Shown here: positions 1 through 30,928 of the stretch, in pieces
Layout: each line of letters begins with the position of its first letter
Position numbering within the stretch: position 1 is the stretch's first letter
Source of the DNA: Acetobacteraceae bacterium
GTDB taxonomy: Bacteria; Pseudomonadota; Alphaproteobacteria; Acetobacterales; Acetobacteraceae
Assembly: GCA_035486135.1 (NCBI GenBank)
Contig: DATHNI010000007.1
Span: 1 to 30,928, forward strand
Direction of reading: 5' to 3'
DNA: 30,928 bases
Made by a program: the position numbers and the translations under genes
Notes under the pieces: model-generated
The model's database searches: none
Told to the model about the DNA's origin: nothing
The model's input: the letters and a program-made list of their open reading frames with translations, nothing else

Positions 1-243
1 GGAGCCTGCCAGCGCGGTGATCGCCAGCGCGTTGGCCAGCGTCAGGTCCAGCCCGACATTGCCGCCGGCGGCGGTGACCGCCAGCACGTCGAGTTCCGGC
101 GACGCCAGCGCCAGCAGCAGTGCGAGCGCGTCGTCGGTGCCGGGGTCGCAGTCCAGGATGATCGGGATACCGCTGTCCACCGGGGATTCCTTGCCTGTGC
201 CAGGGCAGGATGCCACCTTGGTGCGTGGCGCGGAACCTTGCAT
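1..243 (-). CDS. Nucleoside hydrolase (IunH-like), N-terminal part; the gene runs off the left edge of the window. An alternative GTG start at 179 has an AAGGAA SD-like motif.
   Basis: Minus-strand translation from ATG(243) gives [81 protein letters not shown]. The [15 protein letters not shown] segment matches the N-terminal Asp-cluster signature of inosine-uridine nucleoside hydrolases. This frame is absent from the ORF track because it is open at the window edge. Confidence 0.7.
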
Positions 244-286
244 GACAACGCTATATGTCTCGGCATCGACTGGTGACGGAGAAGCG

Positions 287-841
287 GTGGACGGCAGCCG
301 CGCCGTCAAGGTGCCGCTGAACCGCAAGAAGCTGGAACCGGTCTCCGCTGATCGGGTGCGGCGGCTGCGCAAGCACCTCGTGGCATCGATGCGCGCGGAG
401 CGGGAGATGAAGCGCCCGGACCGGTCGGCCTCGCCGGTGCGGCCGGAGCCGGAGGGTTTCGCCGGCGAGGTGGCGCGCACCGCCTGCCGGCTGTGCAAGG
501 GCTGGTGCTGCAAGGGCGGCGAGGAACATGCCTATCTCGATGAGCGCGCGATGGCGCGGGTGCGGCGCGCGCGGCCCGAGCTGGATGCGCGCGCCGTGCT
601 GCGGCTTTACAGCGAGCGTGTGCCGCCCGCCGGCTATCGGGAGTCCTGCGTGTTTCATGGGCCGGAGGGCTGCACTTTGCCGCGCGAGCTGCGATCCGAC
701 GTGTGCAACAGCTATTTCTGCAGCGGGCTTGGCCATTTCTTGACCGGCAAGGATGCCGCGGCGAGCGTGGTGGTGATCGCCGGGGACGGCGAGGCATCGC
801 AGGCATCCGAGGTGCTGACTGAGCCCAGGGCAATCGGGTGA
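287..841 (+). CDS. YkgJ-family (UPF0153) cysteine-cluster protein, putative Fe-S/zinc-binding. The start is uncertain; GTG(287) is preferred over ATG(242).
   Basis: CRLCKGWCC (CxxCxxCC) is followed by a [25 protein letters not shown] cluster. High GC3 begins only after ~nt 285, where GGAG lies 5 nt upstream of the GTG. The first 15 codons of the tracked ORF are GC3-poor and overlap the divergent hydrolase start. Confidence 0.55.
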
Positions 842-906
842 AGGAAGCAAGGCCAGGGCTCTGCCCTGGACCCGCCAAGGGCGGAGCCCCTGGCCTTGCT
901 TCCTTC
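840..906. terminator. Large structured stem-loop between the YkgJ-like gene and argG. A 19-bp perfect inverted repeat (GAAGGAAGCAAGGCCAGGG / CCCTGGCCTTGCTTCCTTC) holds nested sub-hairpins in its 29-nt loop.
   Basis: Perfect 19-bp IR read directly from the sequence. It begins at the YkgJ-like stop codon. There is no U-run, so this may be a REP-like structural element rather than a classical intrinsic terminator. Confidence 0.5.
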
Positions 907-997
907 ACTCGATAGCCCCGGACCAGTCCGCCTTGCGTGCCCCCTGCCCCGGCGTTACTCCCACCCCACCATCCAGCCGCCGCGAAAGGTCGCCGTT

Positions 998-2227
998 ATG
1001 CCGGTGAAAGACGTCAAGAAGGTCGTGCTCGCCTATTCCGGCGGCCTCGACACCAGCGTGATCCTGCGCTGGCTCCAGGTGACCTATCGCTGCGAAGTCG
1101 TCACCTTCACCGCCGATCTCGGCCAGGGCGAGGAACTCGGCCCGGCGCGGCAGAAGGCCGAGAACGCCGGCGTGAAGGAGATCTTCATCGACGACCTGCG
1201 CGAGACCTTCGTGCGCGACTTCGTCTTTCCGATGTTCCGCGCCAACGCGTTGTATGAAGGTCAATACCTGCTGGGCACCTCGATCGCCCGCCCGCTGATC
1301 GCGCAGCGCCAGATCGAGATCGCCGAACTCACCGGCGCCGACGCGGTGGCACACGGCGCGACCGGCAAGGGCAACGACCAGGTGCGTTTCGAACTCAGCT
1401 ATTACGCGCTGAAGCCTGACATCAAGATCATCGCACCGTGGCGCGAGTGGAACCTGACCAGCCGCACCAGGCTGCTGGAATTCGCCGAGCAAAACCAGAT
1501 CCCTATCGCCAGGGACAAGCGCGGCGAGGCTCCGTTCAGCGTGGACGCCAACATGCTGCACTCGTCGTCGGAGGGCAAAGTCCTGGAAGACCCGGCTGTC
1601 GAAGCCGACTCCATCGTCTATCAGCGCACGGTCAGTCCCGAGGATGCGCCGGACAAGGCGACCGTCATCTCGATTGATTTCGAGCATGGCGATCCGGTGG
1701 CGATCGATGGCGTGCGCCTGTCGCCGGCCACGTTGCTGACCAAGCTGAACGAGTTCGGCAAGGTGAACGGCATTGGCCGGCTGGACATGGTGGAGAACCG
1801 CTTCGTCGGCATGAAGAATCGCGGTGTCTACGAGACCCCCGGCGGCACCATCCTGCTGGCGGCGCACCGCGGTATCGAAAGCATCACGCTGGATCGCGAG
1901 GCGGCGCATCTGAAGGACGAGCTGATGCCGCGCTATGCAACGCTGATCTACAACGGCTTCTGGTTCAGCCCGGAGCGGCGGATGCTGCAGGCGCTGATCG
2001 ATACCAGCCAGCACAGCGTCACCGGCCGGGTGCGGCTGAAACTTTACAAGGGCAATGCGACGGTGATCGGGCGTGAATCGCCGAACAGCCTGTATTCGCA
2101 GAAAGTGGTCACGTTCGAGGATGATCAGGGCGCGTACGACCAGGTCGACGCCCAAGGCTTCATCAAGCTCAATGCGCTGCGGCTGCGGCTGGGCGCGATG
2201 GCGGGACGGCGCGGCGGGACGCTGTGA
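998..2227 (+). CDS. argG: Argininosuccinate synthase
   Basis: [26 protein letters not shown] ([11 protein letters not shown]-loop), then [13 protein letters not shown] and later motifs along the full length. The start is placed at the internal ATG(998) rather than the ORF-track start at 896, whose N-extension does not fit the family. Confidence 0.95.
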
Positions 2228-2234
2228 GCTTCTA

Positions 2235-2385
2235 AACCTCTCTTGCCTTCGGCGGGAGAGGTCGGCGCAAAGCGCCGGGTGAGGGTGATCGGGTCGGCAC
2301 GCGGCGTTCTTATGCAGTGTGCCGACCCGATCACCCGCACCCTCGCCGCTTCGCGTCTCGACCTCTCCCGCGAAGCGGGAGAGGT
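2235..2385. repeat. REP-1 palindromic element, full copy. Two terminal hairpins (GACCTCTCCCGCGAAGCGGGAGAGGTC type) flank a ~35-bp long-stem palindrome (CGCAAAGCGCCGGGTGAGGGTGATCGGGTCGGCAC ... GTGCCGACCCGATCACCCGCACCCTCGCCGCTTCGCG).
   Basis: Inverted-repeat structure read directly. Partial copies recur at 14228-14296 and 26937-26980. Confidence 0.8.
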
Positions 2386-2444
2386 CGTTGTAACGTCCCG
2401 CGGTGCAGGTGAGTCCAACGGCTGCAACCCAACCGGAGACGGCC

Positions 2445-3131
2445 ATGCACCGACGCTCATTCCTCCTGGCAACAGCCGCAACCAGCCTGGCCGGGCGCGT
2501 CCGTGCCGCCACTCCCTCGCCAACCGTCCTGGAGCTGTTCACCTCCGAAGGCTGCTCCTCCTGTCCGCCGGCCGACGCGTTGCTCGGGCGGCTGGCGCAG
2601 CAGCCCGGCATCATCGCGCTCGCCTGGCACGTGGACTACTGGAACGGGCTCGGCTGGCACGATCCGTATTCCAGCCCCCTCGCGACCCAACGCCAGAGCA
2701 CCTACGCGAAGCACCTGGGCGACGAGGTCTACACGCCGGCCCTGGTGGTGAACGGCACGCGCATCGTGGTCGGCTCGGACGCCGCCGCGGTCCGCGCGGC
2801 AATCGGCACGGCCGGCGACGCCGCGGTGCCCGTGTCCCTGCGACGCTCGGAGGACGGGGTGGTCGCCGAAACCGGACCCGCCGGCCGGCCGGTGTCCGCC
2901 CTGCTGGTCACCTACGATCCGCAGCGCACCACGCCCGTCAGAGGCGGCGAGAACGGCGGCCGGCAACTCGCGGAATATCGCATCGTCCGCGAGGCCACCC
3001 CGCTGGGCACCTGGGACGGAGCCCAGCGCCGGCTCACCCTGCCGGTCGTCGCACCGGGCCGGGGCGCCGCGCTGCTGCTGCAAACCGAGGATCTGCGAGT
3101 CTGTGGCGCCGCTGACCTGCCCGCGGCATGA
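2445..3131 (+). CDS. DUF1223-family secreted thioredoxin-like protein with a TAT/Sec signal
   Basis: MHRRSFLLATAATSLAGRVRA signal (RR motif), then LELFTSEGCSSCPPADALL and HVDYWNGLGWHDPYS, which I recall as characteristic of DUF1223. The start is the internal ATG(2445), not the 2403 or 2243 frames. Confidence 0.7.
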   Translation: MHRRSFLLATAATSLAGRVRAATPSPTVLELFTSEGCSSCPPADALLGRLAQQPGIIALAWHVDYWNGLGWHDPYSSPLATQRQSTYAKHLGDEVYTPALVVNGTRIVVGSDAAAVRAAIGTAGDAAVPVSLRRSEDGVVAETGPAGRPVSALLVTYDPQRTTPVRGGENGGRQLAEYRIVREATPLGTWDGAQRRLTLPVVAPGRGAALLLQTEDLRVCGAADLPAA

Positions 3132-3219
3132 AGTCCTGCGACGGACCACGCAAGCCGGGTGATTGTACAAGTCGCAAGAATATCCATCACAGGTGGATGA
3201 TACTTCACACCGCCCTAAG

Positions 3220-3241
3220 TATCGGTTAATATTATCGGTTA
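3220..3241 (+). promoter_or_regulatory. Direct repeat TATCGGTTA x2 (13-bp pitch) in the AT-richer leader of the MFS transporter gene; candidate regulator-binding site
   Basis: Read from sequence (AGTATCGGTTAATATTATCGGTTATCACC). It lies ~100 nt upstream of the ATG(3338), which has a GGGGAG RBS. Confidence 0.3.
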
Positions 3242-3337
3242 TCACCACAGTCGATCATCGAAGCTTCACTCGACTGCAATCGTCCTGTCACGCCCCGCGA
3301 CTAACCCCTCCGAAATCGACACGGGGAGACAGCGGCG

Positions 3338-4717
3338 ATGGCGCGCGCACATGGCTTTGCGGAACTCGATGAGCAGCCGTTCAAGCGTTTCCATTGGCTG
3401 GCGATGTTCACCACAGGGATGGGGGTGTTCACCGACGGCTACGACCTGTCCTCGATCGGCCTCGTGTTGCCGCTGGTGCTCGCGACATTCGGGGTGACGA
3501 AGCTGACCGGCCTGCAAAGCGGATTGCTCGCCGGCTCGGCCCTGGTCGGTGCCGCCATTGGCGCGCTGATCTTCGGCGCCCTGGCACAACGCGGGCGCAA
3601 GAAGTTCTACGGCCTCGACGTCGCGCTAATGGCGACCATGGCACTGGCGCAGGCCTTCGCCCCGAACCTGTGGAGCCTGATCGGCATCCGCTTCATCCTC
3701 GGCATCGGCATCGGCGCCGACTACGTGCTGTCGCCCACCATCATGGCGGAACATGCCAACCGGCGCGATCGCGGCAAGAAGATCGGGCTCGGCTTCGGCG
3801 TCATGTGGCCGACCGGTGCCGCTGCCGCCGCGCTGTTGTCGCTGTTGCTCGGCGCACTGCACGTTGATCCCGCGCTGCGCTGGCGCCTGGTGCTGGCGTT
3901 CGGCTGCGTCCCGGCGATCTCGGTGCTCTATCTGCGACGCAAGATGCCGGAGACGGCGCGCTTTCTCAGCCGCCTCGCCGGCGACACCGCGAGCGCCAAC
4001 CAGGTCGTGCGCCACATCGCCGGCACCGCCCCCGCAACTTCACCCCTGCTCGACCGGCGCGACTGGCAGGAGGTGTTTTCGCAGCACGCGCGGCCCATCT
4101 TCGGCGCCGCCCTGCTGTGGCTGCTGTTCGATATCGTCGTCTACTCCGGCATCCTGTTCGGCCCGTCGCTGATCGCGCAGGGACTTGGCCTGGCACCCAC
4201 GACCTTCTCGCTGATCACCTCGTTCGTGTTCGTCATTCCCGGCGCGTTGCTCGGCGTCGCGATGATCGACCGGATCGGCCGCAAGCAACTGCAGACCTGG
4301 GGCTTCATCGGCGGGGCCGCCCTGCTGGGCCTGTTCGCCGGCCTGCACGACGAGGCGATGGCCGTCCCGGCCTTCGGCATGCTGCTGTTCGGGCTCTACA
4401 GCCTGCTGATCACCGCGGGGCCCAGCACGGTGGCCGGCGCCGGCATCCTGGGAGTCGAACTCAGTCCGACCCGCATCCGCACCATCGGCCAGTCGGTCAC
4501 CGTGGTGGGCGGACGCATCGGCGCCTCGATCGCCGCCTTCCTGTTCCCCGTGCTGTTCGGCGTGATCGGCGAGACCGGGGTGATCTGGCTGCTTGCCGGT
4601 GTTTCCGTCCTAGGCGCGATCTGCACGATGCTGCTGATCCCGGAAACCGCCGGACGGTCACTGGAGGACATCAACGCCGACACCGAAGCGGATCTGGCGC
4701 CTGGCCCCGCCGAATAG
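3338..4717 (+). CDS. MFS transporter (sugar-porter / PHS-like metabolite:H+ symporter)
   Basis: 459 aa with 12 predicted hydrophobic segments. GVFTDGYDLSSIG near TM1 and GRKKFYG after TM2 are typical of MFS sugar-porter and phosphate:H+ symporter families. GGGGAG lies 9 nt upstream of the ATG. Confidence 0.85.
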   Translation: MARAHGFAELDEQPFKRFHWLAMFTTGMGVFTDGYDLSSIGLVLPLVLATFGVTKLTGLQSGLLAGSALVGAAIGALIFGALAQRGRKKFYGLDVALMATMALAQAFAPNLWSLIGIRFILGIGIGADYVLSPTIMAEHANRRDRGKKIGLGFGVMWPTGAAAAALLSLLLGALHVDPALRWRLVLAFGCVPAISVLYLRRKMPETARFLSRLAGDTASANQVVRHIAGTAPATSPLLDRRDWQEVFSQHARPIFGAALLWLLFDIVVYSGILFGPSLIAQGLGLAPTTFSLITSFVFVIPGALLGVAMIDRIGRKQLQTWGFIGGAALLGLFAGLHDEAMAVPAFGMLLFGLYSLLITAGPSTVAGAGILGVELSPTRIRTIGQSVTVVGGRIGASIAAFLFPVLFGVIGETGVIWLLAGVSVLGAICTMLLIPETAGRSLEDINADTEADLAPGPAE

Positions 4718-4762
4718 GCAAACCCTTCGATCGCCGTCGAATGGTCAAAACCGTCGATCGCC
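4718..4762. repeat. 45-bp direct repeat, copy 1 (GCAAACCCTTCGATCGCCGTCGAATGGTCAAAACCGTCGATCGCC). It is internally a tandem of a ~22-bp TCAAA(A)CC-TCGATCGCC unit.
   Basis: Near-identical copy at 4966-5008. The two copies bracket the MITE-like hairpin at 4824-4911. Confidence 0.75.
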
Positions 4763-4823
4763 ATCCAATAGCAAGCGCCCGAAAGACTGACTCTCAATCT
4801 GATCGCACCTACCGCGCCTCGTA

Positions 4824-4911
4824 TCGTGGCCGGCGAAGGCCGGCCACCCACGACTTTCCCTTGTTGCACGCGGCAAAGTCGTGGATGGCCGGCCTTCGCC
4901 GGCCATGACAC
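4824..4911. repeat. MITE-like hairpin element (family 'GTCATGGCCGG..hairpin..CCGGCCATGAC'), copy A. The terminal inverted repeats are ~33 bp, and each arm contains its own GGCCGGC-GAA-GCCGGCC hairpin.
   Basis: Inverted repeats read directly. Related copies occur at 15850-15942 and 22029-22107, plus a short relative at 9103-9143. Confidence 0.75.
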
Positions 4912-4965
4912 GAGGGGCGCATGCCACCTTGGCCGTACGTCAGTGCTTCCGCCGGTTCGTATAAA

Positions 4966-5008
4966 GTCAAACCCTTCGATCGCCGTCGAATAGTCAAAAC
5001 CTTCGATC
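4966..5008. repeat. 45-bp direct repeat, copy 2
   Basis: Matches 4718-4762 at roughly 90% identity. Confidence 0.75.
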
Positions 5009-5422
5009 AGCGTATCGCTGCGAACGCCTCCGAGATCAGCATCGGCACCGTCTGCCAGTCCACCAGCACCCAGTAGCTGGCGAGCAACGCGACGATCCAT
5101 GCGACAGGCACGAAGAAGGCGCGCCGACCGGGAGAGCCGGAATTTGAGTCATGCTTACGTACCATCATCGCCAACCTCCCAGCCACCCGGCCAAACAGTA
5201 TCGCTCGAAACTATTGAACGGGAGTGAATTAAGCCACGAATTTCCCTTCACGGAGGTGACCCTATTCACACATTGCGGCATATTGTGGCGCGTCGAGTGG
5301 ACTGATTCGGGCAAAGCGCGTGGCAGGCAGAACCATGCTGCATAGGTCGGATGCGCCGAACCCTGCATAATGCAAAAATCAATCACTGAAATGTGAGCAA
5401 TACGACCGTGAGCGAGAACACG

Positions 5423-6661
5423 ATGGCTGCGGCAGGCCAGCCGGCGGGGCAGGTCCTGGTCAACCGGCCCGCGGCGTCGGCCGACACCAACACCACCTTT
5501 GCCATCCTGATCTCGCTCTCGACCTGCCACTTGCTCAACGACATGAACCAGTCGCTGGTGCCGGCGATCTACCCGATCCTGAAGCAGTCCTATCAGTTGG
5601 ATTTTGGCCAGATCGGGCTGATCACGCTGGCCTTCCAGCTCACCGCCTCGATGCTGCAGCCGGTGGTTGGCCTGGTGACGGACCGGCGGCCGCAGCCGTT
5701 CTCGCTGCCCGTGGCGATGGGGTGCAGCCTGGTCGGGCTGCTGCTGCTGGCGGTGGCGCATACCTACGGCATGATCCTGTTCGCCGCGGCGCTGGTGGGG
5801 ATGGGATCGTCGGTGTTCCATCCGGAGGCGTCCCGCGTGGCGCGGATGGCGAGCGGCGGACGCTACGGCTTCGCCCAGTCGCTGTTCCAGGTGGGCGGCA
5901 GCAGCGGCTCGGCGATCGGCCCGCTGCTGGCGGCGTTCATCGTGGTGCCGCACGGCCAGCGCAGCATCGCGTGGTTCTCGGCCGCGGCCCTGCTCGCCAT
6001 CCTGCTGCTGAGCACGGTCAGCCTGTGGTACGCGCGCCATCCGTCGATCGCGGCTCGCCGAGGCCGGCGGCAGGCGCCGGCGGCCGTGAGCGGGTTCCCG
6101 CGGCGGACGGTGGTGACCGGGATCGTCGTGCTGGTGGCGCTGCTGTTCTCCAAGAACGTCTACACTGCCAGCCTGAGTTCTTATTACACGTTCTACCTGA
6201 TCCATAAGTTCCACCTGTCGGTGGCCGATGCACAGGTATTGCTGTTCGTGTTCCTGGGCGCGGTGGCGGCGGGGACGTTCGTCGGTGGGCCGATCGGCGA
6301 CAAGATCGGGCGGCGGCCGGTGATCTGGTTCTCGATCCTGGGCGCGGCGCCGTTCGCGCTGTTGCTGCCGTACGCCACCCTGTTCTGGACCGGGGTGCTG
6401 ACGGTGGTGATCGGGCTGATCCTGGCGTCGGCGTTCTCCGCCATCCTGGTCTATGCGCAGGAGCTGCTGCCGGGCCGCGTGGGCATGGTGGCGGGGATGT
6501 TCTTCGGCTTCTCGTTCGGGCTGGGCGGACTGGGCGCCGCCGCGCTGGGACGCATCGCCGACGCGTCCAGCATCGAGACGGTGTACCAGGTGTGCTCTTT
6601 CCTGCCGCTGATCGGGCTGCTGGCGGCGTTCCTGCCCAACGTGGAGCAGCGCGGGCGGTAG
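5423..6661 (+). CDS. fsr: Fosmidomycin-resistance-type MFS transporter (Fsr family)
   Basis: Colinear with E. coli Fsr as I recall it: TFAILISLSTCHLLNDMNQSLVPAIYPILK, HPEASRVARMASGGRYGFAQSLFQVGG, YYTFYLIHKF, ILVYAQELLPGRVGMVAGMFFGFSFGLGGLGAA. ATG(5423) fits the family N-terminal length better than the GTG at 5393 used by the ORF track. Confidence 0.85.
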   Translation: MAAAGQPAGQVLVNRPAASADTNTTFAILISLSTCHLLNDMNQSLVPAIYPILKQSYQLDFGQIGLITLAFQLTASMLQPVVGLVTDRRPQPFSLPVAMGCSLVGLLLLAVAHTYGMILFAAALVGMGSSVFHPEASRVARMASGGRYGFAQSLFQVGGSSGSAIGPLLAAFIVVPHGQRSIAWFSAAALLAILLLSTVSLWYARHPSIAARRGRRQAPAAVSGFPRRTVVTGIVVLVALLFSKNVYTASLSSYYTFYLIHKFHLSVADAQVLLFVFLGAVAAGTFVGGPIGDKIGRRPVIWFSILGAAPFALLLPYATLFWTGVLTVVIGLILASAFSAILVYAQELLPGRVGMVAGMFFGFSFGLGGLGAAALGRIADASSIETVYQVCSFLPLIGLLAAFLPNVEQRGR

Positions 6662-6694
6662 AGCATTTTAAGCCTGACCGGAATCGTGCGCCTC

Positions 6695-6824
6695 CTGTCA
6701 TTGCGAGGCGCAAAGCGCCGAAGCGATCCCCCGCCTGACGAGAGCTCCTCCGCTCGTCAGGCAGGAGATTGCTTCGGGGCGCTTTGCACCTCGCAATGAC
6801 GCTGGAATTCGCGGCATTTCCAGT
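6695..6824. repeat. Family-5 long-hairpin element, copy 1. A ~45-bp-arm palindrome (TGTCATTGCGAGGCGCAAAGCGCCGAAGCGATCCCCCGCCTGACGAG / CTCGTCAGGCAGGAGATTGCTTCGGGGCGCTTTGCACCTCGCAATGACG) is followed by a conserved GAATTCGCGGCATTTCCAGTC tail.
   Basis: Read directly. A second copy at 27231-27347 has the same tail. Confidence 0.75.
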
Positions 6825-7061
6825 CAGCGTAAAGTCGCTCCAAATGACTTCGTCCGCAGGCCACGACAACGTCCCTGCCCTGCTCAGGGAGGCGCCGCCG
6901 GTTCGTGGCGCGCGGGCTCCGCTGGCCGCGCTGGAGGTGCGAATGATCGAGATTTTCCGCCGCGAGCCGTTCCCTCGGGTTGTCCGGCACGACGCAGCGG
7001 CGCTGCAACGGGAGAAGACGCAGCCGAATACAGGGGCTTCAGTATGCCCCATCGTCAGCCA

Positions 7062-7760
7062 ATGAAGCTGATCGGCATCGTTGGCGGACTGAGCTGGGAA
7101 GCGACCGCGCTCTATTATCGGCTGCTGAACGAAGCCGCCGCACGCGTCCTGGGTGCGCACCACAACGCGCGCAGCGTCATCGTCAGTGTCGATTTTGCCG
7201 AGGCGCTGGCGTTGGCCAACCAGGGCGATTGGGATGGTCTCGGAACGCTGCTGATCGACGCTGCCCGCCGGGCGTGTGCCGCCGGGGCGGAGATGGTATT
7301 GCTCGGCGCGAACACCGCGCACATCGTCGCGGATCAGGTTGCGGCTGCGATCGACGTGCCCTTGCTGCATGTCGCCGACGTCGCCGGCACAGCGGCGCAG
7401 GCACAGGGCTTCCGTCATGTCGGCCTGATCGGCACCAGGTTCACGCTCGAATCGCCGATCTATGCCGAGCGCCTGCGCGACCGCTTCGCCCTGACGGTCA
7501 GCACACCCGACGCGGCGTCGCGTGACGAGCTTCAGCGCATCATCATCGACGAACTGACCATGGGCCGCATTGAACCCAGTTCACGACAGAACTGTGTGGC
7601 GATCATCGAGCAACTCCGCGAGCGTGGCGCCGACGCGATCATGGTCGCATGCACCGAACTTCCGCTGTTGCTCCGGCCCGGCGACAGTGCGCTGCCCCTG
7701 CTCGACACTACGACGCTGCATGCCGAGGCTGCGCTGCGGCTGGCGTTAGACGGCGCATGA
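7062..7760 (+). CDS. Asp/Glu/hydantoin-racemase superfamily protein. Its pattern of catalytic residues is atypical: the first catalytic Cys is replaced.
   Basis: MKLIGIVGGLSWEATALYYRLLNE...VLLGANTAHIVAD...MVACTELPLL aligns along its full length with YgeA-type aspartate racemases. The usual CNTAH motif reads GANTAH here, while the second catalytic Cys (ACTEL) is kept. Confidence 0.8.
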   Translation: MKLIGIVGGLSWEATALYYRLLNEAAARVLGAHHNARSVIVSVDFAEALALANQGDWDGLGTLLIDAARRACAAGAEMVLLGANTAHIVADQVAAAIDVPLLHVADVAGTAAQAQGFRHVGLIGTRFTLESPIYAERLRDRFALTVSTPDAASRDELQRIIIDELTMGRIEPSSRQNCVAIIEQLRERGADAIMVACTELPLLLRPGDSALPLLDTTTLHAEAALRLALDGA

Positions 7761-7896
7761 CGCACGAAGAGTTTCGCGGCGCGACCGGAGGGGGGCTCGC
7801 CGCGATCGCCCATCGTGGCACCCACAGTGGGACGACGCGCGGGGCATTCTCCGGACAGGTGCGGTCCGTACCGAAGGCGGACTCTGTCGAAAAACT

Positions 7897-8487
7897 TTAC
7901 AGGCGGGCAGAATCAGCCCGCAGGCGCCTGCGTCGTCGTAGTCCGGCGAGCCCGACCAAGCCAGAGCCAAGCAGGATCAGCGAGCCGGGCTCCGGCAATG
8001 GCTGGTCAACATCCGGCGAAAAGGTGAGGCTCCCGTTCGGGTCGGGTCCGCCCGAATACCTCAGCCCCACAAGATAGTTGCCGGCGGCCAGCGAACTCTC
8101 CGACAGGGACGCCGATCCGTCCGAAAAAGAATCAGATCCGACCAAGCTCTGACTTATGGTTTCCAATGCCAGGGTGTAATTGGAATCCAAGCTGTTGATG
8201 GTGGCGCCGATCGTAATATCGCCGCCGCCCCATCCGAACTCATACCACTGTGACCCGGAAAAACCGTTCAGGGAGAGCGAGTTCGTGGCCGCCGTGAGCG
8301 GCGTCGCCACGGACGATGTCGCACCGCCGCAGCCAATCGCGGTGCCCGTGTTGTAGGTGCAGCTTTCAGGAGTGACGCTGGCGTTGGCCGGCGAGGGTGC
8401 GACGCTCGCACAAAGCGCCGCGAACGCGGTTGCGGCGATGCTCACATGGAGACTGCCAAGCACCGAGCGGATTCCGATGAAGCGCAT
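7897..8487 (-). CDS. PEP-CTERM sorting-domain protein (exosortase substrate), secreted, Gly/Ser/Thr-rich
   Basis: N-terminal signal peptide MRFIGIRSVLGSLHVSIAATAFAALCASVAPSPANA. The C-terminus PLPEPGSLILLGSGLVGLAGLRRRRR is a canonical PEP motif followed by a TM helix and an Arg cluster. Local GC content is clearly lower than in neighbouring genes. Confidence 0.8.
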   Translation of the reverse strand: MRFIGIRSVLGSLHVSIAATAFAALCASVAPSPANASVTPESCTYNTGTAIGCGGATSSVATPLTAATNSLSLNGFSGSQWYEFGWGGGDITIGATINSLDSNYTLALETISQSLVGSDSFSDGSASLSESSLAAGNYLVGLRYSGGPDPNGSLTFSPDVDQPLPEPGSLILLGSGLVGLAGLRRRRRLRADSARL

Positions 8488-8519
8488 TGTTGCCCGATTC
8501 CTATCCTGCCCAGTGGCAC

Positions 8520-8534
8520 ATGAAACGATTTCAT
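8520..8534. promoter_or_regulatory. Perfect palindrome ATGAAACGATTTCAT, 33-47 nt upstream of the PEP-CTERM gene start; candidate operator
   Basis: Read from sequence, in the leader of the minus-strand gene. Confidence 0.3.
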
Positions 8535-8736
8535 AGGCAAGCAAGTTCCGCGCCAACTCCGTAGTCGATTGAAAAGCCACGGATTTGACTGCGGCACAGC
8601 CGTCCGGATGACATCGGTGTAAGACTTACCGACAATGCCTGGTTATGCGGCGGCTGATATCGGAATGATCCTGCCAAAAGACGCCGGATCGTCTGTCGGG
8701 ACATCTCGCGCGTTGAGCAGGAGCGGGGGCTACAGG

Positions 8737-9057
8737 TCACTCCCCGCCGTCCAGCGCCGCCTCCACCGCCCGCACCGCCGCCAGCGGCACCGCGCCCCGC
8801 CCGACCACCTGGCCGCCGACGCAGGCCAACCACCCCGCCCCGTCCGGCGGCTCGGCCGGCCGCAGCTCGACCACCTTGGCGTCGGCGTCCAGTGCCACCG
8901 CCTGGAACCGCCGCCACCCCGTGCATAAAGGTCCCTGAACGCGAACGACGCGGGCGATGGCCTCGCCCGCGTCGTCTAACCCGATCCACTCCAGGGTGCG
9001 GGGAACCCCGGCACCCTCCTCACGCCGACCCCGCGTCCATCGGAGGCGGGGCTGCAT
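8737..9057 (-). CDS. Hypothetical protein (106 aa) downstream of the EF-G gene
   Basis: Open frame whose C-terminal two-thirds is GC3-rich. No family is recognised, and the N-terminal codons are atypical, so the start is uncertain. Confidence 0.25.
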   Translation of the reverse strand: MQPRLRWTRGRREEGAGVPRTLEWIGLDDAGEAIARVVRVQGPLCTGWRRFQAVALDADAKVVELRPAEPPDGAGWLACVGGQVVGRGAVPLAAVRAVEAALDGGE

Positions 9058-9102
9058 CCTAATCGCACTCCATCAGGCGCACTCCGTGGCCACAGCCCCG
9101 GC

Positions 9103-9143
9103 GTCATGCCCGTCCCCGGGCTTGACCCGGGGACGGCAATGAC
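9103..9143. terminator. Strong hairpin (GTCATGCCCGTCCCCGGG-CTTGA-CCCGGGGACGGCAATGAC) downstream of the EF-G gene
   Basis: An 11-18-bp stem with a CTTGA loop. It is related to the GTCATG..CTTGA..CATGAC repeat family and has no U-tract, so it may act as a repeat-derived rather than classical intrinsic terminator. Confidence 0.45.
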
Positions 9144-9158
9144 ACGGAACAGCTACCC

Positions 9159-11246
9159 TCATGCACTCTTGGCCATGATCTCGTCCGCGATGTTCCGCGG
9201 CACCGGATCGTAGTGGTGGAACTGCATGGTGAACGACGCGCGCCCCTTGGTCATGCTGCGAATATCGGAAATATATCCGAACATTTCCTTAAGGGGAACA
9301 TGCGCCCGGACGATCACCGTGGACCCGGAGCTCTCCTGGTTCTGGATCATCCCACGGCGGCGGTTCAGGTCGCCCACCACGTCACCCACGTGATCCTGCG
9401 GCGTGGTCACCTCCACGTCCATGATCGGCTCCAGGATGATCGGGCTGGCCTTCTTCATCCCGTCGCGGAAACACGCCTTGGCGGCGATCTCGAACGCCAG
9501 CGCAGACGAGTCGACGTCGTGGTACTTGCCGTCGATCAGGGTGTATTTGAAGTCCACCGTCGGGAAGCCGGCCAGCACGCCGGTATCCGCCTGGACCCTG
9601 ATCCCCTTCTCCACCGCCGGGATGTACTCCTTCGGCACCGAGCCGCCGATCACCTTGTTCTCGAACACCACGCCGCCGTTCCGCTCCAGCGGCTCGAACA
9701 GGATCTTCACCTCGGCATACTGGCCGGAGCCGCCGGTCTGCTTCTTGTGTGTGTAGGTTTCCGTGTGCGGCTTGGTAATCGTCTCGCGATACGCCACCTG
9801 CGGCGCGCCGATATTCGCATCGACGCCGTACTCACGGCGCAGCCGGTCGATGATGATCTCGAGGTGCAGTTCGCCCATGCCGGACAGGATCGTCTCCCCC
9901 GTCTCCTGGTCGGTGCGCAGCCGCAGCGACGGGTCCTCGCCGGCCAGCTTCTGCAGGCCGAGCGACATCTTCTCCACCGCTTCCTTGGTGCGCGGCTCGA
10001 CCGAGATGTCGATCACCGGCACCGGGAAGGCCATGCGCTCCAGCACCACCGGATCCTGCTGGGACGCCAGCGTGTCGCCCGTGCCGGTGTCCTTCAGACC
10101 GACGAAGGCAGCGATGTCGCCGGCATGCACTTCCTTGATCTCGGCGCGCTTGTCGGCGTGCATCTGGAACATCCGGCCGATGCGCTCGCGATGCTCGCGG
10201 GTGGTGTTCATCACCGTGTCACCCGACTTCAGCGTGCCGGCATAGACGCGCACGAAGGTCAGCGTGCCGTACTTGTCGTTGATGATCTTGAACGCCAGGC
10301 CGGCGAACGGAGCGTCCGGATCGGCCTTGATGCGCCGGCGGTCGGAATGCTCGCCATCCTCCTCGCCTTCCGCCGCGGCGACGCTGATGCCGGGCACGTC
10401 GATCGGCGACGGCAGGTAGTCGATCACCGCATCCAACAGCGGCTGCACGCCTTTGTTCTTGAACGCCGTGCCGCACAGCACCGGGCGGAACGCGCCGGAG
10501 ATCGTGCCGGTCTTGATGCCGCGCCGCAGGGTCTCGGGCTTGACGTCGCCGTGCTCGAAATATTCTTCCATGCCCGCATCGTCGACCGACAGCGCGGTGT
10601 CCAGCAGAAGCTGCCGGTATTCCTTCGCTTGCTCCTCCAGGTCCGCGGGGATGGGCTCGATATGGAAGCTCGCGCCCAGTTCGCTGCCGTCCCAGATCAC
10701 CGCATGCATCTCGATCAGGTCCACCACGCCGATGAACTTGTCCTCGATGCCGATCGGCAGTTGCAGCGGCAACGCAACGATGTCCAGCTTCTCCTTCAAC
10801 GTGCTGAACGCACGGAAGAAGTCCGCGCCGGTGCGGTCCAGCTTGTTGATGAAGATGATGCGCGGCACGTTGTAGCGGTCGGCCAGGCGCCAGTTGGTCT
10901 CCGACTGAGGCTGCACGCCGGCGACGCCCTCGATGATGAAGATCGCGCCGTCCAGCACGCGCAGGCTGCGGTTCACCTCGATGTTGAAATCGATGTGGCC
11001 GGGCGTGTCGATGATGTTGATGCGGTGGTCCTTCCACTCGCACGTCACCGCCGCGGACGTGATCGTGATGCCGCGCTCCCGCTCCTGCTCCATGTAGTCG
11101 GTCGTGGTGTTGCCGTCGTGCACCTCGCCGATCCGGTGGGACATTCCGGTGTAGTACAGAATGCGCTCGGTCGTCGTGGTCTTGCCGGCATCGATGTGCG
11201 CGGTGATGCCAATATTGCGGATTCTGTCGAGCGGCGTCGCGGGCAC
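9159..11246 (-). CDS. fusA: Elongation factor G paralog (EF-G2-like). It stands alone and is not in an str operon.
   Basis: [38 protein letters not shown], the [31 protein letters not shown] block and a full C-terminal domain IV/V. It lacks the EF-G1 insertion after the first G-domain switch (TCEWKDH instead of TAFWSGMAKQYEPH). The start is called at GTG(11246) because of the perfect AGGAGG 6 nt upstream; the tracked ATG at 11402 would add 50 non-homologous residues. Confidence 0.93.
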
Positions 11247-11254
11247 GGTGGAAC

Positions 11255-11260
11255 CTCCTA
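11255..11260 (-). promoter_or_regulatory. Shine-Dalgarno AGGAGG for the EF-G paralog
   Basis: The minus strand reads TTAGGAGGTTCCACCGTG. The GTG then encodes [14 protein letters not shown], aligned with EF-G N-termini. Confidence 0.6.
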
Positions 11261-11556
11261 AAGCAGCACCGGGCGCGTGATCCTGTGCGGATCCCCGGGA
11301 AGCATCCCGGCGCGCCCGTGTCCTGGTCCGGCCGAGATGGTGCCCCGCGAAACTGGCAAGCGGGGGCCCCAACCGGCTATGTCTGGGCGTGAAATGCGGC
11401 AATCAGGCCCGTTTTGCAAGTGCGAAATGGCGCCGCATGGGACACATGCACGCGCCGCCGTGCCTCCGCCGTCCCATCACCCTCCCCTGCGGCGTCCCCT
11501 GCGGCGTTCACTCTTTGTCACTGTCGGACACGCTGACTAGGGCTAGCTTCCGCGCC

Positions 11557-12861
11557 ATGGATCCACGCACCGCACAAGCGCTGATCCGCTTCGGCCTGGG
11601 TCGCCGAGGCGAGGAACCCATCCCGTCCGACCCGGCCGCCTGGTTGAACGACCAGTTGCGCCAGCCCGACCCCACCCGCATCGACCCGCCGCCGAGCACG
11701 GTCCGGGGCCTGGAGGCATTGCGCTTCGACCGCCAAAACAAGCCGCCGCCCGACCAGCGAACGGTGCGTCCGCTGTTCCAGGCAGAGGCCCGCGCCGAGC
11801 TGGAAAACGCCCTGACCACCCCAGCCCCGTTCCGCGAGCGCCTGGTGCGGTTCTGGACCAACCACTTCACCGTCTCGGTGCGCGGTGGCACGGCCGCCGT
11901 GGCCGGCGCGTTCGTGGAGGAGGCGATCCGCCCCAACGTCACCGCCCGCTTCGAGACCATGCTGCTGGCGGTGATGCACCACCCCGCCATGCTGATCTAC
12001 CTGAACAACGCCCAATCGGTCGGACCGGACAGCCTCGCCGGCCAGCGCAGTCATCGCGGCCTGAACGAGAACCTCGCCCGTGAGTGCATGGAGCTGCACA
12101 CGGTCAGCCCGGCCGCCGGTTACACCCAGGCGGACGTGACCAACTTCGCGAAGATCCTGACCGGCTGGTCGATCGACCTGCGCTCGGACCCGCCCGGCTT
12201 CCGCTTCCGCCCCGCGGCGCACGAGCCGGGCGAGCAGGTCGTGATGGGCCGCCGCTTCCCACCCGGCGAGGAGGGGGGCATCGCCGTCCTGCGGTTCCTG
12301 GCCAATCACCCATCCACGCACCACTTCCTGGCCACCAAGCTGGCGCGCCACTTCGTCGCCGACGACCCGCCGCCCGAGGCGGTGCGTCCTATCGAGGCGG
12401 CCTTGCGCGACACGCGCGGGAACCTCGGTGCCGCGGCCGCATCGCTGATCACGCTGGAGGCCGCCTGGCAGCCCGGGGCGAAACTGCGCGACCCGCAGGA
12501 TTACGTCATCGCCTGCATGCGCGCGCTGGACCTGCCGCCGGAGCAACGGGCCGGCATGAACCTGCCCGGGATCGTCGGCAGCCTCGGCCAGCCGTTCTGG
12601 AACGCACCACAGCCCAATGGCTGGCCGGACCGCGCCAGCGACTGGGCCGCGCCCGAGGCCATGATGCGCCGCATCGACTGGGCGTATGGCGTATCCGGCC
12701 GCGTGGCGGGGCCGCAAAACGGGCGCGATGCCGCGGAACTCGCCGAGGCGACGCTCGGGCCGCTGCTATCCGCCGACACCTTGCAGGCGGTGCACCGCGC
12801 CGGCTCCCGCCGCGACGCCATGACCCTGCTGCTGACCGCTCCCGAATTCCAGAGGCGCTGA
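11557..12861 (+). CDS. DUF1800-family protein
   Basis: MDPRTAQALIRFGLG...FWTNHFTVS...MLIYLNNAQS...NENLARECMELHTVS is the typical DUF1800 architecture, and the gene sits immediately upstream of a DUF1501 gene, the classic conserved pair. The upstream part of the tracked ORF (from 11389) is non-homologous and GC3-poor. Confidence 0.8.
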   Translation: MDPRTAQALIRFGLGRRGEEPIPSDPAAWLNDQLRQPDPTRIDPPPSTVRGLEALRFDRQNKPPPDQRTVRPLFQAEARAELENALTTPAPFRERLVRFWTNHFTVSVRGGTAAVAGAFVEEAIRPNVTARFETMLLAVMHHPAMLIYLNNAQSVGPDSLAGQRSHRGLNENLARECMELHTVSPAAGYTQADVTNFAKILTGWSIDLRSDPPGFRFRPAAHEPGEQVVMGRRFPPGEEGGIAVLRFLANHPSTHHFLATKLARHFVADDPPPEAVRPIEAALRDTRGNLGAAAASLITLEAAWQPGAKLRDPQDYVIACMRALDLPPEQRAGMNLPGIVGSLGQPFWNAPQPNGWPDRASDWAAPEAMMRRIDWAYGVSGRVAGPQNGRDAAELAEATLGPLLSADTLQAVHRAGSRRDAMTLLLTAPEFQRR

Positions 12862-12863
12862 GC

Positions 12864-14207
12864 ATGAAGACCGTTCCCAGCGGCACGACAAACCAAAGAA
12901 TACCCCCCCTCCCCTTGAGGGAGGGGGCTGGGGGGAGGGATTGCGTGCGGCACGAACCCCTCCCCCCAGCCCCCTCCCTCAAGGGGAGGGGGAGTCTCTT
13001 GGCGCTTGGCCCAATCCTCACCCGCCGGTCCGCCCTCCTTGGGCTGACCGCCGCCTTCACGCTGGGCCGCGCCTCGCTGGCTGTTGCCGCGGCGCCGGGG
13101 GATAAGCGCCTGGTCGTGGTGATCCTGCGCGGCGCGCTGGACGGCATGGCGGCGGTAGTGCCGTACGGCGATCCGGGGCTGACGCCCCTGCGCGGCGAGT
13201 TGGTGCCGGCCGGCCCCGGCCAGGCGAACGGCTTGCTCGATCTCGGCGGGTTCTACGGCCTGCACCCGTCGCTGGCGAACCTCCACACCATGTTCAAGGC
13301 CGGCGAGCTGTTGCCGGTGCACGCCGTCGTCGGCCCGACCCGGGTGCGCAGCCATTTCGAGGCGCAGGACTGCCTGGAGAGCGGCGCCGACCACCGCATG
13401 ACCAGTGGCTGGCTGAACCGCGCCGTCGCCGCGCTGCCCAACGCCGCGCATGACCGGCCGGAGGGCGACGCCCTGGCGATCGGCGTCTCCGTGCCGCTGC
13501 TGCTGCGCGGACCGGCGACAGTAGGAAGCTGGGCGCCGCACGGCGTCATGGCGCCCCCGGCCGATCTCTATACGCAGATCGCCGCGCTGAGCAGCACCGA
13601 CCGGATCATCGGCCCGGCGGTCGCCGAGGGCCTGCAGGAGCGCGGCTTCACCGCCACCGTGATCGCTACCGACGACGATCCGGCACAGCCAGCCAAGGAC
13701 CGCTACGCCTTCCCGGCGCTGGCGCGGGCCGCCGGCGAGATGCTGCGCGCACCGGACGGGCCGCGCGTCGCGGCACTGGAGATCGGCGGCTGGGACACCC
13801 ACCAGGCGCAGGTGCCCCGGCTGGGCGGTGTGCTGAAACAGCTCGACGCCGGCTTGGCGGGCCTGAAGGACGGCCTGGGCCCGGCGTGGAGCCAAACCGC
13901 CGTGCTGGTCATGACCGAATTCGGCCGGACGGCCCGGGTGAACGGCACCAAGGGCACCGACCACGGTACCGCCACCGTGGCGTTCGTGCTGGGCGGCGCT
14001 GTGTTCGGTGGGCGTGTGGCCGGACAATGGCCCGGCCTGGGCCCGGGCAAGCTATACGAGAACCGCGACCTCGCGCCGACCACCGATCTGCGCTCGGTCG
14101 CCAAAGGATTGCTGGCCGGGCACCTGGGCGTCCCCGGCGGCGCGCTGACCGCCGTGTTCCCCGGCAGCGAAGCAGCGCAACCAACCCGCGGACTGCTCCG
14201 CACGTAG
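12864..14207 (+). CDS. DUF1501-family protein (sulfatase / alkaline-phosphatase-like fold) with a TAT signal. An alternative start at TTG(12999) lies just after the embedded REP-2 element.
   Basis: The TAT-like signal LTRRSALLGLTAAFTLGRASLAVAAA is followed by MTEFGRTARVNGTKGTDHGTATVAFVLGG, typical of DUF1501. ATG(12864) lies 3 nt after the DUF1800 stop, but nt 12903-12994 of that reading frame is a REP-2 palindrome translated as PPLPLREGAGGRDCVRHEPLPPAPSLKGRGS. Confidence 0.75.
   Translation: MKTVPSGTTNQRIPPLPLREGAGGRDCVRHEPLPPAPSLKGRGSLLALGPILTRRSALLGLTAAFTLGRASLAVAAAPGDKRLVVVILRGALDGMAAVVPYGDPGLTPLRGELVPAGPGQANGLLDLGGFYGLHPSLANLHTMFKAGELLPVHAVVGPTRVRSHFEAQDCLESGADHRMTSGWLNRAVAALPNAAHDRPEGDALAIGVSVPLLLRGPATVGSWAPHGVMAPPADLYTQIAALSSTDRIIGPAVAEGLQERGFTATVIATDDDPAQPAKDRYAFPALARAAGEMLRAPDGPRVAALEIGGWDTHQAQVPRLGGVLKQLDAGLAGLKDGLGPAWSQTAVLVMTEFGRTARVNGTKGTDHGTATVAFVLGGAVFGGRVAGQWPGLGPGKLYENRDLAPTTDLRSVAKGLLAGHLGVPGGALTAVFPGSEAAQPTRGLLRT
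12903..12994. repeat. REP-2 GC-rich palindromic element, copy A (CCCCCCTCCCCTTGAGGGAGGGGGCTGGGGGGAGGG ... CCCCTCCCCCCAGCCCCCTCCCTCAAGGGGAGGGGGAG). Each arm is itself a hairpin with a CTTGA/TCAAG loop, and it carries canonical G4 motifs on both strands.
   Basis: Read directly: GGGAGGGGGCTGGGGGGAGGG contains four G-tracts with 1-2 nt loops. Copy B is at 27109-27214 and a fragment at ~15303-15318. Confidence 0.85.
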
Positions 14208-14227
14208 TGTAGCAGCTAGTCTAATCT

Positions 14228-14296
14228 AACCTCTCCCGCTTCGCGGGAGAGGTCGAGACGCGAAGCGGCGAGGGTGAGGGCGATCGGGTCGGCACT
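14228..14296. repeat. REP-1 element, truncated copy (one terminal hairpin plus one arm of the long stem)
   Basis: AACCTCTCCCGCTTCGCGGGAGAGGTCGAGACGCGAAGCGGCGAGGGTGAGGGCGATCGGGTCGGCAC matches the 2235-2385 element. The second arm is degenerate. Confidence 0.7.
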
Positions 14297-14428
14297 TTGC
14301 CTCTCCTGCTGCGCGCCGGCACGATCACCGTCGGCGGAATCGCTGCGTCCCTCGATTCGGGGTCGACACGTACAGTCCCAGCACCTGCCGCGCCGATAGC
14401 TCGGCCGATCGCTGGTATCCTGCCTCCG

Positions 14429-15192
14429 TCACTGGCCGACGAGTGACAGCGGCAACTCCAGGCTGCCGCGCACGCTGAGCACCGATGCGATCTGCGCGCC
14501 GATGCGTTGGCCGAAGTCCATGAGCTCTTGCATTTGCTCGCCGGCCGGCGGTTGATCCCCGGCGTCCCAGTTCACGAACAAGGCGCCCAGCAGTTTGCCC
14601 TGCACGTCGGTCACCGGGCAGGCCAGCAGGCTGCTGGCGCCCAACAACTGCATGCGGGCCTGTAATTCAAAGTTGTGGACCTCCGGCATCGACGTCGATT
14701 GGCACCGGCCGGCCAACATCGCCGGAAGAAACTCGCTCCAGGTGGACAGCGGCTCGTTGACGACTGTCCCACCCGCGGCGCGGCCGGGCGCCGCAACCGC
14801 GTTGGTGACGTCGTAGCGCAACATGCTGGTGCCGGTGACGCCCGTGATGCCGTTATGGACCACGCCAAGCCGGACACGCGCCGCTCCCATCGAATGCAGC
14901 AGCGCGACCCCGAGCAATTCGTCGATCAGCTTGCCGCTCGTCGCGTACTGGTGCAACTCCGCCTGCATGAGGGCGGCCACGAGTTGCTGTTGCTCGGCCT
15001 CGCGATTCGCCCTGGTGTCGACAAACGCCACCCGCAGGCCCTTGGCCAAACTTCCTTCGTCGCGGATGTGCCAACCCAGGTACAGGCTGCACAGCATGGC
15101 AACGGTCAGCACGGGCTGGATCACCACGTTCACCAAAGGCTCACGCAGATTGCCGAGCATCGAAAGCAACATGTTGAGCAAGCGCAGGGCCT
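14429..15192 (-). CDS. GAF-domain protein with an N-terminal transmembrane helix; codon usage is atypical
   Basis: After the hydrophobic VVIQPVLTVAMLCSLYLGW segment comes a ~150-aa GAF-like region. Start candidates are GTG(15192), with GGAG 8 nt upstream, or ATG(15162). The extension upstream to 15403 is rich in rare codons and is probably non-coding. Confidence 0.55.
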
Positions 15193-15595
15193 CGACAATC
15201 ACAAGTCTTACTCCGTTGATGTGGGCCAGTGGGATCGGACAAAGGCGGTCTGACGCATGCCCGGCGAGCGCGGGCCAGCGAGTCAGTTGCTGCTTGGTAA
15301 ATCCGGGTCTCCCCTTGAGGGAGCCACACGTCCTTGTTCGCGGCGACGTCTGCCGTTTCAGCCCGAGCGTGTTGGTCGCCGCCCGATGGTCAGCGCGCCA
15401 CAATGCCGAGGCAGCGCCAGACGTCAGGACGCTTGGCGGCGTGTGAGGCTGTTCTCCCGCCCGGATGCGCGGCGTGAGCCAGGAATGGCGCAGCGACTGA
15501 ACTCTCTGGCGACAGCAACTACTGGGCGCAATACCGCCGTTGACAGCCGCGGTCTAGTCAGTCCTAGGATTATTGTCAAGACAAATCGTATATAT

Positions 15596-15609
15596 GGAAT
15601 AAGTATTCC
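15596..15609. promoter_or_regulatory. Perfect palindrome GGAATAAGTATTCC inside the most AT-rich island of the window (15571-15607); a TTGACA lies at 15540-15545
   Basis: Read directly. It sits in a ~1-kb apparently non-coding gap between the GAF gene and the PEPC-like gene. Confidence 0.25.
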
Positions 15610-15849
15610 TATAGCCCTGCGGAGCGCGAAGCAACCGGCTGGATTGATCGCTGTCCGTATCGGAAACGCGTTCTTCCCGCAACCATTGCAGCCAGGCCAA
15701 TTCGTGCCGCTCGCGACAAGCGCGAAACGGCGTGTGAGGGTGCCTCCAGCCGGAGCGAAGCGAAGCCTGGTTGTCCATACCACGCCGAAAGTCCGCGTTA
15801 AGGGGCCGGAGGCAGATAACTGCTTCGACCAGCCGCGCCGCAAAGCCCT

Positions 15850-15942
15850 GTGTCATGGCCGGGCTTGGCCCAAGTACCCACGTCTTCTATTGCCGCCAGC
15901 AGCGAAGTCGTGGGTGGCCGGGCCAAGCCCGGCCATGACACA
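15850..15942. repeat. MITE-like hairpin element, copy B (TGTGTCATGGCCGGGCTTGGCCC ... GGCCGGGCCAAGCCCGGCCATGACACA)
   Basis: The terminal inverted repeats are related to copy A (4824-4911) and copy C (22029-22107). Confidence 0.75.
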
Positions 15943-16180
15943 GGGAGCTTTGACCCGCCCCAATTGACTCGATTGTTCCCGAATGGACCCTGATGCGTGC
16001 CGGCCCGATCACCCTCACCCGCCACTTCGTGGCGCGTCGATCCACTTCGCGGCTCAACCACGTCCAAGGCGGAAGAGGTTTCCTTGGGCAGACGGTGAAA
16101 AATTAGGCTCTGGACGCGCCCAATGCAGGCAAACCACAAACATTCTTGCTGCGTTGCACAAACGGTAGCAGGATCACCCT

Positions 16181-18979
16181 ATGGCCGACATGCCCACCGA
16201 CCCTGTCGCCGTGCTGGCCCAGGACCTGCTGGAGCTGACCGCGCACCTGGGCGCTCGCGGCGACCAGGATCCGTTCGGCAATCCCGTGCTGCTGGTGGCG
16301 CTGGCGATCAGCCGGCGGATGGATGCCGGCGGCCTCGACGACGCGGCCATCGACGGGCTGATCCGCCACCTGCGCGACGCAGCCTTCGCCGATCGCGCCC
16401 ACCGCCTGGCCGCCTATGTCGGCGGGGTGAACATGGCAGCGAACCAGGCCGTGCTGCACGGCCTCGCCCAACACCTGCTGCGGCCCGACCCGAACGACAG
16501 CCCGGTGCGCTGGGCGGAATACCGAGCCCTGGTGGAACGCCCGCGCTTCGCCGCCGTATTCACCGCGCATCCCACCTTCGCCCTGCCGTATCCCGTCGGA
16601 AAGGCCCTTGCCGAGGCCGCCTGCGGCCGAGCCTCGCCCGGCTTTGCCTCACACCGCCCGCCGCCCATCACCCTGGCCGAGGAATTCGAGCAAGCCGGAG
16701 ACGCGATCGCCCGCGGCCGTGACGCGATCGACCATTTCAACGCGGCATTGCTGTCCGTCGCCCGGTCCGCCTGGCCGGATCGCTGGACCGAGCTGAATCC
16801 GCGCCCCGTCATCCTGTCCACCTGGGTCGGCTACGACACCGACGGACGCACCGATATCGGCTGGTGGGACACCCTGCGGCTGCGGCTGGACATGAAGCAG
16901 CGCCAGCTCGCCCGGCTGCACTCCCAGCTCGCCGGCCTGGCCGTGCCCGTCCCGCTGCTGCATCGCGTCACCGAGGCGATGGACGCCGTCGCGGAGCAAC
17001 TTGCCGCCTGTCCCAACGGCCAGGACCCGCAGCGCGTCTCTGAGTTCGCGCATGCCCTGGTCGGGCGCCGGGACGCGGCGATGACCTCGCCGGAACCGCT
17101 GCTGCCGCTGTTCCGCGACGCGATCGAGGCGGCCCCCAACGACGCGACAAGGCAGGATTTGTGCGTGGCGCGCGCCGGGCTGGTGTCGCACGGCCTGGCG
17201 CTGGCGCACACCCACACGCGGTTGAACGCGGCACAGATCCATAACGTGGTGCGGCAGCGGCTGGGCATCGTCGATCCGCCGGAAGACCCCGCGCATCGCC
17301 GCGCGCTGTTCTCGGCGATCAACACCGCGCTCGACACAGTGCAGCCGGTGCCGGTGGATTTCGGCGCGCTGATCGCCGAGCAAGCGTCGGCGGCACGGCT
17401 GATGATGACGGTGGCGCAGATCCTGAAGCACGTGGATGGCTCCGCCCCGGTGCGCTTCCTGATCGCCGAGACCGAAACCGGCTACACATTGCTCGCCGCA
17501 CTGTGGCTGGCGAAGCTGTTCGGCATCGCCGACCGCATCGAGATCTCCCCGCTGTTCGAGACGGCGGAGGCGCTGGACCAGGGCGCAACGGTGCTGGAGG
17601 AAGCGCTGCGCAGCCCGCACTACCGGGCGTATCTGCGCGACACCGGGAAGCTGGCGCTGCAGTTCGGCTATTCGGATTCCGGCCGCTATGTGGGGCAGCT
17701 TGCCGCCAGCTACCTGGTGGAGCGACTGCGCCTGAAGATCGCCGCCATGCTGGAACGCCACAACATCAGCGGCGTCGAAGTGATCCTGTTCGACACGCAT
17801 GGCGAGAGCATCGGCCGCGGCGCGCATCCGGGCTCGCTGGCGGACCGGCTGAAATACCTGTCGCCGACCGCCTCGCGCCAGGCGCTGTTCCGCGCCGGTC
17901 TGGCGGTGCGCGAGGAAAGCGCGTTCCAGGGCCTCGACGGGTATTTGCTGTTCGGCACGCCGGAGTTGGCTCTGGCCACGATCACCCGCATCGCGGAACA
18001 AACCTATCATCCGGCGGCGGGGCCGATCGAGGACCCGGTCTATGCCGATCCGGATTTCGCCGCCGACTTCTTCGCCACCGTCCGCGCCGGCATGGAGGCA
18101 CTGGTCGATGACGTCGGCTATGGCTCATTGTTGGGCGCGTTCGGTCCGGCGCTGATCGATCGCACCGGGTCGCGTCCGTCGGCACGGCAATCGGACGGCA
18201 TGACCGGTGCGGCGCGCATCCGCCACCCACGCGAGCTCCGCGCCATTCCGAACAATGCGATCCTCCAGCAACTCGGCTGGTGCGCCAACACGCTGCAAGG
18301 GATCGGCGCGGCGGCATCGCGCCATCCGGAAACTTTCGCCGAGATGCATGCGAAGAGCAGACGGTTCCATCGGGCGATGGAACTGGCGACGCACGGACTG
18401 GCGCATTCGGATATCGACGTGCTGCGCGCGGTGATCGCGACGCTCGATCCCGGCACCTGGCTGGACCGCGCCGCGCATACCGAGCGGGTTGGGCGGCGCG
18501 AGGCGCTGGTGTCGGTGGCGCGCGCGCTGGAGCGGCTGGATATCTGGGCGGCGGCGCAGTCGATGTTCCGTCGCATCCAGGCGGACCACCTGGCGCTGCG
18601 CGTCGCGTGGCCGGATGCGCCGCGCATGGCGACGCGCGAGGTGCTGCTGCATGCGCTGCGGCTGGCTCTGGTGCATCGCATCTGGCTGCTGTCCACCGAC
18701 ATCTCCGATTTCTCGCCACGCCACGGCGTGACGCGTCCGGTGCTGGAGGCAGCGATCCTGCGGCTGGATATCGAGGCGGTGCTGGACCTGCTGGCGGAAA
18801 TCTTCCCCGCCGCGCCGGACCCCGCGGCGGAGTGCGACTACGCCGAACCGGCCCCGCCGCGCGGCTCCGGCGCTTATGTGCGCGAGCACGCGGAAATCTT
18901 CGCGCCGATGCGGGCGCTGTTCGGCATGGTGCGGGAGATCGCCACGGCGGTCACGCACGAGGTGGGAGCGTTCGGGTAG
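16181..18979 (+). CDS. Phosphoenolpyruvate carboxylase family protein, highly divergent
   Basis: Ordered PEPC-like motifs, compared with E. coli Ppc from memory: VFTAHPTF (VLTAHPTE), LSTWVGYDTDGRTD (FTSWMGGDRDGNP), ISPLFETAEAL (VAPLFETLDDL), LQFGYSDSGRYVGQLAASY (MIGYSDSAKDAGVMAASW), FDTHGESIGRGAHPGS (FHGRGGSIGRGGAP), LRAIPNN (LRAIPW), and a C-terminal Gly (..GAFG versus ..NTG). The motif order and spacing resemble the canonical ~880-930-aa enzyme. Confidence 0.65.
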   Translation: MADMPTDPVAVLAQDLLELTAHLGARGDQDPFGNPVLLVALAISRRMDAGGLDDAAIDGLIRHLRDAAFADRAHRLAAYVGGVNMAANQAVLHGLAQHLLRPDPNDSPVRWAEYRALVERPRFAAVFTAHPTFALPYPVGKALAEAACGRASPGFASHRPPPITLAEEFEQAGDAIARGRDAIDHFNAALLSVARSAWPDRWTELNPRPVILSTWVGYDTDGRTDIGWWDTLRLRLDMKQRQLARLHSQLAGLAVPVPLLHRVTEAMDAVAEQLAACPNGQDPQRVSEFAHALVGRRDAAMTSPEPLLPLFRDAIEAAPNDATRQDLCVARAGLVSHGLALAHTHTRLNAAQIHNVVRQRLGIVDPPEDPAHRRALFSAINTALDTVQPVPVDFGALIAEQASAARLMMTVAQILKHVDGSAPVRFLIAETETGYTLLAALWLAKLFGIADRIEISPLFETAEALDQGATVLEEALRSPHYRAYLRDTGKLALQFGYSDSGRYVGQLAASYLVERLRLKIAAMLERHNISGVEVILFDTHGESIGRGAHPGSLADRLKYLSPTASRQALFRAGLAVREESAFQGLDGYLLFGTPELALATITRIAEQTYHPAAGPIEDPVYADPDFAADFFATVRAGMEALVDDVGYGSLLGAFGPALIDRTGSRPSARQSDGMTGAARIRHPRELRAIPNNAILQQLGWCANTLQGIGAAASRHPETFAEMHAKSRRFHRAMELATHGLAHSDIDVLRAVIATLDPGTWLDRAAHTERVGRREALVSVARALERLDIWAAAQSMFRRIQADHLALRVAWPDAPRMATREVLLHALRLALVHRIWLLSTDISDFSPRHGVTRPVLEAAILRLDIEAVLDLLAEIFPAAPDPAAECDYAEPAPPRGSGAYVREHAEIFAPMRALFGMVREIATAVTHEVGAFG

Positions 18980-19049
18980 GGCGGGACGACTCGCCCTGCG
19001 CTGCACGGTGTGCTGGGATGCCGCAGCCGCAAAAGGACCGAGCGCCGCC

Positions 19050-19322
19050 ATGGCCGAGCATCCCCCGCGGCTTCCGCCGCCGCCGTTCTGGCGAACCCGA
19101 TACTATGACCAGGTAGTGGCGGCCCGTCCCGACCGGGCTCACATCCACGCGGCGGATGTCCTATATGCGATGGCGCGACCCGCCCATACCATGCAGCAAC
19201 CCGATGGGCAGTGGCGACACTGGGCGTGGATCGTGCGGCGCGGTCCGTGGTTGCGTGTCGTGATTGAGCCTGACCGGGAGACGGTGCACAACGCATTCTG
19301 GGACCGAGGGTTCAAGCCGTGA
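19050..19322 (+). CDS. DUF4258-like small protein, putative toxin partner of the DUF2283 protein
   Basis: 90 aa. WLRVVIEPDRETVHNAFWDRGF resembles the DUF4258 C-terminus. It overlaps the downstream gene by 4 nt (GTGA). Confidence 0.5.
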   Translation: MAEHPPRLPPPPFWRTRYYDQVVAARPDRAHIHAADVLYAMARPAHTMQQPDGQWRHWAWIVRRGPWLRVVIEPDRETVHNAFWDRGFKP

Positions 19323-19570
19323 ACGTCGAGCCGAGCATTCGCTACTACCCTGAGACCGACAGCATGGCGATCGAACTGCGGTCCTGGCCAGGCTCTGCTG
19401 GTGGGCATCCGGAGATGGTTGGCGGCGAAGATGCGGGACCCGACCTCGTGATCCACTATGCCGCTGACGGGCAGCCGTGGCTCTGGGAAATCGAGCACGC
19501 TTCGACCCACCCAGAGCATATCGCCGCCGCGCTGGAACAAATCCGCCGGCTGGGTGCGCTGGCGGCGTAG
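19319..19570 (+). CDS. DUF2283-family small protein, putative antitoxin
   Basis: IRYYPETDSMAIEL is the hallmark (Y)-D-x-E-x-D-x-L start of DUF2283. A GTG start overlaps the upstream stop. Confidence 0.6.
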   Translation: MNVEPSIRYYPETDSMAIELRSWPGSAGGHPEMVGGEDAGPDLVIHYAADGQPWLWEIEHASTHPEHIAAALEQIRRLGALAA

Positions 19571-19646
19571 TGACCGTCGCATCGCGTATTCGCCCAGATC
19601 CAGACAACCGACAACGACGGTTTTCGCCTCGCTCAGCAGTTCCGAT

Positions 19647-19669
19647 GCCGGGGGCAGGAGCGCCCCGGC
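19647..19669. terminator. Hairpin GCCGGGG-N9-CCCCGGC between the convergent DUF2283 and GNAT genes
   Basis: 7-bp GC stem read directly; a candidate bidirectional terminator with no clear U-run. Confidence 0.3.
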
Positions 19670-19694
19670 GGCGCGAGACAGTGCCGGCCGCTGA

Positions 19695-20186
19695 TCAGCC
19701 GCGTTTCGTGCTGCCAGGCGGCATTTCATCCGGCACGTCGGCCGCCTGCTGCTCGCGCAGCGTCTTGCGCAGGAAGTGGCGGGACTGGCCCGGCGGATAG
19801 TCCTCCAACACCGCGAACGTGACGTAGCCGATCTGTTCGTAGAAGCCACGCGCCTGGAATGTATCGAGCCACGCATCGTGGCAGCCCTGCGTGCGTGCGT
19901 GGTCCTCGGCGCTGGCCATCAGCGCGCGTCCGATGCCTTGGCCGCGCAGCGCATCGTCAACCCACAGGCTCTCGACGAACAACCAGCCACCGAACAGGAC
20001 GCCGACCAGTCCGGCGCGCAGCGCAGCATCGTCATCCTGCAGGAGCAAGGCGAAGCGTTCGGCCTCGCCGGGCGCGTGGCGCGCGTTGAAGGCGCGGATG
20101 CGGTCGCCCAGGGCCTGGCGCGTCTCCAGCGACGGCGCAGGTTCGAAGCGCAGCGTCAGGCCCGGCGGGACAACGGCGTGGGTCAT
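19695..20186 (-). CDS. GNAT-family N-acetyltransferase
   Basis: WVDDALRGQGIGRALMASAEDHARTQGCHDAWLDTFQARGFYEQIGY is the acetyl-CoA-binding motif A (Q/RxxGxG/A) region. Confidence 0.8.
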   Translation of the reverse strand: MTHAVVPPGLTLRFEPAPSLETRQALGDRIRAFNARHAPGEAERFALLLQDDDAALRAGLVGVLFGGWLFVESLWVDDALRGQGIGRALMASAEDHARTQGCHDAWLDTFQARGFYEQIGYVTFAVLEDYPPGQSRHFLRKTLREQQAADVPDEMPPGSTKRG

Positions 20187-20263
20187 GGACTTCTCTGGAT
20201 CGACCGGGACACGGACAGCGACGCCATGTTATGCCATGGCCATTCGATGTGAGGCGATTGCCG

Positions 20264-21019
20264 ATGTGTGGCCGCTGCCTGTCGCGGCGTGGATTGGCTG
20301 GTGCCGCGGCGGCGCTGGCCGTGGCGCGATATGCCACGGCAGCAGAGCACGACGCGCCGGTGGAACCGCATATGCGGCTGCCACTGCCGGCGGATGACCA
20401 GGCGGTCGCGCTGACCTTCGACGCCTGCCCTGGCGCGTTCGACATGCGCATCGCATCGGCGCTGATAGACGGCCGTATCGCCGCCACGATCTTCGTCACG
20501 GCCGTATGGATTCGGCGCAATCCCGAAGGGCTGAAGCTGCTGCTGGCGCATCCCGACTTGTTCTCCCTGCAAAACCACGGCGAGCGCCACATCCCGCCGG
20601 TGCTGGGCGACCGCAGCATCTTCGGCATCCGGGCCGCCGGCGACCTCGCGACCATCCGCGCCGAGGTGCGGAACGGCGCGCAGGCGATCGAGGACGCGAG
20701 CGGCATCACGCCACGCTGGTATCGCGCCGCAACCGGCTTCTACTCGCCAAGCGCCATTCCGGAGATCGAGGCGATGGGCTTCGCGATCGGCGGCTACAGT
20801 TTCAGTGCCGATGCGGGCGCCTCGCTGCCGGCAGAACACGTTGCCGCACGCATGGCCGCGGCAAAGAGTGGCGACGTGGTTGTCGCACATATCAACCAGC
20901 CGCTGCGCCCGAGCGGCGAAGGCGTGGTCGCCGGATTGCGCGAATTGCGGCGCCGGGGCTTGCGTTTTGTGCGCCTCGACGAGGCCGCGCCCACTTCTCC
21001 CCCGCGCGGTCAGGCCTGA
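20264..21019 (+). CDS. Polysaccharide deacetylase (NodB-homology) family protein, secreted
   Basis: TAT/Sec-like signal MCGRCLSRRGLAGAAAALAVA, then LTFDACPG (cf. TFDDGP), HPDLFSLQNHGERH and a later His-containing motif. The tracked start at 20231 is replaced by ATG(20264). Confidence 0.7.
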   Translation: MCGRCLSRRGLAGAAAALAVARYATAAEHDAPVEPHMRLPLPADDQAVALTFDACPGAFDMRIASALIDGRIAATIFVTAVWIRRNPEGLKLLLAHPDLFSLQNHGERHIPPVLGDRSIFGIRAAGDLATIRAEVRNGAQAIEDASGITPRWYRAATGFYSPSAIPEIEAMGFAIGGYSFSADAGASLPAEHVAARMAAAKSGDVVVAHINQPLRPSGEGVVAGLRELRRRGLRFVRLDEAAPTSPPRGQA

Positions 21020-21122
21020 TCGGCCAGTCTCTGGCGAGCAACCTCCCATGTCGCCGCCGCCCCTTGCCAGGCCGGCACCATCGTCACCACTTGACCGGCC
21101 AAGCCGACCGAGGAGCCAGGAC

Positions 21123-21968
21123 ATGCCGCTGGACCAGCCCATCATCGAGCACCTGCCGTTCGTGCAGGGCGCCCTCACCTACCTCGCGAAGATGGCCGAG
21201 CGAGCCCGCACCTACACCTACGATCCGGGTCCGGGCATCCCGCGCAGCAACCTGCAACTCGAAACCCACACCATGCCGATCCACGACATGCGTCCGGTGG
21301 CGCACGCGGTATCGCTCGATCGCGAGGGTTTCGTGTTGCTCGAACACCGCAGCGCGGCGCGCGACCTGTATGACGAAGGCGAACTGCGCAGCGTCTATTA
21401 TCCCGAGGCGGAGACGTTGCTGGCGTCGGTGACCGGCGGCAGCCGCGTCGTGGTGTTCGACCACACGATCCGCCGCCGCACGCCGGGCGTGGAGGACCGC
21501 TCGCCGGGCGTTCCGCGCCTGCCGGTGCCGCGCATCCATGGCGACTACACCGAGGTCTCCGGCCCGCAGCGTGTGCGCGACGTGATGGGCGAGGAGGCCG
21601 AGACGCTGCTGCGCCGCCGCTTCGCCATCGTGAATGTATGGCGGCCGATCCGCGGTCCGCTGCGCGACGCGCCGTTGGCGGTGTGCGACGCACAGAGCGT
21701 GGCGCCGGACGACTGGGTGCCGCAGGACCTTGTATATCCCGACCGCACCGGGGAGATCTTCGCGCTGACCTACAACCCGTCGCATCGCTGGTTCTATGCA
21801 CCGGCGATGCGGACGGACGAGGTGCTGCTGCTGAAATGCTTCGATTCCGCCAGGGATGGCCGCGCGCGCTTCATGCCGCACACCGCGTTCGAGGACCCCA
21901 CTACACCGCCGGATGTGCTGCCGCGCGAAAGCATCGAACTGCGGGCGCTGGTGTTCTTCGACCGGTGA
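21123..21968 (+). CDS. CmcJ/NvfI-family (AsaB-like) putative oxygenase
   Basis: RIHGDYTEVSG and VWRPIRGPLRDAPLAVCDAQSV resemble the CmcJ (cephamycin 7-hydroxylase-like) family. The start is at ATG(21123), with GAGGAG upstream. The long tracked N-extension from 20805 overlaps the deacetylase gene and is rejected. Confidence 0.55.
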   Translation: MPLDQPIIEHLPFVQGALTYLAKMAERARTYTYDPGPGIPRSNLQLETHTMPIHDMRPVAHAVSLDREGFVLLEHRSAARDLYDEGELRSVYYPEAETLLASVTGGSRVVVFDHTIRRRTPGVEDRSPGVPRLPVPRIHGDYTEVSGPQRVRDVMGEEAETLLRRRFAIVNVWRPIRGPLRDAPLAVCDAQSVAPDDWVPQDLVYPDRTGEIFALTYNPSHRWFYAPAMRTDEVLLLKCFDSARDGRARFMPHTAFEDPTTPPDVLPRESIELRALVFFDR

Positions 21969-22028
21969 GGCGATTTATACCAACAGTCCGACAGACAGCC
22001 TCTCGAACTGTCGCACCAGCCGCCGCAA

Positions 22029-22107
22029 TCGTCATGGCCGGGCTTGACCCGGCCATCTATCGCGGCACCAGCGCTGCATAGACAGCAGGGTCAGGCCGGC
22101 CATGACC
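22029..22107. repeat. MITE-like hairpin element, copy C (CGTCATGGCCGGGCTTGACCCGGCCATC ... CAGGGTCAGGCCGGCCATGACCG)
   Basis: Read directly. It lies between the convergent CmcJ-like and vapC genes. Confidence 0.7.
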
Positions 22108-22138
22108 GTGGGAGCGGGCGCTGCCGGTACGGGAAACT

Positions 22139-22645
22139 TCAGCTCACCCGATGTTGCTCGTGGGTGCGCCGAGAACGGGGTGTAGGACGTCGTCTTCCCG
22201 CCGCATAAGCGGGCGCTCCATCGTCCCACGGATTAAGCCACGCGACGCCACTGTGTTGCACATCTCGCACGTTACGCGTGACCAGGCAGAGGTCATGCTC
22301 GATCGCTGTGGCAGCCAGCATTGTGTCGATCACCAGCGGTGCGTGACCGGTCTGTCGCTTCACGGTACCGCTGATCGCACCCCAGCGCCGCACGATCGCA
22401 CCGGTCAACGGCAGGACCCGATCGGCGAAGCGTGCCTCCAGAGCGGCAATGCCAGCCGCGATGTGCAGCCGAAGCTGACTGTCGGAGGGCGTATTGTGCA
22501 GCCCTTTGTCATACCCACCAGGCGTCAGGATACCGAGGAACAGGGACTCCTCGTCCTGGGCTTCCGCCCACGCCTGAACGCGTGCGGTGGGCTGTGGCCT
22601 GGCTAGTTCGGCAACGAGATTGGTATCCAGCAGCCAGCCGTTCAC
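22139..22645 (-). CDS. vapC: PIN-domain toxin VapC (type II TA), with an unusual ~30-aa C-terminal tail
   Basis: MNGWLLDTNLVAEL...LVTRNVRDVQHSGVAWLNPW is a VapC hallmark. After NPW, where VapC normally ends, the frame continues DDGAPAYAAGRRRPTPRSRRTHEQHRVS. There is an ATGA overlap with vapB. Confidence 0.8.
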   Translation of the reverse strand: MNGWLLDTNLVAELARPQPTARVQAWAEAQDEESLFLGILTPGGYDKGLHNTPSDSQLRLHIAAGIAALEARFADRVLPLTGAIVRRWGAISGTVKRQTGHAPLVIDTMLAATAIEHDLCLVTRNVRDVQHSGVAWLNPWDDGAPAYAAGRRRPTPRSRRTHEQHRVS

Positions 22646-22956
22646 AGCGAGACGTCACGGCCGGTGTCACGTTCGCGCGTCGTGTCGAGGCTGCCCAGGT
22701 GCAAGCCTTGAAGGAAGGCGACGAGATTTTGGCGCGGTTTAATGGGAGGCATAAGCCTTTCCAGCGCTTCGACGGAGATGACCACGACGGCATCCTTGCC
22801 ACGTACTGTGACGCGCTGTGGCCCTTCGAAACGAGCAAGGCGAACGATTTCGCTGAATCGGGCCTTGGCATCTTCGAGTTTCCACTTGGGATGGAGCGCG
22901 GTGGCGCGGCGGCGGCGCGGAACGGCCGTTGGCTGGGCAGACGTGATCCGTGGCAT
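22642..22956 (-). CDS. vapB: VapB / Phd-YefM-type antitoxin
   Basis: WKLEDAKARFSEIVRLARFEGPQRVTVRGKDAVVVISVEALERL matches the antitoxin N-terminal domain. It is translationally coupled to vapC. The start is uncertain because there is an N-terminal ~20-aa extension. Confidence 0.7.
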   Translation of the reverse strand: MPRITSAQPTAVPRRRRATALHPKWKLEDAKARFSEIVRLARFEGPQRVTVRGKDAVVVISVEALERLMPPIKPRQNLVAFLQGLHLGSLDTTRERDTGRDVSL

Positions 22957-22972
22957 GTTCGAAAGCCTTGAT

Positions 22973-22988
22973 CTGACCAGCTGACCAG
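22973..22988. promoter_or_regulatory. Tandem CTGACCAG-CTGACCAG immediately upstream of vapB; candidate autoregulatory operator
   Basis: Read directly, 17-32 nt upstream of the vapB start on the coding strand. Confidence 0.25.
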
Positions 22989-23143
22989 TAGCAGATCGAC
23001 GGCACGGACGCCGCGGCTTCGCGCGGTTCCTGGGAGCCGCAATGCCGGAGCGGTGGTACCTGCCCCATTACCCTGACCCAGCTGCCAGTGCATAACCTAG
23101 GCAGACTGTGTGAAATGCCATTTGTCCGTTCGTGGTCCCGCAC

Positions 23144-23725
23144 CTACGCCTTTGGGACGCTCACCCCGATCATGTCACCCTCGCGCACGATCGATGCCAG
23201 CCTGGCCTCATCCCATCCTTCCGTCCCGGCCGGGCGCAGCGGCAGCACCATCCAGCGATAATCCGCGGTCGAATCGACCACGCGCAGCCTGACGCTATCG
23301 GGCACCACCGTGCCCCACTCCTCCGCCAGCAACCCACGCGGATCGCGCACCGCACGCGCGCGATATCCTGCCGACTTGTACCAGAACGGCGGATAGCCCA
23401 GCACCGCGCGCGGATAGCAACTGCACAGCGTGCAGACCACAAGGTGATGCACCTCCGCGCTGTTCTCCAGCACACCCAGCGGAGGCATGCCGCGCATCGG
23501 AATGCCGAGCTCCTCGGCCGCCTTCGACCCGTCCTCCAGCAGCCGGGCACGATACGCCGGATCGGTCCACGCCTTCGCCACCATGCGCGCGCCCTGACCC
23601 GGACTGGCGCTGTCGGTGCTGGCGATGCGTTCGGCGATCTCCGCCGGCGACGCGATGCCCTTCGCCGCCAGCACGCTGCGCAACGCAGTCAGCAGCTTTT
23701 GGCCGTCGATTTCCGCGAGGGTCAT
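23144..23725 (-). CDS. nthA: Nitrile hydratase alpha subunit, cobalt-type
   Basis: VVCTLCSCYP metal-binding motif (CTLCSCY is the Co-type form; Fe-type is CSLCSCT). Flanking blocks AKAWTDPAYRARLLEDG, PPFWYKSAGYRARAVRDPRGLL and RWMVLPLRPAGTEGWDEARLASIVREGDMIGV are colinear with Co-NHase alpha subunits as I recall them. There is an ATGA overlap with the upstream ORF, and an alternative ATG lies at 23740. Confidence 0.9.
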   Translation of the reverse strand: MTLAEIDGQKLLTALRSVLAAKGIASPAEIAERIASTDSASPGQGARMVAKAWTDPAYRARLLEDGSKAAEELGIPMRGMPPLGVLENSAEVHHLVVCTLCSCYPRAVLGYPPFWYKSAGYRARAVRDPRGLLAEEWGTVVPDSVRLRVVDSTADYRWMVLPLRPAGTEGWDEARLASIVREGDMIGVSVPKA

Positions 23726-24003
23726 AGTGGTTCCAACCAATGTTCGAAGATTTCCACCAGCAACTCGTCACCCGCGCGGCCTTCGTGCCAGACCTCGGGC
23801 TGGTCGAAGCGCACATGATACAACGCGCGGGTCGGCGCAGGGCGTGCGAAGGCCAGGTCTTCCGGATTGGGAAAGGCGCCAAGCCGCCGCACCACCGTGC
23901 CCTGCATGCCGCGCACGTAGTGCGGCGTGCGGACATGCGCCGGGCCGCGCGTCTCCGGCCAGTCGTTCTTCACCCGCACGATGGCGCCGGGTTCGAACAT
24001 CAT
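23722..24003 (-). CDS. Nitrile hydratase beta subunit, C-terminal (SH3-like) domain only, as a separate polypeptide
   Basis: MMFEPGAIVRVKNDWPETRGPAHVRTPHYVRGMQGTVVRRLGAF...ALYHVRFDQPEVWHEGRAGDELLVEIFEHWLEP aligns with the C-terminal half of NHase beta (..FKPGDRVR...GHTRxPRYVRGKTGTVV...LYTVRF..ELWG..VDLWEPYLE). There are 4-nt ATGA overlaps on both sides. Confidence 0.8.
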   Translation of the reverse strand: MMFEPGAIVRVKNDWPETRGPAHVRTPHYVRGMQGTVVRRLGAFPNPEDLAFARPAPTRALYHVRFDQPEVWHEGRAGDELLVEIFEHWLEPL

Positions 24004-24308
24004 TCCGCCTCCAGCGCGGAGCGCAGCTCAGCCTCGGTGATGACGCCCTTCTGCAGCAGGATGTCGGTGATCGAGCGGATCCAACGGCGGTAGTAGCTCA
24101 GCCGGTGGTACTCGGCTTCGGGAATGGATTCGATGCCTCGCCGCAACTCGTCCACCGTCATGATCTGCTTCGCGCCGAGGATGCCGCGGATCGCGTCCAC
24201 TTGCTTGTCAAAGTCGGTGAGGCCGTGCGGCGCGGTGTCCACCGCCTCGCACATGAATTTCGCGGCGCCGCCCAGATCGTGGTGCGCGCGGGGCGTGTCC
24301 TTGTCCAT
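24000..24308 (-). CDS. Nitrile hydratase beta subunit, N-terminal helical domain only, as a separate polypeptide
   Basis: MDKDTPRAHHDLGG...EAEYHRLSYYRRWIRSITDILLQKGVITEAEL aligns with the NHase beta N-terminus (MNGVHDLGG...PAEYLxxSYYExWL..LLxEKGxIT). It ends exactly at the domain boundary; the ~40-50-aa inter-domain linker of ordinary beta subunits is absent. The longer tracked start at 24440 overlaps the upstream hydrolase gene. Confidence 0.8.
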   Translation of the reverse strand: MDKDTPRAHHDLGGAAKFMCEAVDTAPHGLTDFDKQVDAIRGILGAKQIMTVDELRRGIESIPEAEYHRLSYYRRWIRSITDILLQKGVITEAELRSALEAE

Positions 24309-24375
24309 GACGACGACGATAGCGCAGCCGGCGGGCGGTGCCAAAGCCCGCGACCTGCCGCCGGCATACCCAGCG

Positions 24376-25221
24376 TCAGCGCGAACCCGCCCGCGGTCCC
24401 GGCAACGGCGGTGTGTGCGCGGGGCGGGCGCGCGAGGCACCGGGGGGTGGGAATGCGGCCTGCACGAAGCGCACGACGGTATCGAGCGTTGCCTGCTTCG
24501 CCTCCAGATGCGGGGCGTGACGTGCCCCCGGCATCACCAGCGTTTCCAGCGGCACCCGCGCGTGCTGCTGCAGGACGTCCAACTGCGCCGGGGTACCATA
24601 CGGATCATCGGCGCCTTGCAGCGCGAGGATCGGCACGTCGATGCCCGCAACCTCCGCGGTGATGTCGAACGAACGAAACCCCGGATGCAGCCACGAATCG
24701 TTCCATCCCCGGAATGCCACATCCACATTCCGATGATAGCGTGCCAGCCGCTCGCGCAACGCGCCCTGTTCATACTCGGCGCGGATCTGGCGGATGCTGG
24801 CAATGTTCAGGTCTTCCACGAAGAAATGCGCGGCGATCAGCACGACGCCGCGCAGCCGCCGGTCGCGCGCGTCGCCCGCATAGACCGCGGCGATCGAGCC
24901 GCCGTCGGAGTGGCCGACCAGGATCGCCTCGCGAATGCCGGCGGCGTCCAGCACGCGCGGCAGCACGTCGCGCGCTTCGTCCTGCATGTAGGTCAACGGC
25001 CAGGGCAGCGGCTTCGAGTCAGACTGGCCGTAACCGAACCGCGAGTACGCGAACACGCCGCAGCCGGTGGCTGCCGCGAGCAGATCGGGAACGTCGCGCC
25101 ATAACGCGATGCAGCCCAGGCCTTCATGCAGCAGGACAAGCGTGGGCGCTTCGGATGGAGGCGGGCCCCACCAGGCGGTTTCGAGCTGGCGATCATCAAG
25201 AAGCATGGCACCGGGGTGCAT
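24376..25221 (-). CDS. Alpha/beta-fold hydrolase
   Basis: The nucleophile elbow GHSDGG (GxSxG) follows the LVLLHEGLG oxyanion region, giving the ~280-aa alpha/beta hydrolase layout. It lies between the CoA ligase and the NHase genes on the same strand, with short gaps. Confidence 0.8.
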   Translation of the reverse strand: MHPGAMLLDDRQLETAWWGPPPSEAPTLVLLHEGLGCIALWRDVPDLLAAATGCGVFAYSRFGYGQSDSKPLPWPLTYMQDEARDVLPRVLDAAGIREAILVGHSDGGSIAAVYAGDARDRRLRGVVLIAAHFFVEDLNIASIRQIRAEYEQGALRERLARYHRNVDVAFRGWNDSWLHPGFRSFDITAEVAGIDVPILALQGADDPYGTPAQLDVLQQHARVPLETLVMPGARHAPHLEAKQATLDTVVRFVQAAFPPPGASRARPAHTPPLPGPRAGSR

Positions 25222-25230
25222 GCGGCACCC

Positions 25231-26895
25231 TCACCCGCCGCTGCGCGGCGCCCCCCGGGTCGAGGGACCGGGGGCATGCCTATCCTGAAGCGAGAGGTTT
25301 TCTTCGCGCAGGCGGAAGCGCTGGATCTTGCCGGTGGCGGTCTTCGGCAAGCCATCGACGAACTCGATCCAGCGCGGATATTTCCACACGCCGATCCGTT
25401 CCTTCACATGCGCCTTCAAAAGTTCCTTCACCGTATCCGCGTCCTGTTGCTTCGCCGCCTCCTGCAGGATCACGAACGCCCTGGGCTTGGTCAGCCCGTC
25501 GCGATCCGTCGCACCCACCACCGCGGCCTCCAGCACCGCCGGGTGCGAGACCAAAGCTTCCTCGACCTCGAACGGCGAGACCCAGACGCCGCTCACCTTC
25601 AGCATCTCGTCGCTGCGGCCGCAGTAGCGGTAGTAGCCCTCGGCGTCGCGCGTGTAGGTGTCGCCGGTATGAGTCCATTCGCCGCGGAAGGTGCGGCGGG
25701 TCTTGTCCCGCTGGTGCCAATAGCCGTCGGCCGCCGACGGGCCGCGCACCACCAGTTCGCCCACCTCGCCATGCGGCACCGGGCGGCCATGCTCGTCCAG
25801 GACATGCGCCTCGTAGCCAGGCACCGGCTTGCCTGACGTGCCGTAGCGAATATCGTCGGGCCGGTTCGAAACAAAGATGTGCAGCATCTCGGTCGAGCCG
25901 ATCCCGTCCAGGATGTGCACGCCCACCATGTTGAACCAGCGCTGGCCCACCGCCTCCGGCAACGCCTCGCCGGCGGAGATGCAGCGGCGCAGGCGGTCCG
26001 ACCCGGCCTTGGGGCCGATCCGCGGATACGCCAGCAGCGCGGCGTACAGCGTCGGCACGCCGCCGAAAATCGAGGGGTTGTGGCTCTGCATCACCCCTAG
26101 CACCGCGTCCGGGGTCGGCCGGTCGGGCAGCAGCACGGCGGACGCGCCGACCGACATCGGGAAGGTCAGGCTGTTGCCCAGGCCATAGGCGTGGAACGCC
26201 TTGGCGGCGGAGAACATCAGGTCGTCACGTCGGATGCCCAGCACCTGCGCGCCGTAGGTATCCGCGGTGTGGCGCAGGCTGGCGTGGACATGGCGCACGC
26301 CCTTCGGCGCGCCGGTCGAGCCGGAGGAATACAACCACAACGCGATTTCATCCGGCGAGGCGGGCGCCGTTGGCGTGTCCGCGTCGCCGGTGGCGAGGAA
26401 GTCGGTCAGGCTGATCGTACGCAAATCCCCCTGCTCAGGCCCGGAGCCAGACTCAGGCGGCGCCGGCGTCGTGCCGTCCGGGTGGGCAACGATGATGCGG
26501 CGCAGCGCCGGCAGGCTGTGCAGCACCGGCAGCAGCGGCGCGAGCAATGGGGCCGAGATGACGATGGCCTCGGCGCGGCTGTCGGCCAGGATGTAGCCGG
26601 CCACCTCGTGCGTCAGCAGCGTATTGATCGGGACGGGCACGACGCCGGCCCGCAAGGCGCCCCAGAACGCGAGGGGGAAATCCACGGTGTCGAGCAACAG
26701 CAGCGCGATGCGCCGTTCGCGGCCGATGCCGGCGGCGCCCAGCGCACCGGCGAAGCGGTGGGTATCGGCTGCCAGTCCCGCGTAGGTCAGCGTGCGCCAC
26801 GGGTCGAGGAAGGCCGTCGCGTCGCCGCGCCCCTCGCGCAGGTGGCGATCGAGGAACCAATCGACCGCGTTGCCGTCCACCGCCTCAGCCGCCAT
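25231..26895 (-). CDS. Benzoate-CoA ligase family AMP-dependent synthetase (aromatic acid-CoA ligase)
   Basis: LYSSGSTGAPKGV AMP-binding motif, YGTSGKP and TGD motifs, and a C-terminal PKTATGKIQR. The N-terminus NAVDWFLDRHLREGRGDATAFLD resembles benzoate/4-hydroxybenzoate-CoA ligase N-termini. There is a 10-nt gap to the hydrolase gene. Confidence 0.9.
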   Translation of the reverse strand: MAAEAVDGNAVDWFLDRHLREGRGDATAFLDPWRTLTYAGLAADTHRFAGALGAAGIGRERRIALLLLDTVDFPLAFWGALRAGVVPVPINTLLTHEVAGYILADSRAEAIVISAPLLAPLLPVLHSLPALRRIIVAHPDGTTPAPPESGSGPEQGDLRTISLTDFLATGDADTPTAPASPDEIALWLYSSGSTGAPKGVRHVHASLRHTADTYGAQVLGIRRDDLMFSAAKAFHAYGLGNSLTFPMSVGASAVLLPDRPTPDAVLGVMQSHNPSIFGGVPTLYAALLAYPRIGPKAGSDRLRRCISAGEALPEAVGQRWFNMVGVHILDGIGSTEMLHIFVSNRPDDIRYGTSGKPVPGYEAHVLDEHGRPVPHGEVGELVVRGPSAADGYWHQRDKTRRTFRGEWTHTGDTYTRDAEGYYRYCGRSDEMLKVSGVWVSPFEVEEALVSHPAVLEAAVVGATDRDGLTKPRAFVILQEAAKQQDADTVKELLKAHVKERIGVWKYPRWIEFVDGLPKTATGKIQRFRLREENLSLQDRHAPGPSTRGAPRSGG

Positions 26896-26936
26896 TGCTG
26901 CAAGGTCTCCGTTGTCTGGGAGTTCGGAGGCGCATG

Positions 26937-26980
26937 TTGCACCCTCACCCTACCCTCTCCCGCTTACGCGGGAGAAGACA
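26937..26980. repeat. REP-1 fragment (CACCCTCACCC + CCTCTCCCGCTTACGCGGGAGAAG hairpin)
   Basis: Matches the terminal hairpin and arm of the 2235-2385 element. It lies in the leader of the CoA-ligase/NHase operon. Confidence 0.6.
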
Positions 26981-27108
26981 ACCTCTATAGCCGCTCAGAG
27001 CGCTTTCACCACGACCGGAATCGTCAGCCCGCTGTCATCGCGAGTTGACCACCAGCCGCGGGGCCGACCCGCCCTGAGGGAAACTGCGAGGCCGTCGTGC
27101 GAAGGACA

Positions 27109-27214
27109 CTCCCCCTCCCCTTGAGGGAGGGGGTTGGGGGAGGGGTGCGAACCGCAACGGCCGGCGGCTGTACGAACCCCTCCCCCCAACCCCCTCCCTC
27201 AAGGGGAGGGGGAG
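27109..27214. repeat. REP-2 GC-rich palindromic / G4-motif element, copy B
   Basis: CTCCCCCTCCCCTTGAGGGAGGGGGTTGGGGGAGGGG ... ACCCCTCCCCCCAACCCCCTCCCTCAAGGGGAGGGGGAG is about 90% identical to copy A in its arms. Confidence 0.85.
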
Positions 27215-27230
27215 CAGCTTGTTTCTCGTT

Positions 27231-27347
27231 AGGCGCGCTGCGCCGAGGCGATCCCCCGCCGGACCAGCCGAGGAACGTTCGTCAGACGGGGGATTGCTTC
27301 GGCGCAGCGCGCCTCGCAATGACAGTAGCATTCGCGGCATTTCCAGT
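27231..27347. repeat. Family-5 long-hairpin element, copy 2 (left arm truncated), with the conserved CATTCGCGGCATTTCCAGTC tail
   Basis: AGGCGCGCTGCGCCGAGGCGATCCCCCG ... CGGGGGATTGCTTCGGCGCAGCGCGCCTCGCAATGACA palindrome. The tail matches that at 6800-6824. Confidence 0.7.
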
Positions 27348-27361
27348 CGGGGCAAAACCGC

Positions 27362-28594
27362 TCAATGCGCGGCCGGAGCAGTGGGCGCGGCCGCGCCCGA
27401 CCGCAGCAGCGTGCCGAGCAAGCCGCCGAGATCGGGCGGCAGGCCGACGATCGTGGAGGGAAGCCGCCCGTCGCTCTTGTGGCCGAACGAACGCAGCGCG
27501 TCCGCCGCGGCCAGCGCCTGGATGGTCGAGGCATACGGCGCCAGCTCTGCCGCGATCGCCTGGTCCTGCGAGGCGATGTAGCGCCGGTTGACCGCATCCT
27601 GCACCACCGGGTCGAAGGTGAACGTGTCGGCCCAGCCGATGAAATCCAGCGTGATGCCGACCGAGGCGAAGTAGTCGGCCGCCGCCTTGCCGACCGCATC
27701 CATGATCTGGTTCGCTTCCTCGTTCGCCTTGTCGAAGCTGCGGCTGGCGATTTCGTTGCACACCAGCGTCTGGACCTTCTTGCGTCCGACGTCGTCCATC
27801 ACATCGGACAGCTTGCGGCTGAAGAACACCGAGTTGAAAATGACCTTCGGATCGGTGCGGTCGCCAACCGGCGGCAGCACGCCGAACCGGTAGAGGTATT
27901 TCGCCGCGTTCGGTTCCAGCACCGAAGCGCCGATCGACACGCCGACGGATATGTTGAGCCCCTCCTTGCTCTGGCAGGGAAACGATTCGTTGCGGGTGGA
28001 CGTGCCGCGCTCGCGCGCTTCCACCCATTCACGGCTGAACGGCGTGCGATCGACGATGATCAGCCGGCCCGCCGGAACATAGAAGTCGAAAAAGCTGCCG
28101 GAGCCTTGCAGCTTGGTGTGGGGAACGATGAAGCGCTTCACCGCGATCTTGTTGGCTTGCAGGTACGCCTCGGAATCGAATTGCGCCTGGTTGTCCTTGT
28201 TGGCGCCGGCGTCCGGAATCCAGAACGCGGATTCGTTCGGCAGGATGGTGTAGGCCTCGGTGTAGTCGGTCTTGTCGTAGTAGGCCTGGGCCTGCGGCGC
28301 GGCCAGCAGCACGCCAAACACGATTGCCGCGGCGCCCGAAACCCACCACTGCCGCAGGGGCCGCCACCAGATCGCCACGACGACGGCCAGCAGGACCACG
28401 GCCGGGATGCCGAGATTGCCGAACAGCCGGATGCCGATCATCGAGGTGACGTAGGACGCGTCGGTATTGGCGAATTGCTGGCCGGCCACGTCAGCGGACG
28501 CAATCGTCGCAACCGGATGCAGCAGGAAGTTGATCCAGCCATACAGCACCACGGCGGCGGCTGTGGCGATGGCACGGCCCAGGATACGGTTCAC
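27362..28594 (-). CDS. Membrane protein with three N-terminal TM helices and a possible SPFH/band-7-like domain
   Basis: The N-terminal hydrophobic segments are followed by a ~250-aa domain with weak SPFH-like periodicity (ISVGVSIGASVLEPNAAKYLYRFG ... VQDAVNRRYIASQDQAIAAELAPYA). The family assignment is tentative. Confidence 0.45.
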   Translation of the reverse strand: MNRILGRAIATAAAVVLYGWINFLLHPVATIASADVAGQQFANTDASYVTSMIGIRLFGNLGIPAVVLLAVVVAIWWRPLRQWWVSGAAAIVFGVLLAAPQAQAYYDKTDYTEAYTILPNESAFWIPDAGANKDNQAQFDSEAYLQANKIAVKRFIVPHTKLQGSGSFFDFYVPAGRLIIVDRTPFSREWVEARERGTSTRNESFPCQSKEGLNISVGVSIGASVLEPNAAKYLYRFGVLPPVGDRTDPKVIFNSVFFSRKLSDVMDDVGRKKVQTLVCNEIASRSFDKANEEANQIMDAVGKAAADYFASVGITLDFIGWADTFTFDPVVQDAVNRRYIASQDQAIAAELAPYASTIQALAAADALRSFGHKSDGRLPSTIVGLPPDLGGLLGTLLRSGAAAPTAPAAH

Positions 28595-28719
28595 GTCAGC
28601 CTCCGCGGTGTCGTCCGGCGTCAGGCCGAACCCGGCGTTCCCGATGGCGCCACGCGCCGCCAGGATACGCCGGGAACCTTAACGCATCGTTACACCCTTG
28701 CGAAGTTCGCCGTGCGTGA

Positions 28720-29784
28720 TCAGTTCAGCCGCAGATCGATCAGGTGCTTCGGATCGGGCTTCAGCTCGCCCTTCTCCACCCGCTTGACGATGTCGGTCAG
28801 CGCCGCGTTGGCCGGGGTGGGAATACCGATCTCTTCTCCCTTGCGGACGATCAGCCCGTTGAGGAACTCGATCTCCGTACGCCGGCCTTTCACCATGTCC
28901 TGGCCCATCGACGGCCGGTGTTCTCCGCCGCCGGACTTGCTCACCTCGGCCAGCCGGTGCTCGTCGTATTCGCGCACCGCCGCGGGGTCGCCTTCGCCGG
29001 CCTTGGCGATGATCTCCGGGTCGATGTGGTGGATTTCCTCCAGCTCGTAGCCCAGCGCCTGGCCGACGCGGATCGCCTCGCTGCCCAGCCGCGCGCCGAA
29101 CCGGCGCAGCGCGTCGTTGGTCAGGATATCCTTGCTGATCAGCCCCGTGCTGGCCGACATGCCGTTCGCCATTCCGTTGGTCACCAGCTTGGACCAGCGC
29201 TCGCCCCACAGGTTGGAGGTCGCCAGCGCGGAGTCCGAGTATGCGACCAAGCGGCGGATCTCCTGCACGCGGTCGGTGATGCGGCCGTGCACCTCGCCGG
29301 TGCGGAACACGGTGTGCTTGTCGCCGCTCTTGCCGGCGGCGCGGCGCACATGGCCGGGCTCGCACAGATCGACCGTGATCGAGCTGGCGATGCAGCCGAC
29401 GACGCGGCCCCAGCCGACCACGTCGGCAATGGTCTCCTCGTTCATGCAGTTCTGCAGCGACACCACGAAGCCGTTCGGCGACAGGTATTGCGAGATCAGC
29501 GTCGTCGCCCATTTCGTGTCGTACGACTTCATGCAGACGAAGGCGATGTCGATCGGCTTTTCCTTCGCCAGTTGCTGGGCGTCGGTCACGTGCAGCGCGC
29601 GCACCTTGGCGGTGAATTCCGGCACGTCGCGGATATGCGTGATGCGCAGGCCCTTGGCGCGCATGGTTTCCACATGCTCTGGCCAGGGATCGATGAAGGT
29701 AATGTCCTCGCCCGCTTGCGCCATGTGCGCGCCGGCGTAGCCGCCGACCGCACCGGTGCCCATGACCGCGATCTTGTAGCCCAT
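28720..29784 (-). CDS. panE: 2-dehydropantoate 2-reductase (ketopantoate reductase, ApbA/PanE family)
   Basis: MGYKIAVMGTGAVGGYAGAHMAQAG Rossmann N-terminus, and the layout typical of ApbA_N + ApbA_C. The start is ATG(29784), with GGAGGA 6 nt upstream. The tracked 34-aa N-extension is rejected. Confidence 0.8.
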   Translation of the reverse strand: MGYKIAVMGTGAVGGYAGAHMAQAGEDITFIDPWPEHVETMRAKGLRITHIRDVPEFTAKVRALHVTDAQQLAKEKPIDIAFVCMKSYDTKWATTLISQYLSPNGFVVSLQNCMNEETIADVVGWGRVVGCIASSITVDLCEPGHVRRAAGKSGDKHTVFRTGEVHGRITDRVQEIRRLVAYSDSALATSNLWGERWSKLVTNGMANGMSASTGLISKDILTNDALRRFGARLGSEAIRVGQALGYELEEIHHIDPEIIAKAGEGDPAAVREYDEHRLAEVSKSGGGEHRPSMGQDMVKGRRTEIEFLNGLIVRKGEEIGIPTPANAALTDIVKRVEKGELKPDPKHLIDLRLN

Positions 29785-29902
29785 CTGGTTCCTCCCCTTC
29801 GTCGTCAGGAGGGCCAGTGTCGCCGGATGGGTGGGAAACGCAAGGTGTGGTGGCACACCGGGGGCGCTGGCATGCAAGTCCTGCAAGCCCTATATTCGCC
29901 AC

Positions 29903-30115
29903 ATGAGCGCATCGCACCGCGATCCCCTGCACAGGGCCGAGACCGACGCCGACCGACAAAACCGTCTCGCCCGTGAGGCGGAGATGATCGCCGAAGCACG
30001 CGCACAGGTTGCCCGTGGCGAGGTCGTCGACTTCGAGGATGTCGAAGCCTGGATCGACAGTTGGGATACGCCGCATGAGAAACCGAGGCCACTGCCCCGC
30101 CCGCGATCGAGCTGA
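29903..30115 (+). CDS. parD: ParD-like ribbon-helix-helix antitoxin
   Basis: 70 aa; QNRLAREAEMIAEARAQVARGEVVDFEDVEAWIDSW is a typical ParD/CC2985-type antitoxin C-terminal half. It lies directly upstream of a ParE/RelE toxin gene. Confidence 0.6.
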   Translation: MSASHRDPLHRAETDADRQNRLAREAEMIAEARAQVARGEVVDFEDVEAWIDSWDTPHEKPRPLPRPRSS

Positions 30116-30163
30116 GTCAAGACCGCCTGGAGTCCCCTCCTGGCGGCATGGCCGGGGGACAGG

Positions 30164-30472
30164 GTGGCCAGGAAACTCCTGCTCTCCGACAAAGCAATCG
30201 ATGACCTGAGCGCCGTCCGCGTTTGGTACGGACAGCCAGGCGCCGGACGCGTCGCGAAGCGGCGGGCACAGGCGATCGCCGCTGCCATTCGGCGCCTGCG
30301 GCAGCATCCGTGTCGCTACGCCCGCGGCGATCATCCCGGAACCAGGCAAATGGTGATCGAACGCCACGTGGTGATCTACGAGGTTCACCCCGACACCGGC
30401 CGCGATGCCACGGCGGGTGATGTTCTGGTGTTGCGCGTGTTTGGACCGGGACAGCTACGCGAGGTCCTCTAG
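30164..30472 (+). CDS. parE: ParE/RelE-family toxin
   Basis: LSDKAIDDLSAVRVWYGQPGAG ... RYARGDHPGTRQMVIERHVVIYEVHPDTGRDATAGDVLVLRVFGPGQLREVL resembles the ParE fold pattern (..IxYRV.. ..VxILRVxHgxxdl). It has a GTG start. Confidence 0.75.
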   Translation: MARKLLLSDKAIDDLSAVRVWYGQPGAGRVAKRRAQAIAAAIRRLRQHPCRYARGDHPGTRQMVIERHVVIYEVHPDTGRDATAGDVLVLRVFGPGQLREVL

Positions 30473-30513
30473 CCGCCGGCACGGAGGCGCGAACCCGCGT
30501 CCGAGCCACAACG

Positions 30514-30928
30514 CTCAACTTGCCGAATCATCCTCATAGGCTTCCAGATCAACCCGCTGAAGCTTGATCGTCTGTACGGTGCGGACGCCGATATCATGCT
30601 CGATCATCAGGCGCGCGAGTTCCGGTCCGTCTATCAGCACGATGCGATGACTCCTGTACGTGGCTGACATATCGCGTGCATGGCCGGTGAATCGGCTGGT
30701 CGTGACGAAGACGCCCTTGGTGGCGCCATTGCTCAGCAGGGTGCCAGCGAATCCTGAATAGCGGGCGCACCCACCGCATTGTCCTCCGCGTAGCGCTTGG
30801 CCTGAATGTAGATCATGTCGAGGCCCAGCTTGTCCTCCCGGATGACCCCATCGACGCCACCATCGCCGGACCGCCCGAGCCGCTCGGCAGCCTCGCGGTG
30901 GGTTCCGCCATAGCCGATGGCCACCAGA
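30514..30928 (-). pseudogene. mrr: Mrr-type restriction endonuclease, 3' part, frameshifted. The gene runs off the right edge of the window.
   Basis: Frame A (30928 down to ~30755) gives VAIGYGGTHREAAERLGRSGDGGVDGVIREDKLGLDMIYIQAKRYAEDNAVGAPAIQ, the Mrr catalytic core. The homologous continuation FAGTLLSNGATKGVFVTTSRFTGHARDMSATYRSHRIVLIDGPELARLMIEHDIGV...SAS* lies in the -1 frame, ending at 30514. The break is at ATTCAGGATTCGC near 30750-30762, where one base appears to be missing from an expected GAATTC. Confidence 0.7.

Follow-up and report, generated by a model that had tools for sequence, protein, structure and literature searches.

A REPIN-like palindrome inside the 5' end of a DUF1501 gene, probably translated as an extension of a twin-arginine signal peptide in an Acetobacteraceae genome

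In this Acetobacteraceae genome, a palindromic repeat probably landed between the ancestral start codon of a DUF1501 gene (ATG 12864) and the twin-arginine (RR) codons of its signal peptide, where it would be translated and tolerated as an extension of the Tat n-region. The repeat was analyzed in a stretch of 30,928 nucleotides (hereafter the window), and the coordinates of the relevant features are collected in Table 1. The initial annotation of this DNA had offered two readings: either the repeat inserted at the 5' end of the gene and was tolerated as an N-terminal extension, or it provided a ribosome-binding site (RBS) for a second start codon, TTG 12999. Its statements on the sequence, which covered the frame, the palindrome, TTG 12999, the preceding GGGAGGGGGAG, and the translations, all held.

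Table 1. Features of the DUF1800/DUF1501 junction and of the REP-2 repeat in the window
Feature	Position	Strand	Details
DUF1800 gene	11557..12861	+	Pfam PF08811, E = 2e-112; 434 aa
Ancestral Shine-Dalgarno AGAGG	12851..12855	+	in the last DUF1800 codons, 8 nt 5' of ATG 12864
DUF1501 gene from the coupled ATG	12864..14207	+	Pfam PF07394, E = 2.3e-35; 447 aa; favoured reading
Net extra sequence, 129 nt (43 codons)	12879..13007 (approximate)	+	repeat plus flanks of 24 and 13 nt; borders inferred
Left arm of REP-2 palindrome	12902..12942	+	own 9-bp hairpin CCCCCTCCC-CTTGA-GGGAGGGGG
Variable spacer (loop) of palindrome	12943..12954	+	length and sequence differ among 8 family copies
Right arm of REP-2 palindrome	12955..12995	+	includes SD-like GGGAGGGGGAG (12984-12994); fully paired in the MFE fold
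Alternative in-frame TTG start	12999..13001	+	402-aa product; less likely reading
Twin-arginine motif T-R-R-S-A	13020..13034	+	RR codons 13023-13028
A-A-A ending the signal peptide	13086..13094	+	predicted cleavage after 13094 (AAA/PGDK), inferred by sequence reading
Second REP-2 copy	27109..27214	.	intergenic; flanked by minus-strand SPFH and AMP-binding genes

The DUF1800 gene likely starts at ATG 11557, within a longest open reading frame (ORF) that begins at 11389, and a DUF1800 product of the same length was also called at the syntenic loci L161 and L163. The C-terminus of the protein reads ..EFQRR, the stop codon TGA occupies 12859-12861, and ATG 12864 follows after two nucleotides (TGAgcATG). 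From this ATG, the DUF1501 frame is open as far as its stop at 14207, and P0001, a protein 99% identical to the window DUF1501, was called at 447 aa.

A near-perfect palindrome of 94 nt (12902-12995) begins 41 nt 3' of the DUF1800 stop, and the longest DUF1501 ORF runs through it in frame. Its arms, each of 41 nt, are 95% complementary and stand 12 nt apart. Each arm carries the same small hairpin, and the element thus consists of two hairpin units in inverted orientation, which is the anatomy of a REPIN. In the DUF1501 frame, the repeat encodes the Pro/Gly/Arg-rich residues PPLPLREGAGGRDCVRHEPLPPAPSLKGRGS. The RNA fold of 12850-13030 had an energy of -119.5 kcal/mol (z = -8.4 against dinucleotide shuffles). 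No intrinsic terminator was found on the plus strand at the palindrome, the only matches being minus-strand matches to the inner hairpin, and a terminator function was rejected because the plus strand has no T-run. A search against Rfam 15 at the gathering score returned no matches across the whole window, and a protein search with the 40-aa repeat-encoded peptide returned no candidates.

The palindrome belongs to a dispersed family, termed REP-2. A 33-nt arm sequence matched at four positions in the window, whereas none were expected, indicating a real repeat family; the matches in the second copy lie at 27113-27145 and 27178-27210. Two copies lie in the 31-kb window, and approximately 10 full or half copies were counted in 1.3 Mb of related Acetobacteraceae DNA, where the 21-nt arm core occurred at unrelated positions (twice in L013, once each in L099 and in L105, and as several half copies). 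The full copies at 27109-27214 and in L013, L099, and L105 all lie outside likely genes, a judgment based on codon-position GC and, in the case of the window copy, also on Pfam. Alignment of eight full copies revealed arms conserved from CTCCCCC.. to ..GGGGGAG, spacers of 12 to approximately 50 nt, and unrelated flanks. The consensus fold contained 35 pairs, eight of which showed compensatory double changes. At least six further long palindromes of different families occur within the window, indicating that the genome is rich in such repeats.

To place the repeat relative to the normal start of the gene, we compared 152 loci carrying both genes from genome and metagenome collections. These loci were scanned at the DNA level with the mature DUF1501 protein as the query, and the sample is thus free of gene-calling bias. 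In the ordinary layout, DUF1800 ends in ..EFQRR and its stop, the DUF1501 ATG lies 0-4 nt further on or overlaps the stop (ATGA), and RR follows after approximately six codons. Between the DUF1800 stop and the Leu codon that precedes T-R-R, approximately 140 of the 152 loci had 2-43 nt, and the window ATG occupies the same place with respect to the DUF1800 stop as its counterpart in approximately 140 orthologues. The penultimate Arg codon of DUF1800 was AGG in 114 of the 152 loci; the window gene has no other AGG among its 44 Arg codons. This rare codon creates a GAGG 5-10 nt ahead of the ATG in most loci. A Shine-Dalgarno (SD) sequence derived from AGG within DUF1800, together with the adjacent ATG, indicates that the pair is translationally coupled, and the description of DUF1800 and DUF1501 as a tightly coupled pair was confirmed at the orthologous junctions.

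The window retains CAGAGGCGCTGAgcATG unchanged, and both the ancestral SD and ATG 12864 are therefore intact. The closest empty junctions, those of L002 and L085 (89% protein identity), read TGAtcATGGTTACGCTGACCGGAGTAACG directly followed by CTGACCCGCCGC, which gives MVTLTGVTLTRR, whereas the window junction reads MKTVPSGTTNQRI, the repeat, and then SLLALGPILTRR. The first codons of the window gene, MKTVPSGT, resemble MKTLTGVTLTRR of P0007 as well as the start of L002. This comparison with L002, L085, and P0007 identifies ATG 12864 as the ancestral start and places the repeat downstream of it, inside the ORF. The gap between the stop and the L codon is 155 nt in the window versus 26 nt in L002, and the alignment agrees with this difference. 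An ancestral ATG directly before PILTRR, as in P0018 and P0031 (MPILTRR) and now GGC in the window, was also considered; it was rejected because three substitutions would be needed and because the window subclade reads M-x-T-L-T-G-V-T-LTRR with an ATG adjoining the stop. The initial annotation had named such a start position in repeat-free orthologues as a refuting outcome. These orthologues start at the equivalent of 12864 and reach RR after approximately six codons, which weakens the reading in which the repeat supplies the start, and the orthologue layout supports the reading of a tolerated N-terminal extension.

Repeats also occupy this junction in several relatives. L081 (99%) carries the window allele, from which its repeat differs by a few substitutions, and its contig begins at the DUF1800 stop. 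L084, L124, and L001 (approximately 90%) have the same element and flanks, with a gap of 206 nt and no ATG, GTG, or TTG between the repeat and RR. A decayed copy, the arms of which are no longer complementary, lies in frame in L161 (= P0002), with no downstream start. In L083, only the right arm is present; the first ATG is out of frame, the third ATG, 10 nt further, is in frame, and GTGGTG stands directly before LTRR. Another repeat family (..AGEGPPSTT..VDAGLRRHD..) is found in L067, L162, and L163, and a third (..WPAKEGHP..TWVAG..) in L082, in each case in frame from the stop-proximal ATG; relatives of these second and third families lie in the window at 4813-4919 and 15846-15945. Outside the subclade, an in-frame, half REP-2-like insert without a start codon after it is found in L011, and in L051 an AT-rich palindrome continues the frame of the stop-proximal ATG. 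In L046 and L145, an AT-rich palindrome of the L051 type separates the stop from an ATG that has been retained beside RR; both cases are true intergenic insertions, and the coupling is broken.

Because no start codon lies between the repeat and RR in L084/L124, L161, and L011, the extended precursor must be the product at these loci. Within the element and in its surroundings, three distinct indels (3, 15, and 33 nt) distinguish the window from L084. On a conservative count, five to eight independent insertion or indel events were all multiples of three, for which the chance is (1/3)^5 to (1/3)^8, with the independence of the events only partly resolved by a rough NJ tree without bootstrap. 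A frameshift in its MAG probably accounts for the absence of L067 from the protein tree, and L161-L163 were found through gene-called proteins and are thus biased towards open frames. The dN/dS of the mature part of DUF1501 was 0.12-0.16 in repeat-bearing and empty lineages alike; this purifying selection indicates that the gene is functional in all these lineages. The stretch from the stop-proximal ATG to RR thus appears to behave as coding sequence. The repeat is most likely translated, as suggested by the frame kept through indels, by the relatives without a downstream start, and by the dN/dS values, all of which are readings of sequence comparisons. Against read-through, a 41-bp G/C stem should slow ribosomes.

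The main alternative places initiation at TTG 12999, with the G-rich right arm (GGAGG/GGGAG, 4-9 nt upstream) as its SD. ATG 12864 would then open a mere leader, and the repeat would effectively be a 5'-untranslated spacer. The SD-like run and its spacing are as initially described, with GGGAGGGGGAG ahead of the TTG and ALGPILTRRSALLGL.... behind it, and the product, (M)ALGPILTRR.., would have a normal n-region of seven residues, similar to that of the orthologues beginning MPILTRR.. However, this SD is fully paired in the 41-bp stem (approximately -100 kcal/mol), and TTG is a weak start codon. TTG 12999 is kept in the 99% relative L081, but it falls outside the element, and L084/L124 and L161, with the same insertion and no other downstream start, lack it. 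The possibility that the TTG is part of the element was raised by the second copy, which also has GGGGGAGnnnCTTG, and was rejected because the flanks past GGGGGAG are unconserved among the eight copies.

Other members of the family lend the alternative some weight. L046 and L145 reveal that uncoupled starts exist in the family, and in L083 the half-repeat places GGGGAG ahead of the GTGGTG next to RR while the first ATG is out of frame; this GTG is a plausible start, and REP-derived SDs may serve some lineages. Most intragenic REPs reported at N-termini are probably mis-annotated starts, and such cases are often annotation artefacts (PMC3733652). For the window locus, the comparative data argue the opposite: the ancestral SD and ATG are fully conserved, and a frame kept through several indels would be unexplained if the stretch were untranslated. 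We therefore regard initiation at TTG 12999 as unlikely, and TTG 12999 with its REP-derived SD is possible at most as a minor or back-up start. The initial proposal of a REP-provided RBS is accordingly weakened by the intact ancestral SD and ATG, by the sequestration of the REP-derived SD in the stem, by the position of the TTG outside the conserved element, and by the relatives in which the same element is followed by no start codon. The broader assertion of a repeat-modulated translation start was not substantiated.

The signal that the repeat would extend is well conserved as a motif. RR was invariant in all 152 loci, and the TatP regular expression RR.[FGAVML][LITMVF] (PMC1182353) matched in 133 of them, the window included. 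In the window, the signal reads TRRSALLGLTAAFTLGRASLAVAAA before the P at the cleavage site, with an (S/T)RRxFLK-like motif ahead of a mildly hydrophobic h-region and an AxA site. Neither Pfam TAT_signal nor NCBIfam TIGR01409 matched either candidate N-terminus at E <= 10; short-motif TAT models are insensitive, and the missing matches carry little weight. The "clean TAT signal" of the initial annotation thus stands as regards the motif but not as regards matches to TAT models, and because these are lacking the Tat call rests on the motif and its conservation. Across the family, the median number of residues before RR was 6, with 4-21 in ordinary orthologues and a 95th percentile of 21. Counted from ATG 12864, the window protein has 53 residues before RR, far beyond the usual range of the family. 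Tat signal peptides usually carry their extra length in the n-region (PMC1182353).

According to the favoured reading, initiation would still take place at ATG 12864 through coupling to the DUF1800 stop, and ribosomes would unwind the palindrome and read through it, since the net extra sequence amounts to 43 open codons. The predicted precursor would have a 77-residue Tat signal peptide with an n-region of 53 residues instead of approximately six. The extended precursor would then be exported by the Tat pathway, and the signal peptide would presumably be cut at the predicted AAA/P site. Tolerance of the repeat would follow from the lack of constraint on the n-region and from cleavage of the entire signal peptide, and residues encoded by the repeat would never enter the mature protein.

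We also considered whether the repeat is kept because its RNA hairpin serves the operon, by protecting the DUF1800 transcript from 3' exonucleases or by throttling the ribosomes that enter DUF1501 and thereby setting the protein ratio; translation through or past the repeat would then be secondary. REP/BIME elements at operon junctions in Escherichia coli, such as malE-malF, stabilise the upstream mRNA and can lower translation, and the window has a very stable stem at a comparable place, starting 41 nt after the DUF1800 stop. The arms of the window and L084 differ by approximately 5%, against a dS of 0.45 at synonymous sites of the gene, and a compensatory C-G to T-A change separates the two. 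Nevertheless, arm conservation and compensatory changes are traits of the whole family, intergenic copies included, and the conservation is equally explained by recent copying or gene conversion. Decay of the palindrome in L161 and its halving in L083 left no trace of relaxed selection on the gene, no hairpin at all is present in L002 and L085, the closest relatives, or in approximately 140 other orthologues, and the missing T-run leaves the plus strand without an intrinsic terminator. Some palindromic repeat occupies the junction in most clade members, whereas the flanking intergenic DNA of the same loci has few long inverted repeats; this stringent inverted-repeat scan missed decayed inserts of families B and C and addresses enrichment at the junction over neighbouring intergenic DNA only weakly. 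A role of the hairpin as the reason for its retention is, in our judgment, quite improbable.

The relatives raise a further possibility. Different repeat families occupy the same site of approximately 25 nt in sister lineages, in frame in every case; within one Acetobacteraceae subclade, these are REP-2, the 'AGEGPPSTT..VDAGLRRHD' family, and the 'WPAKEGHP..TWVAG' family. Beyond the subclade, a related half-element is present in L011 and an AT-rich palindrome in a more distant clade. We tentatively propose, as a doubtful but conceivable interpretation, that the stop/start junction is a genuine recurrent landing or turnover site, at which at least three unrelated families became fixed within approximately 25 nt, in frame. 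If so, the cleaved n-region of a Tat signal would be a "safe harbour" repeatedly colonised by selfish palindromes. Possible causes include insertion targeted to pre-existing hairpins or to the vicinity of stop codons, and possibly selection for a hairpin that tunes the DUF1800:DUF1501 ratio; the recurrent occupancy may have arisen through targeting, through turnover at the site of an old insertion, or through simple tolerance.

These findings bear on a common annotation question, namely which start codon is used and whether the repeat is coding, which was addressed here by comparison rather than by the default assumption of a mis-annotated start. The locus offers a natural example of a selfish palindrome surviving inside a gene; the compact coupled operon has no space between its genes, and the unconstrained n-region of the cleaved signal peptide would be the only permissive place. 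If the occupancy reflects targeting or selection, the junction would be a tractable system for the site choice of REP-like elements and for the effects of strong 5' coding hairpins on coupled translation and Tat export.

The window locus can be compared with several known systems. Palindromic elements lying in frame in real genes are already known from Rickettsia RPEs, intragenic ERIC, and GTAG/CGTC REPs (PMC10969869, PMC3733652). Like these, the window repeat is a short palindrome of a kind found both between genes and in frame within them, and it would add residues at a permissive position while the host gene remains functional; as in RPEs, it lies between the ancestral ATG and the stop of a conserved gene, in frame and free of stop codons. 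Unlike Rickettsia RPEs, the window element is G/C-rich, 92-94 bp long, and REPIN-like, and its host belongs to a free-living Acetobacteraceae lineage rather than having an AT-rich obligate intracellular genome. The insertion also differs from RPEs in falling in the cleaved n-region of a Tat signal rather than in the mature protein, so that its residues are probably discarded, and in that several repeat families share the same site of approximately 25 nt in sister lineages.

REP/REPIN elements mobilised by RAYT transposases (PMC3116915, PMC3337134) provide a close structural parallel: two inverted hairpin units with a variable spacer, compensatory changes, and several families per genome. Their many copies are dispersed and mostly extragenic, as the REP-2 copies may also be. 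The eight REP-2 copies exhibit this hairpin doublet, with inverted arms and spacers of 12-50 nt. A GTAG/CGTC end tag (PMC3733652) was not found in the alignment of these copies, which end in CTCCCCC... and ...GGGGGAG, and we term the window element REPIN-like rather than a proven member of the REPINs. The window copy at 12902-12995 is also intragenic, unlike typical REP/REPIN copies.

As regards the signal, the window protein shares T-R-R-S-A-L, a mildly hydrophobic h-region, and A-x-A with other Tat signals that have long n-regions, but it differs from them in its 53 residues before RR, against the family median of 6, and in that the extension derives from selfish DNA. Similar to the E. coli REP/BIME elements at operon junctions, the palindrome is stable and sits just past the upstream stop codon; in contrast to them, there is no spacer between the window genes, and the palindrome lies inside the downstream ORF. 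In-frame palindromic repeats inside genes being known already, the notable part of this locus is the recurrent occupancy of the same site.

The rare codon AGG is the penultimate Arg codon of DUF1800 in 114 of the 152 orthologous loci compared, which comprise the window and the corresponding position in L002-L160. The window DUF1800 contains 44 Arg codons, and this penultimate one is its sole AGG. The AGG codon in the DUF1800 coding sequence forms a conserved Shine-Dalgarno sequence that serves the downstream gene.

The arms of the orthologous REP-2 repeats in the window and in L084, a relative of approximately 90% carrying the same insertion, differ by approximately 5%, and the synonymous sites of the adjacent gene have a dS of 0.45. 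One of the arm differences is a compensatory change from a C-G to a T-A pair that also matches the second REP-2 copy of the window. Arm conservation and the compensatory pair suggest that the repeat copies undergo gene conversion or that the stem is under selection. When read on the minus strand, the left arm's inner hairpin together with the TATTCTTTGG that follows it scores as terminator-like; no gene of that strand was found to end at this position.

In L001, the contig end of a metagenome-assembled genome (MAG) is a garbled G/C run lying exactly within the junction REP-2 copy. The REP-2 repeat breaks short-read assemblies, and repeat-bearing junctions are therefore probably under-represented or truncated in MAGs.

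The synteny of the EF-G paralogue and DUF1800 was conserved in the window, L161 (decayed REP-2 copy), L163 (another repeat family) and L013; the L013 paralogue has REP-2 copies on either side.

The signal-peptide stretch seems prone to duplication in its twin-arginine (RR) and n-region parts. In L086, and likewise in L037 and L125, it is the twin-arginine segment that carries a short duplication (MMRFTRRSAPLALTRRSALL; MMDTVSRRVSPWVSRRATLL), giving two RR motifs per signal peptide. The n-region of L002 contains two direct copies of the 9-nt ACGCTGACC, whose starts lie 15 nt apart.

At least six additional long palindromic repeats of families other than REP-2 were found in the window, two of which are similar to the DUF1501-junction inserts of L067/L162/L163 and L082. 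The same DUF1800/DUF1501 junction carries an AT-rich palindrome (..AAAGTTCTTT..AAGAAAGAAG..) in a clade that is more distant and whose genes are G/C-rich; this palindrome lies in frame 3' of the ATG in L051, and between the DUF1800 stop and a start retained beside the RR motif in L046 and L145.

Coordinates of the features in the window and at orthologous loci
Feature	Position	Strand	Remark
EF-G paralogue	window 9159-11402	minus	GTP_EFTU, EFG_III/IV/C domains; divergent, upstream of DUF1800
Long ORF	window 14429-15403	minus	no Pfam match; directly downstream of DUF1501
Long ORF	window 27365-29050	plus	no Pfam match
Long ORF	window 28679-30388	minus	no Pfam match
DUF1800 tail with AGG	window 12848-12861		
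REP-2 arms	window 12902-12995; L084 2838-2946		
Terminator-like signal	window 12903-12927	minus	
Garbled contig end	L001 1-215		
Other-family palindromes	window 825-921, 2277-2342, 4813-4919, 15846-15945, 22013-22124		
Other-family palindromes	window 6697-6800, 27231-27314		same family; the latter adjoins the second REP-2 copy
AT-rich junction palindrome	L046 1604-1678; L051 5943-6000; L145 2812-3003		
RR-segment duplication	L086 2963-3000; L037 2567-2598

Follow-up and report, generated by a model that had tools for sequence, protein, structure and literature searches.

The window, by which we mean the whole 30,928-nucleotide stretch of an Acetobacteraceae MAG that was analyzed, carries on its forward strand an open reading frame for a 932-aa divergent protein of the phosphoenolpyruvate carboxylase (PEPC) family (Table 1). 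The GC3 of 0.87 and GC2 of 0.49 in this frame are the values usual for genuine genes in this window of 68% GC. One homologue of the protein is 98% identical, and its relatives number in the thousands. Within the window, the gene is an ordinary central-metabolism gene of its host and no locus-specific curiosity.

The initial annotation had drawn attention to the non-coding stretch of about 1 kb in front of the gene, with its repeats and an AT-rich palindrome. These features are indeed there: the palindrome GGAATA-AG-TATTCC lies in an AT-rich stretch at about 15560–15615, and a much longer palindromic element follows it. No gene was called in this region in locus L001 or L002, an Rfam search of the region gave no match, and no promoter or terminator consensus was seen in it. 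In a BLASTN comparison among 90 loci, the region was found in two contigs of the same species only. The palindromic element belongs to a dispersed family of REP/MITE-like repeats, with related copies at 4813–4919 and 22013–22124 and in loci L018 and L063. Since the gap is confined to the same species and the palindrome is dispersed, the upstream stretch is uninformative on the gene, and its presence there is incidental.

Table 1. Features of the locus and of the encoded protein, in window coordinates.
Feature	Position	Strand	Remarks
Upstream intergenic region, ~978 bp	15203..16180	.	Length assumes the divergent gene start as called in L002
Palindromic element, 100 nt, 42-nt arms	15846..15945	.	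Folding energy -86.3 kcal/mol, z = -12.1
AGGA, likely ribosome-binding site	16170..16173	+	7 nt before ATG; function assigned from sequence
Gene of the 932-aa divergent PEPC-family protein	16181..18979	+	ATG start; stop codon included
TAHPTF, aa 128-133	16562..16579	+	H130 equals His138 of E. coli PEPC; Glu141 replaced by F133
TWVGYDTDGRTD, aa 214-225	16820..16855	+	Counterpart of SWMGGDRDGNP; Asn256 replaced by R223
HTHTRLNA, aa 343-350	17207..17230	+	R347 is the Arg396 equivalent; Asp394 replaced by H345
PLFET, aa 457-461	17549..17563	+	E460 corresponds to the metal ligand Glu506; 103/103
GYSDSGR, aa 496-502	17666..17686	+	D499 corresponds to the metal ligand Asp543; Lys546 replaced by R502
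FDTHGESIGRGAHP, aa 537-550	17789..17830	+	Clade version of the FHGRGGSIGRGGAP loop; Arg587 equals R546
GSRPSARQ, aa 663-670	18167..18190	+	Counterpart of GSR699PAKRR; R665 is the Arg699 equivalent
LRAIPNNAILQQ, aa 686-697	18236..18271	+	Counterpart of LR713AIPWIFAWTQ; R687 is the Arg713 equivalent
GAFG C-terminus, aa 929-932	18965..18976	+	Terminal Gly kept in 103/103

Relationship to the PEP carboxylases

Judged by its structure model, the 932-aa protein is a true, if extremely divergent, member of the PEPC family with the complete PEPC fold. The AF2 model has a pLDDT of 95.4 and a pTM of 0.95, and the top 50 Foldseek matches in the PDB are PEPCs without exception (50/50; E-values of 1e-22 to 1e-19, TM-scores of 0.57–0.64), aligned over the full length in about 970–1050 columns at 14–17% identity. 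Profile-profile comparison using hhalign points the same way, with a probability of 99.8–100, E-values of 5e-30 (local) and 2e-44 (global), and 18–20% identity to canonical PEPC. By sequence, the best match in the PDB is E. coli PEPC, with an E-value of 1.6e-11. The protein passes PF00311 with 64.5 bits against a gathering cutoff of 22.4, the match being confined to aa 378–551, or profile positions 446–623 of 919. The family membership put forward in the initial annotation is thus borne out by the fold, by the hhalign probability and by the landmark motifs, every quoted string of which is present and in order; so is the very low identity to the canonical enzymes, which is 14–20% across the Foldseek and hhalign alignments.

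The database name of the protein, "phosphoenolpyruvate carboxylase", would suit an ordinary proteobacterial housekeeping Ppc in which the odd motifs come from misalignment. The similarity searches refute this reading and leave it hardly any chance at all. BLASTP aligned just 202 aa of the protein to E. coli PEPC, whereas canonical Ppcs align to the E. coli enzyme across 830–920 aa with 30–36% identity. On NF000584, the NCBIfam PEPC equivalog, the protein scores 73.3 bits and fails the cutoff of 815, being tenfold below it, and the other members of its clade score 68–87 bits; the canonical Azospirillum Ppc scores 1234. The canonical Ppc of Methylobacterium bullatum (754) and the serine-cycle Ppc of Paracoccus (667) also stay below 815, yet both matched at full length. 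In addition, HMMER pairs FDTHGESIGRGAHP with FHGRGGSIGRGGAP residue by residue. The separation from ordinary proteobacterial Ppc suggested at the outset therefore stands, at about 73 bits against 667–1234.

Kept and replaced residues of the active site

The motif strings of the protein include TAHPTF (aa 128–133), SPLFET (456–461), FGYSDSGRY (495–503) and GAFG at the C-terminus, together with TWVGYDTDGRTD (aa 214–225) and FDTHGESIGRGAHPGS (aa 537–552). Their counterparts in E. coli are TAHPTE, SWMGGDRDGNP, GYSDSAK, FHGRGGSIGRGGAP and a C-terminal ...RNTG. We counted residue frequencies in the clade over 103 sequences, which are only 28–67% identical to the query.

A good part of the catalytic apparatus is recognizable. 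The query keeps both metal ligands (E460 and D499, each in 103/103), the catalytic H130 (100/103) and the arginines R347, R546, R665 and R687; of these arginines, R347, R665 and R687 show 99% conservation or no variation at all in the clade. We take Arg396, Arg699 and Arg713 to be the PEP phosphate ligands in the E. coli PEPC structure, and His138 and Arg587 to be essential residues of that enzyme. In the first Gly-rich loop, W215, D219, D221 and G222 are common to the canonical enzymes as well. Altogether, the clade and the canonical lineage have the same conserved residue at 41 positions, in a set that includes TAHPT, W-G-D-DG, R396, PLFET, G-SD, F..G.S..RG..P, GSR...R and RAIP. The sole low-confidence loop of the AF2 model, aa 672–674, lies by GSRPSARQ.

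The replacements are just as regular. Twelve positions are conserved within each lineage but differ between the two, and they cluster in the active-site loops; those of the active site are E141F, N256R, D394H, K546R, G580T, R581H and G583E, to which H579D/N can be added. The Phe after TAHPT, F133, is found in 100/103 clade members, and PROSITE PS00781, which we take to be the TAHPT(E/Q) pattern, would presumably fail on the protein for this reason. R223 is present in 102/103 and R502 in all 103; the clade motif there is G-[FY]-S-D-[AS]-G-R, so that there is no GYSDSxK with Lys546. In the FDTHGESIGRGAHP loop, the HMMER alignment to 1fiy and hhalign both place D538 at His579, H540 at Arg581 and E542 at Gly583. 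The consensus of this loop in the clade is F-[DN]-T-H-G-E-S-x-G-R-G, and the canonical FHGRGGxxGRGG with its His579 and Arg581 is not matched. Position 538 is D in 56 and N in 45 of the sequences (101/103 taken together), and H540 and E542 are found in 101/103 each. Near LRAIPNNAILQQ, the canonical Trp721 is replaced by L695 and the Arg of ..QNR725 by G699. The loop substitutions are fixed over a large clade and are therefore no product of misalignment; the catalytic-loop changes first noticed in the sequence are real. Of the seven catalytic residues singled out for mapping, His579 and Arg581 are replaced, whereas His138, Arg396, Arg587, Arg699 and Arg713 have kept their identity.

The inhibitor site may have changed as well. 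We take Lys773, Arg832 and Asn881 to form the aspartate/malate inhibitor site of E. coli PEPC. Lys773 aligns to a variable column of the clade. Asn881 would correspond to A930, Ala in 85/103, as counted from the C-terminus only, since the last 140 or so residues are without a reliable hhalign alignment. The aspartate-inhibitor residues of E. coli thus do not appear to be kept in the clade, and with Asn881 apparently changed to Ala and Lys773 not conserved, we expect its regulation to be unlike that of the E. coli enzyme.

A signature that is invariant, or nearly so, across sequences as far apart as 28–67% identity to the query points to purifying selection. This bears on the idea that the protein is a pseudoenzyme, a relic of a PEPC that is inactive or in decay. 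The very low identity to active enzymes would agree with such a relic, as would the annotation of the Acetobacter pasteurianus 386B copy as a pseudogene. The 932-aa frame is intact, though, with a composition of the coding type and a very confident structure model, full-length orthologues occur in hundreds of species, and neither the metal ligands nor the catalytic residues vary, even at 28% identity to the query. We consider a relic very improbable.

The clade and its probable activity

The clade comprises at least 350 clusters at 50% identity (E <1e-30) and is present in at least 590 GTDB species. It supplies the annotated ppc/PEPC of Gluconobacter (oxydans), Acetobacter spp., Komagataeibacter, Gluconacetobacter diazotrophicus and Acidomonas, and it extends to insect associates with small genomes, such as Ca. 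Kirkpatrickella (2.2-Mb contig). Going by its sequences, it appears to be a large lineage, so far undescribed, that branched off deeply as a sister to the bacterial/plant-type PEPCs; a search of the literature for a PEPC-like, atypical or divergent PEPC subfamily found nothing relevant. In M. bullatum, a clade member and a canonical Ppc are found together on one replicon, and a canonical Ppc is presumed to accompany the clade member in Burkholderia and Paraburkholderia too. With both types present in M. bullatum, one cannot simply stand in for the other. The gene had been proposed to be a neofunctionalised paralog. A special paralog of this genome is not supported: the clade is the annotated ppc of the acetic acid bacteria. 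The coexistence of paralogs in M. bullatum is the part of the proposal that holds.

We consider it probable that the clade represents an undescribed type of PEP carboxylase that is functional, the form that the Acetobacteraceae carry as their annotated ppc. Such an enzyme would bind PEP with Mg2+ or Mn2+, and carboxylation of this PEP with bicarbonate would yield oxaloacetate and phosphate. Where canonical enzymes line the pocket with His579, Arg581, Lys546 and Asn256, it would use the clade-invariant D/N538, H540, E542, R502, R223 and H345, with R223 possibly supplying the positive charge lost at Arg581. Its role would be anaplerosis, and possibly a route from PEP through oxaloacetate to pyruvate.

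The physiology of the acetic acid bacteria is consistent with a working carboxylase. Benziman is said to have described PEP carboxylation in A. xylinum in 1969. PEPC activity was assayed in extracts of Komagataeibacter (G. xylinus) (PMC4047042), the genome and metabolic-model papers on A. pasteurianus 386B give a single PEPC gene (PMC3751514; PMC6915089), and GOX0102 was named ppc in a paper on Gluconobacter oxydans (PMC6191907). Published annotations list no other PEPC for the acetic acid bacteria; as the only PEPC in these annotations, the clade member behaves like a housekeeping enzyme there. It should be added that one NCBI release annotated the 386B copy as a pseudogene with a frameshift (PMC6915089) and that the ppc copy of G. 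oxydans has a low expression (PMC6191907), so the gene can be dispensable. In the literature, no clade member was found tied to an activity at the gene level. Also counting against the carboxylase are the replaced His579 and Arg581 of the catalytic loop and the acidic E542 introduced beside them.

The same replacements could mean that the clade is a neofunctionalised enzyme on the PEPC fold, which binds a metal-PEP-like substrate and uses the rebuilt pocket for a different second half-reaction, for example one with an electrophile or acceptor that is not CO2 from bicarbonate, the hydrolysis of PEP, a phosphoryl transfer, or chemistry on an oxaloacetate-like acid. The clustering of the 12 lineage-differing positions in the active-site loops is in favor of it, as are the clade member beside a canonical Ppc in M. 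bullatum and an NF000584 score tenfold under the cutoff. So is the gene order in Burkholderia and Paraburkholderia, where the clade gene ends a long co-directional cluster that looks like a dedicated pathway, with genes for BCCP, biotin carboxylase, PxpB, a PxpC-like protein, PxpA and an SDR, plus an RraA-family protein in Burkholderia only. The variable neighborhood in 83 loci indicates no specialized pathway. A conserved partner gene was sought there by all-against-all ORF clustering and none was found, the top clusters being antisense shadow ORFs within the gene itself; five sampled contigs of more distant clade members had no neighbor in common, and the most distant sampled member lies between the gene gap and a glk-edd-pgl-zwf cluster. 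In the 83 loci the gene is solitary with variable neighbors, as is often the case for central-metabolism genes; this speaks for the carboxylase, as do the neighbors of the most distant member and the D-glycerate dehydrogenase beside the Burkholderia member. Further points against neofunctionalisation are that the clade is the annotated PEPC homologue of the acetic acid bacteria, with one gene in A. pasteurianus 386B, that PEPC activity is present in Komagataeibacter extracts, and that the residues which we take to bind the metal and the PEP phosphate are kept, along with the His138 and Arg587 equivalents. His579, moreover, is reportedly not obligatory in E. coli PEPC, a finding said to go back to Terada et al. 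in 1991. On the whole, we regard a neofunctionalised enzyme as unlikely. The proposal that the clade is more than a fifth sequence type of PEPC, and that the rebuilding of the carboxyphosphate/bicarbonate half-site (H579D/N, R581H, G583E, N256R, D394H and K546R) has led to a different reaction or mechanism, strikes us as quite improbable.

Either outcome would matter. If the clade is an active PEPC, neither Arg581 nor His579 is required for the chemistry, and we would have a natural experiment on carboxyphosphate catalysis as well as a non-canonically regulated enzyme for engineering Gluconobacter, Komagataeibacter and further hosts. If it catalyzes a different reaction, hundreds of genomes of Acetobacteraceae, Methylobacterium and Burkholderia carry a wrong "ppc" label, and both the origin of oxaloacetate in the acetic acid bacteria and the models of their central metabolism need to be revised.

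Comparison with the known PEPC types

Four types of PEPC were recognized in 2020 in a review on the PEP-pyruvate-oxaloacetate node: bacterial, plant-type, plant "bacterial-type" and archaeal-type (PMC8100219). The clade has the size of a family and its own invariant active-site signature, yet it is annotated plainly as "phosphoenolpyruvate carboxylase"; it is much farther from E. coli Ppc than the plant or haloarchaeal enzymes are. With the bacterial/plant-type PEPCs (E. coli Ppc, 1FIY/1JQN; maize C4 PEPC, 1JQO/5VYJ) it shares size, fold and motif order, the metal ligands, the equivalents of His138, Arg396, Arg587, Arg699 and Arg713, and the terminal Gly. It differs from them in an identity of about 15–20% and a TM-score of about 0.6 for the 932-aa protein, in the exchange of His579, Arg581, Lys546, Gly583, Asn256, Asp394, Glu141 and Trp721 for clade-invariant residues, and in Lys773 and Asn881, which seem not to be kept, the C-terminal mapping being weak.

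The "non-regulated" Ppc of the serine cycle, known from Ppc1 of Methylosinus trichosporium (Matsen et al. 2013; PMC3615186), is similar in being a divergent alphaproteobacterial PEPC, and its inhibitor site has the change of Asn881 to Ala that the clade seems to have too. A clade gene can also adjoin D-glycerate dehydrogenase, as the Burkholderia member does, and so does the canonical ppc from the serine cycle of Paracoccus. For the comparison we used the Ppc on plasmid II of Paracoccus aminovorans and the canonical Ppc of M. bullatum, the cluster context being seen for Paracoccus only. Unlike the clade, these have TAHPTE, WIGGDRDGNP, GYSDSNK and RAIPWVFAWSQNR, and the Paracoccus enzyme also FFHGRGGS; P. 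aminovorans Ppc is 30% identical to the E. coli enzyme across 831 aa, and 27% to the query over 281 aa only. Both the Paracoccus cluster Ppc and the M. bullatum Ppc are canonical, and we have rejected the possibility that the clade is the acetyl-CoA-independent serine-cycle Ppc of methylotrophs; the clade is therefore a different, much deeper lineage.

The archaeal-type PEPC, of 55–60 kDa and without the canonical allosteric sites (PMC8100219), resembles the clade as a highly divergent PEPC lineage; the clade seems to lack these sites too. Its models PF14010 and TIGR02751 gave no match to the 932-aa protein at E <=1. Unlike the archaeal-type enzyme of about 500 aa, the protein described here has 932 aa and the full bacterial/plant-type architecture.

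Fold of the PEPC-like protein and its distance from canonical enzymes

The PEPC-like gene lies on a metagenomic contig (ENA ERZ26871208, ERZ27253562) of about 68% GC, and its codon-position GC of 0.74/0.49/0.87 is of the type seen in real genes. Sequence-based models detect just the central part of its product: Pfam PF00311 scores 64.5 bits, with the match confined to aa 378-551, a phmmer search of PDB sequences finds the E. coli PEPC over aa 405-554 (E 1.6e-11) and the maize and Arabidopsis enzymes more weakly, and BLASTP against the E. coli Ppc gives 28% identity across 202 aa. By profile-profile and structural methods, the homology spans most of the protein length. A 101-sequence alignment of the divergent family (A1) matches the E. 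coli Ppc with a probability of 99.2; against a four-sequence alignment of canonical Ppc (A2), the probability is 99.8 (E 5e-30) over 651 columns at 19% identity, and reaches 100 (E 2e-44) over 782 columns in global mode. The AlphaFold2 model built from A1 is very confident (pLDDT 95.4, pTM 0.95), and its best 50 structural matches in the PDB are all PEPCs, from maize, E. coli, Arabidopsis and Flaveria, matched at full length (E ~1e-22, TM 0.57-0.64) with 14-17% identity. The predicted structure shows a complete PEPC fold, and the very low identity to canonical enzymes proposed in the initial annotation is borne out by the profile-profile and structural figures alike.

As a calibration, canonical enzymes share 30-36% identity with the E. 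coli Ppc over 830-920 aa. On the NCBI equivalog model NF000584, which has a cutoff of 815 bits, the canonical enzymes of Azospirillum, Methylobacterium bullatum and the Paracoccus serine cycle score 1234, 754 and 667 bits, as against 73 bits for the window protein and 68-87 for six other members of its family. The score distribution is bimodal and thus places the protein outside the ordinary proteobacterial Ppc cluster, as had been suspected; that it is an ordinary Ppc whose motifs were misaligned is extremely improbable. The family itself is large. A word-indexed search returned 3407 relatives, an exhaustive search of 50%-identity representatives gave 350 clusters with E <1e-30 and full-length matches down to 29% identity, and, when one genome of each GTDB species was scanned, at least 590 species had it.

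Features of the window and of the compared gene clusters, with motif counterparts from the E. coli Ppc (NC_000913.3) and residues in E. coli numbering mapped by alignment
Feature	Position	Strand	Remarks
257-aa protein gene, divergent from PEPC-like gene	14429-15203	-	no Pfam match
Upstream gap, ~978 bp	15203-16180		5' of PEPC-like gene
Palindromic copy, intergenic, ~100 nt	4813-4919
Palindromic copy, intergenic, ~100 nt	15846-15945
Palindromic copy, intergenic, ~100 nt	22013-22124
AGGA	7 nt 5' of PEPC-like gene ATG	+	sequence inspection
PEPC-like gene, 932 aa	16181-18979	+	ORF call; intact, ATG start
148-aa ORF before DUF2283 gene	18876-19322		overlaps 3' end of PEPC-like gene
DUF2283 gene, 83 aa	19319-19570
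TAHPTF	aa 128-133		E. coli TAHPTE
TWVGYDTDGRTD	aa 214-225		E. coli SWMGGDRDGNP
SPLFET	aa 456-461		E. coli PLFET
FGYSDSGRY	aa 495-503		E. coli GYSDSAK
FDTHGESIGRGAHPGS	aa 537-552		E. coli FHGRGGSIGRGGAP
GAFG	C-terminus		E. coli ...MRNTG
His138	H130		kept
Arg396	R347		kept
Glu506	E460		kept
Asp543	D499		kept
Arg587	R546		kept
Arg699	R665		kept
Arg713	R687		kept
His579	D538		replaced; 56 Asp, 45 Asn in clade
Arg581	H540		replaced; 101/103
Gly583	E542		replaced; 101/103
Lys546	R502		replaced; 103/103
Asn256	R223		replaced; 102/103
Asp394	H345		replaced clade-wide
Glu141	F133		replaced clade-wide
Trp721	L695		replaced clade-wide
Arg of ..QNR725	G699		replaced clade-wide
Burkholderia pyrrocinia cluster (L089)	plasmid NZ_CP150851.1, 1335-12852		member 64% identical to window protein
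Paraburkholderia cluster (L028 and L038)	930-10784

Active-site signature and probable function

All the motif strings quoted in the initial annotation were found in the protein. Among 103 full-length family representatives, these regions form part of a near-fixed signature: T-A-H-P-T-F; W-V-G-[YF]-D-x-D-G-R-x-D; H-x-R-x-N-x-x-Q; P-L-F-E-T; G-[FY]-S-D-[AS]-G-R; F-[DN]-T-H-G-E-S-x-G-R-G-[AG]-H-P; G-S-R-x-x-x-R; R-A-I-P-[HNQ]-N-x-x-L-Q-Q; and a terminal Gly. The same annotation had described substituted catalytic-loop residues and named seven catalytic residues for mapping. Of these seven, His579 and Arg581 are replaced, and the other five have retained equivalents. By this mapping, the metal ligands and the counterparts of catalytic His138, Arg396, Arg587, Arg699 and Arg713 are conserved. 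A1 and A2 share 41 conserved positions with the same residue; at another 12, each lineage is conserved but the residue differs. The clade-specific set of active-site-loop residues is under strong purifying selection, and the idea of a pseudoenzyme, a PEPC scaffold that has lost its catalysis, is scarcely credible.

We consider the protein to be, probably, a working PEPC of an undescribed type. The divergent enzyme would still turn PEP into oxaloacetate by carboxylation, with the part of the pocket made of His579, Arg581, Lys546 and Asn256 in canonical enzymes apparently rebuilt in the clade; R223 possibly supplies the charge of the lost Arg581. Allosteric control is predicted to be unlike that of the E. 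coli Ppc. His138 and Arg587 are essential in the E. coli PEPC, His579 is not obligatory there, as Terada et al. reportedly found in 1991, and the A. xylinum PEPC reportedly does not respond to acetyl-CoA; each of these points would agree with the reading of a working PEPC. PEP carboxylation in A. xylinum is said to have been described by Benziman in 1969. The same scaffold might instead carry out a different chemistry, which we regard as rather unlikely. The earlier observation of a divergent PEPC-like gene stands, and its interpretation is supported in part. The clade is a variant within PEPC, and its biochemical characterisation is warranted.

Genomic setting

In this Acetobacteraceae MAG, the window gene is an ordinary gene of central metabolism. 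No conserved neighbour of the PEPC-like gene was found among 83 loci, mostly from Acetobacteraceae. On the 5' side of the window gene lies the 257-aa hypothetical gene, found beside it just in L001 and L002, which are same-species contigs, with a DUF1800/DUF1501 pair beyond. On the 3' side are the DUF2283 gene, a GNAT acetyltransferase and a polysaccharide deacetylase. The 148-aa ORF has no Pfam match and is uncalled in related contigs; it may form a small toxin-antitoxin-like module with the DUF2283 gene, or it may be spurious.

The stretch of about 1 kb with repeats noted before the gene was confirmed, and contains an inverted repeat with 42-nt arms (15846-15945; folding -86.3 kcal/mol, z = -12.1). 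Among 90 loci compared, the gap aligns only to the two same-species contigs; it has no Rfam match and no promoter or terminator consensus. The three palindromic copies in the window have common cores CATGGCCGG...CCGGCCATGAC and CCCACGAC, and arms are likewise present at unrelated sites of the related MAG loci L018 and L063. The element looks like a REP/MITE-like dispersed repeat of the lineage, and the gap is incidental to the PEPC-like gene.

Elsewhere in the window, an elongation factor G paralogue (747-aa ORF; 696 aa in L001) adjoins the DUF1800/DUF1501 pair at 9159-14207. The DUF1501 gene has 370 aa in the nanopore-derived L001 versus 447 aa in the window and L002, and the indels between L001 and the window look like assembly frameshifts rather than biology. 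Genes for the alpha and beta subunits of a nitrile hydratase cluster at 23144-26895 (-) with those for an alpha/beta hydrolase and an AMP-binding enzyme that resembles acyl-CoA synthetases; the beta subunit is split, its N- and C-terminal domains being separate gene calls in L001.

Other members of the family have different surroundings. The most distant one sampled (P0250, 29% identity; L094 1928-10967) has a divergently transcribed gap gene on one side and, on the other, a glk-edd-pgl-zwf cluster that includes a LacI-type regulator, a neighbourhood of central carbohydrate catabolism, and a 1032-aa subgroup adjoins a DctP-type binding protein gene. In Burkholderia and Paraburkholderia, the PEPC-like gene ends a long co-directional cluster of a LysR/Nac regulator, BCCP, biotin carboxylase, PxpB, a PxpC-like carboxyltransferase, a second BCCP, PxpA, an SDR and, in Burkholderia only, an RraA-family protein, with a D-glycerate dehydrogenase and an amino-acid ABC transporter on its 3' side. 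This may be a dedicated pathway acquired together with the PEPC-like gene.

Distribution and comparison with described PEPCs

The closest relatives among the matches listed are Rhodopila-like and other Acetobacteraceae MAGs (74-98% identity). When the Brytella acorum member was used as the query, the divergent family proved to be the annotated phosphoenolpyruvate carboxylase of numerous acetic acid bacteria: Gluconobacter oxydans, G. cerinus, G. morbifer, many Acetobacter species, Gluconacetobacter diazotrophicus PA1 5, Acidomonas, Neoasaia, Saccharibacter, Parasaccharibacter (Bombella) and Ca. Kirkpatrickella. The GTDB species scan added Komagataeibacter xylinus, K. nataicola, Novacetimonas and Gluconacetobacter azotocaptans. 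In acetic acid bacteria, the gene annotated as ppc belongs to this divergent family. Carriers outside the Acetobacteraceae include Paraburkholderia fungorum, P. phosphatilytica and Burkholderia pyrrocinia, whose ~64% identity suggests horizontal transfer, as well as Methylopila, Flaviflagellibacter, Methylobacterium bullatum (50.6%), Phyllobacterium and Sphingobium (33.5%), and deltaproteobacterial MAGs.

Co-occurrence of the two PEPC types was examined in one genome, that of M. bullatum, where NZ_LR743510.1 (2.83 Mb) carries both a canonical Ppc (L092 6797-9556), with the motifs TAHPTE, WIGGDRDGNP, GYSDSNK and RAIPWVFAWSQNR, and, amid housekeeping genes, a member of the divergent family (L088 ~9001-11847). 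The two types thus coexist in at least one genome. This replicon is labelled 'plasmid 1', yet it is linear, unannotated and has housekeeping genes, and is probably a piece of the chromosome.

In acetic acid bacteria, the genome paper of A. pasteurianus 386B gives a single PEPC gene, APA386B_587 (PMC3751514), and the metabolic model of this strain has PEPC and malic enzyme as the only anaplerotic enzymes, the PEPC gene being a frameshifted pseudogene in one NCBI release (PMC6915089). GOX0102 of G. oxydans is named ppc and has low expression (PMC6191907), and PEPC activity was assayed in G. xylinus extracts (PMC4047042). Our literature searches found no described divergent PEPC subfamily, and the four PEPC types in a 2020 review of the PEP-pyruvate-oxaloacetate node include nothing resembling this clade (PMC8100219).

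A distinct Ppc1 clade has been described in serine-cycle methylotrophs by Matsen et al. (PMC3615186), and the divergent family was compared with this 'non-regulated' serine-cycle Ppc. The identification was rejected: the genuine sga-mtkA-mtkB-hprA-ppc-glyA cluster on plasmid II of Paracoccus aminovorans has a ppc that is canonical in both sequence and motifs, so the divergent family is a different, deeper lineage. The immediate neighbour of the Paracoccus serine-cycle ppc is a D-glycerate dehydrogenase gene, just as for the divergent PEPC-like gene of Burkholderia and Paraburkholderia.

What the first reader, a model, noticed from the sequence alone, without database searches (positions are those of the whole stretch)
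23144..26895. Three-subunit (split-beta) cobalt-type nitrile hydratase fused into an operon with a benzoate-CoA-ligase-family enzyme and an alpha/beta hydrolase
Five co-directional, tightly spaced minus-strand genes: benzoate-CoA ligase family (554 aa), alpha/beta hydrolase (GHSDGG), NHase beta N-domain (102 aa), NHase beta C-domain (93 aa), and NHase alpha (CTLCSCY, Co-type).

The split beta is not a frameshifted pseudogene:
- the N-domain ORF stops exactly at the domain boundary;
- the C-domain ORF has its own ATG;
- both junctions are ATGA overlaps, indicating translational coupling;
- the ~40-50-aa linker of ordinary beta subunits is missing.

This three-polypeptide architecture is what I recall for toyocamycin nitrile hydratase (ToyJKL) and, analogously, for thiocyanate hydrolase. 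Here, however, it sits with an aromatic-acid-CoA ligase and a non-amidase hydrolase, and no activator/metallochaperone gene (P14K/NhlE or P47K type) is present. The leader (26896-27361) is filled with three different REP-type elements.

A plausible role is a nitrile -> amide -> acid -> acyl-CoA route for an aromatic or heteroaromatic nitrile, with the alpha/beta hydrolase standing in for the usual amidase. This gene combination is not one I recognise as described.
Basis: partly seen in the sequence, partly recalled or inferred. Interest (0 to 1): 0.85.

Follow-up and report, generated by a model that had tools for sequence, protein, structure and literature searches.

The report
Three-subunit nitrile hydratase beside box-operon remnant
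The split-beta, cobalt-type nitrile hydratase is real and conserved, but it belongs to an already described three-subunit class, and a lineage-specific rearrangement, not a shared pathway, placed it beside the benzoate-CoA ligase and hydrolase.

Summary
All five minus-strand ORFs exist as described. They are a benzoate-CoA-ligase-family gene, an alpha/beta hydrolase, NHase beta-N (102 aa), NHase beta-C (93 aa) and a Co-type NHase alpha (CTLCSCY). Both NHase junctions are ATGA overlaps.

The split beta is not a pseudogene. It is split in 87 of 89 related loci, the catalytic residues are invariant or nearly so, and dN/dS is about 0.1-0.2.

This architecture is already known: beta-N, beta-C, alpha, with no activator. 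It was characterised in Streptomyces canus (AnhD/AnhE/AnhA) and is related to ToyJKL. It also appears in RefSeq plasmids of Streptomyces and Agrobacterium.

The proposed five-gene nitrile-to-acyl-CoA operon is not supported:
- None of 80 related Acetobacteraceae genome loci has the ligase or hydrolase next to the NHase.
- In relatives, ligase and hydrolase are followed by boxC and boxB, the aerobic benzoyl-CoA pathway.
- In this species the box block breaks off inside the 3' end of the hydrolase gene. NHase-block homology resumes 45 nt upstream of beta-N.
- That retained stretch holds a conserved -10 element placed for a leaderless transcript.

Verdict: a new member of a known kind, with an accidental neighbourhood.

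The parts
23144..23725 (-). NHase alpha subunit (193 aa, 20.8 kDa), Co-type, metal site C98-T-L-C-S-C103-Y
   Evidence: PF02979 at 241 bits. Best solved relatives are Co-type NHase alpha chains, E=2.5e-53. CTLCSCYP is invariant in 84 distinct orthologues. ATGA overlap with beta-C.
23722..24003 (-). NHase beta C-terminal-domain subunit (93 aa, 10.8 kDa), with the H23-x-R25-x-P-x-Y-x-R-G motif
   Evidence: PF02211 at 65 bits; matches positions 138-225 of TIGR03888. Aligns to residues 123-210 of the Fe-type beta chain, including GHIR. The motif is invariant across 83 sequences.
24000..24308 (-). NHase beta N-terminal-domain subunit (102 aa, 11.5 kDa), with HDLGG, DELR56RGIE and SYY
   Evidence: PF21006 at 60 bits; matches positions 4-94 of TIGR03888. 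Aligned to solved beta chains. 2022 homologues, the best 120 almost all about 102 aa.
24316..24344 (-). Promoter-like element of the NHase triad: -35 TTGGCA (24344-24339), a 17-nt spacer, and -10 TATCGT (24321-24316) ending 7 nt before the beta-N ATG. No Shine-Dalgarno sequence, so a leaderless transcript is probable.
   Evidence: It is the only sigma-70-like match in 22900-27500. A TAnnnT hexamer ends 6-8 nt before the ATG in 57 of 67 distinct orthologous upstream regions.
24354..24458 (-). Rearrangement junction: 105 nt with no match to either the box block or the NHase block of the sister lineage. It encodes the new 27-aa C-terminal tail of the hydrolase.
   Evidence: Homology to the box block ends at 24459 and homology to the NHase block starts at 24353. 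The protein alignment diverges after ...RFVQ.
24376..25221 (-). Alpha/beta hydrolase (281 aa; GHSDGG). It is the orthologue of the hydrolase that lies between the benzoate-CoA ligase and boxC in relatives, with a replaced C-terminus.
   Evidence: Abhydrolase_1 and Abhydrolase_6. 67-84% identical to the box-cluster hydrolases. Within-species dN/dS is 0-0.22.
25231..26895 (-). Benzoate-CoA ligase family enzyme (554 aa), the first gene of the former box operon
   Evidence: TIGR02262 at 715 bits against a cutoff of 375. Orthologues at 79-88% identity are followed by the hydrolase, boxC and boxB.
26896..27361 (.). Leader of the ligase gene, carrying REP-like palindromic repeats (27109-27214 and 27231-27314)
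   Evidence: Inverted repeats of 37 nt (95% complementary) and 34 nt (88% complementary). Other copies lie at 12905-12995 and 6695-6825. A 73% copy lies upstream of beta-N in the sister MAG.

Best explanation
Two unrelated units lie side by side.

**Unit 1: the NHase triad (23144-24308)**
- It is an autonomous three-gene cassette for a cobalt-type nitrile hydratase. Its beta subunit is made as two polypeptides.
- Alpha binds Co(III) through the CTLCSC claw.
- Beta-N supplies the Arg (R56), Glu (E60) and Tyr-Tyr residues of the active-site shell.
- Beta-C supplies the His-x-Arg motif.
- By analogy with ScNHase, the three chains should assemble into an (alpha, beta-N, beta-C)2 enzyme that hydrates a nitrile to an amide.
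- The enzyme should mature without a separate activator, with beta-N possibly acting as the subunit-swapping chaperone.
- The cassette appears to be transcribed from its own promoter as a leaderless mRNA. Beta-C and alpha are translationally coupled through 4-nt overlaps.

**Unit 2: ligase plus hydrolase (24376-26895)**
- It is the 5' part of an aerobic benzoyl-CoA (box) operon.
- In this species a deletion or rearrangement removed boxC, boxB and whatever followed.
- The event replaced the last few codons of the hydrolase gene and brought the remnant to within 67 nt of the NHase cassette.
- Read-through from the box promoter into the NHase genes is possible but incidental.

**Shown and inferred**
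- Shown: gene content, conservation, the breakpoint, and purifying selection.
- Inferred: assembly, maturation, the leaderless start, and the physiological substrate, which is unknown.
For: **Family membership and active-site residues**
- Pfam, NCBIfam and PDB matches support all three NHase subunits.
- The key residues are invariant or nearly so in 79-84 distinct orthologues.

**Split and overlaps conserved**
- 87 of 89 loci are split.
- The beta-N/beta-C overlap is 4 nt in 52 loci and 1 nt in 31. The beta-C/alpha overlap is 4 nt in 72.

**Standalone beta-N is widespread**
- 852 representative proteins matched, and about 124 of the best 150 are shorter than 180 aa.
- The same triad occurs in more distant loci and in RefSeq plasmids.
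- The window's subunits are 38-44% (beta-N), 51-57% (beta-C) and 51-55% (alpha) identical to those triads.

**Published precedent**
- ScNHase has the order anhD-anhE-anhA and no activator. Its subunits are 10.4, 11.35 and 21.3 kDa, and AnhD acts as a chaperone.
- The window's subunits are 11.5, 10.8 and 20.8 kDa.

**Neighbourhood not conserved**
- 0 of 80 genome loci carry the ligase or hydrolase.
- Flanking genes vary and are mostly housekeeping.
- boxC and boxB follow ligase-hydrolase in relatives. They are absent from the window and from every NHase locus.

**Breakpoint**
- The breakpoint lies between 24459 and 24353, and the hydrolase has a new C-terminal tail.
- The sister MAG SPRUCE_423 has KPR-SPFH-ligase-hydrolase-boxC-boxB on one contig. 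It has beta-N, beta-C, alpha, YDMC and PEPC on another. Each contig shares the window's outer synteny.

**Own promoter**
- A promoter-like site lies in the retained 45 nt.
- A conserved -10 element is present in 57 of 67 upstream regions.

**Selection**
- dN/dS is 0.08-0.22 for the ligase, hydrolase and alpha, both within the species and against the sister lineage. Values for the short beta-N and beta-C genes are based on few substitutions and range from 0 to 0.39.
Against: - No terminator-like site was found on the minus strand between the hydrolase and beta-N. The five genes may therefore be co-transcribed in this species.
- The ligase and hydrolase remain under purifying selection after the rearrangement. 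They still do something, and a new functional link cannot be excluded.
- AMP-binding ligase genes occur near three-subunit NHases in a few other lineages. They are divergent in L081-L084, L019 and L040, and one lies beside an amidase in L098. They are only about 30% identical to the window's ligase.
- Alpha scores just below the NCBIfam equivalog cutoff for NHase alpha (223 against 249.85). The exact substrate class is therefore open.
- The leaderless start is inferred from sequence alone.
Confidence: 0.8

Rival explanations
1. The five genes form one operon for an aromatic nitrile route: nitrile to amide (NHase), amide to acid (the alpha/beta hydrolase acting as amidase), and acid to acyl-CoA (the ligase).
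For: - The genes are co-directional and tightly spaced, with gaps of 9 and 67 nt.
- No terminator-like site lies between the hydrolase and beta-N.
- All five genes are under purifying selection within the species.
- The arrangement is stable across contigs from four samples.
- NHase occurs with an amidase and an AMP-ligase in one distant three-subunit locus (L098).
Against: - The adjacency is confined to one species-level clade; 0 of 80 related genomes share it.
- The ligase and hydrolase are orthologues of box-cluster genes that precede boxC and boxB.
- The junction truncates and replaces the C-terminus of the hydrolase.
- The hydrolase has no amidase-family signature; its best weak matches are enol-lactonases.
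- The NHase keeps its own conserved promoter element.
Confidence: 0.08
2. The triad is a thiocyanate hydrolase (SCNase) rather than a nitrile hydratase. SCNase also has three subunits encoded in the order beta-N-like, beta-C-like, alpha-like.
For: - The three-gene architecture is the same.
- TIGR03887 (SCNase gamma) matches alpha at 171.9 bits.
- Beta-C matches the SCNase alpha chain 2dd4_A at E=4e-6.
Against: - 171.9 bits is far below the TIGR03887 cutoff of 291.45.
- Alpha scores higher against Co-type NHase alpha chains (180-184 bits) than against SCNase gamma (144.7 bits).
- Beta-N gave no SCNase beta match at E<=0.01.
- No sulfur-oxidation context was seen in the flanks.
Confidence: 0.04
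3. The split beta is a recent frameshift, so the NHase locus is decaying or non-functional.
For: Two of 89 loci (L045 and L075) have beta-N and beta-C in one frame as a single ORF. The split or fused state can therefore flip with a small indel.
Against: - 87 of 89 loci are split, with conserved overlapping start and stop codons.
- The split extends to relatives that are only 38-46% identical, in Sphingomonadaceae, Agrobacterium and Streptomyces.
- dN/dS against the sister lineage is 0.11-0.18.
- Catalytic residues are invariant.
- The two 'fused' ORFs are 188 and 195 aa, about the sum of the two halves, so they cannot contain the roughly 43-residue canonical linker.
Confidence: 0.02

Closest known systems
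Streptomyces canus CGMCC 13662 nitrile hydratase ScNHase (AnhD/AnhE/AnhA), described in PMC7329996
   Same: - It has three polypeptides. AnhD and AnhE correspond to the N- and C-terminal halves of beta.
- The gene order is beta-N, beta-C, alpha.
- It is Co-type and has no activator gene.
- Subunit sizes are similar: 10.4, 11.35 and 21.3 kDa against 11.5, 10.8 and 20.8 kDa here.
- The residues reported as important there, AnhD-Glu56 and AnhE-His21, have plausible counterparts here: beta-N E60 and beta-C H23.
   Different: - The phylum differs: Actinomycetota against Acetobacteraceae.
- I could not obtain the ScNHase sequence. As a proxy, a Streptomyces plasmid triad is only 38%, 51% and 54% identical.
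- ScNHase was found through its activity on acetamiprid and thiacloprid. No substrate is known here.
Toyocamycin nitrile hydratase ToyJKL (Streptomyces rimosus)
   Same: - It is a three-subunit Co-type NHase with a split beta.
- The alpha subunit alone can build its own active site without an activator. This is Nelp et al. 2014 as summarised in PMC7329996.
- A review places ScNHase on one branch with the S. rimosus enzyme.
   Different: - ToyJKL sits in a deazapurine biosynthetic cluster and acts on toyocamycin. Here the cassette stands alone in changing, mostly housekeeping surroundings.
- From my own knowledge, not tested here, the ToyJKL gene order puts alpha first.
Thiocyanate hydrolase (Thiobacillus thioparus; PDB 2DD4)
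   Same: It is a three-subunit relative of Co-type NHase in which the beta equivalents are two chains, with the same CTLCSC-type metal site.
   Different: - Alpha is well below the SCNase gamma family cutoff.
- Alpha is closer to true NHase alpha chains.
- Beta-N does not match SCNase beta.
Aldoxime-nitrile pathway cluster of Pseudomonas chlororaphis B23 (Hashimoto et al. 2005, J Biol Chem 280:8660; seen only as an entry in the reference list of PMC5391958)
   Different: - From my own knowledge, that cluster has a two-subunit Fe-type NHase, a true amidase, an activator and an aldoxime dehydratase.
- The window has none of the last three.
- The window's ligase is a box-pathway benzoate-CoA ligase that arrived by rearrangement.
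Aerobic benzoyl-CoA (box) pathway cluster
   Same: - The ligase is a strong TIGR02262 member.
- Its orthologues, together with those of the hydrolase, directly precede boxC and boxB.
   Different: In the window the cluster is cut off after the hydrolase, and boxC and boxB are absent from the 30.9 kb.

Membership tests
Cobalt-type nitrile hydratase | The alpha subunit carries the metal claw C-(T/S)-L-C-S-C. Thr within the claw and Tyr after it mark the Co type. | tested here: met
   VCTLCSCY lies at alpha residues 97-104. It is invariant in 84 distinct orthologues.
Cobalt-type nitrile hydratase | Alpha matches curated NHase alpha models above threshold. | tested here: inconclusive
   Pfam PF02979 gives 241 bits against a cutoff of 27.2, which is met. 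The NCBIfam equivalog TIGR01323 gives 223 bits against a cutoff of 249.85, which is just missed.
Cobalt-type nitrile hydratase | The beta subunit supplies two Arg residues and a Tyr that contact the oxidised Cys ligands (betaArg52, betaTyr68 and betaArg157 in Pseudonocardia numbering, from my own knowledge). | tested here: met
   Beta-N has DELR56RGIE and SY72Y73. Beta-C has AH23VR25TPHYVRG. Both align to the corresponding motifs of solved beta chains and are nearly invariant or invariant.
Cobalt-type nitrile hydratase | Cobalt binding, oxidation of Cys to sulfinate and sulfenate, and nitrile-hydrating activity. | not testable with these tools
   This needs expression and biochemistry.
Three-subunit (split-beta) NHase, ScNHase/ToyJKL type | Beta is encoded as two separate polypeptides that match the N and C domains, with no linker. 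| tested here: met
   Profile positions 4-94 and 138-225 of 226 are matched. A stop codon and a separate start are present. 87 of 89 loci are split.
Three-subunit (split-beta) NHase, ScNHase/ToyJKL type | Gene order beta-N, beta-C, alpha, as in ScNHase anhD-anhE-anhA. | tested here: met
   Shown for the window and related loci. The published order is given in PMC7329996.
Three-subunit (split-beta) NHase, ScNHase/ToyJKL type | No dedicated activator gene (P14K/NhlE-like or P47K-like). | tested here: met
   None was found among the ORFs of the window that were scanned. No neighbour is conserved across the 80 loci.
Three-subunit (split-beta) NHase, ScNHase/ToyJKL type | Sequence clusters with characterised three-subunit enzymes rather than with two-subunit NHases. 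| tested here: inconclusive
   Beta-N scores 64-85 bits against standalone beta-N proteins of Streptomyces, Agrobacterium and a Sphingomonadaceae-like contig. It scores at most 37 bits against canonical beta chains. The ScNHase and ToyJKL sequences themselves were not available.
Thiocyanate hydrolase | The gamma subunit reaches the TIGR03887 equivalog threshold. | tested here: not met
   171.9 bits against a cutoff of 291.45.
Nitrile-amide-acid-acyl-CoA catabolic operon | An amidase gene is present, and the ligase is linked to the NHase across lineages. | tested here: not met
   No amidase is in the window. The ligase and hydrolase are absent from 80 of 80 related NHase loci.
Aerobic benzoyl-CoA (box) cluster (ligase and hydrolase) | A benzoate-CoA ligase family member lies adjacent to boxC and boxB. 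| tested here: inconclusive
   Ligase family membership is met (715 bits). Adjacency is met for orthologues but lost in the window.

The most novel reading that the evidence does not exclude
The split-beta NHase is a near-universal cassette of Acetobacteraceae, found in more than 540 species-representative genomes. It has its own leaderless promoter, no amidase partner, and no fixed catabolic neighbours. It may therefore act on an endogenous nitrile rather than on xenobiotic or plant nitriles. One candidate is the queuosine precursor preQ0, since queC lies in the ancestral synteny block and ToyJKL works on the same scaffold. Alternatively, in this one species the rearrangement may have created a new benzoate-regulated transcript that links aromatic-nitrile hydration to benzoate activation.
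Probability: 0.08. Interest if true: 0.55.

Novelty: new member of a known kind. Interest (0 to 1): 0.22.

Why it matters
- It corrects an attractive but wrong pathway inference. Tight spacing and a shared strand suggested an operon, but comparison with relatives shows a rearrangement scar inside the hydrolase gene.
- It shows that three-subunit, activator-free Co-type NHases are not Streptomyces curiosities. They form a large family that is often annotated only as 'hypothetical' or 'SH3-like domain-containing protein', and they are very widespread in soil and peat Acetobacteraceae.
- Cultured strains such as Rhodopila globiformis DSM 161 and Acidisoma sp. L85 carry the triad. They offer easy material for studying activator-independent cobalt insertion and for finding the natural substrate.
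- The apparently leaderless promoter is a small, testable extra.

Tried and rejected
- Rfam scan of the window and five loci for a riboswitch or leader RNA upstream of the NHase: no match at gathering threshold.
- Search for a conserved functional partner in 80 loci by ORF clustering. I found only variable, mostly housekeeping neighbours: an SH3_4 protein, ThiF/MoeB, a DsrE-like protein, QueC, Nth, an N-formylglutamate-amidohydrolase-like protein, TrpS and GlyQ. Some clades add acyl-CoA dehydrogenases or a gamma-glutamyltranspeptidase. No partner is general.
- Test of whether the NHase lies within 10 kb downstream of the box genes in the sister lineage, which would fit a simple short deletion: it does not. 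The deletion or rearrangement must be larger or more complex.
- Long representative hits that looked like beta-N/beta-C fusions (P0121, P0134, P0146): their sequences are chimeric or frameshifted metagenome calls, not real fusions.
- Cluster look-up to get taxa for distant beta-N homologues: almost no names were returned.
- Accession numbers or sequences for ScNHase in PMC7329996: none were given.
- Complex structure prediction was not attempted, because the tool folds only single chains from the window.

Full report
**1. The observation**

ORF listing confirms five co-directional minus-strand ORFs:
- 25231-26895, 554 aa
- 24376-25221, 281 aa
- 24000-24308, 102 aa from the ATG
- 23722-24003, 93 aa
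- 23144-23725, 193 aa from the ATG

All five show the codon-position GC pattern of real genes in this roughly 67% GC DNA.

Pfam and NCBIfam assign them as follows:
- Benzoate-CoA ligase family: TIGR02262, 715 bits against a cutoff of 375.
- Alpha/beta hydrolase: Abhydrolase_1 and Abhydrolase_6, with the GHSDGG motif.
- NHase_beta_N: PF21006.
- NHase_beta_C: PF02211.
- NHase_alpha: PF02979, 241 bits.

The sequence shows ATGA overlaps at both NHase junctions and VCTLCSCY in alpha. Beta-N covers positions 4-94 and beta-C covers positions 138-225 of the 226-position beta model. The linker of about 43 residues is therefore absent.

No activator, amidase or cobalt transporter was found among the ORFs of the window that were scanned. 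The rest of the window is housekeeping genes such as argG, EF-G and a PEPC-like gene, plus toxin-antitoxin modules.

The ligase leader holds two large palindromic repeats that recur elsewhere in the window.

**2. The split beta is old and selected**

- Beta-N has 2022 homologues at E<=1e-3, and the best 120 are almost all about 102 aa.
- A scan of one genome per species found more than 540 loci encoding a relative of alpha. The best 80 are all Acetobacteraceae or Rhodospirillales, including Rhodopila, Acidisoma, Acidisphaera and Rhodovastum.
- Most of these loci carry beta-N, beta-C and alpha in that order.
- Of the 89 loci where I could resolve all three genes, 87 are split. The beta-N stop and beta-C start overlap by 4 nt in 52 loci and by 1 nt in 31. 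The beta-C/alpha overlap is 4 nt in 72.
- Two loci (L045 and L075) have a single in-frame ORF of 195 and 188 aa, about the sum of the two halves. They are not canonical beta subunits.
- In 79-84 distinct orthologues, CTLCSCYP in alpha and the H-x-R-T-P-x-Y-x-R-G motif in beta-C are invariant. DELRRGIE and the Tyr-Tyr pair in beta-N are nearly so.
- These residues align with the second-shell Arg and Tyr residues of solved beta chains.
- dN/dS against the sister lineage is 0.11-0.18.

**3. The architecture reaches well beyond this family**

- An exhaustive search of 1.84 billion representatives gave 852 hits. About 124 of the best 150 are standalone proteins shorter than 180 aa.
- Distant members at 44-54% beta-N identity again sit in beta-N, beta-C, alpha triads.
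- RefSeq plasmids of Streptomyces sp. NBC_01176 and Agrobacterium rubi carry annotated triads. The first is followed by an aquaporin gene, a hypothetical gene and a HoxN cobalt transporter gene. The second is preceded by two amidase genes.
- The window's subunits are 38-44%, 51-57% and 51-55% identical to these triads.
- Beta-N matches them much better (64-85 bits) than it matches canonical beta chains (at most 37 bits).

**4. It is a described kind of enzyme**

- PMC7329996 describes ScNHase of Streptomyces canus.
- Its structural genes are in the order anhD-anhE-anhA. AnhD and AnhE are the N- and C-terminal parts of beta.
- There is no activator gene in that genome. Cobalt can be inserted without an activator, and AnhD acts as a metal and subunit-swapping chaperone.
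- The native form is AnhD2E2A2, with subunits of 10.41, 11.35 and 21.33 kDa.
- The window's subunits are 11.5, 10.8 and 20.8 kDa.
- The same paper cites the three-subunit ToyJKL. A 2026 review places ScNHase on a branch with the S. rimosus enzyme.
- Thiocyanate hydrolase shares the architecture but fails the family test. Alpha scores 171.9 bits against a cutoff of 291.45, and alpha is closer to NHase alpha chains than to SCNase gamma.

**5. The ligase and hydrolase are not partners of the NHase**

- None of the 80 genome loci, each with 8-kb flanks, has an orthologue of the window's ligase or hydrolase. Two loci have an unrelated ligase of about 30% identity on the other strand.
- Only contigs of the same species share the five-gene order. 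Their beta-N is identical and their ligase is 98.7-99.8% identical.
- The next relatives, at 93% beta-N identity, instead have a divergent 29%-identical AMP-ligase upstream and luciferase-like, MFS and GMC genes downstream.
- The ligase has many orthologues in Acetobacteraceae at 77-88% identity.
- In every ligase-orthologue locus I examined, the order is ligase, hydrolase (255-260 aa), a 547-551 aa crotonase-family gene, and a further gene of 482-487 aa in most loci.
- The last two genes are boxC (TIGR03222, 925 bits against 712) and boxB (TIGR03225, 858 bits against 499).
- boxC and boxB are absent from the window and from all NHase loci.

**6. The rearrangement scar**

- The sister MAG SPRUCE_423 carries KPR-SPFH-ligase-hydrolase-boxC-boxB on contig 221. 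It carries beta-N, beta-C, alpha, YDMC and PEPC on contig 213.
- Each contig shares one outer flank with the window.
- Nucleotide homology of the window to the box block runs from 26978 down to 24459. Homology to the NHase block starts at 24353.
- The 105 nt between them match neither block.
- The hydrolase alignment diverges after ...RFVQ. The last few native residues are replaced by a 27-residue tail. The catalytic Ser, Asp and His columns lie upstream of that point and are intact.
- In the sister lineage no NHase lies within 10 kb downstream of the ligase. The event was therefore larger than a few genes.
- A REP-like copy related to the one in the window's ligase leader lies just upstream of beta-N in the sister MAG. 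This hints at repeat-mediated recombination, which I did not test.

**7. Transcription**

- The only sigma-70-like match in 22900-27500 lies in the hydrolase/beta-N gap: TTGGCA, 17 nt, TATCGT, at 24344-24316. This is inside the 45 nt retained from the NHase block.
- Across 67 distinct orthologous upstream regions, 57 have a TAnnnT hexamer ending 6-8 nt before the beta-N ATG. T or A is enriched at -12, -11 and -7 in otherwise unconserved, GC-rich DNA.
- No Shine-Dalgarno sequence precedes beta-N.
- I infer that the triad has its own promoter and probably a leaderless transcript. Beta-C and alpha would then be translated by coupling.
- Because no terminator-like site separates the hydrolase from beta-N, read-through from the box promoter remains possible in this species.

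**8. Function**

- Shown: the triad has every sequence determinant of an active Co-type NHase and is under purifying selection.
- Inferred: it forms an (alpha, beta-N, beta-C)2 enzyme that hydrates a nitrile to an amide, and it matures without an activator as ScNHase does.
- The natural substrate is unknown.
- Neighbourhoods vary. The ancestral block appears to be QueC(-), ThiF, DsrE-like, SH3_4, then the NHase.
One locus has an amidase plus an AMP-ligase (L098), and the A. rubi plasmid has amidases. That chemistry is not what the window's neighbours encode.

**9. Verdict**

- The NHase is a new member of a known kind, and the 'fusion' with the box genes is a lineage-specific juxtaposition.
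- Interest is low to moderate.
- The useful points are the corrected inference, the breadth of the family, the availability of cultured carriers, and the putative leaderless promoter.

Noticed in passing
window 24316-24344 (minus strand); upstream of beta-N in loci L001-L100: A conserved -10-like TAnnnT hexamer ends 6-8 nt before the beta-N ATG in 57 of 67 distinct upstream regions. No Shine-Dalgarno sequence is present. This suggests the NHase triad is expressed as a leaderless mRNA across Acetobacteraceae.
   Followed up: partly
window 27109-27214, 27231-27314, 12905-12995, 6695-6825; L001:3-92: REP-like palindromic elements recur in the window. A 73%-identical copy lies just upstream of beta-N in the sister MAG, next to where the rearrangement breakpoint falls. 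It may have served as a recombination substrate.
   Followed up: partly
window 22139-22956 (minus strand): A Phd/YefM antitoxin plus PIN (VapC) toxin module lies directly downstream of alpha. It is present in the same-species contigs but gave no match in the sister MAG locus L001. Both flanks of the NHase triad therefore changed in this species.
   Followed up: partly
L045:7417-8004 and L075:7432-7998: Two related genomes have beta-N and beta-C joined in frame as one ORF of 195 and 188 aa, too short to contain the canonical linker. This is either a natural re-fusion through a small indel at the overlap or an assembly error.
   Followed up: no
protein P0126 (201 aa): This protein consists of two tandem NHase beta-N domains, each with HHD(L/M)GG and DxxRKNIE motifs. 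That arrangement matches neither the split nor the canonical beta.
   Followed up: no
L098:587-9832; L102:916-6259; L101:4974-8746: Other three-subunit NHase loci have informative partners. One contig, 46% identical in beta-N and clustering with a Sphingomonadaceae protein, has an amidase and an AMP-ligase divergently upstream, with PxpB/PxpC/PxpA-like and OYE genes downstream. An Agrobacterium rubi plasmid has two amidase genes upstream in the same orientation. A Streptomyces plasmid has aquaporin and HoxN cobalt-transporter genes downstream.
   Followed up: partly
loci L031, L048, L054, L063, L066, L068 (Rhodopila group), downstream of alpha: In about 8-10 Rhodopila loci, alpha is followed in the same orientation by two acyl-CoA dehydrogenase genes and a roughly 700-aa NDP-forming acyl-CoA synthetase gene. 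In 4-5 other loci a gamma-glutamyltranspeptidase gene follows alpha.
   Followed up: no
loci L025, L027, L039, L057, L060, L073, L080 and L097: An apparent ancestral synteny block is QueC (opposite strand), ThiF/MoeB, a DsrE-like gene, an SH3_4 protein gene, then beta-N, beta-C and alpha. QueC makes the nitrile preQ0, which is the scaffold on which ToyJKL acts.
   Followed up: no
window 16181-18979 (plus strand): A 932-aa ORF matches Pfam PEPcase only weakly and over one stretch (residues 378-551, 64 bits). That is unusual for a bacterial PEP carboxylase of this length.
   Followed up: no
window 29831-30472 (plus strand): A second toxin-antitoxin pair lies upstream of the ketopantoate-reductase-like gene: a 94-aa ORF followed by a ParE-family toxin.
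   Followed up: no
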